Shown: positions 1 to 48,271 of the stretch, one piece after another
Layout: each line of letters starts with the position of its first letter
How positions within the stretch are numbered: the stretch's first letter is position 1
DNA from: a virus
Length of the DNA stretch: 48,271 nt
Strand: one strand, 5' to 3'
Virus record (IMG/VR): IMGVR_UViG_3300021082_000006
Program-made: the position numbers and the translations under genes
Notes under the pieces: model-generated
What the model was told of the DNA's origin: nothing
Seen by the model: the letters and a program-made list of their open reading frames with translations, nothing else
Databases searched by the model: none

Positions 1-127
1 CTGACGGAGGACATTCAGAGTGGGGACCGTGCCGCGGTGGCGAACGATGCCGCCGGCCTGGTCGGCCTCCGCCCCCGTTATGTTCGGCCCGGCCAGTACC
101 AGCAGCGGGCGCAGTACGAGCTCGAGC
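1..127. repeat. Terminal direct repeat, left copy. It is identical to 48145-48271 and looks like a contig-end overlap, implying a circular or circularly permuted 48,144-bp genome.
   Basis: I compared both ends base by base (ctgacggaggacattcagag...cagtacgagctcgagc). The repeat lies inside an ORF and keeps its phase, since 48144 is divisible by 3. Confidence 0.95.
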
Positions 128-273
128 AGGCGTTGATGGACGCGAAGCAGCGGCTCCGGCAGGGGCTCCGCAAGAGCCAGCGCCCGGAGCGGGATGAGGA
201 CCTCTACGACGAGTACGAGAACCGCGCACGCCGAGCACAGGAACGCTACATCGACCGGACCACGGCAGAGTGA
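1..273 (+). CDS. 3' end (last 90 codons plus TGA at 271-273) of the giant wrap-around ORF that starts at 38326.
   Basis: Same phase as the ORF that is open at the window end. The listed ORF 37..273 is only the part after an internal GTG. Confidence 0.85.
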   Translation: MTEDIQSGDRAAVANDAAGLVGLRPRYVRPGQYQQRAQYELEQALMDAKQRLRQGLRKSQRPERDEDLYDEYENRARRAQERYIDRTTAE

Positions 274-596
274 CGCTCGAGCTGGCCCTGGTGGCCCTGC
301 TCCTCCTCGCCGCGGCCCCGGTGGTGGCCCAGGTGCCGGTCCTCGCCCCCACGGCGGAGGGCTGTTGCATCAGCGTGACGGAATATTTTCGGATGCGTGA
401 TAGCCTGGTCGTGCAGCTCACCAACACGCGGGCGGACTACCAGGCGCTCCGGGACAGCCTCAACCATAAGGCTCCGCAGTTCACCATCGCCGTCGCCCTG
501 GGGCCGGGTGTGTTCTACAGTTTCGATGAGAAGCGGCTGGTCAGTGGGTTCGGGGTCACCATCGGGGTTCGGCTGGCGAAGATCAAAATATTCTGA
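270..596 (+). CDS. Small secreted protein with an N-terminal signal peptide (LALVALLLLAAAPVVAQ). The C-terminus GFGVTIGVRLAKIKIF resembles a terminal beta-strand. Function unknown.
   Basis: GTG 270 overlaps the giant ORF stop (GTGA). Third codon positions are G/C-rich (high GC3). Hydrophobic leader. Confidence 0.65.
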   Translation: MTLELALVALLLLAAAPVVAQVPVLAPTAEGCCISVTEYFRMRDSLVVQLTNTRADYQALRDSLNHKAPQFTIAVALGPGVFYSFDEKRLVSGFGVTIGVRLAKIKIF

Positions 597-608
597 GGGG
601 GAGGTCCT

Positions 609-1544
609 ATGCGTCGTCTTGCGATCCTGACTTTCGTGCTGCTGGCCGCAGCGACCGGCGCCAAGGCGCTCCGGCGCCCGGACGCGCCGGCCCTGCCGCC
701 CATGAACGGCGCCGTGACCATGACGGTGATGGAGGCCGTGCTGCCGGATGCGAACGGGCAGCAGAGCGGCACCCCTGGCGTTATCACTATCACGCCGGCA
801 CCGGGCTACAACATGGAGCTCCCTGGGGATACGCTGGCGTACAACATCACATGGGGCGCCGGCCCGCGGGCGACCGGGTACGCGGTCACGGTCAACGCCA
901 CGCCGAGCACCGGCTGGCTCAACCTGCCGAACGGCTTCATCCAGACCGGGACGGTGTTCCTGCTTCGAGCGGTGAACACCACGCAGCCGGACGTGAACTT
1001 CACGGTGACCGTGTGCTCGAGGAAGGGCACCACGACCTACACCAACAAGTGCAGTGTGGCGTCCTGGGCGGTCACCCGTATCCCCGGCCCCCCTGGTATC
1101 CCGACTGTCGATTCGTCCATGACCATCGTGGGGCTCCGCGAGTGGGAAATGCTGCCAGAAACCGCCAACGTGTGGACGACCATTTCCGCGGCGCAGTGGT
1201 CCGCCTGGGACGCCGCCTGCACGGGCTGCTCGCAGGGGTACAAGGACAGCGTACACGTCAACTACACCCAGCACGCGCAGATGCAGTTCTGCTCGATTGG
1301 GCACTTCACCGACAACAGCCGCTACCCCCTGGGATACTTCGGGGCGCCGGCGGATTCGGTATACTGCCTCAATCAGACCCAGCTCAAGTACCCCGGAGTC
1401 GGCAACAGCCCGAATGCGCGGGCGCTGGCAAAGACCATTTGCATCAACTACCGCACCGAGGGCGCGCCCACGCCGGGCACGATCACGCCGATGCTGTGCG
1501 AGCCCCCGTACCAGCCGACGACGCCGGGCACCGCCCCGAGCTGA
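609..1544 (+). CDS. Secreted Cys-rich protein with a signal peptide and an FN3-like segment (YNITWGAGPRATGYAVTVNATPS). Function unknown.
   Basis: Strong SD (GGGGGAGG) 6 nt upstream of ATG 609. Leader is MRRLAILTFVLLAAATGAKA. High GC3. Confidence 0.75.
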   Translation: MRRLAILTFVLLAAATGAKALRRPDAPALPPMNGAVTMTVMEAVLPDANGQQSGTPGVITITPAPGYNMELPGDTLAYNITWGAGPRATGYAVTVNATPSTGWLNLPNGFIQTGTVFLLRAVNTTQPDVNFTVTVCSRKGTTTYTNKCSVASWAVTRIPGPPGIPTVDSSMTIVGLREWEMLPETANVWTTISAAQWSAWDAACTGCSQGYKDSVHVNYTQHAQMQFCSIGHFTDNSRYPLGYFGAPADSVYCLNQTQLKYPGVGNSPNARALAKTICINYRTEGAPTPGTITPMLCEPPYQPTTPGTAPS

Positions 1545-1546
1545 CG

Positions 1547-1822
1547 ATGCGGCGGAAGAAGAAGGGCCGGCCTCCCCGGACGTATACGGCGGCTCCCAGC
1601 TTCGAGCGCGCCCAGGTGTTGGGGGCGTATCTTGATGAGCTCGAGTACGACCCCGCGACCTTGAAGCGGGTGTGGTGGGACCGCGCCCAGCGCAACATCC
1701 GGCGCGTTCTCGCGTTCAACGAGCAGAAGCTCGCCTCGCATGTGCGTGACTTGGCCCGGCTGACCCGGAGAAAAAAGCATGGCGACGAACAGATGATGAA
1801 GGTCGTCCTCCTGGCCGGGTAA
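1547..1822 (+). CDS. Small basic protein (91 aa, MRRKKKGRPPR...). Function unknown.
   Basis: Internal ATG of listed ORF 851..1822. GC3 becomes high only from 1547 onward. Starts 3 nt after the upstream stop. Confidence 0.6.
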   Translation: MRRKKKGRPPRTYTAAPSFERAQVLGAYLDELEYDPATLKRVWWDRAQRNIRRVLAFNEQKLASHVRDLARLTRRKKHGDEQMMKVVLLAG

Positions 1823-1863
1823 CTGTGGGACCGTTTCCAACCCTCACCGATGGAGAACACGCT

Positions 1864-2565
1864 ATGTCCAAGAAGCCATTTCTGGCGCTGATTACGCCGC
1901 TTGGCGCCCCGCCGGGCGGTGGTGGTGGCGGCGGCGGCGACCCCGTGTATCCCGACCACACGCTGCCGGACTCCGGGCCGGGGCTTTCGCTCCCGATCTT
2001 CTGGCCCCCCGGCTCCCAGCGTCCGCCCTGGGCGGGCGGGGCGCCGCTCCCGCCGACCGGCGGCGGCGAGCCCGTGTATCCCGATCAGGGATTGCCGAGC
2101 ACGCCACCGGAGCCGTCGCTCCCGATCTTTTTCCCGCCGGGCGCGCCGCGTCCACCCTGGGCGGGTGGTCCTATCGGGCCGGGCACCGAGCCACCCATCG
2201 ACCCCGATCCGCCACACGTCGCCTTCCCCATCGCGCCGGGTGGTCCGATCCTGTGGCTCCCGATCTTCTTCCCGCCCGGAGCTCCGCGTCCACCATGGGC
2301 TGGTGGTCCGAAGCCCCCGGAGCCGGTTGAGCCGGGCACCGAGCCGCCCACGGGCGGGCAGGGCGGTCAGCTTCCGGCCAGCGATCCCGAGGGGAGCGGC
2401 TGGGTGTTCTGCTTCGTCCCAGGCTACGGCTGGATGTGGGCGAAGGTGCCGAGCGTGGGTGGCGGCGATCCGCCGTACATCGACAATCGGCCACCGAGCG
2501 AGGTCCCGATCATCGACGCCGACTTCCCGACGCATCAGCCCGGCGAGTCGAAGAAGAAGAAGTAG
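1864..2565 (+). CDS. Pro/Gly-rich repeat protein with three copies of ...PVYPD..LP...SLPIF(F/W)PPGAPRPPWAGG..., a Gly8 run and an aromatic C-terminus.
   Basis: ATG 1864 with GGAG 8 nt upstream (the listed ORF starts at GTG 1825). Repeats are readable in both protein and DNA. Confidence 0.7.
   Translation: MSKKPFLALITPLGAPPGGGGGGGGDPVYPDHTLPDSGPGLSLPIFWPPGSQRPPWAGGAPLPPTGGGEPVYPDQGLPSTPPEPSLPIFFPPGAPRPPWAGGPIGPGTEPPIDPDPPHVAFPIAPGGPILWLPIFFPPGAPRPPWAGGPKPPEPVEPGTEPPTGGQGGQLPASDPEGSGWVFCFVPGYGWMWAKVPSVGGGDPPYIDNRPPSEVPIIDADFPTHQPGESKKKK
1990..2307 (+). repeat. Three imperfect ~51-bp direct repeats (1990-2040, 2119-2169, 2257-2307) encoding LPIF(F/W)PPG..RPPWAGG.
   Basis: ctcccgatcttc...ccgccctgggcgggcggg and its variants, read directly. 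Confidence 0.85.
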
Positions 2566-2574
2566 GAGGACACG

Positions 2575-2706
2575 ATGCCGCTCAAGAAGGGCTCGAGCCA
2601 GAAGGTGGTGTCGAGCAACATCAAGACCGAGCTCAAGGCCGGGAAGCCGCGGAAGCAGGCCATCGCGGTCGCGCTGAACAAGGCTGGCAAGAGCCGGAAG
2701 AAGTAG
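2575..2706 (+). CDS. 43-aa lysine-rich protein [43 protein letters not shown]. The KQAIA(I/V)AL motif is reminiscent of the DUF6496-type small protein family.
   Basis: Below the track's size cut-off. Perfect SD (AGGAGGA at 2564-2570), then ATG 2575. TAG at 2704-2706. Confidence 0.65.
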
Positions 2707-2784
2707 ATTGCAGGGAAGGCGGGCCGAAAGGGTTGGGTTATCCTCTGGAGATACTAACCAGCCTGTTGTCCTTGTCCGCCCCAG

Positions 2785-2823
2785 GCGCCCCCCGTCAACG
2801 CGACCGGGGGGCGTCTTGCGTTT
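2785..2823 (+). terminator. Rho-independent terminator that ends the late/wrap-around transcription unit.
   Basis: GC stem gcgccccccg (2785-2794) pairs with cggggggcgt (2805-2814). It is followed by the tail cTTGCGTTT. Confidence 0.75.
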
Positions 2824-2844
2824 CCCCCCGCGGTCCCGTAAACT
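2816..2844 (+). promoter_or_regulatory. Candidate sigma70-type early promoter: -35 TTGCGT (2816-2821), 17-nt spacer, -10 TAAACT (2839-2844).
   Basis: Hexamers and spacing read directly. It sits between the terminator and the first early gene. Confidence 0.45.
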
Positions 2845-2890
2845 ACTCCCCACGTTTACCCCGTATCCCTCAAGCGACAGGAGCCCCTCA

Positions 2891-3136
2891 ATGGCGACCG
2901 TAGCAGCCGAGCCCGTTAAGCGAAGTGCCCGCATTTCCGCGGCCATCACCCCGGAGCAGTCCACCCAGGTGCGCCAGATGTGTCTAGCGACCGGCATGGA
3001 TGCCTCCCAGCTCCTCCACCTGGCCGGCGTGGGTGCGCTGGTTGCCGCCGCGGCCAAGCTCCGGCCTGGCGTGACCAAGAGCGGGGCACTTCGGCTCCTC
3101 TCGAAGGAAGCCCAGCGGGCCGCGGAGAGCATCTAA
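2891..3136 (+). CDS. Small DNA-binding protein, probably ribbon-helix-helix (CopG/MobC-like). Candidate early regulator.
   Basis: ATG 2891 with AGGAG 8 nt upstream. The pattern RSARISAAITPEQSTQVRQMCLATGMDASQLL fits beta-strand/helix/helix RHH proteins. Confidence 0.5.
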   Translation: MATVAAEPVKRSARISAAITPEQSTQVRQMCLATGMDASQLLHLAGVGALVAAAAKLRPGVTKSGALRLLSKEAQRAAESI

Positions 3137-3156
3137 CCCTCACGAAGGAGTCTCGA

Positions 3157-4134
3157 ATGCTGACGCAGGAACAGAAGGCCCTCCGCCGGAAGGGGGTCGG
3201 CGCCTCGGAAGTGGCTGCGGTGCTGGGCCTCTCCCATTGGCAGACCCCCTTGATGGTCTACCTGGACAAGATTGGGCAGGGCGCGCCGGAGGACCCGGAC
3301 GCGATTGGGCCAGCGTGGTTCGGGCACCAGCTCGAGCCCGTGATCGTGGCCGCGTATCAGAAGCGGCACCCGGACGTGAAGCTGGTGGCGGTCGATACCG
3401 TGCCCCACCCGGCGCTCCCCTGGGCGCTGGCAACCCTCGACCGGAAGGTGTTGCCAAAGGACGGCGGGACCTTCTACCCGCTCGAGTGCAAGAGCCGGGT
3501 CTGGCGCACCGCCGGCGAGTTCGGCAAGGCGTCGGAGCAGGGCACCGACATTGTGCCGGACGATGTGATGTGCCAGGCGCAGTGGCAGATGTTCGTGACC
3601 GAGACGGATCGGTGTGACGTGGCGGTGCTGATCGACGGCAGCGACTACCGCGAGTTTACCGTGTGGCGGAACAACAAGCTCATCGACAGCATCTACGAGG
3701 AAGTGCGGGCGTTTTGGTTCGGCAACGTGGTGGCGCGGGTGGAGCCCCCGCCGCTGGCGATGGACAACCGCGAACGGACCCTCGAGCGGCTGTTCCCGAA
3801 GCAGACGGGCGCGATGGTGGAGACGCTCACCGAGGACGAGGAGGACCTCCTCCATCGGTTCGTGGCGGCGAAGCGGGTGCTCAAGCAGTGCGGGGACGAG
3901 GTGGACCTCCGCGCCGCGCAGGTGAAGGCGTGGCTCGGGGACCGCGAGGGCGTGAAGCTGCCCGAGGTGGGCCTCTCGATCACCTGGCGCAACAACAAGG
4001 ATTCCGAGGTCGTGGACTGGAAGGGCTTGGCCCTCGAGCTCAAGCCGGCACCGGCACTCATCAAGCAGCACACCACCATCAAGCCGGGTCCTCGCGTGTT
4101 CCGGCCCACCATCAAGGGAATGCCCAATGACTAG
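3157..4134 (+). CDS. YqaJ-type (lambda Exo-like, PD-(D/E)XK) recombination exonuclease.
   Basis: N-terminal GVGASEVAAVLGLSHWQTP, then ...LECKS... and QAQWQM motifs typical of YqaJ. SD context GGAGTCTCGAATG. Confidence 0.8.
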   Translation: MLTQEQKALRRKGVGASEVAAVLGLSHWQTPLMVYLDKIGQGAPEDPDAIGPAWFGHQLEPVIVAAYQKRHPDVKLVAVDTVPHPALPWALATLDRKVLPKDGGTFYPLECKSRVWRTAGEFGKASEQGTDIVPDDVMCQAQWQMFVTETDRCDVAVLIDGSDYREFTVWRNNKLIDSIYEEVRAFWFGNVVARVEPPPLAMDNRERTLERLFPKQTGAMVETLTEDEEDLLHRFVAAKRVLKQCGDEVDLRAAQVKAWLGDREGVKLPEVGLSITWRNNKDSEVVDWKGLALELKPAPALIKQHTTIKPGPRVFRPTIKGMPND

Positions 4135-5149
4135 CCCGGCAGAAGGGACCGCCCTGGTACCGGCGGAGAAGAACGCAGTGGCCGAAACCTCGAGCTCCGC
4201 GGTGGCCGCCAGGGAACGGGCGCAAGTTGAAGCCCGGTTCCTCATGGCCTTGAGGATGCCCCGCGACCCGGAAGCGGCCCGGCTCCGGCTCCTCAAGGCG
4301 TGCAAGCGCCCTGGCTTCGCGGAAACCGCCCGGTACATGAAGCCGGTGGGGCGGACCAAGGTGGAGGGCCTGTCCATCCGGTTCGCGGAGGAAGCGGCCC
4401 GGCTCTGGGGCAACGTCGCGGTGGACGTGGTGGTGGTGTTCGATGATGCCGAGCGCCGCATCTACCGGATTGCCGGCGTGGACCTCGAGACGAACAGCAC
4501 CAGCGCCCAAGACCTGATCGTGGAGAAGTTCATCGAGCGGCGGACGGCCCGCCCCGGCCAGGTGGTTATCAGCTCGCGCCAGAACACCAACGGCGAGGTG
4601 GTCTACCTGCTCGAGGCCAGCGAGGATGAAGTCTTTGTGAAGGCCAACGCCGGCATTTCCAAGATTCGCCGCAACATCATCCTGACCCTCATCCCCTCCG
4701 ACATTCAGGAGGAGGCAGAGCGGGAAATCGTGGCGACGATGGAGACGCGGGACCGGGTGGACCCGGAGGGGGCGAAGAAGGACCTGTTCCGGCGGTTCTT
4801 CACGCTGGGGGTGCAGCCGAAGCAGCTTGTGGACCTCCTCGGGACCACCCTCGAGGCGACCATCACGCCGGCGCAGCTCACCCTCCTGCGGAGCTGGCAC
4901 ACGGCGCTCAAGGAGGGGGCGGCGACCTGGCTCGAGCTGGAAGGGTCTTTCGCGGGGGAGAGCACCAAGGCGACCGCGGCCAGCGACCTCCAGAGCCGTC
5001 TGGAGGCCCGGAAGAAGAAGGGTGGGGCCAAGGAGCCTCAAGTGCCGGTCGGGCCTCAGCGGGCCGCACAGGACGAAATCGACAACCTGGCGCTGGACCG
5101 TGAGCTCGCGCTCGGGGACGCCCAGCGTGAGCCGGGAGAGGAGGGATGA
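4127..5149 (+). CDS. Putative single-strand annealing / recombination partner protein. Family not identified.
   Basis: Lies immediately downstream of, and overlapping, the YqaJ exonuclease gene. 340 aa with high GC3. I could not place its sequence in RecT, ERF or Rad52 by eye. Confidence 0.4.
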   Translation: MTSPAEGTALVPAEKNAVAETSSSAVAARERAQVEARFLMALRMPRDPEAARLRLLKACKRPGFAETARYMKPVGRTKVEGLSIRFAEEAARLWGNVAVDVVVVFDDAERRIYRIAGVDLETNSTSAQDLIVEKFIERRTARPGQVVISSRQNTNGEVVYLLEASEDEVFVKANAGISKIRRNIILTLIPSDIQEEAEREIVATMETRDRVDPEGAKKDLFRRFFTLGVQPKQLVDLLGTTLEATITPAQLTLLRSWHTALKEGAATWLELEGSFAGESTKATAASDLQSRLEARKKKGGAKEPQVPVGPQRAAQDEIDNLALDRELALGDAQREPGEEG

Positions 5150-5152
5150 GCC

Positions 5153-5380
5153 GTGACCAAGATCGACCGCGGAAACCCCGTGCCCGCCGAACGGTGCCGC
5201 AACTGCTCCGGGCCGATCTACCAGCCCCGGAGCCTGACGCACGACGGTTTCGTGGCGCGCCGGTGGTGCCACAAGTGCCAGCTCTGGATGGACCAGGGGC
5301 GCCCGCTCAACGACCGGGAGAAGAAGCCGGCTGGGAGCCGCCGGAAATCCTCCAGTGGCTCACGCGGGGAGCGGGAGTGA
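5153..5380 (+). CDS. Small Zn-ribbon protein (CRNC...CHKC).
   Basis: High GC3 from 5153 to about 5335. Two CxxC pairs. The 3' end is uncertain (see the frame-switch finding). Confidence 0.55.
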   Translation: MTKIDRGNPVPAERCRNCSGPIYQPRSLTHDGFVARRWCHKCQLWMDQGRPLNDREKKPAGSRRKSSSGSRGERE

Positions 5381-5472
5381 TTGTCGGGCGCTTCAACCGG
5401 GTCCAGCGGGTCCGGGTCCTCGAGGCGCTCGACCTGGACGTACCCACATTCGCACGATGGGAGGGCAAATGA
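5263..5472 (+). CDS. Coding signal in the other frame (WEPPEILQWLTRGAGVIVGRFNRVQRVRVLEALDLDVPTFARWEGK). The start is unresolved: GTG 5263/5266/5275, ATG 5146, or a frameshift fusion with 5153..5380.
   Basis: GC3 in this frame is high only from about 5336 onward. The stop overlaps the next ATG (ATGA). Confidence 0.35.
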   Translation: MVPQVPALDGPGAPAQRPGEEAGWEPPEILQWLTRGAGVIVGRFNRVQRVRVLEALDLDVPTFARWEGK

Positions 5473-5834
5473 CCCGAGCTCTTGCGTGTCTCGCGCTGGT
5501 GTTCCTGGTGGGCTGCTCCTCCGTCGCGGAACCGGAGCCCGAGCCGGCGCTCCCGCCCGAGCTGGCCCTGGCGGACAGCATGATGAAGGTGATGGAGCCC
5601 AAGATCATGTTTATGACCCAGCCCGGCACCGGGGGCACCAGCGACCCCGACTGCCAGGCCGCGTTGCGGGAGCTGGCGGCGGCGACCACCGCGTACCTCT
5701 GGACGCTCAACCTTCTCCGCACGGCCCCGAGTACGGCGAACTCTATGGCGGCGATCATCGCGGCCATGTTCTACACGAACGCTTCGCTCAACGTGATCGC
5801 CAAGTGTGAACCGACCTATCTGAGGCCCGCATGA
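5469..5834 (+). CDS. Lipoprotein (lipobox LVGC).
   Basis: MTRALACLALVFLVGCSS. ATGA overlap with the upstream stop. Confidence 0.7.
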   Translation: MTRALACLALVFLVGCSSVAEPEPEPALPPELALADSMMKVMEPKIMFMTQPGTGGTSDPDCQAALRELAAATTAYLWTLNLLRTAPSTANSMAAIIAAMFYTNASLNVIAKCEPTYLRPA

Positions 5835-6016
5835 GAAAGCACCTGTGGTTGGTATTCGCGGCGGTGATCCCGGTCGGGCTGCTGATCGCCCTGGGCTGGG
5901 GGCCGCGTAGCTGGAAGCCGTTCCTGTCGCCCGAGGTCAGCACGGGAATCGTGCTGCTGGGCTGCTGCTGGTTCCTGTGGCAGACGTTCAGGCAGCGGAA
6001 GCACCCGCCGGCGTAA
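5831..6016 (+). CDS. Small membrane protein with two predicted TM helices.
   Basis: ATGA overlap. Hydrophobic stretches LWLVFAAVIPVGLLIALGW and GIVLLGCCWFLW. Confidence 0.65.
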   Translation: MRKHLWLVFAAVIPVGLLIALGWGPRSWKPFLSPEVSTGIVLLGCCWFLWQTFRQRKHPPA

Positions 6017-6100
6017 GGGGTGCAGATTCTCGCACTGGTAAGGGGTGTTATGTTTCACGCACGCGGATTTGACGGTTCGCGGACAGTCACAATCAGTTGA

Positions 6101-6178
6101 GAGCCCCCGGCTATTTCGGTGCCACCGCTTGCTCCTCGCGGTGGGCGTCACCCGAGAGACACCGGGGGCTCGTTTTTT
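6101..6178 (+). terminator. Compound hairpin plus T6 tract. It could be a terminator, an attenuator or a small structured RNA, and lies just upstream of the HNH gene.
   Basis: Outer 10-bp stem gagcccccgg (6101-6110) pairs with ccgggggctc (6162-6171). Inner stem ccaccgc (6122-6128) pairs with gcggtgg (6138-6144). Followed by gTTTTTTgg (6173-6178). Confidence 0.6.
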
Positions 6179-6190
6179 GGGAACCCCACT

Positions 6191-6778
6191 ATGGGAGACG
6201 AGGCAGTAGGGCGGAAGCCGCTGGGGAAGAAGGTCCGGTTCGAGGTGTTCAAGCGGGACCGCTTCGTGTGCCGGTACTGCGGGCAGACACCGCCCGAGGT
6301 AGTGCTCGAAATCGACCACATCATCCCGCTGGCCGCGAACGGCACGAACGAGGTGGACAACCTCGTTACGGCCTGTTTCGCGTGCAACCGAGGCAAGGGC
6401 GCGAACGGCCTGGGCAAGGTGGTGCCGGTGCTGGACGAGCTGGCCGTCCGGGAGGGGCTCCAAGAGATAGCCGAGCGCCGGCTGCTCCTCGAGCAGCAGA
6501 AGGCCGGCGTGGATGCGCGGCGCGAGGCGGAGGATTACGCCTTTTGTACCGTCGTGCAGTGGTGGGACGACGCCATGCCGGGTTTCGGGGAGCTCTACCT
6601 GGAGAAGCTGTCGGTGGTCCGCTTCGCGGAGCGGATCGGGCTGGAGGAGGTATTCGGCGCGATTCAGTCAACGGCCAGGTGGTGGGAGCGGAGCGGCGCC
6701 AATAGCTATGCCGCAAAGGGCGCCCCCAGATACTTCTACAAGATTTGCTGGGAACGCATCCGGGAGCTCGAGCTGTGA
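6191..6778 (+). CDS. HNH endonuclease.
   Basis: FKRDRFVCRYCG...LEIDHIIPLAANGTNEVDNLVTACFACNRGKG. ATG 6191 follows the terminator-like element. Confidence 0.85.
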   Translation: MGDEAVGRKPLGKKVRFEVFKRDRFVCRYCGQTPPEVVLEIDHIIPLAANGTNEVDNLVTACFACNRGKGANGLGKVVPVLDELAVREGLQEIAERRLLLEQQKAGVDARREAEDYAFCTVVQWWDDAMPGFGELYLEKLSVVRFAERIGLEEVFGAIQSTARWWERSGANSYAAKGAPRYFYKICWERIRELEL

Positions 6779-6789
6779 AGCGCCCGGCG

Positions 6790-7536
6790 ATGCCGCTCTA
6801 CGTCAAGGATTGGCTCCTCAGCAAGTCAGTGCGCCGCATGGGCCTGGCCGGGAGAGGCGCCTTCGTGGAGCTGCTGGCGCACCAGTGGATGGACGGGCCG
6901 CTCGAGGTGGAGCCGGACGACCTCCGGGCATTGGTTGGGGCAACGGTCAGGGAATGGCCGGCCATATGGCGCAGGCTCGAGCCGCTGTTCCCGGTGGTCG
7001 ATGGCGGGCGGGTCAACGCGGTCCTCGAGGGTCACCGCGCCGAGCGGGATGCCTACTTCGCCCGGCAGTCTGAGAAGGGCCGTAAGGGCGCCGAGGCTCG
7101 ATGGCACAGGGATGGCACAGGCATACCGGAGGCAATGGCCGAAAATGGCCTTGCGGTTGCGGTTGCGGTTGCGGTTAACAACTCTCCCCCACCAGCGGGT
7201 GAAACGGCGGTGAACCAGTTGCTCGACCAGGCGGGCCGGGACTTCGGGGAGGCGAAGGCCATCGGTTGGGCGGCAGAGCTCCGCATGATGCAGCAGGGGG
7301 GTAGGGGGGCGGAATACACCTGTACGGCGGACCAGTTGGAAACCGCGTGCCGGGAGCTGCTCCTCCAGACACCGACCGGGCAGAAGTTGAGCATGAAGGC
7401 CCTACAAGGGTTCGTCCGACGAGCGGTGAAACCGCTCACGGTGGCGAAGGCAAGCGCGCTCCCGGAGGAGCCCGAAGGGCGCATGGCGAAGATGATCCGC
7501 GAGGCCATCGGCAACGACTCAACGAGGAGGAAGTGA
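6790..7536 (+). CDS. DUF1376 (YdaU-like) protein, a replication-associated family in phages.
   Basis: N-terminus MPLYVKDWLLSKSVRRMGLAGRGAFVELLAHQW. An alternative GTG 6775 overlaps the upstream stop. Confidence 0.65.
   Translation: MPLYVKDWLLSKSVRRMGLAGRGAFVELLAHQWMDGPLEVEPDDLRALVGATVREWPAIWRRLEPLFPVVDGGRVNAVLEGHRAERDAYFARQSEKGRKGAEARWHRDGTGIPEAMAENGLAVAVAVAVNNSPPPAGETAVNQLLDQAGRDFGEAKAIGWAAELRMMQQGGRGAEYTCTADQLETACRELLLQTPTGQKLSMKALQGFVRRAVKPLTVAKASALPEEPEGRMAKMIREAIGNDSTRRK
7153..7176 (+). repeat. Hexanucleotide microsatellite (GCGGTT)x4 encoding AVAVAVAV.
   Basis: Read directly. Confidence 0.9.
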
Positions 7537-8069
7537 TGTATCGGGATACCTGCACCGTGAACGACTGCGACGACGTGGTGGGGATGATTGCCGCCGAGCT
7601 CAATATCGGCTGGCTCCAGGGGACCGCAGAGGGCAACGTCCACCGCCGGCACCGGATGGCGAGGATGCTGCTCGAGCGGCTCAAAGACGTGACGCCCGAG
7701 CGCGCCTCCAAGGGCGCCAAGTACCTGATCGACCATTGGGAAAAAGAGCGTATGCCGCGCCCGCGGGAAATCGCCCAGGCGATTCTCACGCAGGGCACCT
7801 CCCTGACCGAAGCGACCAAGGCGTACCTCGATTGGCAGGACCGCGGATTCGGGGAGGAGGAGCCGTGCCCCTGCTGTGGCCGGCAAGCGACGTGGGCGCC
7901 GCGGCAGATGGCGGACTGTGACCCGGCGGTGCATTACACGAGGAGCGTGCCGCTGATCGGGTGCCACCCGTGGCTCCATCAGGCAGTGATTCAGGCCAAG
8001 CGCGATAAGGCGCCCTGGCCGACCCACGCAGAGGCGGAGGAGCGCCATGTTCGGCCCCAAGCGGATTGA
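7536..8069 (+). CDS. Hypothetical protein with a Cys/His-rich C-terminal half (CPCCG...C...H).
   Basis: ATG 7536 overlaps the upstream TGA. GAGGAGG SD. High GC3. Confidence 0.6.
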   Translation: MYRDTCTVNDCDDVVGMIAAELNIGWLQGTAEGNVHRRHRMARMLLERLKDVTPERASKGAKYLIDHWEKERMPRPREIAQAILTQGTSLTEATKAYLDWQDRGFGEEEPCPCCGRQATWAPRQMADCDPAVHYTRSVPLIGCHPWLHQAVIQAKRDKAPWPTHAEAEERHVRPQAD

Positions 8070-8481
8070 CCCCGAGGCGCAGGAGGAGCAGCGGTGCCTC
8101 AACCTGGCCCGCGCCGCCGGCGCGCATGTCTACCGCTTGAGCGGCAACGCTCGAGCCGGCGGGACGCGGCAGGACCGCGGACTCCCCGACGCCTGGCTGT
8201 TCTTCCCCGCGCACAACATCGGCGGCTGGTTCGAGTGCAAAAGCCCAATGGGGTTGAAGCGGCACCTGGCGCGAGTCACCGAGCCGTATGACCCGAAGTG
8301 GCCGAAGCGGCACGCGGAGGAGTGGCAGCACGCGCACGACCAAGAGGAGTTCGGACGATTGTGCGAGCTCACCGGCATCCCCTGGTGCCTCGGCACACAG
8401 GAGCACTTCGAGGTCTGGCTCGAGAAGCTGGGCGTTATCAAGTACCTCAGCGGGATACGCCAGATTGTGCGGCGCCCATGA
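8047..8481 (+). CDS. VRR-NUC-type PD-(D/E)XK nuclease.
   Basis: E..Q...L, then GLPDAWLFFP...GGWFECKSPMG...Q, matching the VRR-NUC motif order. Confidence 0.65.
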   Translation: MFGPKRIDPEAQEEQRCLNLARAAGAHVYRLSGNARAGGTRQDRGLPDAWLFFPAHNIGGWFECKSPMGLKRHLARVTEPYDPKWPKRHAEEWQHAHDQEEFGRLCELTGIPWCLGTQEHFEVWLEKLGVIKYLSGIRQIVRRP

Positions 8482-9194
8482 CCGAGCCTGGCGAGACGAC
8501 CTACTGGATGGACCGCCCGGTGCTGGGGCTCGACCTCGAGAGCACCGGCCTCGACACGGAGAACGACCGCCCGGTGTCCGTCGCCCTGGCGTGGGTGGAG
8601 CCGAACGGGAAGGCGCGGGACCGCAAGACCTACCTGGTGGACCCCGACATGGTGATCGCGGACGAAGCGATAGCCGTGCATGGCATCACCAACGCGCAGG
8701 CCCGGCACGGCACGCACTGGTCGGAAATGGTGGTCTACCTCGGGCGGGTGCTGAACAAGACCCACCGCCGCGGGGAGCCGGTCGTGATTATGAACGCCCG
8801 CTTCGACTGGACGATGCTGCACCACCTGGCGAAGCGGATCGAGGTGCAGCTCCCCCCTATCGCCATCCTCGACCCGGTACCCATCGACCGCGCCCTCGAC
8901 AAGTACCGGAGCGGCTCGCGGAAGCTGACCGACCTGGCGAAGCACTACGGCCTCGAGGACTTCGCGGCCCATACCGCCAGCGCCGACGCCTTGACCGCCA
9001 CCCAAGTGATGTACGCGATGGCGCGCCGCTACCCGGACGCGCTCCGCCGCTCGCTCCCCGAGCTCATGGCCTGGCAGGCGAAGGTGTTCGAGGAGTGGCG
9101 CGCCGGCCTGGTGCTGCACTGGAAGGAGATCGGCAAGGAGGTCACCAACCCCCCGCGCCCCGGCTGGCCCCTCGAGGACCCCTTGACCCTCTAG
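8478..9194 (+). CDS. DnaQ-like DEDDh 3'-5' exonuclease.
   Basis: LDLESTGLD (ExoI), HGITNAQ / NARFDWTML (ExoII), HTASADAL (ExoIII). ATGA overlap. Confidence 0.85.
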   Translation: MTEPGETTYWMDRPVLGLDLESTGLDTENDRPVSVALAWVEPNGKARDRKTYLVDPDMVIADEAIAVHGITNAQARHGTHWSEMVVYLGRVLNKTHRRGEPVVIMNARFDWTMLHHLAKRIEVQLPPIAILDPVPIDRALDKYRSGSRKLTDLAKHYGLEDFAAHTASADALTATQVMYAMARRYPDALRRSLPELMAWQAKVFEEWRAGLVLHWKEIGKEVTNPPRPGWPLEDPLTL

Positions 9195-9211
9195 CGTAAA
9201 CCCCGTATACT
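9183..9211 (+). promoter_or_regulatory. Promoter P1: -35 TTGACC (9183-9188), 17-nt spacer, -10 TATACT (9206-9211).
   Basis: Near-consensus hexamers. Followed by the conserved leader ...GGAGTCTCGAG. Confidence 0.6.
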
Positions 9212-9254
9212 CGCGGGGTCGGCAATCCCGCCGGCCCTACGGAGTCTCGAGACA

Positions 9255-9524
9255 TTGAAGAACATCCCCATTCGCGGCCCGGTGCCGCCCCCCGTGGCCG
9301 AGCGCCCCAAGTGCGCCTACTGCAACACGCCGCTCAAGCCCTCGTTTACGAGGGTGTGGGACAACGCCCCCGGTGGCGGGATGCAGGCCATCGCCAAGGT
9401 CTGGGACCACAACCTCAACGGCGGCTACAACTCCTACTTCGGGCTGTTCGACACGAAGGGCTGCGCCCTCCAGTTCGCCCGTGCGGCCCACGCTGCCGGC
9501 TTCCGCCGCGGCGGTGCCAAGTGA
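9255..9524 (+). CDS. Hypothetical protein (89 aa).
   Basis: TTG start 10 nt after GGAG of the conserved leader. High GC3. Confidence 0.55.
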   Translation: MKNIPIRGPVPPPVAERPKCAYCNTPLKPSFTRVWDNAPGGGMQAIAKVWDHNLNGGYNSYFGLFDTKGCALQFARAAHAAGFRRGGAK

Positions 9525-9742
9525 GCCAAGACTTCCGCAAGCGGCCTGACCGCCAGTGCCGGTGGTGCAGCGGGACCGGCTTCACCTACTACGTCAACGA
9601 CCTCGCCGCGTTCGATGCACCCTGCCCCTGCACCGATGTGTTCCCCCGCGACACCTGGGCGAGCCAGCTCCGCCGCTGGTGGGCCACCTTCCGCTACCAC
9701 CTCAAGGTGGTGAGCCAAGGCGACGACGAATACCCGTTCTGA
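9521..9742 (+). CDS. Small Zn-finger-like protein (CRWC...CPC).
   Basis: GTGA overlap with the upstream stop. It is the tail of listed ORF 9311..9742, where GC3 rises. Confidence 0.55.
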   Translation: MSQDFRKRPDRQCRWCSGTGFTYYVNDLAAFDAPCPCTDVFPRDTWASQLRRWWATFRYHLKVVSQGDDEYPF

Positions 9743-9775
9743 CCCGCAGGTTCACACGCACAAGGAGTCTCGAGA

Positions 9776-10261
9776 ATGACCGCAGCAACCGAAGTGCTCA
9801 TTTCGCTGGGCGGCAGTCAGTACATCGTGAAGGTCGATCCCTCGATTCCGCCGGGGGAGATTCGGATTGGCCGCTTCGCCGCCCTGGACGCGCTGGCCGA
9901 AGCGAGTAGCCAGCCCCTCGCGGTGCTGACCCAACCGCCGACCCCGCCCCCGGTCGTGAACGGCACGGCCTCGACGGCCCCCGACCCCGCTCCCGCTCCC
10001 GTGGTCTACACCCCCAAGCACTACAAAATGACCCGCCTCCGCGGGAAGGAAGTGACGCAAATCCGGGAGTGGCTGGTCAAGCGGGTGGGCACCCTCTCGA
10101 AGCTCGAGCAGACGGTCATGCTCCACAGCTTCCCGCCCAACAAGAAGGGCTACGTCAATTCCAACATCGTCGCGGCGCAGACCGGGGTAGAGCCCGATGC
10201 CGTGCGGAATGTCCGCAACAGCGTGATGCGGAAAGCGGGGGCCATGCACCGGAACGCCTAG
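9776..10261 (+). CDS. Putative transcription regulator with a C-terminal sigma-70 region-4 / LuxR-like HTH.
   Basis: LSKLEQTVMLHSF......NIVAAQTGVEPDAVRNVRNSVMRKA resembles sigma region 4. Leader is GGAGTCTCGAGAATG. Confidence 0.4.
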   Translation: MTAATEVLISLGGSQYIVKVDPSIPPGEIRIGRFAALDALAEASSQPLAVLTQPPTPPPVVNGTASTAPDPAPAPVVYTPKHYKMTRLRGKEVTQIREWLVKRVGTLSKLEQTVMLHSFPPNKKGYVNSNIVAAQTGVEPDAVRNVRNSVMRKAGAMHRNA

Positions 10262-10279
10262 CCGGGGCTGGATTGAACC

Positions 10280-10314
10280 TTGACGCCCCTAGTAAACGGT
10301 GTATACTAGGGGCG
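10280..10314 (+). promoter_or_regulatory. Promoter P2: -35 TTGACG (10280-10285), 16-nt spacer, -10 TATACT (10302-10307). Embedded in a perfect 11-bp inverted repeat (10284-10294 / 10304-10314).
   Basis: cgcccctagta ... tactaggggcg, read directly. Confidence 0.65.
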
Positions 10315-10345
10315 TCGGGCTTTTCCGACCTCACCAGGAGTCTCT

Positions 10346-11110
10346 ATGTCAAAGCTGATGCTGCACCGGGGCGGGCACCTTGCCACGCGGGACGAAGTGG
10401 CCGCGGTGGTCACCCCCGAAGTAGACGCCACCACCGGCTGGACCCCCATCCCCCACATCGAGCTGATGGAACAGACCTCGGGCGCGCTCCAGCGGGCCGG
10501 GTACACCGTGGAGGAGGAGGAGCTCGGCCTCTGGGGCGACAAGGGCCAGCGGTTCTTCGCCCGGTTCGGCCTGGCGGTGCGGCTGGCGGGTGGACTGGCC
10601 CGGCTGGTGCTCGGCCTGCGGAATAGCCACGACCGGACCTTTGCCGCCGGCCTGGCCCTCGGGCAGAAGGTGTTTATCTGCGACAACCTCTCGTTTAACG
10701 CGGAGGTGACGCTGGGCCGGAAGCACACCCGCTTCATTCACCGGGACTTGCCGGGCCTCCTGACCGAGCGGCTGGCCCTCCTGCCGGCCTTCACCCAGCG
10801 GGCCGAGCAGCGCATCGAGGCGTACCAGCAGACTGAAATCGGCACCCTCTACACCCACGACCTGATTGTGCGGGCCTACGACCACCAGGTGATAAGCGGG
10901 GGCTCGATCCGCGACGTGCTCAAGGAGTACAGGAACCCGCGCCACCCGGAGTTCAAGCCGCGCACCCTCTGGAGCCTGCACAACGCGTTCACGGAGGTGC
11001 TCAAGAAGATCCAGCCCATCGACCTCGCCCAGCGCACGCGGTCCCTCGATGTGCTCCTGGACGGGGCCACGGAGCACCCGCTCGCCCCGTGGAACCCCGA
11101 CCTCAACTAG
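10346..11110 (+). CDS. DUF932-family protein (phage/ICE-associated).
   Basis: GLRNSHDRTFAAGLALGQKVFICDNLSF...GRKHTRF matches the DUF932 core motif. Confidence 0.7.
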   Translation: MSKLMLHRGGHLATRDEVAAVVTPEVDATTGWTPIPHIELMEQTSGALQRAGYTVEEEELGLWGDKGQRFFARFGLAVRLAGGLARLVLGLRNSHDRTFAAGLALGQKVFICDNLSFNAEVTLGRKHTRFIHRDLPGLLTERLALLPAFTQRAEQRIEAYQQTEIGTLYTHDLIVRAYDHQVISGGSIRDVLKEYRNPRHPEFKPRTLWSLHNAFTEVLKKIQPIDLAQRTRSLDVLLDGATEHPLAPWNPDLN

Positions 11111-11125
11111 TCCACTCCCCCAACC

Positions 11126-11161
11126 TTGCGCGCCTCGGGTATACCCTGTATACTCGGGGCG
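11126..11161 (+). promoter_or_regulatory. Promoter P3: -35 TTGCGC (11126-11131), 17-nt spacer, -10 TATACT (11149-11154). Has a 13-bp imperfect palindrome and two GTATAC cores.
   Basis: cgcctcgggtata ccctg tatactcggggcg. Confidence 0.6.
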
Positions 11162-11197
11162 TCGGACTTTCCCGACCCCATCAAAGGAGTCTCGATT

Positions 11198-11587
11198 ATG
11201 CGTCAATCGTTTCGGCTGGTAGCGACCTCGCAGGAGCCCGGTACCCGCCGGGTGTTGGACCTTCACCTGGACAAGGGCGGGCGCGTCATCCTCGTCCTGC
11301 GCGAGGTGGAGCTGCACGCGGCAACCCACGGATGCGTCGGGGCCGAGAGCTACATGATGTTCCGCGACCCGGTGAGCCGCTGGGTGCTGTCGGTGGGCAA
11401 GAGCACGACCAAGCCGGCGGTCAAGCGGTTCCTCGAGGCCCTGAACGCCGGGCTCATCGAGCGCGGCACCTACCACACGCTCCCGTGGGCCGAGCTGGTG
11501 CAAGTGGTAGACAACGCGGTCGAGCTGGCCGAGCTGGCGGGCACCGTGACCCGCAAGAGCGTGGTCAAGATGGCGCCGGCCCGATGA
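11198..11587 (+). CDS. Hypothetical protein (129 aa).
   Basis: ATG 11198 after the leader GGAGTCTCGATT. High GC3. Confidence 0.6.
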   Translation: MRQSFRLVATSQEPGTRRVLDLHLDKGGRVILVLREVELHAATHGCVGAESYMMFRDPVSRWVLSVGKSTTKPAVKRFLEALNAGLIERGTYHTLPWAELVQVVDNAVELAELAGTVTRKSVVKMAPAR

Positions 11588-11838
11588 GCCGCCCCAAGCA
11601 CGGGCTGATTCAGCAGCTCAACCCCTGGACGCGGGAGCAGATCGAGAAGGGGAACACCAAGCGGCTCGAGCGCCGCATGGCGGTCCTCACGCACAACCTC
11701 ACCATGCCGTGGGCGGAGAAGTACCTCGAGGCGTTCCAGCTCGAGCTCGACGCCATCCGGGCCAACCTCAAGCAGCGCCACGCGACCCGGACGCGGCTCA
11801 CCCTCCTCGAGGGGGGCCTCGGTGACGACGAAGCCTAG
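11584..11838 (+). CDS. Hypothetical protein (84 aa).
   Basis: ATGA overlap. Tail of listed ORF 11089..11838. Confidence 0.55.
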   Translation: MSRPKHGLIQQLNPWTREQIEKGNTKRLERRMAVLTHNLTMPWAEKYLEAFQLELDAIRANLKQRHATRTRLTLLEGGLGDDEA

Positions 11839-12016
11839 CCCGGCAGTGTGCCCGCGGTGCGGTGGCGCGTGGGAGCGGCATTGCGGGGTGCTGGTGTGCC
11901 GCGCCTGCGGCCACCACTACGGGAAAGACCGGGTGCGCTGTTACTGCGGGTGGGCCGCGGACGGCGGCGACGGGCGGCAGCAAATCGCGCAGGGCCAACC
12001 CTTAACCAAGAGGTAG
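11822..12016 (+). CDS. Small Zn-ribbon protein (CPRCGG...CRACGH).
   Basis: Two CxxC pairs. High GC3. Confidence 0.55.
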   Translation: MTTKPSPAVCPRCGGAWERHCGVLVCRACGHHYGKDRVRCYCGWAADGGDGRQQIAQGQPLTKR

Positions 12017-12020
12017 AGCC

Positions 12021-12455
12021 GTGACTATCAACATCAGTGACCCCGTGGACCCGCTCGAGGTCGCCATCCAAATGGCGGCAGCGGAGCAGCTCGACCCCCT
12101 CGAGGTCGTGCCGAACGTGGTCCGCTCGGAGGTATTCGAGCTGTTCCTCAAGCAGCTCAGGACCGCCCAGGAGAACCGGAACCGGGAGGAGGAGGCGCTT
12201 TGGTGGGCGCGCTGGAACGAGGCCGCGGACGGCTGGACCGATGGACGGAGCGCGGCGGAGATTGTGGAGCGGCTCGGCTGGCTCGACGCCACGGTAGAGA
12301 ACACCACCAAGACCCTGACGAGTTTGGTCTACGCCACCAAGGAGCAGAAGCGGCGGGCGGACGCCTACCAGCACGCCATCGAGGCCCACAAGCAGGCGGG
12401 GCAGAAGCTCCAGCAGCTCCGCGATGCGTTCGACCTCGACCCCCAAGCCGAATGA
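12021..12455 (+). CDS. Hypothetical helical protein (144 aa).
   Basis: GTG start. High GC3. Confidence 0.6.
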   Translation: MTINISDPVDPLEVAIQMAAAEQLDPLEVVPNVVRSEVFELFLKQLRTAQENRNREEEALWWARWNEAADGWTDGRSAAEIVERLGWLDATVENTTKTLTSLVYATKEQKRRADAYQHAIEAHKQAGQKLQQLRDAFDLDPQAE

Positions 12456-12673
12456 CCAGGGCCAACGACCGGCACCCAACGCGCCGGCTCCTCTCGAGCT
12501 CCTACGGCGACGTAGTGATAGAGCTCCGGGCGGATACCATCCTCGTCAGGATGCCCCGCCAGCGCATGAGCTCGAGCCTCGTCATTACCCCCGGCTCCCT
12601 CCTCACGCATCTAGCCTGGGAGGCCGGGCGGAAGAAGAAGCGGAAGGGCCGACGACGGCCCCGGTTGACCTGA
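12452..12673 (+). CDS. Hypothetical basic-tailed protein (73 aa).
   Basis: ATGA overlap. Tail of listed ORF 12200..12673. Confidence 0.5.
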   Translation: MTRANDRHPTRRLLSSSYGDVVIELRADTILVRMPRQRMSSSLVITPGSLLTHLAWEAGRKKKRKGRRRPRLT

Positions 12674-12677
12674 CCTC

Positions 12678-12713
12678 TTGCACGCCCCCGGTATACCCTG
12701 TATACTTGGGGCG
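12678..12713 (+). promoter_or_regulatory. Promoter P4: -35 TTGCAC (12678-12683), 17-nt spacer, -10 TATACT (12701-12706). Has the palindrome and two GTATAC cores.
   Basis: cgcccccggtata ccctg tatacttggggcg. Confidence 0.6.
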
Positions 12714-12748
12714 TTGTCGCGTTCACCCCTCAACGGAGTCTCGAGCCA

Positions 12749-12922
12749 ATGACCTATCCCGACGTGAATTGCAAGCGGTGCGGCGCCTATATCAGCGTCC
12801 GCTTTCCGACCGCCCGGAGCAACCAGCTCTGCGGCGGCGACTACTGCCAAGGCATCCGGCAGCACGACCAGCCCCCGACCGACGCCGGCTATCTGCCGGA
12901 ACCGTGGTGGGCTGCACGGTGA
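12749..12922 (+). CDS. 57-aa Zn-ribbon-like protein (CKRCG...CGGDYC).
   Basis: Below the track's size cut-off. ATG 12749 follows the leader GGAGTCTCGAGCCA. TGA at 12920-12922. Confidence 0.5.
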   Translation: MTYPDVNCKRCGAYISVRFPTARSNQLCGGDYCQGIRQHDQPPTDAGYLPEPWWAAR

Positions 12923-13014
12923 CCGCCCCCACGCTCGGCCCGGCCCTCGCCATGCTGGCGGGGTTCACCATCTTCGGCGCGTCCTGCGCCTCTCTCTGGA
13001 GGAATCGGAAGTGA
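12919..13014 (+). CDS. 31-aa hydrophobic peptide (VTAPTLGPALAMLAGFTIFGASCASLWRNRK).
   Basis: GTGA overlaps at both ends. One TM-like segment. Confidence 0.4.
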   Translation: MTAPTLGPALAMLAGFTIFGASCASLWRNRK

Positions 13015-13577
13015 GAAACGACCCTATTGCAAGCGACGACCCGGAGGCGGTGGCGAAGCTGACCGCCGAGCTCGAGGCCCTCACCCGGCAGCGGGACCAC
13101 ATGAAGGCGGTGAACACGGCCTATCGGAAGCGCGACCTCAAGGCCCTGGCCGGCTTCGGGTTCCACGGCGCGGCCCTCGAGAAGCTCGACGCGCAGGTAG
13201 CCGCGGCCTACTCGTGGGAGCGGGCGCCGTATCCCAAGTGGAAGCTGACGAACCTCGGGGCCAACTGCCGGCGGGTCGCGGCCCGGATTGAGCAGCTCAC
13301 GCAGCAAGCCGCCGAGCTGGAGGCCCACACGGCGGCAGGCGGGGAGGTGGTGACGGTGACCGAGCTGAACGGCGCCACGATCGAGACGGACCTCGAGGAG
13401 CAGCGGGTTACGGTGCGCTGGCCCGCCCGCCTCTCGCGGGAGGACTACAAGACGGCCCGCGCTAACGGCTTCCTCTGGAGCCCCACCCGGAACGGCTTCA
13501 CCCGCAAGTTCGGCCACAAGTGGCAGGCCGAGCGGCTCGCCCAGGCGGTGACCAGCGGGCAGGCGGTGACGCCATGA
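13011..13577 (+). CDS. DUF3560-like protein.
   Basis: DDPEAVAKL..LE.L....MKAVN......YPKWKLTNLGANCRRVAARIEQL and a C-terminal GFLWSP...F.R match my recollection of the C-terminal half of DUF3560. Confidence 0.55.
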   Translation: MRNDPIASDDPEAVAKLTAELEALTRQRDHMKAVNTAYRKRDLKALAGFGFHGAALEKLDAQVAAAYSWERAPYPKWKLTNLGANCRRVAARIEQLTQQAAELEAHTAAGGEVVTVTELNGATIETDLEEQRVTVRWPARLSREDYKTARANGFLWSPTRNGFTRKFGHKWQAERLAQAVTSGQAVTP

Positions 13578-13789
13578 CCCTCGCGGCGCGGGCGGAGTGG
13601 GAGCGGCTGTTCCGGGCGTGGATGTGGCACCTGTGGTGCCTCGAGGGCTCGGACGTAGACGGCGCGCTCGAGACGGTCAACCAGCTCGAGGACCCGAAGG
13701 AGGAGGCGCTCCAGTGGGGGGAGCAGTGGGACCTAACGCGGTGCGATACGGATTGGCAGGTTCACGACGGCAAGCCGGCGCCCGTCTAG
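13574..13789 (+). CDS. Hypothetical Trp-rich protein (71 aa).
   Basis: ATGA overlap. Confidence 0.5.
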   Translation: MTLAARAEWERLFRAWMWHLWCLEGSDVDGALETVNQLEDPKEEALQWGEQWDLTRCDTDWQVHDGKPAPV

Positions 13790-13807
13790 CCCTCGAGCTG
13801 CACCAAC

Positions 13808-13843
13808 TTGACGCCCCCGGTATACCCGCGTATACTGGGGGCG
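13808..13843 (+). promoter_or_regulatory. Promoter P5: -35 TTGACG (13808-13813), 17-nt spacer, -10 TATACT (13831-13836). 12/13 palindrome. A third GTATAC lies at 13849-13854.
   Basis: cgcccccggtata cccgcg tatactgggggcg. Confidence 0.65.
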
Positions 13844-13879
13844 CAGGTGTATACCCACGACGACAAGGAGCCCCGCCCG

Positions 13880-14527
13880 ATGCTGGTGATGGTGAGCAAC
13901 GCAACCGGAACCTTGGTGGACGAGCTGGCGACCCGCTTCCGCGGCCAGCTCGGCAACCTCGTCTCGGTGGGCGGCTGGCGGTCTACGGTCCTCCCCCAAT
14001 TCGCGCTGGATAACGGCGAGTATCCCGCGTGGGTCAAGGGGGAGCGCGCCCGTATGGCCCCGCTCCTCCGCCTCTGCGACGACGCCGAGGCCCTCGAGCT
14101 CGAGCACGGGGAGCGCCCGCGCTTCGTCACCGTGCCCGATGCGGTGGGCGACCGGGAGCGCACCCTCGAGCTCTGGCGGCAACATGCGCCGTGGTTCCGG
14201 GCGGTCTACCAGTGGCCGCTGGCCCTGGTGGTTCAGGACCGGATGGAAGTGCGCCACGTCAAGGCGCTCAAGGTCCAGCCTGACGTGATTTTCGTCGGCG
14301 GCTCGGGCAACGCCCGCAAGCTCACGGGCTGGAAGTGGGCCAGCCTCGCCGGCTGGTGCAAAGCCTTCCCGCGGGTCCATGTCGGGCGGGTCAACAACTA
14401 CGCCGGGGCCGCTCGCTGCCTCGAGCTCGGGGCCGAGTCCATCGACGGGACCGGCTGGATGTGCACCACGCGCCAGCGCCTCGAGCTGGTGCGATTCCTC
14501 GAACACCAAAAGGCGGTGACTGCATGA
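13880..14527 (+). CDS. Candidate TGT/DpdA-like (DNA or tRNA guanine transglycosylase superfamily) protein. Tentative.
   Basis: AAGGAG SD 9 nt upstream. Motifs FALDNGEY, VPDAVGDRERTL, VIFVGGS and HVGRVNNYAGAARCLELGAESIDGTGW resemble the TGT C-terminal pattern H.(L)G.G......G.D.FD. No CxCxxC Zn site seen. Confidence 0.3.
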   Translation: MLVMVSNATGTLVDELATRFRGQLGNLVSVGGWRSTVLPQFALDNGEYPAWVKGERARMAPLLRLCDDAEALELEHGERPRFVTVPDAVGDRERTLELWRQHAPWFRAVYQWPLALVVQDRMEVRHVKALKVQPDVIFVGGSGNARKLTGWKWASLAGWCKAFPRVHVGRVNNYAGAARCLELGAESIDGTGWMCTTRQRLELVRFLEHQKAVTA

Positions 14528-14742
14528 CCTTCCTACCTCTCCCCCAGACCGAAGCCGTCGCGTTTGACGCGGTGGTGGAGGCGTGCCCCTTCCCCATCAC
14601 GCGGGACCGGATCGTCGCCCACTGCCGCGACGAGTCCCGCACCATCACCCCCGCGATGGTGGACGCCGCCCTCGCCCGCATGACCGCCGCGGGTCGCATC
14701 GAGCAGGCGGGCGCCACCTCCTACCGGCTCGGGCCACAATGA
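14524..14742 (+). CDS. Small protein, possibly winged-helix (72 aa).
   Basis: ATGA overlap. High GC3. Confidence 0.45.
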   Translation: MTFLPLPQTEAVAFDAVVEACPFPITRDRIVAHCRDESRTITPAMVDAALARMTAAGRIEQAGATSYRLGPQ

Positions 14743-14930
14743 ACGCCCTGGCCCTCCTGCTCGCGCTCATCGTGCTGCCCCCGTGCCAGACTGACACCGA
14801 CTGCGGGGAGCCCACCGCCGACGAGCTGGCGAATGAAGCGCGCTACCAGCGCGACCGCGCCGCCGCTGCCGCCCTCATGTTCGTCCGCATCCCGGACGGG
14901 CTCCCCATCGACAACCTTGAACCCGACTGA
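14739..14930 (+). CDS. Small secreted protein or lipoprotein-like protein (MNALALLLALIVLPPCQ).
   Basis: ATGA overlap. Hydrophobic leader followed by Cys. Confidence 0.5.
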   Translation: MNALALLLALIVLPPCQTDTDCGEPTADELANEARYQRDRAAAAALMFVRIPDGLPIDNLEPD

Positions 14931-14934
14931 GGCC

Positions 14935-15285
14935 ATGACCGCCCCCTACCACTGGACCCCCGAGCTAAGGACCGTCCCCGTGACCGCCAACCGCTGGACC
15001 CCCGATTATGAGAGCGTGACCCTCGATGAGGCCGAAGCCGAGTGCCGGCGCCTCGAGGCCAAACTCAACGAGCTGCGCGAAAAGCGCGAGGAGCTGGAGC
15101 GCGAGGAGGAGCGCGTCGAAGCCGCCTTTCAGGACGCCTACAACCGCGGCGCCACCGAGCTGCGCGACATTCACCGCGAGGAGGAGGACGTACTCGAGGC
15201 CGGGCGCGCCCTCGCTGCCGCCGAGGCCAAGCTCCGCGCCCGCCGCCAGACCGGCGCCTACCCCGCGAAGCAGGTGATGCCGTGA
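14935..15285 (+). CDS. Coiled-coil protein (116 aa).
   Basis: Heptad-like acidic/basic sequence. High GC3. Confidence 0.55.
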   Translation: MTAPYHWTPELRTVPVTANRWTPDYESVTLDEAEAECRRLEAKLNELREKREELEREEERVEAAFQDAYNRGATELRDIHREEEDVLEAGRALAAAEAKLRARRQTGAYPAKQVMP

Positions 15286-15431
15286 TCCTCGTCCTGCTGG
15301 TCGGGCTCGCCTTCTTCGCCGTCCACATGCTGCACTGGTGGCTGTTCGACCTCCCCCGCGAGCGCCAGCTCGAGGCCCTCGAGCGGTACCGCGCCCGCAA
15401 GGCCCTGGACGACTCGCCCCCCGCCGGGTAA
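15282..15431 (+). CDS. 49-aa single-pass membrane protein.
   Basis: GTGA overlap. VILVLLVGLAFFAVHMLHWWLF. Confidence 0.45.
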   Translation: MILVLLVGLAFFAVHMLHWWLFDLPRERQLEALERYRARKALDDSPPAG

Positions 15432-15502
15432 CCTTCCACCCCCCGGACGACCTCGAGACTCCTCCGGTGGGGGTACGGACACGCAAGGCACCACACTCAA
15501 GG

Positions 15503-15536
15503 CCCCAGCCCTCACCCGGCTGGGGTTCTTGCGTTT
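15503..15536 (+). terminator. Rho-independent terminator that ends the early/middle unit.
   Basis: Stem ccccagcc (15503-15510) pairs with ggctgggg (15518-15525). The tail TTCTTGCGTTT has the same TCTTGCGTTT as the terminator at 2785-2823. Confidence 0.7.
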
Positions 15537-15584
15537 CACGCTCCCGCCCCCCAACCTTGTGACTTCTCCACACTTCGAGGACTC

Positions 15585-15920
15585 TTGACCCGCACCCGCC
15601 GGCCTGAAATACCCTTGCATGACCGCGTGCTCATACGCCCCATCCCGCCGGCAGAGCAAACCAAGAGCGGCCTCCACCTGCCCCCCAGCGCCTCAAGCGC
15701 CGAGGTGCCCGCAGTCGGTACCGTGCTGGCCGTGGGCGCCGGCAGGACCACGGACTACGGCCTGACCATCACCGTGCCGGCCCTCGTCAAGCCGGGCGCC
15801 GTCGTGCGCTACGCCAAGCACGCCGGGGTACCAGCCGGCACCGAGGAGGAGCCGTCCCTCGTCCTCGTCCGCGCTGGGGACGTGCTGTCCGTGCTGTGGG
15901 GGGAGGAGGCCGGGCGGTGA
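15585..15920 (+). CDS. groES: GroES-like co-chaperonin (Cpn10).
   Basis: PLHDRVLIRP...TKSGL..P......GTVLAVGAGR...VKPGAVV.Y....G......LVRAGDVLSVL aligns by eye with E. coli GroES. The TTG start is uncertain. Confidence 0.8.
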   Translation: MTRTRRPEIPLHDRVLIRPIPPAEQTKSGLHLPPSASSAEVPAVGTVLAVGAGRTTDYGLTITVPALVKPGAVVRYAKHAGVPAGTEEEPSLVLVRAGDVLSVLWGEEAGR

Positions 15921-16129
15921 CCTCGACCAGGAGGGGAGCGTATGTGCCTGCGCTGTCTGCGAAACGCCGAAGGTGTTCCGTCTGCCGCCGTGACCTCGAG
16001 CCCGACCGCCAGCAACGCCAGTGCCGGCCCTGCCATGCCGCCTACATGCGCCTCTGGCGCGCCCAGCAACGCCAGAACCGCGAAGCCGCCCGAAAGCTGT
16101 CCGCCAGACTCGCCGGGGTGTTGGGGTGA
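15917..16129 (+). CDS. Small Zn-ribbon protein (CSVC...CRPCHAAYMRLWR).
   Basis: GTGA overlaps at both ends. An alternative start GTG 15944 follows an AGGAGG. Confidence 0.5.
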   Translation: MTSTRRGAYVPALSAKRRRCSVCRRDLEPDRQQRQCRPCHAAYMRLWRAQQRQNREAARKLSARLAGVLG

Positions 16130-16734
16130 GTGCGGCTGACGGGGGGGAGGGGCACGCGAAGCGCAGGAAGCCCCGTAAGCCACGCAACCAGCCCGAGGCT
16201 CCCGGTGGTGCCGTGGTGCGGGCGGAGCCCGTAGGGGCACCCCCTGACCTCGAGGAGGACGCCCCCCGGCTCATCACCCTCCCACGCGACCCCAACCCCT
16301 ACCCCCTCGAGGAGCAACTCGAGCGCGCCCTCCAATGGCTCGCCCTGGGCCGCACACTCCGCCAGCTCTGCCGCATCGACCCACGCATGCCCGCCAGCTC
16401 TGACCACCTCCGCGAGAAGTTCGGGGCGAGCGAGGAGCTGAGGGGACGGTACGCGTACGCGAGGGATCGGGGCCTCGATGCCATGGCCGAGGAGCTGTTG
16501 GACGTAGCCGACGACGGGCGCAACGATTGGGTGACCATCGAGCGGGGCGGGAAGCCGGTGCGCGTGGTGGACCGGGAAGCCGTTGCCCGGAGCCAGCTTA
16601 GGGTGGACACCCGGAAGTGGTACCTCTCGAAGCTGGCGCCCAAGCGGTACGGCGACCGGCTGGACGTGACGAGCGGGGGCGAGAAGATCGCGCCTCAGAG
16701 CCTAGTCCTGGGGGATGTGGTGGTCGTGTTCTAG
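16126..16734 (+). CDS. terS: Terminase small subunit.
   Basis: RYAYARDRGLDAMAEELLDVADD...RSQLRVDTRKWYLSKLAPKRYGDR is the characteristic TerS C-terminal motif. Upstream of terL. Confidence 0.75.
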   Translation: MSAADGGEGHAKRRKPRKPRNQPEAPGGAVVRAEPVGAPPDLEEDAPRLITLPRDPNPYPLEEQLERALQWLALGRTLRQLCRIDPRMPASSDHLREKFGASEELRGRYAYARDRGLDAMAEELLDVADDGRNDWVTIERGGKPVRVVDREAVARSQLRVDTRKWYLSKLAPKRYGDRLDVTSGGEKIAPQSLVLGDVVVVF

Positions 16735-16830
16735 TGTCGGGATACTGTCGGCAGGTGATAACCGGATTCTCGGGAAAACACTTCGGGGAGGTGACAGCAT
16801 GGCGACAGTAGAGCTCGAGGGCCTCGAGCG

Positions 16831-17001
16831 GTGAGCGTCCTGCTCCGGCTGCTCCTCCTCGAGGGCGTCCGCCCAGGCGCCGCGGTGCCGGCACCGACCC
16901 CGCCGACCTATGCCGAGCTGGTGCGGGAGAATGACCGGCTCCGCGTCAGCCTCCAGCACATCCAGAGCACGGCGCAGGACGCGCTGGGGCCGAAGCCGTG
17001 A
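16831..17001 (+). CDS. Hypothetical protein (56 aa).
   Basis: Below the track's size cut-off. High GC3. GTGA overlap with the next gene. Confidence 0.45.
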   Translation: MSVLLRLLLLEGVRPGAAVPAPTPPTYAELVRENDRLRVSLQHIQSTAQDALGPKP

Positions 17002-17414
17002 CCGGGGCCGACGAGCTGGCGGCGCTGGCCCGCGCTCGAGCGGAGGCCCTCCGCCGGCTGATGCCTGGCACCCGAGGCCGACGCCGGCAAGACCTCGAGG
17101 CCGGCGCCGTGGCCCTCGAGCTGATGGCCGAGGGCGTGGGCAAGCTGGACCGCGCCGGCCAAAGCCTGGCCGACGCCTTCAACGAGGAAGCCGAGGGGCT
17201 GGCGGTCGAACTCTGCCCGCACTGCCGAGCGGGGAGCGAGCGGACCCCCGCCTACCGCGTGCAGGGCGACGGGGGCTCGATGTGGTGGCACGATGGCGAG
17301 GGCGGCGCGGTCGCGTGCCTCGCAGCCGTCGCGCTCGAGCTGCGCGAGCGCGTCCTCGAGCGGATCGCAGCGCAGGCGCAGGCCGCACGCGGAGCGCGTG
17401 GGCGCGTGATGTGA
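16998..17414 (+). CDS. Hypothetical protein (138 aa).
   Basis: High GC3. The minus-strand ORF 16908..18020 opposite it is Arg/Leu/His low-complexity. Confidence 0.6.
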   Translation: MTGADELAALARARAEALRRLMPGTRGRRRQDLEAGAVALELMAEGVGKLDRAGQSLADAFNEEAEGLAVELCPHCRAGSERTPAYRVQGDGGSMWWHDGEGGAVACLAAVALELRERVLERIAAQAQAARGARGRVM

Positions 17415-17425
17415 GTGGGTGTTTT

Positions 17426-17508
17426 GGGTCCCATCTGGGTCCCATCTGGCACCCCTGACGGTGTGGTCCGGGGGTTGGTGTAGTTGGTTAGGGTCCCATC
17501 TGGGACCC
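17426..17508. repeat. Three copies of the 11-mer GGGTCCCATCT. Two are tandem at 17426-17447. The third (17491-17501) forms the palindrome GGGTCCCA-TC-TGGGACCC (17491-17508).
   Basis: Read directly, in the 117-bp intergenic gap at the left edge of the codon-usage island. Confidence 0.85.
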
Positions 17509-17531
17509 CTCACAGGGGGAGGTATCGCATA

Positions 17532-17930
17532 ATGCAAACGGCGGAGCGTGAAGTAGCGGAGAAGTGGTTGGTGGAGTTGCAGGCGGAGCGGGACGCGTTG
17601 GCGGAGCGGTTGACGCGGATTGCGGCGCATAAGTGGCCGGCTGATGTGACGACGACGGAGCGGGTGTTGATCGAGAACCAGTTGACGGCGATGCAGAGTT
17701 ATTTGCGGTTTTTGGAGAAGCGGCTGGCGATCCACACGAAGGTGGAGGTGGAGGCGGTGAGTCGGGCGGACAAGGCGCAGAAGGAGGCGGAGGAGAAGGA
17801 CGCCTACCGGTACGCGCATGCGGAGGAGCGGGTGGTGAAGGGGCAGAGTCAGGCGGTGGAGGAGAAGTTGGCGGCGGCGCGTGATGCGGCGGACGACGAC
17901 GACGGCCCAGGCGACGAGAAGGAGGACTAG
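17532..17930 (+). CDS. Acidic coiled-coil protein (132 aa).
   Basis: GGGGGAGG SD, then ATG 17532. Leu codons are 9 TTG versus 1 CTG. Confidence 0.65.
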   Translation: MQTAEREVAEKWLVELQAERDALAERLTRIAAHKWPADVTTTERVLIENQLTAMQSYLRFLEKRLAIHTKVEVEAVSRADKAQKEAEEKDAYRYAHAEERVVKGQSQAVEEKLAAARDAADDDDGPGDEKED

Positions 17931-17934
17931 GCGG

Positions 17935-18111
17935 ATGCTGATTTCCCTGGTGGTGGTGCTCATCGTGTTGGGGTTGGTGTTGTGGGGGGTGCAGCAGTTG
18001 CCGTTGGACGCGACGATCAAGCGGTTGATTTACGTGGTGGTGATCATTTTCGCGGTGTTGTACCTGTTGAAGGCGTTCGGGCTGTTGTCTGGGACGGTGC
18101 CGCGGTTGTGA
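17935..18111 (+). CDS. Small two-TM membrane protein (holin-like size and topology).
   Basis: GAAGGAGG SD. MLISLVVVLIVLGLVLWGV...LIYVVVIIFAVLYLL. Confidence 0.6.
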   Translation: MLISLVVVLIVLGLVLWGVQQLPLDATIKRLIYVVVIIFAVLYLLKAFGLLSGTVPRL

Positions 18112-18593
18112 GCCGGGGCCTGGCGTTGGCGTTGGTATACGAGTGCGGCCATGTGGTGGGCGCGGGGCGGGAGCTCGCGCTCAGGGGGGAGTGTCCGGGG
18201 TGCAATGTGGCGCGGTTGTCGGTGGTGTTGGTGGGTCATACACGGGAGGGTCGGCGCATGACGAGGCATCGGGACGGGGTGGAGTCGGGACCGTATCGGT
18301 TCCAGTACCAGTGTGGGCATGTGGTGACGCGGGAGGCGGGGGACCCGGCACCGCCGCGGGGGCCGCAGTGTCCGGCGTGTGTGCAGGCGGCACAGGAGGC
18401 GGCGGCGGTGAGCCGGTCGAGTGATCCGGCGTTGGTGGACCCGGCGGCGGAGCTGATGGAGTGGTTCGAGGAGGGGATCGAGGAGGCGGAGGCGGAGCAG
18501 CGGTCGGAGCTGGCGGCGTGGTTGCGGGTGGGGATGGACCTGGCGCGGATGGCGTTTCACGCCCAGGCCGACGCCGAGCTGGAGCCGAAGTGA
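18108..18593 (+). CDS. Protein with a duplicated Y.CGHVV...CP.C Zn-ribbon-like motif.
   Basis: GTGA overlap. YECGHVVGAGRELALRGECPGC and YQCGHVVTREAGDPAPPRGPQCPAC. Confidence 0.55.
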   Translation: MSRGLALALVYECGHVVGAGRELALRGECPGCNVARLSVVLVGHTREGRRMTRHRDGVESGPYRFQYQCGHVVTREAGDPAPPRGPQCPACVQAAQEAAAVSRSSDPALVDPAAELMEWFEEGIEEAEAEQRSELAAWLRVGMDLARMAFHAQADAELEPK

Positions 18594-18688
18594 TGGTGCG
18601 GCTGTGGCAGGGGGTCCTGGTGCTGCTGGGGTTGGCGGTGGTGGCGCTGATCGGGTGGGCGATCGCGGGGGCGATCGTGGCGCGATGA
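18590..18688 (+). CDS. 32-aa hydrophobic peptide.
   Basis: GTGA and ATGA overlaps. LWQGVLVLLGLAVVALIGWAIAGAIVA. Confidence 0.4.
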   Translation: MMVRLWQGVLVLLGLAVVALIGWAIAGAIVAR

Positions 18689-18948
18689 GCGAGGCCATCG
18701 TGTGGGACGGGTTCGAGGCGGCGTTGCTGGGGACACTCACGTGCCCGGACGGGGTGGAGCGGGCGGTCTACAGCGTGGGGCACATGGTGGACGTGCTGGT
18801 CGAGCGGGACGGCATGACGCCGGAGGACGCGGAGGAGTACCTGGCCTTCAACGTGTTGGGGGCGTATGTGGGGCCGGCGACCCCGTTGCATGTGAGCTGG
18901 ACGTGGCCGTTGGACCTGATGGTGCCGGCGGCGGAGGGGGCGGGATGA
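18685..18948 (+). CDS. Hypothetical protein (87 aa).
   Basis: ATGA overlaps at both ends. Confidence 0.55.
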   Translation: MSEAIVWDGFEAALLGTLTCPDGVERAVYSVGHMVDVLVERDGMTPEDAEEYLAFNVLGAYVGPATPLHVSWTWPLDLMVPAAEGAG

Positions 18949-20450
18949 GCGGGCTCAAGCCGGTGCCCGTGTTCGAGGCGTTCCCGAAGCAGGTGGAGTT
19001 CGTGCAGGCGGTGTTGAGCCGGCAGTACAACTACCTGCTGTACGGGGGGGCGATCCGCGGGGGCAAGACGTGGCTGGGGTTGGCGATCCTGTTGATGTTC
19101 TGCCGGCTGTGGCCGCGGTCGCGCTGGGCGATTGTGCGGAAAGACTTGCCGACGTTGCGGCGCAACATCATTCCGACGTTCGAGAAGATGCGGCCCACGT
19201 CGTTCATGAAGCCGTTGTACCAGGCGGAGTGGACGTACACGGCGGTGAACGGGAGCCAGTTGATCCTGTTCCCGGAGTCGATCAAGGACGACCCCGAGCT
19301 CGAGCGGTGGAAGGGGCTCGAGGTGAACGGGTTCCTGTTGGAGGAGCTCCCGGAGTTGAAGGAGCGGAGTTTCTGGAAGTCGGTGGAGCGAGCGGGGAGC
19401 TGGATCATTCCCGACCTGGCGGTGCAGCCGCCGCCCTATGTCTTGGCGACGTGCAACCCGAGTCCGGGGTTCGTGAAGCGGCTGTTCCGGGACCCGCATC
19501 ATGCGCGGGTGTTGCGCCCGCCGTGGTACTTCTTGCAGGCGAAAGCGAGCGACAACCCGCACATCCCGGAGGAAGTGAAGGAGAGCTGGAAGCACATGCC
19601 GAAGGCGGCGTACGAGCGGTTCGTGAATGGGTCCTGGGACAACATGTCGGGGATGGCGCTGGCGGAGTTGAGCGACAAGCACCACATGGTGACGCCTTTC
19701 CGGGTGCCGGAGTATTGGCGGTGGTACGCGAGCTTCGATTGGGGGTTCAGCCATCCGTGGGTGTTCATGGTGTACGCGACGAACGAGGACGGCGAGGTCT
19801 ACCTGGTGGAGACGATCCGGGGCCGGCGGGACCGGGACGTGGAGATTCTCGACAAGATCGGGAGTCACCTGGAACGGATGAAGCTCCCGAAGAAGCGCCT
19901 CGAGGTGATCTACGCGGGGCACGACTGCTGGCATGACGTGAAGGCGCGCGGGCAGGGGGAGGTGCAGAAGGAGAGCCAGCCGACGACGGCGGAGCGGTTC
20001 GCGGACGTGGGCCTGGCGTTGTCGAAGGCGAACCTGTCGCGGGTGACGGGGCTCAGGAACATGCGCGAGTGGTTGGCCTGGACGCCGATTGAGGAGCACG
20101 GGCCGGAGCGGGTGCCGCGGTTCAGGATGTTCAGGACGCTCAACAACCTGCGGACGTTCGATTCCCTGAGTGAAATGATGTTGGACCCCGACGACCCCGA
20201 GGACGCGCTCAAGACCGATGCCGACCCGGAGAGTGGCGAGGGTGGGGATGATCCGTACGACTGCCTGCGGTACGGGCTGGCGTCGAGGCCCACGGCGGCG
20301 GTGACGCAGTTCGCGGAGGACATTCCGAGTGCCTGGGACCCGGCGGTGCTGGCGTACGAGGCCGACCGGCTGGCGCGGGGACTGCCGCCGGTGCCGGGGC
20401 AGGAGAAGCCGAAGCCGGGGAAAGACCTGGCGGCGGGGGCAGGCTTCTAA
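18945..20450 (+). CDS. terL: Terminase large subunit.
   Basis: Walker A LLYGGAIRGGKT, Walker B-like NGFLLEE, and a C-terminal nuclease-type region (FDWGFSHPWV...D). 501 aa. Confidence 0.85.
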   Translation: MSGLKPVPVFEAFPKQVEFVQAVLSRQYNYLLYGGAIRGGKTWLGLAILLMFCRLWPRSRWAIVRKDLPTLRRNIIPTFEKMRPTSFMKPLYQAEWTYTAVNGSQLILFPESIKDDPELERWKGLEVNGFLLEELPELKERSFWKSVERAGSWIIPDLAVQPPPYVLATCNPSPGFVKRLFRDPHHARVLRPPWYFLQAKASDNPHIPEEVKESWKHMPKAAYERFVNGSWDNMSGMALAELSDKHHMVTPFRVPEYWRWYASFDWGFSHPWVFMVYATNEDGEVYLVETIRGRRDRDVEILDKIGSHLERMKLPKKRLEVIYAGHDCWHDVKARGQGEVQKESQPTTAERFADVGLALSKANLSRVTGLRNMREWLAWTPIEEHGPERVPRFRMFRTLNNLRTFDSLSEMMLDPDDPEDALKTDADPESGEGGDDPYDCLRYGLASRPTAAVTQFAEDIPSAWDPAVLAYEADRLARGLPPVPGQEKPKPGKDLAAGAGF

Positions 20451-20465
20451 CCGGGGGGTGTGACC

Positions 20466-20552
20466 GTGACCTTCTTCTGCCTGATCGTCCTGTTCGTGGT
20501 GCTGCTGGCCGGCGGGTCCGGTGGGCCGTCACGACCTAACACGGGGGTGTGA
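20466..20552 (+). CDS. 28-aa hydrophobic peptide (VTFFCLIVLFVVLLAGGSGG...).
   Basis: GTG preceded by GGGGGTGTGACC. The same context recurs at 20543-20557. Confidence 0.35.
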   Translation: MTFFCLIVLFVVLLAGGSGGPSRPNTGV

Positions 20553-20731
20553 CAGTGGCGCGAGCGACCGAGAAAGAGCTGGCGGCGGCGCGGGCGAAGG
20601 TGGAGATACGGCGGACGGCGATGCGCCAGGCGAGCGCGTTGAAGCTGGCCGCGGTGCAGCGGTTCGAGGAGACGGCCAAGACGGTGGCGGCGGCGGAGAA
20701 GGAGCTCGAGCGCCTGGAGGACCAGCGGTGA
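20549..20731 (+). CDS. Coiled-coil protein (about 58-60 aa).
   Basis: By analogy with the repeated GGGGGTGTGACNGTG context, the start may be GTG 20555. Confidence 0.5.
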   Translation: MTVARATEKELAAARAKVEIRRTAMRQASALKLAAVQRFEETAKTVAAAEKELERLEDQR

Positions 20732-21327
20732 CCATAGGCTACACGCAGCTCTACCCGACCCTGGAGCGGGCAACGATGGTGGCGACGACCGACTACGCGC
20801 AGGACGGGCGGGTGACGGCCTACCAGTGGGTGGACCCGCACCGGGTCCCGCCGGCACCGGTGCGGTATCTTCGCAAAATCTCGTGGTGGCGGGGCGGGGG
20901 CTGGGAGTTGTTCGAGGAGACGAGCGGGCGGTGGACGATCCTGGTGCCGGGGGATTGGCTGGTGGTGGAGCGGATCGGGTGGCGGCGGGTGGCCGAGGGG
21001 GCGTTCCCGCGGCAGTGGACGCCGACCGAGCCGCCGCTCGACGCGCTGCCCGGCTTCGACGCGCCGCGGTACCTGGCGGAGCTGGAGACGCTCGCGATTG
21101 CGGTGCTCAAGACGCTGGACCCCCATCCCTATGCGGTGGTGGGCTACTTGCCGGACGCCACCGGGCTCTGCCTGGTGACCCAGGAGGCGATGTGGAAACT
21201 GGACCTTCCCCATCCGGCGCTGGACCCGGAAACGCAAGTCACCCGGATCACGGAACAGGTAATCGAGAAGTGGGAACAGGCGCGGGGCCGAGCGCCGAGC
21301 GCGATCACAGCGGACGGCACCCTGTAA
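20728..21327 (+). CDS. Hypothetical Trp-rich protein (199 aa).
   Basis: GTGA overlap. G-ending codon bias like terL. Confidence 0.6.
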   Translation: MTIGYTQLYPTLERATMVATTDYAQDGRVTAYQWVDPHRVPPAPVRYLRKISWWRGGGWELFEETSGRWTILVPGDWLVVERIGWRRVAEGAFPRQWTPTEPPLDALPGFDAPRYLAELETLAIAVLKTLDPHPYAVVGYLPDATGLCLVTQEAMWKLDLPHPALDPETQVTRITEQVIEKWEQARGRAPSAITADGTL

Positions 21328-21353
21328 CCGTTCACGTCCTACCGGGGGTTCCA

Positions 21354-21572
21354 ATGGTGCATCTGGGGAATGTCACGCACATCATGGCGCACCATGCGCT
21401 GGACGAGAACCAGGTTGAGGCGGTGGGGAAGGTCCGGGACGCCGCGAAGGCGCTGGCCCTGGTGATCCTCGAGGTGGTGCCGACGTGTCCCGACCAGCAG
21501 GTGGCGTTGCGGCGCGTGCGGGAAGCCATGATGAACGCCAACGTCGCCATTGCGCTCCGGGGGGACGGATGA
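21354..21572 (+). CDS. Small helical-hairpin protein. Possibly a member of the phage family that includes the Acb2/Tad1-type hairpin. Tentative.
   Basis: H..LDENQVEAVGKVRDAAKALALVILEVVPTCPDQQVALRRVREAMMNANVAIA fits my recollection of the pattern P.s.e..lAl..leEA.MwAN.aIa. Confidence 0.3.
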   Translation: MVHLGNVTHIMAHHALDENQVEAVGKVRDAAKALALVILEVVPTCPDQQVALRRVREAMMNANVAIALRGDG

Positions 21573-21817
21573 AGATGAAGCACCGTCCGCCCAAGTCGGC
21601 CCCGGTGACGTTTGCCGAGTGGCGGAAGCCGGAGCACGCCCACAAGCTGGTGACCCGCGGGGAGCTCCTGTATTTCCTCGACCAGCAGGCGACCTTCCTG
21701 GAGCGCCGGCGCCCGATGAAGCGCCTCTCGATCTTCCTGGGCGACCAGGTGCTCCGCTACCGGAACTGGCTGGTTCACCGCCGGCGGGCGAAGCTGGATG
21801 CTGCGACCCGTGCCTGA
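21569..21817 (+). CDS. Hypothetical basic protein (82 aa).
   Basis: ATGA overlap. Confidence 0.5.
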   Translation: MKMKHRPPKSAPVTFAEWRKPEHAHKLVTRGELLYFLDQQATFLERRRPMKRLSIFLGDQVLRYRNWLVHRRRAKLDAATRA

Positions 21818-22124
21818 GTGGGTGGTGGGGGTCCTGGCCCTGGCGGCATTCGTCGCGGGCGGCGGGATGGGCTGGGCTGGGGGCTACATGACGGGCCGGC
21901 GGCACGCGGACAACATCCGGGCGACGGGCCTCCCCACGATCAGTGCCAAGCCGGTCGTCCGCCGGGACGCCGAGACGCGAAGCATCAGCCCGCAGAGCAA
22001 GCGGGACCTGGCCGAGGGCCTGGCGACCATCGCCCGGAGTGAGGGCCGGCCCGTCAACATGAAGGACCTGGAGCGGGAAGCCGAGCGCATCCTCCAGTCC
22101 GAAATGGAACCGCCCACCGTGTAA
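21798..22124 (+). CDS. Membrane-anchored protein with an N-terminal TM helix.
   Basis: WVVGVLALAAFVAGGGMGWAGGY, followed by a hydrophilic domain. Confidence 0.55.
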   Translation: MLRPVPEWVVGVLALAAFVAGGGMGWAGGYMTGRRHADNIRATGLPTISAKPVVRRDAETRSISPQSKRDLAEGLATIARSEGRPVNMKDLEREAERILQSEMEPPTV

Positions 22125-22127
22125 TTG

Positions 22128-22156
22128 TTGACCCTAGCCTGGGCAAACCGTAGTTT
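22128..22156 (+). promoter_or_regulatory. Candidate promoter upstream of the portal gene: -35 TTGACC (22128-22133), 17-nt spacer, -10 TAGTTT (22151-22156).
   Basis: Lies in the lower-GC 122-bp gap. The -10 matches only the T1, A2 and T6 positions. Confidence 0.35.
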
Positions 22157-22246
22157 CGGGGATGAGGTGGAGCGTTTTTAGACGCCCAACTGCCCCCGGA
22201 GCCACCAAATGTTTGACACCCGCCTGCGCCTTGCCCCGGCGCCGAC

Positions 22247-24517
22247 GTGAAGGATTGCCCGGCGATTCGGCCCGACCCGCTGACCCCAGACCCCCTGGAC
22301 GGTCAGCGGGTTGCGTTTGCCCGGATGCTGTGGACGAGCCAGGACGACGCGCTCCGAGCTCGGGACCGGGAAATCGAGGGTAACGTCAGGATGCTGGCGG
22401 GCCAGCAATGGGCCGTCTACTCCCCGATGTTCAACCGGTACATCGACGTATCGCAGTACCTCTCCGAGGACGAAAAGAAGTGGCGGCAGCGGCCCGTGGT
22501 GAACCGGATTCTCCCCTGGTTCATCTTGACCCACGCGAGGATGACAGAAAACCCGCCGGTCTTGACGATGGTGCCGGGGCCGGACGCCCTCGACGCCATT
22601 GCCGCCGAAACGTTCGACACCGTGTTCAAGACCCTCTGGCGCCAGCTCGGGATGCCGGACGCGATGGACCGGCTCATGGCCTGGATCATCGTGGGAGGCC
22701 GGGCCTACACGCAGACCCGCGTGGACCCGCGGCGGGGCGAGGCGTTCCCCTGGGTGGGCACCGCCGAGGTGATGATGCTCGACGCGAACAGCGCGACGGG
22801 GTTCCTGGTGGGACCGGACGGCCAGCCCGTGACCACCGAGCGCGACGACGTGCCGATGGACGAGCAGGGGAACCCGGTGGGCGTGCTCGACCCGGAAACG
22901 GGCGAAATGGTGCAGCTCGCGGAGCCCTACAGCGAGCCCGAGGGCGAGCTGGTGGTGGACGTGATGAGCGCGATGGAGTGCCGGGGGGAGTGGAGCCCGG
23001 CGCCCTGGCACGAAAAGGCGTGGCACCAGCAGAAGGCGTTCCTCACCCCGGAGGAGCTCTACCTCCGCACCGGCGCCGACGTACTGCCGGATACCACGAC
23101 GGTCGCGGATTCGGGCGATGAGCTCCGCCGGCTGCTCTTTGGGAGCGGCTACTTCGGCACCACCCTCGAGCAGGTGATCGGAAGCCAGACCAGCCAGGGC
23201 ATGAACGCCGCCGGCGGGCTCTGCGAAATCATCACCACCTGGATGAAGCCGTACAAAGGCTATCCGCAGGGCCGGCTCCTGGTCACCAGCCCCAACCGGG
23301 TGCTGTTCGACGGGCCGCGACCGGGCCAACTGCCGTTCACGTCGCCCATCCGGGCGTATGACTTCATCCGTATCCCTGGGCGGACGCACGGCAGCACCCC
23401 GCAAGAGGCCATGAACGCCTTGAACCGGGCCTACAACCGCGGGTGGGCGCAAATCCTCGAGCACCGGAACCTGGTGACCAACCCGAAGGCCCTGGTGGAC
23501 AAGGGATCGGGCTTGGGCAACGTCGAAATCACCAACGAACCGGGCGAACACTACGAAGTGACCCGCCGGCAAGGCGTCCCGCCCTTCGAGTGGATATCGC
23601 CGCCGCCGCTCGGGAGCGATGTGTGGCGCACCCAGGAGATGCTCCGCAGCGAAATGGACGATTTGGGCAACCTCCGGGGCACCGAAGGCGCACCCCCGAC
23701 GCAAGACGCCTCCGGCGAGCTGGTGAAGGAGCTCCGGCTCAATTCCGACCGCTTCCTCGGACCCACAATGCGCCAGGTGGTCACCGAAATCGGTCGGATG
23801 GGCCAGGACTGGAAGGCGATGCTCCCGCTGGTGTGGACGCAGGAGAAACTCATCAGCTACGCCGGCGAGGATAACGTCGCCCGCACCATCGTGGTCATGC
23901 CGGAGCTGTTCGAGAAGGGCGTCGTCAACATCGTGCCGGACGCGGAGTCCATGCTGCCCGAGGGGCGGGGCGAGCGCCAGGCGCGCATCTACAAAATGTG
24001 GCAAGACGGCATGTTCGGCGTCCCGCCGCAGGCGCCCGAGGCCCTCAAGAAGTATTTCGAGCTCTCCCGCTTCCCGCACCTCTCGAGGACCGCCAAGCCG
24101 GGCGGGGCCGACCGCCCCACCGCCGAGCGGTTCCTGGGCGCCCTGGTGAGCGGTGCGACGACCGCGGACCAGCTCCCCTGGAAGCCCTGGTACGACGTGA
24201 CGGTCCACCTGGACACCTTCACCACGTTTATGAAGGCGCCGGAGTTCCTCACGCTGGACCCGATGATTCAGATGCAGCTCGAGGCCCGCTGGCAGATGAT
24301 GAGTGCCGTCCTCCAGCAGCAGCAGATGGCCGAAATGCAGCAGCAGCTCGCGATGGCGGGCATGGCGGCACAGGCCGAGAAAGGCCCGCCCGGCAAGAGT
24401 GTCCGGGGGGAGCAGCCGAGTGCGCCCTCGATCACGCCGCCGCCGGCCTCCGGGTCGCCGCCGAAATCCCTGGGAGGGAAGCCCATGCCGGGCCAGCTCT
24501 CGTCCTCAATGCAGTAG
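22247..24517 (+). CDS. Portal protein.
   Basis: 756 aa, lying between terL and the scaffold/capsid genes. Has a Gln/Met-rich C-terminal tail. The GTG start is uncertain. Confidence 0.75.
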   Translation: MKDCPAIRPDPLTPDPLDGQRVAFARMLWTSQDDALRARDREIEGNVRMLAGQQWAVYSPMFNRYIDVSQYLSEDEKKWRQRPVVNRILPWFILTHARMTENPPVLTMVPGPDALDAIAAETFDTVFKTLWRQLGMPDAMDRLMAWIIVGGRAYTQTRVDPRRGEAFPWVGTAEVMMLDANSATGFLVGPDGQPVTTERDDVPMDEQGNPVGVLDPETGEMVQLAEPYSEPEGELVVDVMSAMECRGEWSPAPWHEKAWHQQKAFLTPEELYLRTGADVLPDTTTVADSGDELRRLLFGSGYFGTTLEQVIGSQTSQGMNAAGGLCEIITTWMKPYKGYPQGRLLVTSPNRVLFDGPRPGQLPFTSPIRAYDFIRIPGRTHGSTPQEAMNALNRAYNRGWAQILEHRNLVTNPKALVDKGSGLGNVEITNEPGEHYEVTRRQGVPPFEWISPPPLGSDVWRTQEMLRSEMDDLGNLRGTEGAPPTQDASGELVKELRLNSDRFLGPTMRQVVTEIGRMGQDWKAMLPLVWTQEKLISYAGEDNVARTIVVMPELFEKGVVNIVPDAESMLPEGRGERQARIYKMWQDGMFGVPPQAPEALKKYFELSRFPHLSRTAKPGGADRPTAERFLGALVSGATTADQLPWKPWYDVTVHLDTFTTFMKAPEFLTLDPMIQMQLEARWQMMSAVLQQQQMAEMQQQLAMAGMAAQAEKGPPGKSVRGEQPSAPSITPPPASGSPPKSLGGKPMPGQLSSSMQ

Positions 24518-24526
24518 GAGAACACC

Positions 24527-25816
24527 GTGGCTGACGTAGAAACCCCCGCCCCCGCTGCACCCGCTACGCCTGCCGCGCCCGCGGCACCGTCGCCTAGTGC
24601 TGCGCCCGCGGTCAGTGCCGTTCGGGCCGCGATTGACGCCGCTCGAGCGAAGGTCGGCGCCGGCGAGAGCTTCGTGCCGGAGGACCAGCATAGTGACCGA
24701 TACCTCGAGGAAATGGAGCTATCGGGTGAGCAAGAGCCGAGTGCGGAGGAGGCGCTTGCCGCCCACGGACAGCCGCGAGTGCCTGCCGGCGTCCCGGAGG
24801 GAGGCCAGTTCACGACCGCGGCAGAAACCGAGGAAGGCGAGGCGGAAGAAGCACCCGAGGCGGAGGCCGCTCCCGAAGGGGAGGAGGCGGCTGAGGCCAC
24901 GGGACTCGTCGTCAAGCTGCCGGGTCGGCGCCCAGGGGACCCCGAGCTCGAGATTGAGCTGAGTGACCAGGAGACGGCGGATCGGCTCCGGCAGATGAGC
25001 AACGGCTACATGCGCGGCGAAGAAGTGCGCCAGGCGCAGGAAGCCATTCTCCAGGACCGGCAGGAGCGGGAGCAGTTCAAGGACATGGTGCGGACGGACC
25101 CGATTGGGTTCATGGTGGAGAACCTCGACCCCGACATTCAGGCCGAGACAGCACTCTACCTGCTGACCCAGCCGGCTATCTGGCAGAAGGTGTTGCCGGA
25201 CCTCAAGGTGATTCTCACGAACCCCTCAGCCCTCCGGGTGGCCCAGAGCGACCTCAAGGCCCGGCGGTTCGAGATCAAAGAGCAGCTCATCGAGCGGAAC
25301 GAAGCTCGAGCACAAGTACGCGAAACGACCCGCGTAATGACGGAACAGGTGCGCGCCCTGATCCCGGCAGACTTGCCGGCGCATGAGGCCGACGCGCTCC
25401 TGGGAGGGTGCCTGAATGATTTGGCGCAGGCGGTTCAGCGCGGGGTGCTGGCATCGACGGATAGCCAGGACCTGGTGGTGATTCTCGCCCGGCGCCTCGC
25501 GCATCACGGCATCGACCCGGTGGTGGCAGCAGCCCGCCTCGCCGCCGGGGGCAAGACGACCGCACCGAAGAACGGCCAGGCCCCCCGGAAAGCGCCCTTT
25601 GCGGCGACTCCCGCGGCCCCTGCCGTGCCCAAGGTGAAGGTGACCGCCCAACGCCTCAAGGAACAACAGCGCATCAAAGCTGCCGCCGGCATGGCGAGCC
25701 CACCGGGCTCCGTCAATCCGTCCTCGGCTGCGTCGTTGGTCCCGAAGGGCACCGGCGTGAAGGGCGCCATCGCAGCCGCTCGCGCCAGGCTGGCGAGCGG
25801 AGGGCACCTCACCTAG
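24527..25816 (+). CDS. Scaffolding protein.
   Basis: Lies between the portal and capsid genes. Ala/Glu/Pro-rich and helical. AGGAG SD. Confidence 0.65.
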   Translation: MADVETPAPAAPATPAAPAAPSPSAAPAVSAVRAAIDAARAKVGAGESFVPEDQHSDRYLEEMELSGEQEPSAEEALAAHGQPRVPAGVPEGGQFTTAAETEEGEAEEAPEAEAAPEGEEAAEATGLVVKLPGRRPGDPELEIELSDQETADRLRQMSNGYMRGEEVRQAQEAILQDRQEREQFKDMVRTDPIGFMVENLDPDIQAETALYLLTQPAIWQKVLPDLKVILTNPSALRVAQSDLKARRFEIKEQLIERNEARAQVRETTRVMTEQVRALIPADLPAHEADALLGGCLNDLAQAVQRGVLASTDSQDLVVILARRLAHHGIDPVVAAARLAAGGKTTAPKNGQAPRKAPFAATPAAPAVPKVKVTAQRLKEQQRIKAAAGMASPPGSVNPSSAASLVPKGTGVKGAIAAARARLASGGHLT

Positions 25817-25836
25817 CAGGACCGTAGGAGTTACCA

Positions 25837-27201
25837 ATGGCTGCAACGAGCCGGCGGGTAGACCTGGACGCTGCCATGAAGGTCATTTTCCAAGAACCCG
25901 TTGTCGCCAACGTGGTTGAGGACAGTGAGCTCATGAAGTTCATCGACCAGGATGCCAACGTCGAGTACAAGAACACCACCGGCGGGCGCTACGTCGAGCG
26001 GTCGCACGACTTCAGGAAGGGCGGGAGCGCCGGGATGCGCTCCGAGAGCGACTACATCCCGGTGGCGAACAAGCCGAAGTACCGGAACAGCCGCATCAAG
26101 CTGCGGAAGCTCCAGGGCTCGGTGGAAATGAGCGGGGACGCGATGCGGAGGGTCCGTCACGACGAGGGCGCCTTTCTGGACTATATGGACCGGATTCTCC
26201 CGGACTGCGTGGTCCGCATCGTCAATAGCATCGACCGGCAGTACGTGGGCACGGGCTTTGGTCACAAGGCGCGCATTGCGGCCAAGGGCGCGGGCGGGTC
26301 TGCCGCGGCCAACTACATCGACGTGGATCGGGCCTATGGTGTGACGGGCCTGACGGACGCCTGGAAGGTGTTCCTCGAGGGCGACTCGATTGTGTTCTCG
26401 TCGGGCGCCACCGGTGCCACCCTCAAGGCCGGTACCCTCCAGCGGTTCGCCATCGTGGCCGACATTTCCGAGGACCTGAACCGCATCTTCCTCGAGAACG
26501 ACGCGGGCGGGCTGGTCGATGCGACCCTGTTCACCAACACCGCGGTGAACGACTACATCTTCGAGGGCGACAACGCGGGCGCGTCGGTGCAGGACCCGTT
26601 CGACACGGAGTACCGGGAAATCTCGGGCCTCCTGGCGGGCGTGGACGACGGCAACATCGTGGCGACCTACCACAACATCGCTCGCTCGGGCATCCGGCTC
26701 TGGCAGGGCATGATTATCGACTCCTCGAGCGCCAGCCTCGGGTTCAACTCGCAGATGAGCGAGGACCTCCTGGTGTACGCGGACGAGACGGTAGCCGAGC
26801 GCGGCGCCGGCAAGATCACCCACCTCATCATGTCCCGGAGTGCGAATCGCGGGTACTGGAAGTCTCTCAAGGGCGACCGGACCATCAACGACCCGCGGGG
26901 CAGCTACACCGGCGGCAAGAGCTCGGGGCTGGAAATCATCCTGGGCGACCGGACGGTGACGCTCAAGGTGGCGCGGAAGCTCCCGCCGCAGCTCGCGTTC
27001 GGGATGCAGAAGGACACCTGGAAGCGGTATGGGCTGGGCCAGTTCGAGTGGGACGATGCGACGGGCGCTATCTGGAACCGCGCCACGGATGCGACGGGCC
27101 GGCTCGACCAGCTCTACGCGGTCGGGAACATGTACGAGGAGCTCGAGTGCAGCGCACCGCGCAAGAACTTCCGTATCGACAACCTCACCGCGACTGCGTG
27201 A
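25837..27201 (+). CDS. Major capsid protein (probably HK97 fold).
   Basis: 454 aa directly after the scaffold gene. AGGAG SD. Highest-quality codon bias in the window. Confidence 0.75.
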   Translation: MAATSRRVDLDAAMKVIFQEPVVANVVEDSELMKFIDQDANVEYKNTTGGRYVERSHDFRKGGSAGMRSESDYIPVANKPKYRNSRIKLRKLQGSVEMSGDAMRRVRHDEGAFLDYMDRILPDCVVRIVNSIDRQYVGTGFGHKARIAAKGAGGSAAANYIDVDRAYGVTGLTDAWKVFLEGDSIVFSSGATGATLKAGTLQRFAIVADISEDLNRIFLENDAGGLVDATLFTNTAVNDYIFEGDNAGASVQDPFDTEYREISGLLAGVDDGNIVATYHNIARSGIRLWQGMIIDSSSASLGFNSQMSEDLLVYADETVAERGAGKITHLIMSRSANRGYWKSLKGDRTINDPRGSYTGGKSSGLEIILGDRTVTLKVARKLPPQLAFGMQKDTWKRYGLGQFEWDDATGAIWNRATDATGRLDQLYAVGNMYEELECSAPRKNFRIDNLTATA

Positions 27202-27273
27202 GGTAGCTCGACCTATCGCCTGGGTGCCAGCATCCCGCTGGCGCTCATGGCGTGGGAGCTCGAAGGGGGCTCT

Positions 27274-27681
27274 ATGATCGGGGATAAGGCAGTCAACAAG
27301 AACGCGCAGCACGCCCGGCGCGACCTCATCGTACCAATCATCACCGCCATCAGCTTGACGGATGCCGTCGTGTGGGAATGGCTCCCAGGCTTCGCGGGCT
27401 ACATCGTGGACGTGCAGAGCTACAACCGCACGACCGCGGGCGCCGTCACGTTCAAGGTGCGAACGGGCGGGGCCAGCTATGCGGCGGGCCGTTCGGCCAT
27501 CACCGACCTGGTGGCGGTCACGGCTTCCCGGCAGTCGGCAGTGCTCTCGACCACGTTGGCAAACCGGCGCTTCTCCTCGGCGGAGGTGATTCGCGTCGGC
27601 CTCACCACGGACGGCACGGGCGCGCTGACCAACGGCAGCATCATCGTCACGGTGCGCCCGCTCCTGGGCGGGGAGTATTGA
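27274..27681 (+). CDS. Beta-rich small virion protein, a candidate head decoration protein.
   Basis: Immediately downstream of the capsid gene. SD GAAGGGGG, then ATG 27274. Confidence 0.45.
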   Translation: MIGDKAVNKNAQHARRDLIVPIITAISLTDAVVWEWLPGFAGYIVDVQSYNRTTAGAVTFKVRTGGASYAAGRSAITDLVAVTASRQSAVLSTTLANRRFSSAEVIRVGLTTDGTGALTNGSIIVTVRPLLGGEY

Positions 27682-27684
27682 GCT

Positions 27685-28176
27685 GTGGTTCGGCACGTCA
27701 CGGTTTCGAGTGAGCGGGATACTCCGCTCGACGTTCTGGCGGTCCTCCGCCAGATCGACCCGGACCTCGAGCTGGTCTACATCGGGAACGGGCAATGGTG
27801 GGTGGGAGCCGTGACGGCGCCGAACAAGTATCGGTATCGCAGTGGGTTCCGCATCATGCAGCGGGTCCTCCGGGCGCTGGACCCGGACCCCTGCCTGGCG
27901 ATGCACGCGGAGCTCGAGTGCCAAGGGTTCGCGCTGTTGAGCGCGTGGAAGGGCGAGCCGGGCGGGCACATGATTGACGACACCCGCCGGCGCGATTGGG
28001 AGTGGCGCTATGACCCCGACCGCAACGCCTACCAGGAGGAGCAGCGTCAGGAGGCGTCACGGCTGGCGCGGCTGGGGAGCAAGGTCCGCGAGTTTCTCAA
28101 GCTCGAGAAGAAGTCACTAGTGCGCGCCATGCAGGGCAACCCGTTTATCGGATGGAGGAAGCAACCCAATGGCTAA
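27685..28176 (+). CDS. Hypothetical structural-module protein (163 aa).
   Basis: High GC3. GTG start. Confidence 0.55.
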   Translation: MVRHVTVSSERDTPLDVLAVLRQIDPDLELVYIGNGQWWVGAVTAPNKYRYRSGFRIMQRVLRALDPDPCLAMHAELECQGFALLSAWKGEPGGHMIDDTRRRDWEWRYDPDRNAYQEEQRQEASRLARLGSKVREFLKLEKKSLVRAMQGNPFIGWRKQPNG

Positions 28177-28636
28177 AGAGATGGGCCGCAAGGTCCTTGA
28201 CGAGGGCGCCTTCGAGGAGGCGCAGAAGGAAATCGCGCTCACGCCGCACAGCGCGATGGGGCCGCGGGTCCTGGCGAACTCGCCGGACTCGGAGGTGACC
28301 CAGCCGGAGGTCGAGGACAAGCCGGAGGACCTGAACAACCCGGTCGGCCCGGTGTTCGAGGAAACCGGCTTCAATCAGATGGGACCGCACTACCTCGAGG
28401 CGGCACCGAAGGCCCCGCCTGGCACCATGAAGGCGGACGAGGTGGGCGCGTACCTCCGCGAGAACCCGGAGGCGGTGGACGCGGTGCTGATCGTGGAGCT
28501 CGACCGCCCGGACGGGCCGCGGGTGACGGTGCTGCGGCAACTGCTGGCGGCGGAGAAGAAGAAGGCGGAGCCGCGGCAGGACACCATCGAGCAGATCGAG
28601 GCGCTGATCGAAGCCGAATCCGACGAGGAGGAGTAA
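28169..28636 (+). CDS. Hypothetical acidic protein (155 aa).
   Basis: GGAGGA SD. Confidence 0.6.
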   Translation: MAKEMGRKVLDEGAFEEAQKEIALTPHSAMGPRVLANSPDSEVTQPEVEDKPEDLNNPVGPVFEETGFNQMGPHYLEAAPKAPPGTMKADEVGAYLRENPEAVDAVLIVELDRPDGPRVTVLRQLLAAEKKKAEPRQDTIEQIEALIEAESDEEE

Positions 28637-28639
28637 GCC

Positions 28640-29002
28640 ATGCTGCCGCGAGCTATCGCAGTCACGCACGCAGTCACGGCGGTAGCCGCGGCGCAGGCGC
28701 CGGAAGTGGCCTACCTGAACCGCGGCAACCGACAGGCCGATGGGACGACGACCCGCCGCGCGCAAGTGTACCTGGTCGGCCTGGGCGCCGCGACGGGTGC
28801 CACGGTGCGACTCCAGGGGCTTCGGGTAGGCGGGGACCCCGCGGTCGATGCCGATTGGGTGCTCTTGAGCCCGGCCCTCAGCGCGGTCGGATTAGGGCCA
28901 ATCGTTGAGGTCCTGGGGATGCGGTGCCGCGTGGTCGCCATCAGCAACGGGGTTGCTGGCAGCGTGGTGAGCAACGTGTTCTACGAAAACGTGGGGAGCT
29001 AA
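28640..29002 (+). CDS. Hypothetical virion protein (120 aa).
   Basis: High GC3. Confidence 0.55.
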   Translation: MLPRAIAVTHAVTAVAAAQAPEVAYLNRGNRQADGTTTRRAQVYLVGLGAATGATVRLQGLRVGGDPAVDADWVLLSPALSAVGLGPIVEVLGMRCRVVAISNGVAGSVVSNVFYENVGS

Positions 29003-29007
29003 CCACC

Positions 29008-30399
29008 ATGATGAGCCGACGCTCCAGCCTGATCCTGCCGCGGAAGTTCCGTCGCCACCTGACCGGCGCCACGACCGGGGGCGGGGGCGGAGGGTTCACG
29101 ACCCTGGGACCGAACGCGCCGCCCGGCCTCGTCTCACCGTGGCCGGACTTCCTGGGCGACACGCTGCCCTACAAGAACGACGTGTATGGCCCGGCCAACC
29201 TGTTCAACATCTACGGCTGGGGCTCGGTGTGGGATGATGCGCGTTGCTACACCATCGAGGACGACCCGGACGGGCCGGTCGGCAAGGCGCTCCGGCTCAA
29301 CTTCTACGCCTACAACAGCCCGCGGAGCGGGGTCGCCTGGGCGGGAACGGCGGGGATGGGTGGTCCGCCCTGCAAGGGGTGGATGCAGCCGCGGCTCTTT
29401 GACGCGAGTGTGGGCCGGCGGTGGAAGAAGCTCTACATCCACATGTGGCAGAAGTGGTCGGCCAACTTCTCGCTCGAGTGCCGGCTCTGCACTTACACCG
29501 TTCACTACACCGGCACATGCCAGGCCGGCTCCACGGTGTCGAAGGTCGTGGACCTCACCAAGGCGTGGACGCCCGGCGAGCTGGTGGGAAAGTTCGTCCG
29601 CCCAGGCACGTCCAGTCACGGCTGTCTCATCACGTCGAACGACGCCACGTCGTTCCTCTTTGAGGATCGGTTCAACTACTTCTCGGCGGGGGGCGCCTAC
29701 GCGGTGTTCACCTGGGTGCCGACTGCGACGAATCAGAACTCCATCGGGGTCAAGGGCTGGTTTTGGCCGCGCACGGGGTGCCACTTCAACGGGCCGGTGG
29801 CCGGGCGGGGCGACGGCGCGATCCTGGGACCGTGGGACGCCCCGAAGGACGTAGATGCGCGCTCCGGCGAGAACCATTTCCACGGCTCCTGGGGCCTGAA
29901 CACCGGCGTGCTGCCAGGGGAAATCTCGGACTGTCTCGGCACCCAGCAACAACTGCGCTGGGACCCGCCCTATCTCGAGGACGCGAACGACCTCCCGGTC
30001 TGGAACTCCGCCGGGCGGAACGAATACTTCCCGGATCGGGTGCCCATCACCTACACCGCCGGCACGACCCGGAAGATGGAGTACTACTACGAGCTCCCGA
30101 CGCCGGGGGTCGCCAACGGGATATGGCGCGTCTGGCAGGACGGTATCCTGGTCAAGGAAAGCACCAGCGTGTTTTCCGTCGAGACGTACTATCCCGCCTC
30201 CGCGGTCGAATCCGCCGGCGCCGTGCCGCGTCCCATCATCGGCGGCGCGTCCCGGAACGCAGCCTACGCCGCCAGTAACCCCTACTTCGCGGGCCTCTGG
30301 AACGAAATGACCGGCGGCGGCGCACCGGGTCCCAATCTGCTCCCCGAGAACGATATGTGGAGTCAAATCTCGGCGTGCGCCGTCAGCGGAGCGCCCTGA
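29008..30399 (+). CDS. Putative tail fibre or receptor-binding protein (463 aa, Trp/Cys-rich, possibly a jelly-roll lectin/lyase-like fold).
   Basis: Position in the tail module. N-terminal Gly6 linker. The fold guess is not verified. Confidence 0.4.
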   Translation: MMSRRSSLILPRKFRRHLTGATTGGGGGGFTTLGPNAPPGLVSPWPDFLGDTLPYKNDVYGPANLFNIYGWGSVWDDARCYTIEDDPDGPVGKALRLNFYAYNSPRSGVAWAGTAGMGGPPCKGWMQPRLFDASVGRRWKKLYIHMWQKWSANFSLECRLCTYTVHYTGTCQAGSTVSKVVDLTKAWTPGELVGKFVRPGTSSHGCLITSNDATSFLFEDRFNYFSAGGAYAVFTWVPTATNQNSIGVKGWFWPRTGCHFNGPVAGRGDGAILGPWDAPKDVDARSGENHFHGSWGLNTGVLPGEISDCLGTQQQLRWDPPYLEDANDLPVWNSAGRNEYFPDRVPITYTAGTTRKMEYYYELPTPGVANGIWRVWQDGILVKESTSVFSVETYYPASAVESAGAVPRPIIGGASRNAAYAASNPYFAGLWNEMTGGGAPGPNLLPENDMWSQISACAVSGAP

Positions 30400-30400
30400 C

Positions 30401-31168
30401 ATGGCGGGCCTGATCGGGACGCCCACCGACCTGTCGAGCAACCGCAACGCGGCGGTGGCCTTCGACACGTCTCTCACGCCGCCGGCGGGCTTCAACCGGG
30501 CGTGCTTTGTCCTGATTGCGGTGGACAACAACACGATAGCCAACCCTGGCATCACGACCCCGACCTATGACGGGGTGGCGATGGAGGTCGTGGGGAGCCC
30601 GTTCCCGCTCGTCAACAGCGACCGACTGATTGCCGCCTACGGTATCCCGGTGGCCGACGCGGCCTCGGGCGCGGTGACGCTCTCCTTCACCAAGGTGGAC
30701 ATTACCAACGCCTATCTCGGCAAGGCGTACTACTGCGACAACGTGGACCCGGCGGACCTGGCGAACACCGTGGTCACCGGCTCGCAGTCCGACGTGGCGA
30801 CCACCCTGAATGTGAACGTGACCAACCCCGATACGACCAACGGCCTGGTGCTCGTCATGGTCGCGGCCTTTGATGATGCGAATACGGTCACCAGCGCGGG
30901 CGAGGGCACGCCGATTGGCTCCGCCCTTACCAATCCCAGCCCCACGGGCGGGGATCACAACATGTATTACCACTCGTTCCAATCCACCGGAGACGCCACG
31001 GTCGCGACCTCCTTCACCTGCGACGGGAACGTGGCTCGACTGCGGGTGATGGGGTTCAGCATCAACCACCTCCTGGGCAGCGGCGGTGGCGGCGGCGGCA
31101 GCAACCCGGCAGGCGTGAAGTGCTCGATAACCGATAGCAAGCTGGTGGGCGAACGGATCACGGCATAA
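30401..31168 (+). CDS. Putative tail fibre/spike accessory protein (255 aa, beta-rich, Gly6 linker).
   Basis: Position and composition. Confidence 0.4.
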   Translation: MAGLIGTPTDLSSNRNAAVAFDTSLTPPAGFNRACFVLIAVDNNTIANPGITTPTYDGVAMEVVGSPFPLVNSDRLIAAYGIPVADAASGAVTLSFTKVDITNAYLGKAYYCDNVDPADLANTVVTGSQSDVATTLNVNVTNPDTTNGLVLVMVAAFDDANTVTSAGEGTPIGSALTNPSPTGGDHNMYYHSFQSTGDATVATSFTCDGNVARLRVMGFSINHLLGSGGGGGGSNPAGVKCSITDSKLVGERITA

Positions 31169-31186
31169 CCCAGGAGAGCGAGAGCC

Positions 31187-32065
31187 ATGCGGTATCTAGG
31201 AGACTTCAAGCGCGGCCAGAGTATCTCGTTCCTTTGGGCGACTTACGCCGCCGCCGGGCAGTCTATCACACGGGCCACCAACGGCACGGTCGCCATCTAC
31301 CGGGATGGCAACGTCACGCAGTTCACCACCGGCATCACGGACACCGAGGACTTCGATGGCGTGGTGGGGGTCCACCTGTGCGTTATCGACACCGCGACGG
31401 TTGCCAACTACCCCGCCGGCAGCGACTACTCCGTCGTGGTGAGCGGCATGGTGGTGGACGGCCTCAGTGTGAGCGCGGTGCTCGCCAGCTTCTCCATCGA
31501 GAACCGCGACCGCATGGTGGTGTCGAAGGGCGCCCTCGCCGCGGGCGGCGCGTCCAGCTTCACCCTCCAGGCGGGCCAGACCGCCGGGGTCAAGACCGGC
31601 GACGTGCTGCGGGTCCCCGGTAAGGGCCAGAAGTTCATCGAGACGTACAACGCGGGCACGGGCGCCGGCACCACCCGGAGCGCCTTCGGCTCGACCCTGG
31701 CCGCGGCAGACCAGTACGAGGTTATCTCGGCCCCGGACGGCGAGCCGATTGCTGCGGTGGACTACGCGACGGACGCCATCAGCGCCGCGGCCATGAGTGC
31801 GGCGGCGGTTTCCAAGATTCAGACCGGGCTGGCGACCACGGCGGGGCTCGCGGCCCTGCCGACCAACGCCAGTATTGGCGCGGTCGTTGATGGAAGCCTG
31901 GCGGCGGCGGGTGTCACGCTGGCGCGCATGGGCTCGCTCGACGTGAACTTCACCATCACCGGGTCGGTGCTCACCGTGCGAAACGCCGGCGGCGCGCTCC
32001 TGTTCACCCGGAACCTGTCGGTCGCGGCCCGTGACGCCCTGGCGTCGGCGGTTCCGCCGCCATGA
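31187..32065 (+). CDS. Putative fibre-like structural protein (292 aa, Ala/Gly/Thr-rich).
   Basis: Position and composition. Confidence 0.4.
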   Translation: MRYLGDFKRGQSISFLWATYAAAGQSITRATNGTVAIYRDGNVTQFTTGITDTEDFDGVVGVHLCVIDTATVANYPAGSDYSVVVSGMVVDGLSVSAVLASFSIENRDRMVVSKGALAAGGASSFTLQAGQTAGVKTGDVLRVPGKGQKFIETYNAGTGAGTTRSAFGSTLAAADQYEVISAPDGEPIAAVDYATDAISAAAMSAAAVSKIQTGLATTAGLAALPTNASIGAVVDGSLAAAGVTLARMGSLDVNFTITGSVLTVRNAGGALLFTRNLSVAARDALASAVPPP

Positions 32066-33309
32066 ACTTTCTCACCCTGCTCCTCCTCATCGAGGGGCGC
32101 GGGACCGCAACCCCCAGCCCGGCGCCGCCGGTGGTGGCGGCGTTGCAGCCACCCCTTCCCGGCGCACTCTACGCCTCCGAGGTGCTCGCCTGGGCGCGCG
32201 ACGAGCACCCGGCGTTCGGGGACCGGCTCATTTCCATCAACCACGCGATGCGGCTGCTCTCGCGCATCCAGCATGAGCTCATGCAGGCGGCGCACCAGCG
32301 GGACAGCCAGTACTTGACGATGCGCTGGGGGGTGGCGCTGGCAATGGACGGGGCGAACAGTCTGGCGGTGGTGGGCGGGGGCACCTCCGGGGGCGTGCCG
32401 TCGCGGCCCTCGAAGTACTGGTACGAGGGGGTGCGGGCCAGTGCCGGCGCCCTGGTGCAGACCTTCAATTCGGTGCTCAACCCGGAGGGCCTCGAGGCGA
32501 CCCGCGCCGCGACCGAGTGGCCGGCAGACGGCCTCAGCCTCCGAGACGTGCTCGCCAATTTCGCCCCGGACTCCATGATCGGGCAGTTGCTCCGGGTGGT
32601 GTTCGCCACCGGGGCCGTTCAGGAACGGCGCATCACCGGCAACACCATCGACACGATTAGCTGGGGCGTGCCGCTCGAGCCGCGGGCCGACCTGACCAGC
32701 CTCTACGGAGTGTTCGAGGTGGCCCTGGTGGCGCCGGGATACCTGGGCGTGCAGACCGCCATTCCCTCGACCTTCGAGGAGCGCGGGTTCCTGGTGCGGT
32801 TCGACCCGAACGGCTCGCCGTACATCGACCTGGCGCGGCCCATCATCATCCCGGTGGCGCTGGGCATTCCGCTCCCGCCCAACTTCGGCATCCCGGACGA
32901 GGGTGATGCCGTGTGGGCAGACGGCACCCGGCAGGCCATCAAGATTCGGCCCTACTCCGACCGCCGGCAGTGGGGCCGCTGGCGCACCGCCTACGTCCAG
33001 GGACAATCGCTGTTCCTGAACGGCTCCAGCGATTGGAGCCAGGTGACGAGCCTGGACATTCCGTTCGTGCCGGTCCCGCCGCCGATCACCAGGGTGGACG
33101 TGTTCCTCATGCTGCCGGACGCGGCCCGGAGTGCCTTGGTGTTGAGCCTGGCGAAGGAAATGGGGCGCCGAGCGGTGGCGCTCGATGTGATGAAGGTGGC
33201 GGACTACCAGGAGCTCAAAGCGATGGCGGAGAGTGCGGTCGGCCTCTGGCTCGACACGGTGGGCGGGGTGGGGATGGCCCGGAAGAAGTTCATCTCGGAG
33301 GTGTGGTAA
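32062..33309 (+). CDS. Virion structural protein (415 aa).
   Basis: ATGA overlap. Structural module. Confidence 0.5.
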   Translation: MNFLTLLLLIEGRGTATPSPAPPVVAALQPPLPGALYASEVLAWARDEHPAFGDRLISINHAMRLLSRIQHELMQAAHQRDSQYLTMRWGVALAMDGANSLAVVGGGTSGGVPSRPSKYWYEGVRASAGALVQTFNSVLNPEGLEATRAATEWPADGLSLRDVLANFAPDSMIGQLLRVVFATGAVQERRITGNTIDTISWGVPLEPRADLTSLYGVFEVALVAPGYLGVQTAIPSTFEERGFLVRFDPNGSPYIDLARPIIIPVALGIPLPPNFGIPDEGDAVWADGTRQAIKIRPYSDRRQWGRWRTAYVQGQSLFLNGSSDWSQVTSLDIPFVPVPPPITRVDVFLMLPDAARSALVLSLAKEMGRRAVALDVMKVADYQELKAMAESAVGLWLDTVGGVGMARKKFISEVW

Positions 33310-34014
33310 GTGGCGACCTCAGCCGAAACCATCATCGTCGCCGCCCTGGGGCGGTCGGCCAAGAACCGCCCGGACTACCTCGCCACCAAGGCCGGGGAGC
33401 TCCTCGAGCATTGCGCGAGGGCGCTGGCGTCCTGCTATGCCGTCGCGGCGCGGATCAACCCGACCTTCTTCGCGGCGCAGGCGACGGTGCCGTACAGCCC
33501 GACCCCTGGGGGGTGGTTTCGGCCCGTCAACGCGGAGTCGGTGTTCCAGGTGGAGCACAACCTGTCCGGGCGGTGCGACGTGGTGCCGTTCGATGATGCA
33601 AGCTCGACCGGGCGCCCGCGGCTGTACGAGGTGGGCCAGGTGTTCTACAGTCTGGGCAACACCGGACAATCGACGGGAGTGGCGGACCCGCCCCAGAGCG
33701 GCAACCTGGTGTTTCTGTTTTCCGAGGCGCCGGCGACCCTGACCAGCCTGGGCCAGGTGTTCGGTTCGACGTGGCCCGACCGCTTCAACCAACTCCTGGT
33801 GGACGAGGTCGCCATCTACCTCGCCTTGAAGGACGGGCGGCAGGAGGAAATCGGGGAGCTCAAGGCGAACCGGGACGGCTGGCTCAAGCTGTTCGTGACC
33901 TTCCTCGAGCACGAAAACGCCGCAACGGTGTTCCGGCACCAGCCGCGCAGCTTCGCAGACCCCGGCCAGGTGAAACAGGGCGACCTGTTCGCCGGCGGCA
34001 CTTCCGTTGTTTGA
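33310..34014 (+). CDS. Virion structural protein (234 aa).
   Basis: GTG start directly after the upstream TAA. Confidence 0.5.
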   Translation: MATSAETIIVAALGRSAKNRPDYLATKAGELLEHCARALASCYAVAARINPTFFAAQATVPYSPTPGGWFRPVNAESVFQVEHNLSGRCDVVPFDDASSTGRPRLYEVGQVFYSLGNTGQSTGVADPPQSGNLVFLFSEAPATLTSLGQVFGSTWPDRFNQLLVDEVAIYLALKDGRQEEIGELKANRDGWLKLFVTFLEHENAATVFRHQPRSFADPGQVKQGDLFAGGTSVV

Positions 34015-35857
34015 GCGCCCGCGGATCAAGCTGCCCTTTGGCGGCGGACTCGAGCGGGCCAGCGGCCTGTCCGAGCTCGAGCCGGGCGCGTTCCGGGACC
34101 TGCGGAACGTGCAGCTCTACGACGGCAAGGCGCAGGCGCGCCAGGGCCTCGACGTGCGGAGCGCCATCACGCTCAACAACGATGGCGTGACGCCCATGAC
34201 GGACGTGCCGCACCTGTCCGCCTTCCGGGCGAACCGGGTCGGCATTGTGGTGGGCTACTACAACCCGACGCGAGTGATGCAGGTGTTCCTGACCGCCGCG
34301 ACGGGCTTGAACCCGGTCCTGGTGGACTCGACCGGCGCCAACAGCACATGGGGGACGCTGGCGGTGGACGCCGGGCGCCCGCTGGTGTTCGGCGCGGAGG
34401 TGCAGCGGCAGTATGTGCTGGCGCACGACCACCCCCTCTATACGCGCCGGCTGGTCACCCGGTACTACAACCCGCTGAACGGGGCGGGCTTCAAGCTGGT
34501 CACCCTCCAGGCCAACCTGGACAACGCCGGCAACGCCGACGTTCGGTTCCGGGGCGTGACGCGGCACCTGTCGTATCTGTTCGGCTGGGGCTTCGGCACC
34601 GCGAGCGATGCCGACCGCCCGGAGATTGTCCGCAACAGCAAGCCGGGGGAGCCGCTGGTGTTCCTGCCGGAGCACTACTTCCTCGCGGGGATTCGCGGCG
34701 AGCCGGTGGTCCGCTGTGAATCGCTGGGCCAGGCGGGGCTCCTGGTGTTCAAGGAGACGGAGTTCCACATCATCGGCGGCTACGACCGGCAGACCTTCAC
34801 GATTCAGCCGGTGGACGCCACCTACGGCCTGGGCGGGAGCCAGCTCGCGGTGGTGGTCGATGGCGTGTGCTACTTCTGGAGCCTGACCGGGCCTCGAGCG
34901 ACGACCGGCGGGCCGAGCAAGGACCTGGGCTATCCCCTCGACGTGGAGGCCCCCGCGCCGGCGGACCTGGTGGCGAGCGGCGAGGCCAGCGACGGCTTTG
35001 CGTTCTTCAATCCGCGGCGGCGGGAAGTGGCGTTCGTGTTCGGCCAGCGCGGGTACGTCCTGCACCTCCAGGGCGACCGCCCCCGCTGGAGCTACCGCTC
35101 CTACGGCATCGAGCTCCGGTGTGCGGGGACCTTCTATACCGGCAGCGGCACCGCGGTGCCGACCGGCTACCCGGATGTGTCCACCAGCGCGCCGCTGGGC
35201 GCGAGCTCGTTCCGGGTCACCTGGATCAACACCGACGCGGTGGGCGACGAGACGGTGGAGTGCTGGCTCGCTCAGGGCGCGGGCGCGTTCACCAAGGTCG
35301 CGGACCTGCCGGTGACGGACCCCCTGGTGCTCACGTCGCAGAACTACGACTTCACCGGGCTTCTGCCTGGGACCACCTACACGGCGGCGTTCCGCTACCG
35401 CCGGGCGACGTTCTTTACGGACGGTTACAACAGCACCAACCCGCTTGATTGGCCGAACGTGCCGGCCCCGCTGTCGCGGGTCACGCAGGCGACGGATGCG
35501 GCGCCGGTCCCGCCGCCCCCAGGCTCGTTCGTGCGGGCGGGCTCGCCGGTGGGCACGGAGAGCGGTGGGAAGTTTTACACCAGCTATGGCTTCTCCTGGA
35601 CGCGCACCGTGTTTGACGCGGGGAGCACGTCCGAGATTGTCGCCACGACGAGCGCGATCCCGCCGCTCGGTTCCGCGGTGGCCGGCTACAGCGGGCCAAC
35701 AAGCGTGGTCGCGACGGCCCCGAATGCGCTGGGACCGTACCTGGTGACCTCGCCGCGGAGTCAGCGGTGGTTCTGGCTCCGGCACCGCCTGTCCGATGGC
35801 ACCAAGACGGTTCCCGAGGGCTGCGCCACGAACCCCGTCACGATCAACCCGGTATGA
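34007..35857 (+). CDS. Tail structural protein with a beta-propeller-like N-terminal region and an FN3-like domain.
   Basis: SSFRVTWINTDAVGDETVECW...YDFTGLLPGTTYTAAFRYRR is FN3-like. 616 aa. Confidence 0.5.
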   Translation: MFERPRIKLPFGGGLERASGLSELEPGAFRDLRNVQLYDGKAQARQGLDVRSAITLNNDGVTPMTDVPHLSAFRANRVGIVVGYYNPTRVMQVFLTAATGLNPVLVDSTGANSTWGTLAVDAGRPLVFGAEVQRQYVLAHDHPLYTRRLVTRYYNPLNGAGFKLVTLQANLDNAGNADVRFRGVTRHLSYLFGWGFGTASDADRPEIVRNSKPGEPLVFLPEHYFLAGIRGEPVVRCESLGQAGLLVFKETEFHIIGGYDRQTFTIQPVDATYGLGGSQLAVVVDGVCYFWSLTGPRATTGGPSKDLGYPLDVEAPAPADLVASGEASDGFAFFNPRRREVAFVFGQRGYVLHLQGDRPRWSYRSYGIELRCAGTFYTGSGTAVPTGYPDVSTSAPLGASSFRVTWINTDAVGDETVECWLAQGAGAFTKVADLPVTDPLVLTSQNYDFTGLLPGTTYTAAFRYRRATFFTDGYNSTNPLDWPNVPAPLSRVTQATDAAPVPPPPGSFVRAGSPVGTESGGKFYTSYGFSWTRTVFDAGSTSEIVATTSAIPPLGSAVAGYSGPTSVVATAPNALGPYLVTSPRSQRWFWLRHRLSDGTKTVPEGCATNPVTINPV

Positions 35858-36360
35858 GCGCGACCGAGCTGGCGCTGTTTGTCGGCCAAGGGCTGGGCAA
35901 CGCGCTGTGCCTGGTGGACTCCGGCATCACGGACAACGAGGTGCGCTTCGAGGTGATTGCGACGACTGACCCGGTAACCCCGGATGGCGAGGGCGGGGAG
36001 TCGGTGTTCTGCGGGCTGTGGATCACGGTGACGCACACGATGGGGTGCCGGCTCAAGATCACGCCCTTTGTCGATATGGTGGCGAAGCCGGTGACGACCT
36101 GGGACCTCCCGAGCCTGGTGACGCGGGCCATCGAAACGCGGGAAGTGCCGATCAACGACGTGCTCTACGACAGCATCGACCCGAGCGTGGAGCTCGCCCG
36201 ATTCTTTGCTCGCGGGCGCCGCATTCAGGTGAAGGTCGAGGTGCAGGTGCTCGAGGGCCTCTTTTATGTGGCCGGCGTAGGCGGTGGGGACCTCATCATC
36301 GAAAGCATCGAGATCGAGACGGACAAGGTGCAGGAGAGTCAGGAGACGGTGGCCGCATGA
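35854..36360 (+). CDS. Structural-module protein (168 aa).
   Basis: ATGA overlap. Confidence 0.55.
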   Translation: MSATELALFVGQGLGNALCLVDSGITDNEVRFEVIATTDPVTPDGEGGESVFCGLWITVTHTMGCRLKITPFVDMVAKPVTTWDLPSLVTRAIETREVPINDVLYDSIDPSVELARFFARGRRIQVKVEVQVLEGLFYVAGVGGGDLIIESIEIETDKVQESQETVAA

Positions 36361-36566
36361 AGCTGAGTCAGGTGCGGTGCCAACTGTTCACCGGGGTGAC
36401 GGCGCAGGTTATGTCCGACGTGAACAACTTCACTCGCGGGCTCTCGGTGACGATTACCTCCGCGGCGCCGGCGGGATTCGTGAGGGACCAGACGTTCATC
36501 GACGCGCAAATCAGCAGCGACGGCACCGCGGGCAACATGCAGGTGGCGCTCTTTTACACGGAGTAA
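36357..36566 (+). CDS. Small structural-module protein (69 aa).
   Basis: ATGA overlap. Confidence 0.5.
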   Translation: MKLSQVRCQLFTGVTAQVMSDVNNFTRGLSVTITSAAPAGFVRDQTFIDAQISSDGTAGNMQVALFYTE

Positions 36567-36571
36567 CGGTC

Positions 36572-37105
36572 ATGGGCAAGAAAAAGAACGTATTCGACCA
36601 GGACGCCATCAGCCGGCAGCTCCAGAGCGAGGCGACCCGCTTGGGCGGCGGCAACGTCGAGCGGGGCGCCTACGAGGGCTACAAGGGGTGGGACCCCAGC
36701 AAGCAGTTCCAGGACTTCGCCGCGGCGGGGCTGGCGGGCGCGAAGGATCAAATCGGCATCCAGCTCGGGGACCTCGCCGGCAAGGCCGCGGGGAACGGGC
36801 GGCTCAACACCGGCTACTTCGACCTCGACCAGGGCGACGTGGTGCGGAATGTCTACGGGGACTACGCCCGTGGCGTGCAGCAGGCGGGGCTCCAGACCGC
36901 CGGGATGCTCCAGCAGAAGAACCAGGACCTCCTGGGCTACGGCCAGGAGCGCCGGAACACCTACCTCGACCTCCTGACCGGCAACGCCGACCGGGCGACC
37001 GCGGAGGCGAAGGCCAACAAGAAGAAGGGGTTCCTCGGGACCCTGGGGGACATTTTCAAGACGGGCGCGGGCGTGGCGGGCAGCATCCTCAAGCCGGGCA
37101 TCTAA
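36572..37105 (+). CDS. Putative internal virion / ejection protein (177 aa).
   Basis: Position upstream of the giant gene. Gly/Ala/Gln-rich. Confidence 0.4.
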   Translation: MGKKKNVFDQDAISRQLQSEATRLGGGNVERGAYEGYKGWDPSKQFQDFAAAGLAGAKDQIGIQLGDLAGKAAGNGRLNTGYFDLDQGDVVRNVYGDYARGVQQAGLQTAGMLQQKNQDLLGYGQERRNTYLDLLTGNADRATAEAKANKKKGFLGTLGDIFKTGAGVAGSILKPGI

Positions 37106-37117
37106 GGGGACACGAAC

Positions 37118-38329
37118 ATGGGCCGATTCAGTCCGACCGTCCTGCCGGAGCGCGACGACCCGTTCGGGGAGTTCGTGGGGGACCTGGGCGAGGGGGTGCT
37201 CAACTACGCGACCGCCCGCCGGCTCAAGAAGGGCGGGGAGCGGGAGCAGGAGCGCCTCGAGCTCGCCAAGAAGGGCCAGGCCGACAACCTCGAGCTCCAA
37301 AAGGCGCAGAACGCGCTCGAGGAGGCCCGCTGGCAGCAGGCCCAGCGCCAACAGCAGGCCCGGCTCGGCACGCAGGGCATCGTGCCGGAGGAGGAGTCCG
37401 GCACGCGCACGCCCGTGAAGGTGGGTGGCCGCAACGTCACCCTGCCCGACCTGGCGGCGGCGACCGGGCAGGGGTGGGGCGGTGGTCCGCAGGACGTGAC
37501 CAATTTCACGCGAAACAAGGGGGCCTTCACGGTGGGCGGCGGCTACGCCTACGACCCCTCGAGGGACGTGAGCCGCGTCCAGCAGCAAGACTTGGCCGAC
37601 CGCTCCCTCGCCCAGCGGCAGCAGGAGCAGGCCCGGCAGCGGGCCGCACTCATCGCTCGCGGCTACTCGGAGGCGGACGCGGACCTGGTGGTGCAGGGCG
37701 GAGTGGGCGCGGAGAAGATCGGGCCGCTCGCGGCGGAGGGCGAGGAGCGCGACATCAAGCGGTACAAGGCGACGGTGCTCGCCCGTGAGCTCCAGGAGCA
37801 GTCGGGCGCCAACTGGCGGGACACGCATGGGCCGAACGCGGGCAACGCGGTCAACCCGGCGACCGGCATGACGAAGTACCAGGAGGCGCAGCTCCGCCGG
37901 CAGGACCTCCAGATTCAGGAGCAGCGGGACCAAACCGACCTCAAGACGGCGGACGAAACCTGGAAGCCGGACCCGATTATGAACCGCCCGCGGACGGCGG
38001 CGGACACGACGAAGATGGAGCAGGCTGACTCGATCCGTGGTGCGGTGCGGCAGCGCCGGGCGGGGCGGCAGTACGAGCCGCTGTTCGGGGGTGGGTCGCC
38101 CGCGGCCCAAGCGCCCGAGCAGCCGGGCCGGTTCGCGCCGAAGTCAGAGCTCACGGGGAGGCCGCAACTGTACGGCCCGCAGGCCACCCCGCAGCCGACC
38201 AAGGGTCCGCTCGGGGCGGACGGGACGCGCAAGCCGCCGCGTCAGCGCGCCGAGGAGCTCCGTAAGGCCGGGTTCCGCGGCGAGCAGATCAAGAGCCAGC
38301 TCCGCACCGAGGGATACGCGGTCAAGTGA
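37118..38329 (+). CDS. Putative internal virion / ejection protein (403 aa, Gln/Arg/Glu-rich).
   Basis: Position and composition. Confidence 0.4.
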   Translation: MGRFSPTVLPERDDPFGEFVGDLGEGVLNYATARRLKKGGEREQERLELAKKGQADNLELQKAQNALEEARWQQAQRQQQARLGTQGIVPEEESGTRTPVKVGGRNVTLPDLAAATGQGWGGGPQDVTNFTRNKGAFTVGGGYAYDPSRDVSRVQQQDLADRSLAQRQQEQARQRAALIARGYSEADADLVVQGGVGAEKIGPLAAEGEERDIKRYKATVLARELQEQSGANWRDTHGPNAGNAVNPATGMTKYQEAQLRRQDLQIQEQRDQTDLKTADETWKPDPIMNRPRTAADTTKMEQADSIRGAVRQRRAGRQYEPLFGGGSPAAQAPEQPGRFAPKSELTGRPQLYGPQATPQPTKGPLGADGTRKPPRQRAEELRKAGFRGEQIKSQLRTEGYAVK

Positions 38330-41300
38330 GCCCACTCCAGGGGCCGGACGACCCCAAGAAGAAGAAGCCCCCTCAGCCCGTCGTGGCGGAGGAGCCGTTC
38401 GACGTGGACGCCTTCGAGGCCGAGGCCGGGCAGCAGCCGGTGGCGGTCGAGGAGGAGCCGTTCGACGTTGATGCGTTCGAGGCGGAGGGCAACGTCGCCC
38501 AGGCCACCTTCGAGCCGGTGGAGACGCGCCCGGAGCGGGCGCGAGTCAACCTCAACCTGGGCCAGCCGGTTCAGGACCATTCCCCGATTCAGCGCGCCAT
38601 CCAGGGCACGCCGCGCCTGTCCGAACGCATCCCGACCGACAAGCCGGGGACCCTCGGGACGCTCAGTGCGATGGCGAGCGAGGTGGCAACGCAGAACGAG
38701 AACGCGGTGCGCGGCGGTGCCAAAGCCTGGTTCGGGGCGCCCGTCGAGGTGCAGGGGATGCTGCGGCGGATCACGGACGCGGCCAAGGCGACGGAAGCGC
38801 AGCCCGATGGGCTCGAGTTCGGGTTCGGAGACTACCGCTTGCGGCCAGGGCGGACGCTGCCGGCGGTGGGCAAGGCGCTTGAGGAGGTCGCGCCGACCGA
38901 GGAGAGCCTGGCCGGGCAAGAGAAGGTGGTGGAGGGTGTGTTCCAGCCCGAGGGTCCCGCCGGCAAGGCGGGCGAGGTGCTGGGCGGGTTCGCCACCGTG
39001 GCCGCGGAGTACGGCATGGTGGGGCGGGCCACCCGCGGGCTCATGGGGGAGGGGTCCTTCCTGGCCCGGCTGGCGGCACAGGGGCCGCTCGGGACGGCCA
39101 CCGCGAACGCGCTGGTGGTGGCGCCCGCGGACGTGGCCTTCGGGGTGGCCGACCCGTACCCGTCGTTTGTCGAGCGGTTCGGGGAGGTGGGCGGGCGCGC
39201 CGCCTCCGCCGGCGTCAACGTCCTCGCCAACGTGGCGGCGGAGTACGGCCTCCACGCCGCGGCGGACATTACCGGCAGGAAGGCCCGGAACGCCCGCGAC
39301 TACGGGGATATGCGCCGGGTGGGCGAGAGCCTGGACGACCTGGGCCGCATCGAAGCCAGCATGAAGGTGCAGGAGTCGGCGGTGATGCAGGGCCGGAGCG
39401 ACCTGTCCAACGCGCTCGAGGAAATGCTCAACCGGAAGCGGGCCGAGGAGCTCGCGGCCCGGCAGGCGCAGGAAGCCGCCCAGGCCGCGGTCCAGAACGA
39501 GCCCCCGAGCCCGATGGGTTCGCTCCTCCGCGGGGCGGACGAGGAGCTCCTCGAGGGCCAGCGGGGCGCCGCGGCCCGGCGCGGGAACGCGGCGGAGGAA
39601 GCCGCCAAGGCCGCGGAGGCGGAGCAGGCCAGGGAGGCGCTCGCCAACGCCATCCGGGGCTTCCACGAAGCCGGCGGAGTGGCACCGGTCGAGGGGGCGG
39701 CGACCCCCTTCCAGCGCAACTACGAGAGCATTTTCGCCAAGGCGGACGAGGTGCTCCCGGCAGAACCACCCGGCGAGCCGCCGGCAGACGCGGGTGGAGC
39801 TGCCGAGGCGGAGCCGCCCGCCTGGGACGCCCACATGACGCCCATCGAGCGGGAGGACCTCCGCACGCGGGTGCAGAGCGAGCCGCGCCTGACGGACTTT
39901 GACGACGACGACATTCTCGATGCCCGGATGCGCCAGAAGGACCAGGTGCCGGTGGACTACAGCCAGACCCCGGAGGGCCTCGAGAAGCGCCAGGCGAACG
40001 TGGAAACGCTGCTCGACAACCGGGGCGAGGCGGAGTTCGGGGGTGAGCTGGGCGACATTCCGGGCCGGGCCGAGGCCCCGCACCGGGCCGGCGAAGTGCC
40101 GGAGCTCCACATCCTGACGGGCTCACCCGGCAGCGGCAAGAGCACCATTGTGAAGGGCCTCATCCAGGACGAGGGGATGTTGGGCGCGACCCTGGTGGAC
40201 ACGGACGAAGGGAAGAAGCTGATCGAGGGGTTCGATGAAGGCCGCGGGGCCAACCTCGTCCACAAAGAGTCGCAGGCGCACTGGCGGGAGCTGATGGACC
40301 GGGGCCAGGCCGAGGGCCGCGACCTAATCATGCCGACCGTGGGCACCAACCAGGCGGTGCTCGAGGGCATCATCCAGCGGGCGAAGCAGCGGGGATACGA
40401 GGTATTCCTGCACCACGTCGATATACCAAAGGCGGAAGCGGGTAAACGGGCGGTGGCGCGGTTCCGCGACCGCACTGGTAAACTTGCGCGGTTCGTAGAC
40501 CCCCACTACGTTGTGAATGTGGTCGGGGATGCGCCGCGGGAGGTACACGGGCGCGTCAAGCGGCTCCCGGAGCTCTCCGGGACGCGGCACCTGGACAACA
40601 TGGTACCGAGAGGATCGAAGCCCAATGTCATCGAAGGGACCGGGCGCTACGCCCCCACCGGGGGAGAAGCCGCGGAACTACGGGCCGGGGGTGGGACCCT
40701 GGACGAAGGACTCGGAGGAGCTGGCGCTGGAGGTGTGGGAGAAGGCGGCGCAGACGCAACGGGGCTTCCCGCCCCCGCCGCCCCCGAGCCCGCGGCGCCG
40801 CAAGCGCCCCGCCCCCGAATCAGGGGAGTAGAAGGACCCGAATCTCGCGTCACGCTGGCGGACGGCACCAAGTACCCGGTGACCTTCCGCATCGTGGAAG
40901 CGGGGGACCTCCAGCCGTCCCACAACGCCCAGACCTTCGAGCCCAACCCCGTGTATCCCAAGGGGGTCCAGGGCCGGCGGTACCACGCCGACCGCGCCGC
41001 CCAGGAGAACGTGGTCGAGGCGGCGACCAAGCTCGACGCGGACCTCCTCCTCAACGACACCGGCACCGCCGAGGGCACGCCCATCGTCACCGGGGGCGGC
41101 ACCGTGCTGTCCGGGAACCAGCGCACCATGACGCTCCAGCGGGCCGCGGCGGTGGACATTGCCGAGCCCGGCAACCGCTTCGAGATGTATGTGGATGCGT
41201 TGCGGGAGCGGCTGGAGTCGCTGGGCCTGCCCGAGGACGCGCTCGACCAGTTCGAGAACCCGGTGCTGGTGCGGGAGGTGTCGGCGGAGCATGTGGACCC

Positions 41301-44300
41301 GACCAACCCCGAGGCCATGCAGGCGTTCAACGCGGCCAGCGATGTAGCGACGGGCAAGGCCAAGTCTGCGATTGACGAGGGCATGACCCGCGCCACCAAG
41401 CTGATGCGGGCCGAGGACGCCATCAGCTTTTTCTCCGAGACGATGGGCGACGAGACACTTCGCGCCTACCTCGATGGCCCCCGCGGGAAGCAGTTCCTCG
41501 ACGCCCTGGTGCGCGATGGCGTCGTAAGCCGGGCCGAGCTGGGCCGGCTGGTGCAGGACGGGAAGCTCACGCCGGAAGCGAAGCAACTGCTCGAGCGGAC
41601 CATGTACGCCGCGGCGGTGGGCGACCCGGACGTGCTCGAGCGCATCCCCGGCAAGATCAAGCAGAAGCTCGACACCGCGGTGCCGGCCATTGTCCGCGCC
41701 AACGCGATTGAGGGCTACTCCCTCCAGGAGCCCTTGCAGTCGGCGCTCCGCGAGCTCGCCAACGTGAGCGAGGCGGGGGCCGGCATCAGCTCGCTCGCAG
41801 ACCTCCGCGCCCAGGCTTCCATGTTCGGGGACGACCCGCTGGTGATGGCGGGCCGGGGGCTGGCGGACTACCTCGAGGCGAACCCCAAGGCGAAGGTGAC
41901 GGAGGCGTTCCAGCGGTATGCGAACGGGGCCAAGGAGGCGACCGCGCATGGCGGGGCCGACGACATTTTCGGCACGCCACCGGAGACGCCGGAGCAGCTT
42001 GTAGCGCGGGCGTTCGGTCGGCCCCCGGAGGAGGGCAAGGGCCTGGGCCGGGCCGGCTACATCGGGGTGCGGGACAAGCCGCTGCCCGAGCGGACCTGGC
42101 AAGAGGAGGTGACGGCGCTTCGAGCGGACGGGGAGCACGAGGCGGCGGACGCCCTGGCGTCGTTCATGGAGGGCAGCGAGCGCGACACCCCGGTGTTTCA
42201 CGGGACCGTCTACAGTTTTGACGACTTCATCTACCACCAGGATGACGTTGGGCACCATACCGGCAACGCCGACCAGGCGAACGACCGGCTCGCCATTCTC
42301 CACACGGCGGACCCGGCGAACCATGCCGCGGGCGGGCAGCTGATGCCGCTCTGGGTCCGCGGCAAGTACGCCGAGGTAACGGACTTCGGCAGCTGGGAGG
42401 CCGATCGGGTCGCCTCGGAGCTCCTGGCCGACAAGACCATCACCACCGAGCAGTACCAGCGGATCGTCCAGACCGGCGGGCGGTCGCAGCAATTCCGCGT
42501 GCTCCGCTGGACGCTCAAGGAGAACGGCTATTCCGGCGTCAAGTACCGGAACGCCTTCGAGGGGGGCGCCAGCCAGGAGTGGCGGGCCAACAACGAATAC
42601 AAGCGAAAGACGGGTCAGCCGGAAATGACCCGCCAGGAGTTCATGGAGGCGGCTTACCCCGGCAAGTCTCTCCTGCAAGAAGGGGCGGGCGACCAAAACT
42701 TCAGCTACGCGGTGTTCGAGCCGGGGGACCTGAAGTCTGCGACCGGCAACCGCGGGACGTTCAACCCAGGGGTGCCGGACGTGCGGGGCGCCTCGGGCGT
42801 GGGCGGGATGGCCGGCATGGTGCTGGGCGGTGGCGCCGGCTTCGCGGCGGGGAGCCAGGTGGGCGACACGCCCGAGGAACGGCTGCGGAACGGGCTCCTG
42901 GCTGGGCTGGCGGGCCTGACGCTGGGCGGCGGGCTGGGCCTGACCGCCGGCGGGAAGGGCACGGGGCGCGGCATCCTGGGGCTCGAGGGCCTCGAGCGCG
43001 GGGCGATGGGCGAGCGCCGGGTGCCGCTGCCGGGCCGGAGCTGGCAGGACCACGCGGCGGGGCTGGAGCGGGCCGGCCACCCCGAGGCGGCGGCGAACCT
43101 GACCCGCTTCATGGGAAACAGCAAGGTGCCGAAGGTGGTGTTCCACGGGACCACCCACGACTTCAACGCCTTCGATCCCACCAGGGCGAACATCGAGAAC
43201 AACTGGGGGCAGGGCATCTATTTCACCGATGCTCCCCTGGACATGATGGCGAATTACGCTCGCGTGGGGCCGGACCTGACCCAGCGCATCGAGATGACCG
43301 CCGAGCAGCTCCAGTGGGACGAGACGATGACCGCCGAGGAGGCGCGGAGCCGGGCGCGGAAGCAGCTTGTTGGCCCGCATGAGGGCGCGGCGATGCCGGC
43401 GTACATCAACCTCGAGAACCCGGCCATCGTGGGCGGGGCGGACGAGACGCGCCTCACCCTCGAGGAGCACTTCGATGCGGAGGGGGAGTGGGACGGCGAG
43501 GAGCCGACCGGGAGCCTGATCGGGTTCATCGAGAGCCTCCAGGACAACGCCGAGCGGTTCGGCGTCCAGCACGGGGACATGCTGAGTGTGGTCGAGCGCC
43601 TGTACGGGGAAGCGGCGGGCGGCGACGGCCTCACGGTGCGCGAAGCACAGAAGATCGTCCAAAACTCCGATGAGCTGCTGGACGCGACGGACGACAACGG
43701 GGCCATTGCGAGCTCGGAGCTGGTGCGCCTCGCGCTCGAGCACGTTGGGTTCGATGGCGTGATCGACCGCACCGTCTACGACAAGTTCGGCCCGCCGAAG
43801 CGGGGCCTGTTCAAGGGTGTTGGCGGGATGCAGGGCCTCGAGCCGACCACAACGCACTACGTCGCGTTCAAGCCGGAGCAGATCAAGAGCGCCACCGGGA
43901 ACCGGGGGACATTCAGCCCGGATGTAACCGATGTAACGGGTGCCATTGGGGACCAACCCAGGAAGGGGCCGCGGGAGCAGCCGGAGCTCCAGGAGGGCGG
44001 CGAGTCGGATGGCGGCGACGAGCCGACCTGGGAGGAAATCCAGGACAGGATGGGCCAGCCCAGGGTGCATGACTCGCCCGAGGGGTTCAGCTACTACATC
44101 GGCAACAACCTCAGCGGCCTGGAGCACCACCTCAAGCAGGCGGACGAGCTCGACCGCACCGGGCGCGTTACCTACGAGGCATACGACGACCCGGACGACC
44201 CGGAGTACAGTCGGCCCGCCAGGGAAGCCGACGAGGGGGAGACGGATTACCTCCGCCAGGTGCTCCCCCAGCGGACCCGCAGTGCCCGGCACCACATCAA

Positions 44301-47300
44301 GCAGCTCGTCCGGGAGTTCCGGGAGAAGCACCCGCAGGAGCCGGTGCCGCACGCGGATCGCCTGCGCGCCCAGGGCTTCGAGGTTCCCGAGCCCGGCGCC
44401 CTGAGCCTGTTCGATGAGGCGCCCGAGCAGCCGCGCTCGCGCTACGAGGTGGACGAGGACGCAACCGGCTACGACCCGGTGAACGAGCCGGACGACTACG
44501 AGCTCCTCCCGTTCGAGGTGGAGCGCGAGAAGATGCTCCAGAGCGGCGACGGGTGGGAGCGGGTGCGGGCGATGCGGGACAAGGCGCAACGCTGGGACAG
44601 CCCGGCGTGGGACACGCCGGAAGGTGCGGAGGCACACGCCCAGGTCCGGCGCGAGCAGCTCAAGTTGAGCCAGGCGGAGCGCGAGGCGCGTGGGCACGAC
44701 CGCAGTGCCGAGCTCCGCGATGCCCGGGCGGACATGGACCTCAAGTACAACGAGCAGTACGGCGGCGCCTCTCCGCGCTTCTTGCCAGCGCAGGAGCGGT
44801 ATCGGGCGGCGATCATGGCGTTCAACGAGGAGGGACCCACGACCGGGCGCTACGTCTACGCCGACGATGGCGGCACGCTCCGGTTCTTCGAGAAGGAGGA
44901 CCTCCTCGACACGATGCAGCAGCTCGCGGACGCCAGGGCTATTTCGGACGTGCTCCCGTCGAGCGACCCTGGGCGGGACTCGCCGGGCTACGCCAAGGCC
45001 ATGAAGGCGTGGGTGAAGGCCAACAACGCCTCCATGAGCACCCTGCCGCGCAAGATCGACCACATGCTCGGCGCGCACCCGGAGCTCCGCGAAGCAATCC
45101 AGGGCTGGAAGCCGGGCGTGAAGCCGGAGGCCGGGCCGGACCTGTTCGCACAGGGGCCGGAAGCACAGGGCATCACCCCCAGCCATACCGAGTGGCTCCG
45201 CCAGCGCCCGCCCGCGCCGGCGCCGAAGGGGATGCTCGGCCTCGAGGACATGGCCGCGCCCGAGGGGCCGGCGCTCTCGCGCCTGGAGGAGACGGATGCG
45301 GTCTACAAGGCACGCGCCGCGGAGTACGAGGAGGCGCGGGTCAAGTACCACGACCAGGAGATTGGCGACGAGGAGTTCCTGGCCGCTCGCCAGGCGCGGG
45401 ACGAGGCGCTCGCGGCGTGGGAGGAGGCCGAGGCCGAGGCGTCCATGCCGGCGCTCCTGCGGAGCGCGAAGGCCGAGACGGCGAAGCCGACGCACACCGT
45501 CGTGCAGGAGGGTCCCGCCTCCTGGGGGGTGAAGCAGCCGGACGGCCAGACGGTACGCTCGGGCCTGCTGACGAAGGGCGGTGCGGAGGAGATTGCCGCC
45601 TCGCTCGACCACGAGCGCCCGACGCCCAGGGCGCCGCGGTATGAGCTGTTCCCGGAGGAGAAGGCGGCGCGGGACGTGGAGCGGGAGGCCCAACAGGCGC
45701 TCAAGATGGACACCAGCCCGGTGCGGGGACCGCAGGGCATGAAGGACGCGCTCCGCCGGGCCAACCTCATCGTGAACGACCCGAAGCAGGCGTTCCTCGC
45801 CAAGAACGGGCGGGCGACCCAGGTATACAAGGACGCCCAGGCGCTCCTCGCCCGCGGGGAGAAGATCGGCACCAGCGAGCTCGGGCACCGGCTCGAGGAG
45901 CTCCGCGGGGAGGAGAAGCGCGAGACGCCGAAGGACGACGGCACGCTCACGCTGTTTGCGAACCCGATTCCCCAGGTGCTCCAGGGGATCGCCAGCCACC
46001 GGCTTCCCTCGACCGCGGTGCTGGCGACGACGGGCGCGCTCCTCTCCGACAGCGACGACCCGAACATCCAGAAGATCGGGCACTTCACGGTGGCCCTGGC
46101 CGCGCTCCACGGGATCGGCATGAAGCGCATCAGTGCTGCCGGCGGGGCGGCGGGCCGGACGATGGTGCGGTCCATGATGCGGCACGACGCCGGCAAGGCC
46201 ACGCTCCGGTTCCTCCACCCCGAGGCGCTCCTCTCGCCCGAGGTGAAGGAGGCCATCAAGGCGTTCGAGCTGCTCCGCTCGAAGGGCAAGGCCATCCGGG
46301 GCCAGTGGGAGAAGAAGGCCCAGGCGCTCGGGCCGGTGGGCGACCGGGTGGTGTCCGACCTCATCGAGCTCGAGGACCACGGGGAGGGCGGGCAGCTCAA
46401 CCCGGCGGACATGCAGGCAACGCTGGACGTTGCCGCCGGCATCGCCGCGGAGTGGGAGCAGATCGGGGACCTCAAGGTGCAGTCGGAGGTGCTCCCCCAG
46501 CACGCGGTAGACGCGCACCGGGGGACCTACGCCGGGCCGCGGCTCTACGCCGAGTTCGAGGCCCTGGACGCGCTGGGCCAGAAGGTGGCGCCGGGCCAGC
46601 CGCGGAAGGTCCGCATCCAGGATCAGAAGCGGCGCACCCTGGGCAGCGACCTCGAGAGCATGGTGACCCGCTCGGAGCTCGGAGAAATCCGGGAGTCCAG
46701 TGCGCGGCTCCGCGGGCTCGAGAAGGGCTACGCGGACGTAGCGGCGGCGAAGCTGTTCCAGAGCCTCCGCTCGATTCCGGGCGTGGTGCATCCTGACTTC
46801 AAGATGGCCCTCGATGACTTCCTCGCGGCGCGCTCGATGTGGCAGCAGGCGAAGGCGGTGAAGGACGTGGCCGGCCAGCAGATTGCCGAGGGCATGATGC
46901 AGCAGTCCAAGAGCGACATGGACGCCATCACCCGGCAGTTCAGCACCGGCCAGGGCGACTACGTGTCGATGCCGGACGGGAAGGGGATGGGCGTGCTCCG
47001 CGGGATGGTGGTGACCAAGGAGGTTGCCAACAGCCTGAACGGGCTCCCAGACCTCCGGTTTACCGGGCCGTTCATGCGGTTCTGGAAGGCCAAGACCACG
47101 ATCTTCAACCCCGGCACCCACGTCGGCAACGTGATGAGCAACGTCACGATGCTGCACATGGCGGGCGTGCCGGCGTGGAAGCAGCCGGTACTCCTCCGGG
47201 GCGCCGCGAAGGACATGGCGAGCTACGGGCCGGCGACCCAGGCGCTCGCGGAGGCCGGCGTCCTGGACGTGAACGTGGTCACCGCCAACACCGAGGGCGC

Positions 47301-48271
47301 TGCCGGCACGGTGCGCGCCACCCGGAAGGAGCTCCTCCGCCAGCTCAAGACCGGGAAGAAGCAGGCGACGGACGTGCTCGAGGAGCTCGGGCTCAAGGAA
47401 ACGACCTGGGACCGCATCAAGGCGCTGGGGGAGAAGATTCGCGGCCCGCTGGCCCGGCTCTACAACAACGAGGACAACATCTTCCGGGTCGCCTACGCGC
47501 AGCACGCCTCGACACCGGTGTCTCGCGGGGGCCTGGGCATGTCGATGGACGAGGCGGTGGAAGCCTCCCGGAAGGACCTCATCGACTTCCGCACCCGCTC
47601 GCCGGCCATCCGGCTCCTGGGCGGGTCCATCGCGCCGTTCATCCTGTACCCGGCCAAGGCGATCCCGACCTTCGCCCGGCACGTCATTGAACACCCGTGG
47701 CGCTACCTCGGCCTGGTGGCGGCATGGACCGCGCTCGACAAGCACAGCCAGGAGAAGGTGGGACCCATCGACCAGCTCGACCTCCCGCCGGACCAGCGGC
47801 GCGGTTGGGCCGGGACGGCGCTCCCAGGGCTGACACAGGTGCCGTTCGAGGGACCGAGCGGGGCGAAGGGCGCGTTCGACATTGCGCGCTGGACGCCGCT
47901 CTCGGGCCTGACGGACGCCTCGCCCCCAGGGTCCGCGACTTCCGTGGCGTTCGATAACTGGCCGCGGCTCCTCTCGCCCAGCGGGCCGCTCACCGACATT
48001 GGCGCCCGGCTGGCGAACACCGACCCGTACACCGGGCAGAAGTTGGTGCCGCGCTCGGCTACGCCGGGGGAGTTTGGTGAGGTGGTGGCGGAGGGTGCCG
48101 CGGACCTGCTGCTCCCGCCGGCCCTCGGCTTCCATCGGCGCCGGCTGACGGAGGACATTCAGAGTGGGGACCGTGCCGCGGTGGCGAACGATGCCGCCGG
48201 CCTGGTCGGCCTCCGCCCCCGTTATGTTCGGCCCGGCCAGTACCAGCAGCGGGCGCAGTACGAGCTCGAGC
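38326..48271 (+). CDS. Giant multi-domain ('polyvalent') protein, 3,363 codons in total. The ORF is open at the window end and finishes at 271-273 after circularisation.
   Basis: GTG 38326 overlaps the upstream stop (GTGA). I translated every line from 38341 to 48271 in the line-start phase and found no stop. Readable motifs are GSPGSGKST (40120-40146), VLSGNQRT (41104-41127), FHGT (42196-42207 and 43141-43152), GQGIYFTD (43207-43230) and KSATGNRGTF (42733-42762 and 43885-43914). Confidence 0.8.
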   Translation, partial: MSPLQGPDDPKKKKPPQPVVAEEPFDVDAFEAEAGQQPVAVEEEPFDVDAFEAEGNVAQATFEPVETRPERARVNLNLGQPVQDHSPIQRAIQGTPRLSERIPTDKPGTLGTLSAMASEVATQNENAVRGGAKAWFGAPVEVQGMLRRITDAAKATEAQPDGLEFGFGDYRLRPGRTLPAVGKALEEVAPTEESLAGQEKVVEGVFQPEGPAGKAGEVLGGFATVAAEYGMVGRATRGLMGEGSFLARLAAQGPLGTATANALVVAPADVAFGVADPYPSFVERFGEVGGRAASAGVNVLANVAAEYGLHAAADITGRKARNARDYGDMRRVGESLDDLGRIEASMKVQESAVMQGRSDLSNALEEMLNRKRAEELAARQAQEAAQAAVQNEPPSPMGSLLRGADEELLEGQRGAAARRGNAAEEAAKAAEAEQAREALANAIRGFHEAGGVAPVEGAATPFQRNYESIFAKADEVLPAEPPGEPPADAGGAAEAEPPAWDAHMTPIEREDLRTRVQSEPRLTDFDDDDILDARMRQKDQVPVDYSQTPEGLEKRQANVETLLDNRGEAEFGGELGDIPGRAEAPHRAGEVPELHILTGSPGSGKSTIVKGLIQDEGMLGATLVDTDEGKKLIEGFDEGRGANLVHKESQAHWRELMDRGQAEGRDLIMPTVGTNQAVLEGIIQRAKQRGYEVFLHHVDIPKAEAGKRAVARFRDRTGKLARFVDPHYVVNVVGDAPREVHGRVKRLPELSGTRHLDNMVPRGSKPNVIEGTGRYAPTGGEAAELRAGGGTLDEGLGGAGAGGVGEGGADATGLPAPAAPEPAAPQAPRPRIRGVEGPESRVTLADGTKYPVTFRIVEAGDLQPSHNAQTFEPNPVYPKGVQGRRYHADRAAQENVVEAATKLDADLLLNDTGTAEGTPIVTGGGTVLSGNQRTMTLQRAAAVDIAEPGNRFEMYVDALRERLESLGLPEDALDQFENPVLVREVSAEHVDPTNPEAMQAFNAASDVATGKAKSAIDEGMTRATKLMRAEDAISFFSETMGDETLRAYLDGPRGKQFLDALVRDGVVSRAELGRLVQDGKLTPEAKQLLERTMYAAAVGDPDVLERIPGKIKQKLDTAVPAIVRANAIEGYSLQEPLQSALRELANVSEAGAGISSLADLRAQASMFGDDPLVMAGRGLADYLEANPKAKVTEAFQRYANGAKEATAHGGADDIFGTPPETPEQLVARAFGRPPEEGKGLGRAGYIGVRDKPLPERTWQEEVTALRADGEHEAADALASFMEGSERDTPVFHGTVYSFDDFIYHQDDVGHHTGNADQANDRLAILHTADPANHAAGGQLMPLWVRGKYAEVTDFGSWEADRVASELLADKTITTEQYQRIVQTGGRSQQFRVLRWTLKENGYSGVKYRNAFEGGASQEWRANNEYKRKTGQPEMTRQEFMEAAYPGKSLLQEGAGDQNFSYAVFEPGDLKSATGNRGTFNPGVPDVRGASGVGGMAGMVLGGGAGFAAGSQVGDTPEERLRNGLLAGLAGLTLGGGLGLTAGGKGTGRGILGLEGLERGAMGERRVPLPGRSWQDHAAGLERAGHPEAAANLTRFMGNSKVPKVVFHGTTHDFNAFDPTRANIENNWGQGIYFTDAPLDMMANYARVGPDLTQRIEMTAEQLQWDETMTAEEARSRARKQLVGPHEGAAMPAYINLENPAIVGGADETRLTLEEHFDAEGEWDGEEPTGSLIGFIESLQDNAERFGVQHGDMLSVVERLYGEAAGGDGLTVREAQKIVQNSDELLDATDDNGAIASSELVRLALEHVGFDGVIDRTVYDKFGPPKRGLFKGVGGMQGLEPTTTHYVAFKPEQIKSATGNRGTFSPDVTDVTGAIGDQPRKGPREQPELQEGGESDGGDEPTWEEIQDRMGQPRVHDSPEGFSYYIGNNLSGLEHHLKQADELDRTGRVTYEAYDDPDDPEYSRPAREADEGETDYLRQVLPQRTRSARHHIKQLVREFREKHPQEPVPHADRLRAQGFEVPEPGALSLFDEAPEQPRSRYEVDEDATGYDPVNEPDDYELLPFEVEREKMLQSGDGWERVRAMRDKAQRWDSPAWDTPEGAEAHAQVRREQLKLSQAEREARGHDRSAELRDARADMDLKYNEQYGGASPRFLPAQERYRAAIMAFNEEGPTTGRYVYADDGGTLRFFEKEDLLDTMQQLADARAISDVLPSSDPGRDSPGYAKAMKAWVKANNASMSTLPRKIDHMLGAHPELREAIQGWKPGVKPEAGPDLFAQGPEAQGITPSHTEWLRQRPPAPAPKGMLGLEDMAAPEGPALSRLEETDAVYKARAAEYEEARVKYHDQEIGDEEFLAARQARDEALAAWEEAEAEASMPALLRSAKAETAKPTHTVVQEGPASWGVKQPDGQTVRSGLLTKGGAEEIAASLDHERPTPRAPRYELFPEEKAARDVEREAQQALKMDTSPVRGPQGMKDALRRANLIVNDPKQAFLAKNGRATQVYKDAQALLARGEKIGTSELGHRLEELRGEEKRETPKDDGTLTLFANPIPQVLQGIASHRLPSTAVLATTGALLSDSDDPNIQKIGHFTVALAALHGIGMKRISAAGGAAGRTMVRSMMRHDAGKATLRFLHPEALLSPEVKEAIKAFELLRSKGKAIRGQWEKKAQALGPVGDRVVSDLIELEDHGEGGQLNPADMQATLDVAAGIAAEWEQIGDLKVQSEVLPQHAVDAHRGTYAGPRLYAEFEALDALGQKVAPGQPRKVRIQDQKRRTLGSDLESMVTRSELGEIRESSARLRGLEKGYADVAAAKLFQSLRSIPGVVHPDFKMALDDFLAARSMWQQAKAVKDVAGQQIAEGMMQQSKSDMDAITRQFSTGQGDYVSMPDGKGMGVLRGMVVTKEVANSLNGLPDLRFTGPFMRFWKAKTTIFNPGTHVGNVMSNVTMLHMAGVPAWKQPVLLRGAAKDMASYGPATQALAEAGVLDVNVVTANTEGAAGTVRATRKELLRQLKTGKKQATDVLEELGLKETTWDRIKALGEKIRGPLARLYNNEDNIFRVAYAQHASTPVSRGGLGMSMDEAVEASRKDLIDFRTRSPAIRLLGGSIAPFILYPAKAIPTFARHVIEHPWRYLGLVAAWTALDKHSQEKVGPIDQLDLPPDQRRGWAGTALPGLTQVPFEGPSGAKGAFDIARWTPLSGLTDASPPGSATSVAFDNWPRLLSPSGPLTDIGARLANTDPYTGQKLVPRSATPGEFGEVVAEGAADLLLPPALGFHRRRLTEDIQSGDRAAVANDAAGLVGLRPRYVRPGQYQQRAQYELE
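40625..40831 (+). other. Alternative-frame (+1) coding-like segment inside the giant ORF (MSSKGPGATPPPGEKPRNYGPGVGPWTKDSEELALEVWEKAAQTQRGFPPPPPPSPRRRKRPAPESGE, TAG at 40829-40831).
   Basis: Between about 40663 and 40830 the giant-ORF frame uses atypical A/T-ending codons (gga, gct, ggt, gaa, gca). The +1 frame uses the genome-typical G/C-ending set. Confidence 0.35.
48145..48271. repeat. Terminal direct repeat, right copy (identical to 1-127).
   Basis: Same 127-nt string as the window start. Confidence 0.95.

Follow-up and report, generated by a model that had tools for sequence, protein, structure and literature searches.

A 10-kb gene crosses the ends of a circular phage contig

The window analysed here, a stretch of 48,271 nucleotides of viral DNA, carries on its plus strand the gene for a very large protein, hereafter called the giant, which runs off the right end of the sequence and resumes at the left end. 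The genes and frames at this locus are as follows.

38326-48271, plus strand: giant gene, first part; GTG start at 38326, codons 1-3273 ending at 48144 (48145-48271 duplicates 1-127)
1-273, plus strand: giant gene, wrap-around end; codons 3274-3363 and the TGA stop at 271-273, from the circularised translation
37118-38329, plus strand: upstream gene of 403 aa, overlapping the giant as GTGA and free of cysteine
40678-48135, minus strand: 2,485-aa antisense ORF, a non-coding codon-position shadow of the giant, the coding signal being on the plus strand

Positions 1-127 of the window are exactly identical to 48145-48271, and 127 nt is the longest terminal overlap. Since identical ends of this kind are the usual signature of a circular contig, the unit length is 48,144 bp. 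The frame that opens with the GTG at 38326 reaches the end of the window without a single stop, and on the circularised sequence the first stop is the TGA at 271-273, which gives 3,363 codons plus stop, or 10,092 nt (20.96% of the genome). The gene shares a GTGA with each of its neighbours: its start overlaps the stop of the preceding gene, and the following gene (270-596) begins with a GTG that overlaps its own stop. This wrap-around gene had been proposed in a preliminary description of the DNA, and the terminal repeat, the frame, the G+C content of third codon positions (GC3) and an independent assembly all confirmed it. The same description had called the gene hidden, which applies only to the linear ORF list of the window: gene calls in IMG and Logan/ENA data already include the exact 3,363-aa protein, annotated with matches to Zeta_toxin, ddrB-ParB and ART-PolyVal.

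We considered whether the 10-kb frame might be an artefact, that is, an assembly chimera, a false circularisation or a set of genes fused by errors in stop-poor, GC-rich DNA. Long spurious ORFs often arise in DNA with 69% G+C (172 ORFs in the window reach 100 aa or more, and an antisense ORF reaches 2,485 aa), and the giant gene straddles the contig ends. However, with a per-codon stop probability of 0.022 from base composition, the probability of 3,363 codons without a stop is approximately 3e-33, and open frames in 100 shuffled genomes reached at most 691 codons. G+C at the three codon positions was 0.73, 0.47 and 0.91; GC3 ranged from 0.83 to 0.95 in each full block of about 1 kb (0.79 in the final 102-nt remainder), and this uniform value near 0.9 was confined to the giant's frame. 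The remaining plus-strand frames contained 68 and 22 stops. Only 3 stops occurred in the antisense frame that shares third codon positions with the giant, and the 2,485-aa minus-strand ORF is thus the shadow that the preliminary description had taken it to be.

Independent data pointed the same way. A 48,174-nt contig of the Logan assembly of SRR7007031 (L008) matched the rotated window at 100% identity along 30,092 nt and contained the giant gene in its interior and uninterrupted; at 40.6-40.9 kb, a stretch singled out for checking in the preliminary description, the two sequences were identical, with no indel. Two more contigs in public data carry a gene for this 3,363-aa product. The protein P0157 was identical over all 3,363 residues, and P0013, from a 48,267-nt JGI/IMG contig, differed only in the V written for the GTG start. 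In addition, a single 2,019-aa ORF of the closest relative, P0007, encodes the kinase, the ParB domain and the C-terminal module shared with the giant, the boundaries of the insertion that distinguishes the giant from it coincide with domain linkers, and the module shares one ORF with long N-terminal extensions in nearly all family representatives (see below). We conclude that the giant is a single real gene across the contig junction; an artefactual origin is barely credible. A tRNA-Arg predicted by ARAGORN inside the gene (44435-44531, 97 nt) was rejected as a genuine tRNA, having no Rfam support.

The giant closes the virion gene block of a putative podovirus

Upstream of the giant and on the same strand lie the genes for the large terminase, a P22-like portal and the major capsid protein. 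As the preliminary description had recognised, the giant is the last gene of this virion block; small genes and a YqaJ recombination module come next. The 403-aa protein encoded immediately upstream had no Pfam, PHROG or NCBIfam match and is a candidate for an internal or ejection protein accompanying the giant, to which its gene is translationally coupled. The slot of the giant is occupied likewise in relatives, whose giants overlap the upstream gene in the same manner (a 343-aa gene in L001 and L002, an end-truncated gene in L006); in L007, the 343-aa gene ends 3 nt ahead of the giant's start. Genes between 31187 and 37105 are syntenic with those of the phage that carries another giant, P0006.

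The tail-region genes at 24527-25816 and 28924-38329 gave no PHROG or Pfam match (35767-36360 lay outside the scan). The sole cultured portal relatives were the Jasmineviruses, with a portal 22% identical; Jasmine is a podovirus by electron microscopy, with a 10-nm tail and 45.9% G+C (PMC5513430). Because most tail genes are without annotation, the source phage is assigned by its portal relatives and by the missing tape-measure candidate, which suggest a short-tailed phage (podovirus). The host is probably an actinobacterium.

Cargo domains of the giant

The giant is divided into the following segments, all on the plus strand.

38326-39969, plus strand: N-terminal region, aa 1-548; Ala/Gly-rich and lineage-specific, weakly hydrophobic in a single stretch (aa 255-276)
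38389-38487, plus strand: twinned acidic/aromatic motif EEPFDVDAFEAE, an exact repeat at aa 22-33 and 43-54
40090-40542, plus strand: zeta-toxin-like P-loop kinase, aa 589-739; Pfam Zeta_toxin E 2e-15, AAA_33 E 2e-11
40633-40815, plus strand: Gly/Ala/Pro-rich linker by composition, about aa 770-830; identical in L008, no indel
40861-42015, plus strand: DdrB-like ParB domain, aa 846-985, with a co-conserved helical extension to about aa 1230; Pfam ddrB-ParB E 2e-20
42190-42762, plus strand: ART-PolyVal module 1, aa 1289-1479, degenerate; FHGT at 1291-1294; Pfam 23.4 bits
42778-43005, plus strand: Gly-rich hydrophobic (glycine-zipper-like) segment between the ART modules, about aa 1485-1560
43129-43914, plus strand: ART-PolyVal module 2, aa 1602-1863; Pfam E 4.6e-18, 66.8 bits against a cut-off of 31.2
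43963-45939, plus strand: charged acidic/basic region by composition, aa 1880-2538 (about 660 aa), with no detectable relatives
45943-48144, continuing at 1-270, plus strand: C-terminal all-alpha "chassis" module (about 820 aa), aa 2540-3273, then 3274-3363

The kinase domain scored 57.2 bits against Zeta_toxin (PF06414; cut-off 22.3), and AAA_33 nearly matched this score. In an alignment to zeta toxin 1GVN, GSPGSGKST (aa 599-607) corresponded to the zeta Walker A motif and VDTD (aa 624-627) to zeta IDND, which contains the catalytic Asp, while zeta LVIEGTG reads LIMPTVG in the giant. Because the conserved Glu of zeta is missing here, we refer to the domain only as a zeta-like P-loop kinase. 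The ParB domain, which includes an SGNQR motif at aa 929-933, scored 73.6 bits against ddrB-ParB (PF18763; cut-off 27.6) and lies in a late-gene context. The region matched phrog_5143 (E 7.5e-23 over 381 aa), and its helical extension was conserved in six relatives; HMM searches of PDB sequences with the ParB tile gave no match.

The two ART modules are paralogous (FHGT...KSATGNRGTF). In ART-PolyVal, a Tox-ART-HYD2-like clade, the H-Y-D triad consists of a His in strand 1, a Tyr in strand 2 and an Asp in strand 5 (PMC5512222). By alignment this triad is intact in module 2, as H1607 (FHGT), Y1632 (GIYFT) and D1810 (GFDGV). Module 2 was 33-40% identical to ART modules of other giants and of Myxococcus phage Mx1, and an HMM search of PDB sequences with its tile returned only non-significant GapR/UPF0335 matches (E ~0.5-0.9). 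Module 1 (E 1e-4) fell under the ART-PolyVal (PF18760) cut-off of 31.2 bits; it keeps the His but has lost the Tyr segment and has GYSGV at the position of the Asp. Judging from this alignment, module 1 is probably inactive. A distant ART relative, P0162, carries a MuF domain (PF04233).

Between the ART modules, the Gly-rich segment (26% Gly) contains the giant's top hydropathy peak (aa 1523-1543), and a similar glycine-zipper insert occurs in the relatives P0001, P0002 and P0004. The charged region after module 2 had no Pfam, PHROG or NCBIfam match; aa 1880-2545 found no homologue in a search of 5.8 billion proteins or among family members, and this region is a probable flexible spacer. No peptidase domain able to process the giant was found, a domain that many polyvalent proteins have, and no MPTase, MuF-C, MuF or numbered LPD domain passed Pfam thresholds.

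At the other end of the protein, aa 1-548 likewise gave no Pfam, PHROG or NCBIfam match, and the N-terminal ~560 aa had no relative among 160 family proteins. A twinned short motif, with a sequence that differs from protein to protein, was present in 44.5% of family N-termini versus 1.8% of internal segments. The twinned motif is a candidate targeting or partner-binding peptide.

Much of this architecture had been read correctly in the preliminary description: the acidic repeat, the P-loop kinase and the ParB-like domain are all present, and hydropathy and composition bear out the Gly-rich hydrophobic segment. Other readings needed amendment. Both of its PARP/ART-like modules match ART-PolyVal, but the first does so under the cut-off and without the Tyr and Asp. 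Its C-terminal region of ~1,400 aa exists but comprises two different things, the charged stretch without relatives and then the all-alpha module, and the hydrophobic stretches placed there are few and weak, only three 19-residue windows in the giant exceeding a Kyte-Doolittle value of 1.2. Of the families it had named for profile searches, Zeta_toxin and ART-PolyVal were matched and the ParB-like domain matched ddrB-ParB; no numbered LPD family passed the Pfam threshold.

A widely shared C-terminal module

The C-terminal module was matched by at least 3,868 representative protein clusters. It was C-terminal in 127 of 128 representatives, behind N-terminal extensions of 78 to 2,949 aa that carry GGDEF, RadC, Zeta, ParB, LPD1, LPD5, PBECR5, InPase, LPD37 and ART domains. 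By sequence comparison, the module is the defining, most conserved and most widely shared part of the giant. Its AlphaFold model from a 41-sequence alignment is all-alpha, with a pLDDT of 88.6 and a pTM of 0.87; an alignment of 6 sequences gave a pLDDT of 55.

The module corresponds to no Pfam family, PHROG and NCBIfam added no match for it, and neither Foldseek against the PDB (nothing below E 0.6) nor an HMM search of PDB sequences identified a relative. In BFVD, its fold matched C-terminal parts of phage polyvalent proteins, including an LPD38 protein (E 6.6e-7, TM-score 0.33). Using hhalign, the 41-sequence module profile aligned with four LPD38-type C-termini over 663 columns (probability 89%, E 2e-6), and LPD38 mapped to aa ~3151-3318 of the giant. 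The corresponding comparison of a 6-sequence profile with the single P0006 sequence was negative, and Pfam LPD38 (PF18857) had no match at E <=1 in the giant's C-terminal tiles. These profile and predicted-fold comparisons are suggestive of remote homology between the module and the LPD38-bearing C-termini of podophage polyvalent proteins. A tblastn search of 50,697 phage records with the C-terminal 973 aa gave no match; distant family members matched solely predicted Helicobacter pullorum prophages. BFVD also returned the C-terminal third of an N4-like virion RNA polymerase (vRNAP; E 5e-3), and because this fold match is weak (TM-score 0.23), it does not establish homology.

A long, all-helical module in a gene at the distal end of the virion block, where tail genes sit, might also belong to a fixed structural part of the tail, such as a tape measure, central fibre, tail spike or nozzle extension, with the enzyme domains decorating the tail. 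Some tape-measure proteins have enzymatic motifs embedded in them, and one BFVD entry that the module matched, very weakly, is named "tape measure domain protein" (E 0.049, probability 0.16). However, no tail-tube, tail-chaperone or distal-tail genes follow the giant; lysis and recombination genes do so instead, also in relatives. The family spans ~900 to 3,700 aa at similar genome size (contigs of 45-52 kb), and this approximately fourfold spread is incompatible with a length ruler. The 10-nm tail of the cultured portal relative also argues against a tape measure. No receptor-binding or beta-helix fold was detected in the giant, ejected polyvalent proteins typically have globular kinase, ParB and ART domains such as those found here, and the giant's analogue in phage phi24B is missing from the cryo-EM tail model. 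We therefore rejected identity with a tape measure or tail fibre on the basis of position, family length range and the 10-nm-tailed relative, and consider any fixed tail role decidedly unlikely.

Absence of cysteine

The giant contains no cysteine in 3,363 residues, as compared to 0.9% in the rest of the proteome (P ~7e-14), and 141 of 151 family representatives are likewise without cysteine. Established ejection proteins showed the same property: cysteine accounts for 0 of 4,294 residues in N4 gp50/51/52, 0 of 1,309 in P22 gp7/20/16 and 1 of 2,261 in T7 gp14/15/16, versus ~0.9-1.4% in the replication and terminase proteins of these phages. Scaffolding proteins, the P22 needle, the N4 capsid protein and the phi24B tail spike are also cysteine-free, and the absence of cysteine is thus not exclusive to ejected proteins. 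A search of open-access papers found no reported link between ejection proteins and cysteine absence. If avoidance of cysteine is required for passage through the tail channel, it would provide a cheap genomic predictor of ejected proteins and a design rule for phage-delivered cargo, and the chassis could carry engineered cargo into bacteria.

The cysteine data bear on a further alternative, in which the giant is a late cytoplasmic multi-enzyme, serving as an anti-defence or host-takeover hub or in superinfection exclusion, that acts only in the producing cell and is not associated with the virion. Its enzymatic domains would work in the cytoplasm too, and Pfam, PHROG and NCBIfam scans revealed no known capsid-targeting domain (MuF, portal fusion or MPTase). 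In contrast, the family-wide loss of cysteine resembles that of proven ejection proteins and not cytoplasmic phage enzymes, and host-modifying enzymes that appear only as infection ends would have few targets left. On both sides the gene is coupled in translation to virion genes, in a position conserved across distant relatives. The DdrB-ParB and ART-PolyVal proteins of Iyer et al. (2017) adjoin virion genes as well, and gp47 of phi24B is virion-borne. A purely cytoplasmic role is therefore unlikely.

Proposed role of the giant

We propose, with a probability of roughly 0.7, that the giant is a late-gene polyvalent protein of an uncultured short-tailed phage, packed in the capsid and ejected into the host. 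Packaging and ejection are probable, and the absence of cysteine and the precedent of phi24B gp47 provide indirect support. According to this proposal, the giant would be made late, translationally coupled to the last virion genes, and a few copies would be packed in the capsid, with the ~820-aa C-terminal module acting as a constant incorporation or ejection chassis and the twinned N-terminal acidic peptide as a possible docking signal. During infection, the protein would exit via the portal and tail channel in a loosely folded state, like "beads on a string", a passage that its complete lack of cysteine may aid. After arrival in the cell envelope or cytoplasm, the cargo domains would act ahead of any phage gene expression: the zeta-like kinase might act on cell wall or nucleotide-sugar metabolism, and ART2, the single intact ADP-ribosyltransferase, might modify a host target. 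What the sequences show directly is the gene with its domains and position, its composition and the architecture of the family; the targets, and the roles of the C-terminal module and the N-terminal motif, are inferred.

A more tentative extension, which we regard as possible and somewhat doubtful, is that the chassis with its exchangeable cargo represents a large unnamed delivery platform for phage-ejected effectors, with the twinned peptide as docking signal or ejection leader and cysteine avoidance as a general signature of tail passage. On this reading, the sequence of the twinned peptide may co-vary with the phage, as a capsid or portal docking signal or an ejection leader.

Among phage weapons, giant polyvalent proteins are regarded as the earliest to arrive in the host, before phage gene expression. 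Very few have experimental support, and none of these is known to come from phages of high-G+C Gram-positive hosts. The giant described here is a clean case, with a complete circular genome that was independently assembled. Its family has some features that are undescribed, and it offers a widespread, unannotated C-terminal module with a confident structure model, enrichment of twinned N-terminal peptides and near-total absence of cysteine.

Comparison with known systems

Polyvalent proteins were defined by Iyer, Burroughs, Anand, de Souza and Aravind (2017, J Bacteriol 199:e00245-17; PMC5512222), who reported DdrB-ParB and ART-PolyVal proteins next to virion genes. Like the proteins of that study, the giant is a very large polypeptide that has several conflict-related enzymatic domains and is encoded beside virion structural genes. 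At least two unrelated effector or enzymatic domains occur in its single chain, and it uses the signature domains of the class: ART-PolyVal with H-Y-D, DdrB-like ParB and a zeta-toxin-like kinase. The giant is thus a further member of this known class, in which the preliminary description had rightly placed it. The phage zeta-like kinase described by Iyer et al. was fused to MuF (PMC5512222), whereas that of the giant is fused to ParB and the chassis module; the giant has no Phage_Mu_F match that would connect it with the MuF-anchored polyvalent proteins.

Among podoviruses, a precedent with virion data is gp47 of the Stx phage phi24B, a giant polyvalent protein of 2,811 aa with LPD5, LPD1, LPD38 and MuF-C domains that is nearly cysteine-free. 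It was abundant in purified virions by mass spectrometry, was not seen in the cryo-EM tail model and has been proposed to be a capsid-packaged ejection protein (bioRxiv 10.64898/2026.04.10.717836). Other podophage giants of the LPD38 type occur in Pelagibacter HTVC034P, the Bacillus phages Page, Pony and Pascal, Vibrio phages and Ralstonia phages ("DarB-like"); P0006, in syntenic position in a related phage, is an LPD38-type giant with Zeta and ParB. Unlike these, the giant has no Pfam LPD38 match, its similarity being visible only by profile-profile or fold comparison, and its cargo differs from that of gp47 and the LPD38 giants and includes no metallopeptidase.

The vRNAP of N4 (gp50) is a protein of 3,500 aa; each virion contains 4±1 copies, which leave through the tail in a loosely folded, beads-on-a-string form (PMC13434306). 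It resembles the giant in size, in zero cysteines and in its order of N-terminal region, catalytic cargo and large helical C-terminal domain, but the N4 host is Gram-negative, whereas that of the source phage is probably Gram-positive or actinobacterial. Membership of the giant in the N4 vRNAP family was rejected, as neither an RNAP nor a peptidase family appeared in Pfam, PHROG and NCBIfam scans of the giant. The giant's ParB domain has its prototype in P1 DdrB, and injected ADP-ribosyltransferases have theirs in T4 Alt (PMC5512222). The P1 Dar system (DdrB, DarB) and T4 Alt are head-packaged and injected with the DNA; P1 and T4 are myoviruses, however, and their proteins are separate, smaller and proteolytically processed. 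Alt belongs to the R-S-E clade of ARTs and not to the H-Y-D clade (PMC5512222).

Within the Jasmineviruses, gp26 of the Arthrobacter phage GurgleFerb is a cysteine-free, 1,803-aa "hypothetical protein" encoded by the last virion gene before the lysin and holin, in a genome with no annotated tape-measure gene. Its C-terminal part matched the module by fold (E 2.2e-4), and hhalign of the module profile against gp26 was not significant. Unlike the giant, gp26 has no Pfam domains at all, and the Jasmine lineage differs from the source phage in G+C and replication modules.

The closest relatives found were P0007 (2,019 aa; metagenomic contig ERR11670703_61497) and P0011 (1,944 aa). P0007 lies in the same slot; after it come genes for an Amidase_2 lysin and for a YqaJ exonuclease with 41% identity, and another shared gene with 54% identity. 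Its Zeta kinase and ParB are 42% identical to aa 595-1230 of the giant, and the same C-terminal module, 54% identical to aa 2539-3361, is joined directly to them; the giant's N-terminal 550 aa are unrelated. The giant has ~1,300 extra residues (aa ~1231-2538) comprising ART1, the glycine-zipper, ART2 and the ~660-aa charged region. The domain combination had been thought undescribed; this insertion with two ARTs is indeed specific here, although each domain has been listed before and Zeta, ParB and module already coexist in P0007. Comparison of the two proteins shows how such giants grow, a 1,300-aa two-ART cassette having been inserted between the cargo and the constant C-terminal module.

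The giant gene crosses the contig junction and is intact

The preliminary description proposed a gene that runs off the end of the window and resumes at its beginning:

38326-48271, continuing at 1-273, plus strand: giant gene, GTG start to TGA 271-273

The window opens and closes with the same 127 bases and has no longer terminal overlap, so the contig represents a 48,144-bp circle with an assembler-style overlap. The frame that opens at GTG 38326 contains no stop up to the window end and, on the circularized sequence, reaches TGA 271-273, giving 3,363 codons (10,092 nt including the stop, 20.96% of the genome). At the composition of the window, the probability of this many stop-free codons is ~3e-33, and 100 shuffled genomes gave no open frame beyond 691 codons. 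GC1/GC2/GC3 were 0.73/0.47/0.91, with GC3 remaining at 0.83-0.95 across all full ~1-kb blocks and reaching 0.79 solely in the final 102 nt. The remaining two plus-strand frames over the gene hold 68 and 22 stops. The antisense frame with the same third positions holds only 3, so the 2,485-aa minus-strand ORF is a shadow of the giant, as had been suggested. The GTG start overlaps the stop of the upstream 403-aa gene, and the stop likewise overlaps the GTG start of the downstream gene (GTGA in both cases).

The junction was checked using independent assemblies, the nearest available test to read evidence. A Logan contig (L008, run SRR7007031) matched the rotated window at 100% identity across 30,092 nt and carries the entire giant gene in its interior. 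Its product (P0157) matched the giant at 3,363/3,363 positions, and P0013, from a 48,267-nt JGI/IMG contig, is the same protein. Because these assemblies agree, the wrap-around ORF is intact, including the Gly-rich stretch at 40.6-40.9 kb that had been marked for re-checking, and an artefactual ORF is extremely improbable. The gene had been called hidden; it is absent from the window's linear ORF list, but public gene calls already include it, annotated with Zeta_toxin, ddrB-ParB and ART-PolyVal matches. ARAGORN also called a 97-nt tRNA-Arg(acg) within the coding sequence (44435-44531, plus strand), which is probably a false positive; at its gathering threshold, Rfam reported no tRNA in the entire window.

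Cargo domains of the giant and its closest relatives

Pfam scans of eight tiles confirmed the zeta-like kinase, the ParB domain and the two ART-PolyVal modules previously read from the sequence.

Layout of the giant protein (residue numbers)
1-548: lineage-specific N-terminal region
22-33 and 43-54: exact repeat EEPFDVDAFEAE
589-739: Zeta_toxin (Pfam E 2e-15; AAA_33 E 2e-11)
846-985: ddrB-ParB (Pfam E 2e-20)
to ~1230: ParB-linked extension, conserved together with ParB in six relatives
1289-1479: ART-PolyVal module 1 (Pfam 23.4 bits, below the cut-off of 31.2)
~1485-1560: Gly-rich segment (26% Gly), containing the top hydropathy peak of the giant
1602-1863: ART-PolyVal module 2 (Pfam E 4.6e-18)
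1880-2538: highly charged region
2540-3363: conserved all-alpha C-terminal module (profile search and AlphaFold model)

Residues 1-548 and 1880-2538 gave no family matches and no relatives in Pfam, PHROG, NCBIfam, protein and family searches. The kinase Walker A (GSPGSGKST) and VDTD segment align with the Walker A and catalytic-Asp region of zeta toxin 1GVN. In this alignment the Glu of the toxin's LVIEGTG segment is not conserved in the giant, and we therefore label the domain only as a zeta-like P-loop kinase. The two ART modules are paralogues with a common R[TS]WQ...FHGT start and KSATGNRGTF end. An alignment that included ART modules from other giants was used to check both for the H-Y-D triad reported for these ARTs (Iyer et al. 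2017, PMC5512222). Module 2 retains the triad (H1607, Y1632, D1810), whereas module 1 retains only the His and is probably catalytically dead. The closest relatives of module 2 were found in other giants and in Myxococcus phage Mx1, where the domain is fused to a NUDIX hydrolase. An insert in module 2 (window 43519-43665, residues ~1732-1780) has a weak, non-significant likeness (E about 0.5-0.9) to UPF0335/GapR, a family of small DNA-binding proteins.

The closest relative of the giant is P0007, a 2,019-aa protein on metagenomic contig ERR11670703_61497. Its Zeta-ParB part is 42% identical to giant residues 595-1230, and its C-terminal module, which is 54% identical to residues 2539-3361, is fused straight onto Zeta-ParB; the N-termini, in contrast, are unrelated. 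The giant therefore looks like a P0007-type protein that has gained ~1,300 residues, and ART module 1, the Gly-rich segment, ART module 2 and the charged region appear to be the gain between ParB and the C-terminal module. Among other relatives, P0011 consists of ParB and the module, and P0006, P0008 and P0009 carry Zeta, ParB or RadC with an LPD38-type C-terminus. Among the billions of proteins searched, only this phage has the exact domain combination that had been considered undescribed, but all of its parts are already known from polyvalent proteins, and a single inserted cassette separates it from the nearest relative.

A large family shares the C-terminal module

A word-indexed search with the last ~820 residues returned five matches only. 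When 1.84 billion representatives were searched exhaustively with a profile, 3,868 clusters matched the module at E ≤ 1e-3, 967 of them at E ≤ 1e-30. The module ends ≤150 residues from the C-terminus (median 8.5) in 127 of the 128 full-length representatives, and the region preceding it ranges from 78 to 2,949 aa. Domains ahead of the module across the family were GGDEF, RadC, Zeta, ParB, LPD1, LPD5 and LPD37, together with PBECR5, InPase, methyltransferase, HATPase_c, cytidylyltransferase and ART-PolyVal. As judged from these sequences, the family pattern is a constant chassis with exchangeable cargo. GGDEF (diguanylate-cyclase-type) was the commonest cargo of the closest family members, occurring in 6 of 17 large representatives (carriers include P0001, P0002, P0014 and P0018, at loci such as L004); a nucleotide cyclase that might be delivered by a phage particle is worth a separate look.

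None of the Pfam, PHROG or NCBIfam models scanned covered the module, and PDB sequences gave no match to it. AlphaFold, run on a 41-sequence alignment, produced a confident all-alpha model (pLDDT 88.6, pTM 0.87). Foldseek searches with this model gave no match in the PDB (best E 0.64) and 37 matches in BFVD at E ≤ 1e-3, nearly all of them C-terminal fragments of phage proteins, with names such as 'large polyvalent protein associated domain-containing', 'Zeta toxin domain containing' and 'ART-PolyVal-like'. Cultured phages among the matches included Cellulophaga phi19:3, Ralstonia Alix, Microbacterium Shocker and Arthrobacter GurgleFerb. An LPD38 protein was also matched (E 6.6e-7). Beyond that threshold, an N4-like virion RNA polymerase matched weakly with its C-terminal third (E 5e-3, TM-score 0.23). 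Profile-profile comparison with LPD38-type C-termini gave a probability of 89% (E 2e-6, 663 columns) and placed the Pfam LPD38 position at giant residues ~3151-3318. Our reading is that the module is probably related, at some distance, to the carrier region that bears LPD38, but it was not filed as LPD38 because the Pfam LPD38 model itself gives no match in it.

Many N-termini of the family carry a twinned motif

The acidic repeat reported earlier is present in the giant as two exact copies (window 38389-38487). For the family, the motif score was defined as the best ungapped 8-mer self-match in the first 100 residues, with a BLOSUM62 threshold of ≥ 30. This score was reached by 44.5% of the N-termini of the 128 full-length representatives and by only 1.8% of 1,078 internal 100-aa segments of the same proteins, and half of the N-termini scored above the maximum of 20 shuffles. 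The motif starts within the first ~25 residues and returns 12-35 residues on. It is acidic plus aromatic or hydrophobic, and its sequence varies from protein to protein (N-termini of P0005-P0156; for example GLFDDL[IV]P, DPLGL[LF], YSP[DE]NPF, PVD[FY][ND]PF, DDAEFEAW and YDWEAEY). By this measure, the twinned motif is a family trait in architecture, not sequence. The reading that we would test first is that it may be an ejection leader or a peptide that docks onto a partner in the capsid, scaffold or portal. An APAPRRGI stretch, ~60-110 residues in, is common to many module carriers.

The giant gene closes the virion block

Nearly all genes of the window lie on the plus strand. The giant is the final gene of the virion block, and is followed by small genes and then by the YqaJ exonuclease and other nuclease genes:

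18702-20450: large terminase, virion block
22247-24517: P22-like portal, virion block
25837-27201: major capsid protein, virion block
2980-4134: YqaJ-type exonuclease, early region
4127-5149: YqaJ partner gene, adjoining YqaJ

An HNH endonuclease and an RNase_T-family exonuclease follow the YqaJ pair; the early region encodes all of these and a DUF932 protein (2980-5149, 6119-6778, 8298-9194, 10346-11110), and no integrase was found among the scanned ORFs. The large-terminase region (18001-20000) shows a GC skew peak of +0.29, far above the rest of the genome, and a negative AT skew.

The layout in relatives is alike, running from virion genes to the giant, then small genes and lysin, and then YqaJ/RecT or Rad52. 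Genes at 31187-37105 are syntenic with those of the P0006-carrying phage (29-45% identity), and the recombination pair shares 41% (YqaJ) and 54% (its partner) identity with the corresponding genes adjoining P0007. A distant version of the module occurs in a 2,045-aa Cys-free protein of a Helicobacter pullorum prophage (L009, BK070138, 7888-14025). Unlike genes in the end-of-block slot, this one belongs to the head module: the terminase and a portal-sized gene precede it and a capsid-sized gene follows, which is where MuF-like minor head proteins usually sit.

The only cultured relatives of the portal were those of Arthrobacter Jasmineviruses (~22% identity over >80% of the protein). Electron microscopy shows Jasmine to be a podovirus whose tail measures 10 nm (PMC5513430). 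Its congener GurgleFerb encodes a 1,803-aa 'hypothetical protein' directly before lysin A and holin, and its annotation lists no tape-measure gene. A G+C content of ~69% and a relative on a Mycobacteriales MAG contig, adjoining an Rv2525c-like hydrolase, suggest an actinobacterial host.

Cysteine is absent from the giant and from most of its family

The giant contains 0 Cys in 3,363 residues. The 30 other translated window proteins contain 82 in 9,146 residues (0.9%), and on this background the chance of zero is therefore ~7e-14. The module family contains 43 Cys in 287,507 residues, with 141 of 151 representatives lacking Cys, and the residue is likewise missing from the LPD38-type giants, GurgleFerb gp26 and the giant of the Helicobacter prophage. 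The phi24B giant (L012, HM208303, 34149-42572) has 2 Cys in 2,807 residues; both fall in its first 13 annotated residues, MPGHCAGFFYGVCMAY..., and the Met at position 14 could be where the protein really begins. For comparison, we used proteins with experimentally established ejection.

Cysteine content of established ejection proteins
N4 (L011) gp50, gp51, gp52: 0 Cys in 4,294 residues
P22 (L014) gp7, gp20, gp16: 0 Cys in 1,309 residues
T7 (L013) gp14, gp15, gp16: 1 Cys in 2,261 residues

In the same phages, Cys makes up about 0.5-1.5% of terminases, polymerases, helicases and tail proteins. A fixed tail component would also be encoded in the virion block; we consider that role for the giant improbable. 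A late enzyme acting in the cytoplasm, outside the virion, would suit the kinase and ART domains, but given the lack of Cys and the position in the virion block it appears unlikely. The absence of Cys is not exclusive to ejected proteins, as scaffolds, the P22 needle and some capsid proteins lack it too. It agrees with an unfolded or loosely folded protein that would thread a narrow channel; no paper linking ejection proteins to Cys absence was found in the searchable open-access literature.

Four other virion-block proteins are Cys-free: 37118-38329 (403 aa), 32062-33309 (415 aa), 27247-27681 (144 aa) and 28169-28636 (155 aa). The 403-aa protein, which is translationally coupled to the giant and gave no family match, is a candidate companion ejection protein.

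Comparison with known ejected and polyvalent proteins

The domains of polyvalent proteins include ART-PolyVal, DdrB-ParB and a zeta-like kinase, and DdrB-ParB proteins are placed beside virion genes (Iyer et al. 2017, PMC5512222). In architecture and context, the giant matches the phage-type polyvalent proteins of that study, in agreement with the preliminary description. Two precedents concern delivery. The LPD38-type giant gp47 of phi24B is abundant in virions, invisible in cryo-EM and a proposed ejection protein (bioRxiv 10.64898/2026.04.10.717836), and the N4 capsid contains 4±1 copies of vRNAP, which leave it in a beads-on-a-string form (PMC13434306). Because of this match and these precedents, we favor a capsid-packaged, ejected multi-effector, with a probability of about 0.7. 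To what is observed in the giant itself (gene integrity, domains, an intact ART module 2 triad versus a degenerate module 1, position, family architecture and composition), this reading adds packaging, ejection, targets and roles for the module and the N-terminal motif, all of which we infer.

A general, recognizable delivery platform with a cysteine rule for tail passage is a more tentative proposal, which we hold to be possible rather than probable. At the family level, the gains are a C-terminal chassis family that is very large and unannotated and for which a confident structure model is now available, an enrichment of twinned N-terminal peptides, and an avoidance of Cys that is common to the classic ejection proteins checked, of which the T7 set has a single Cys.
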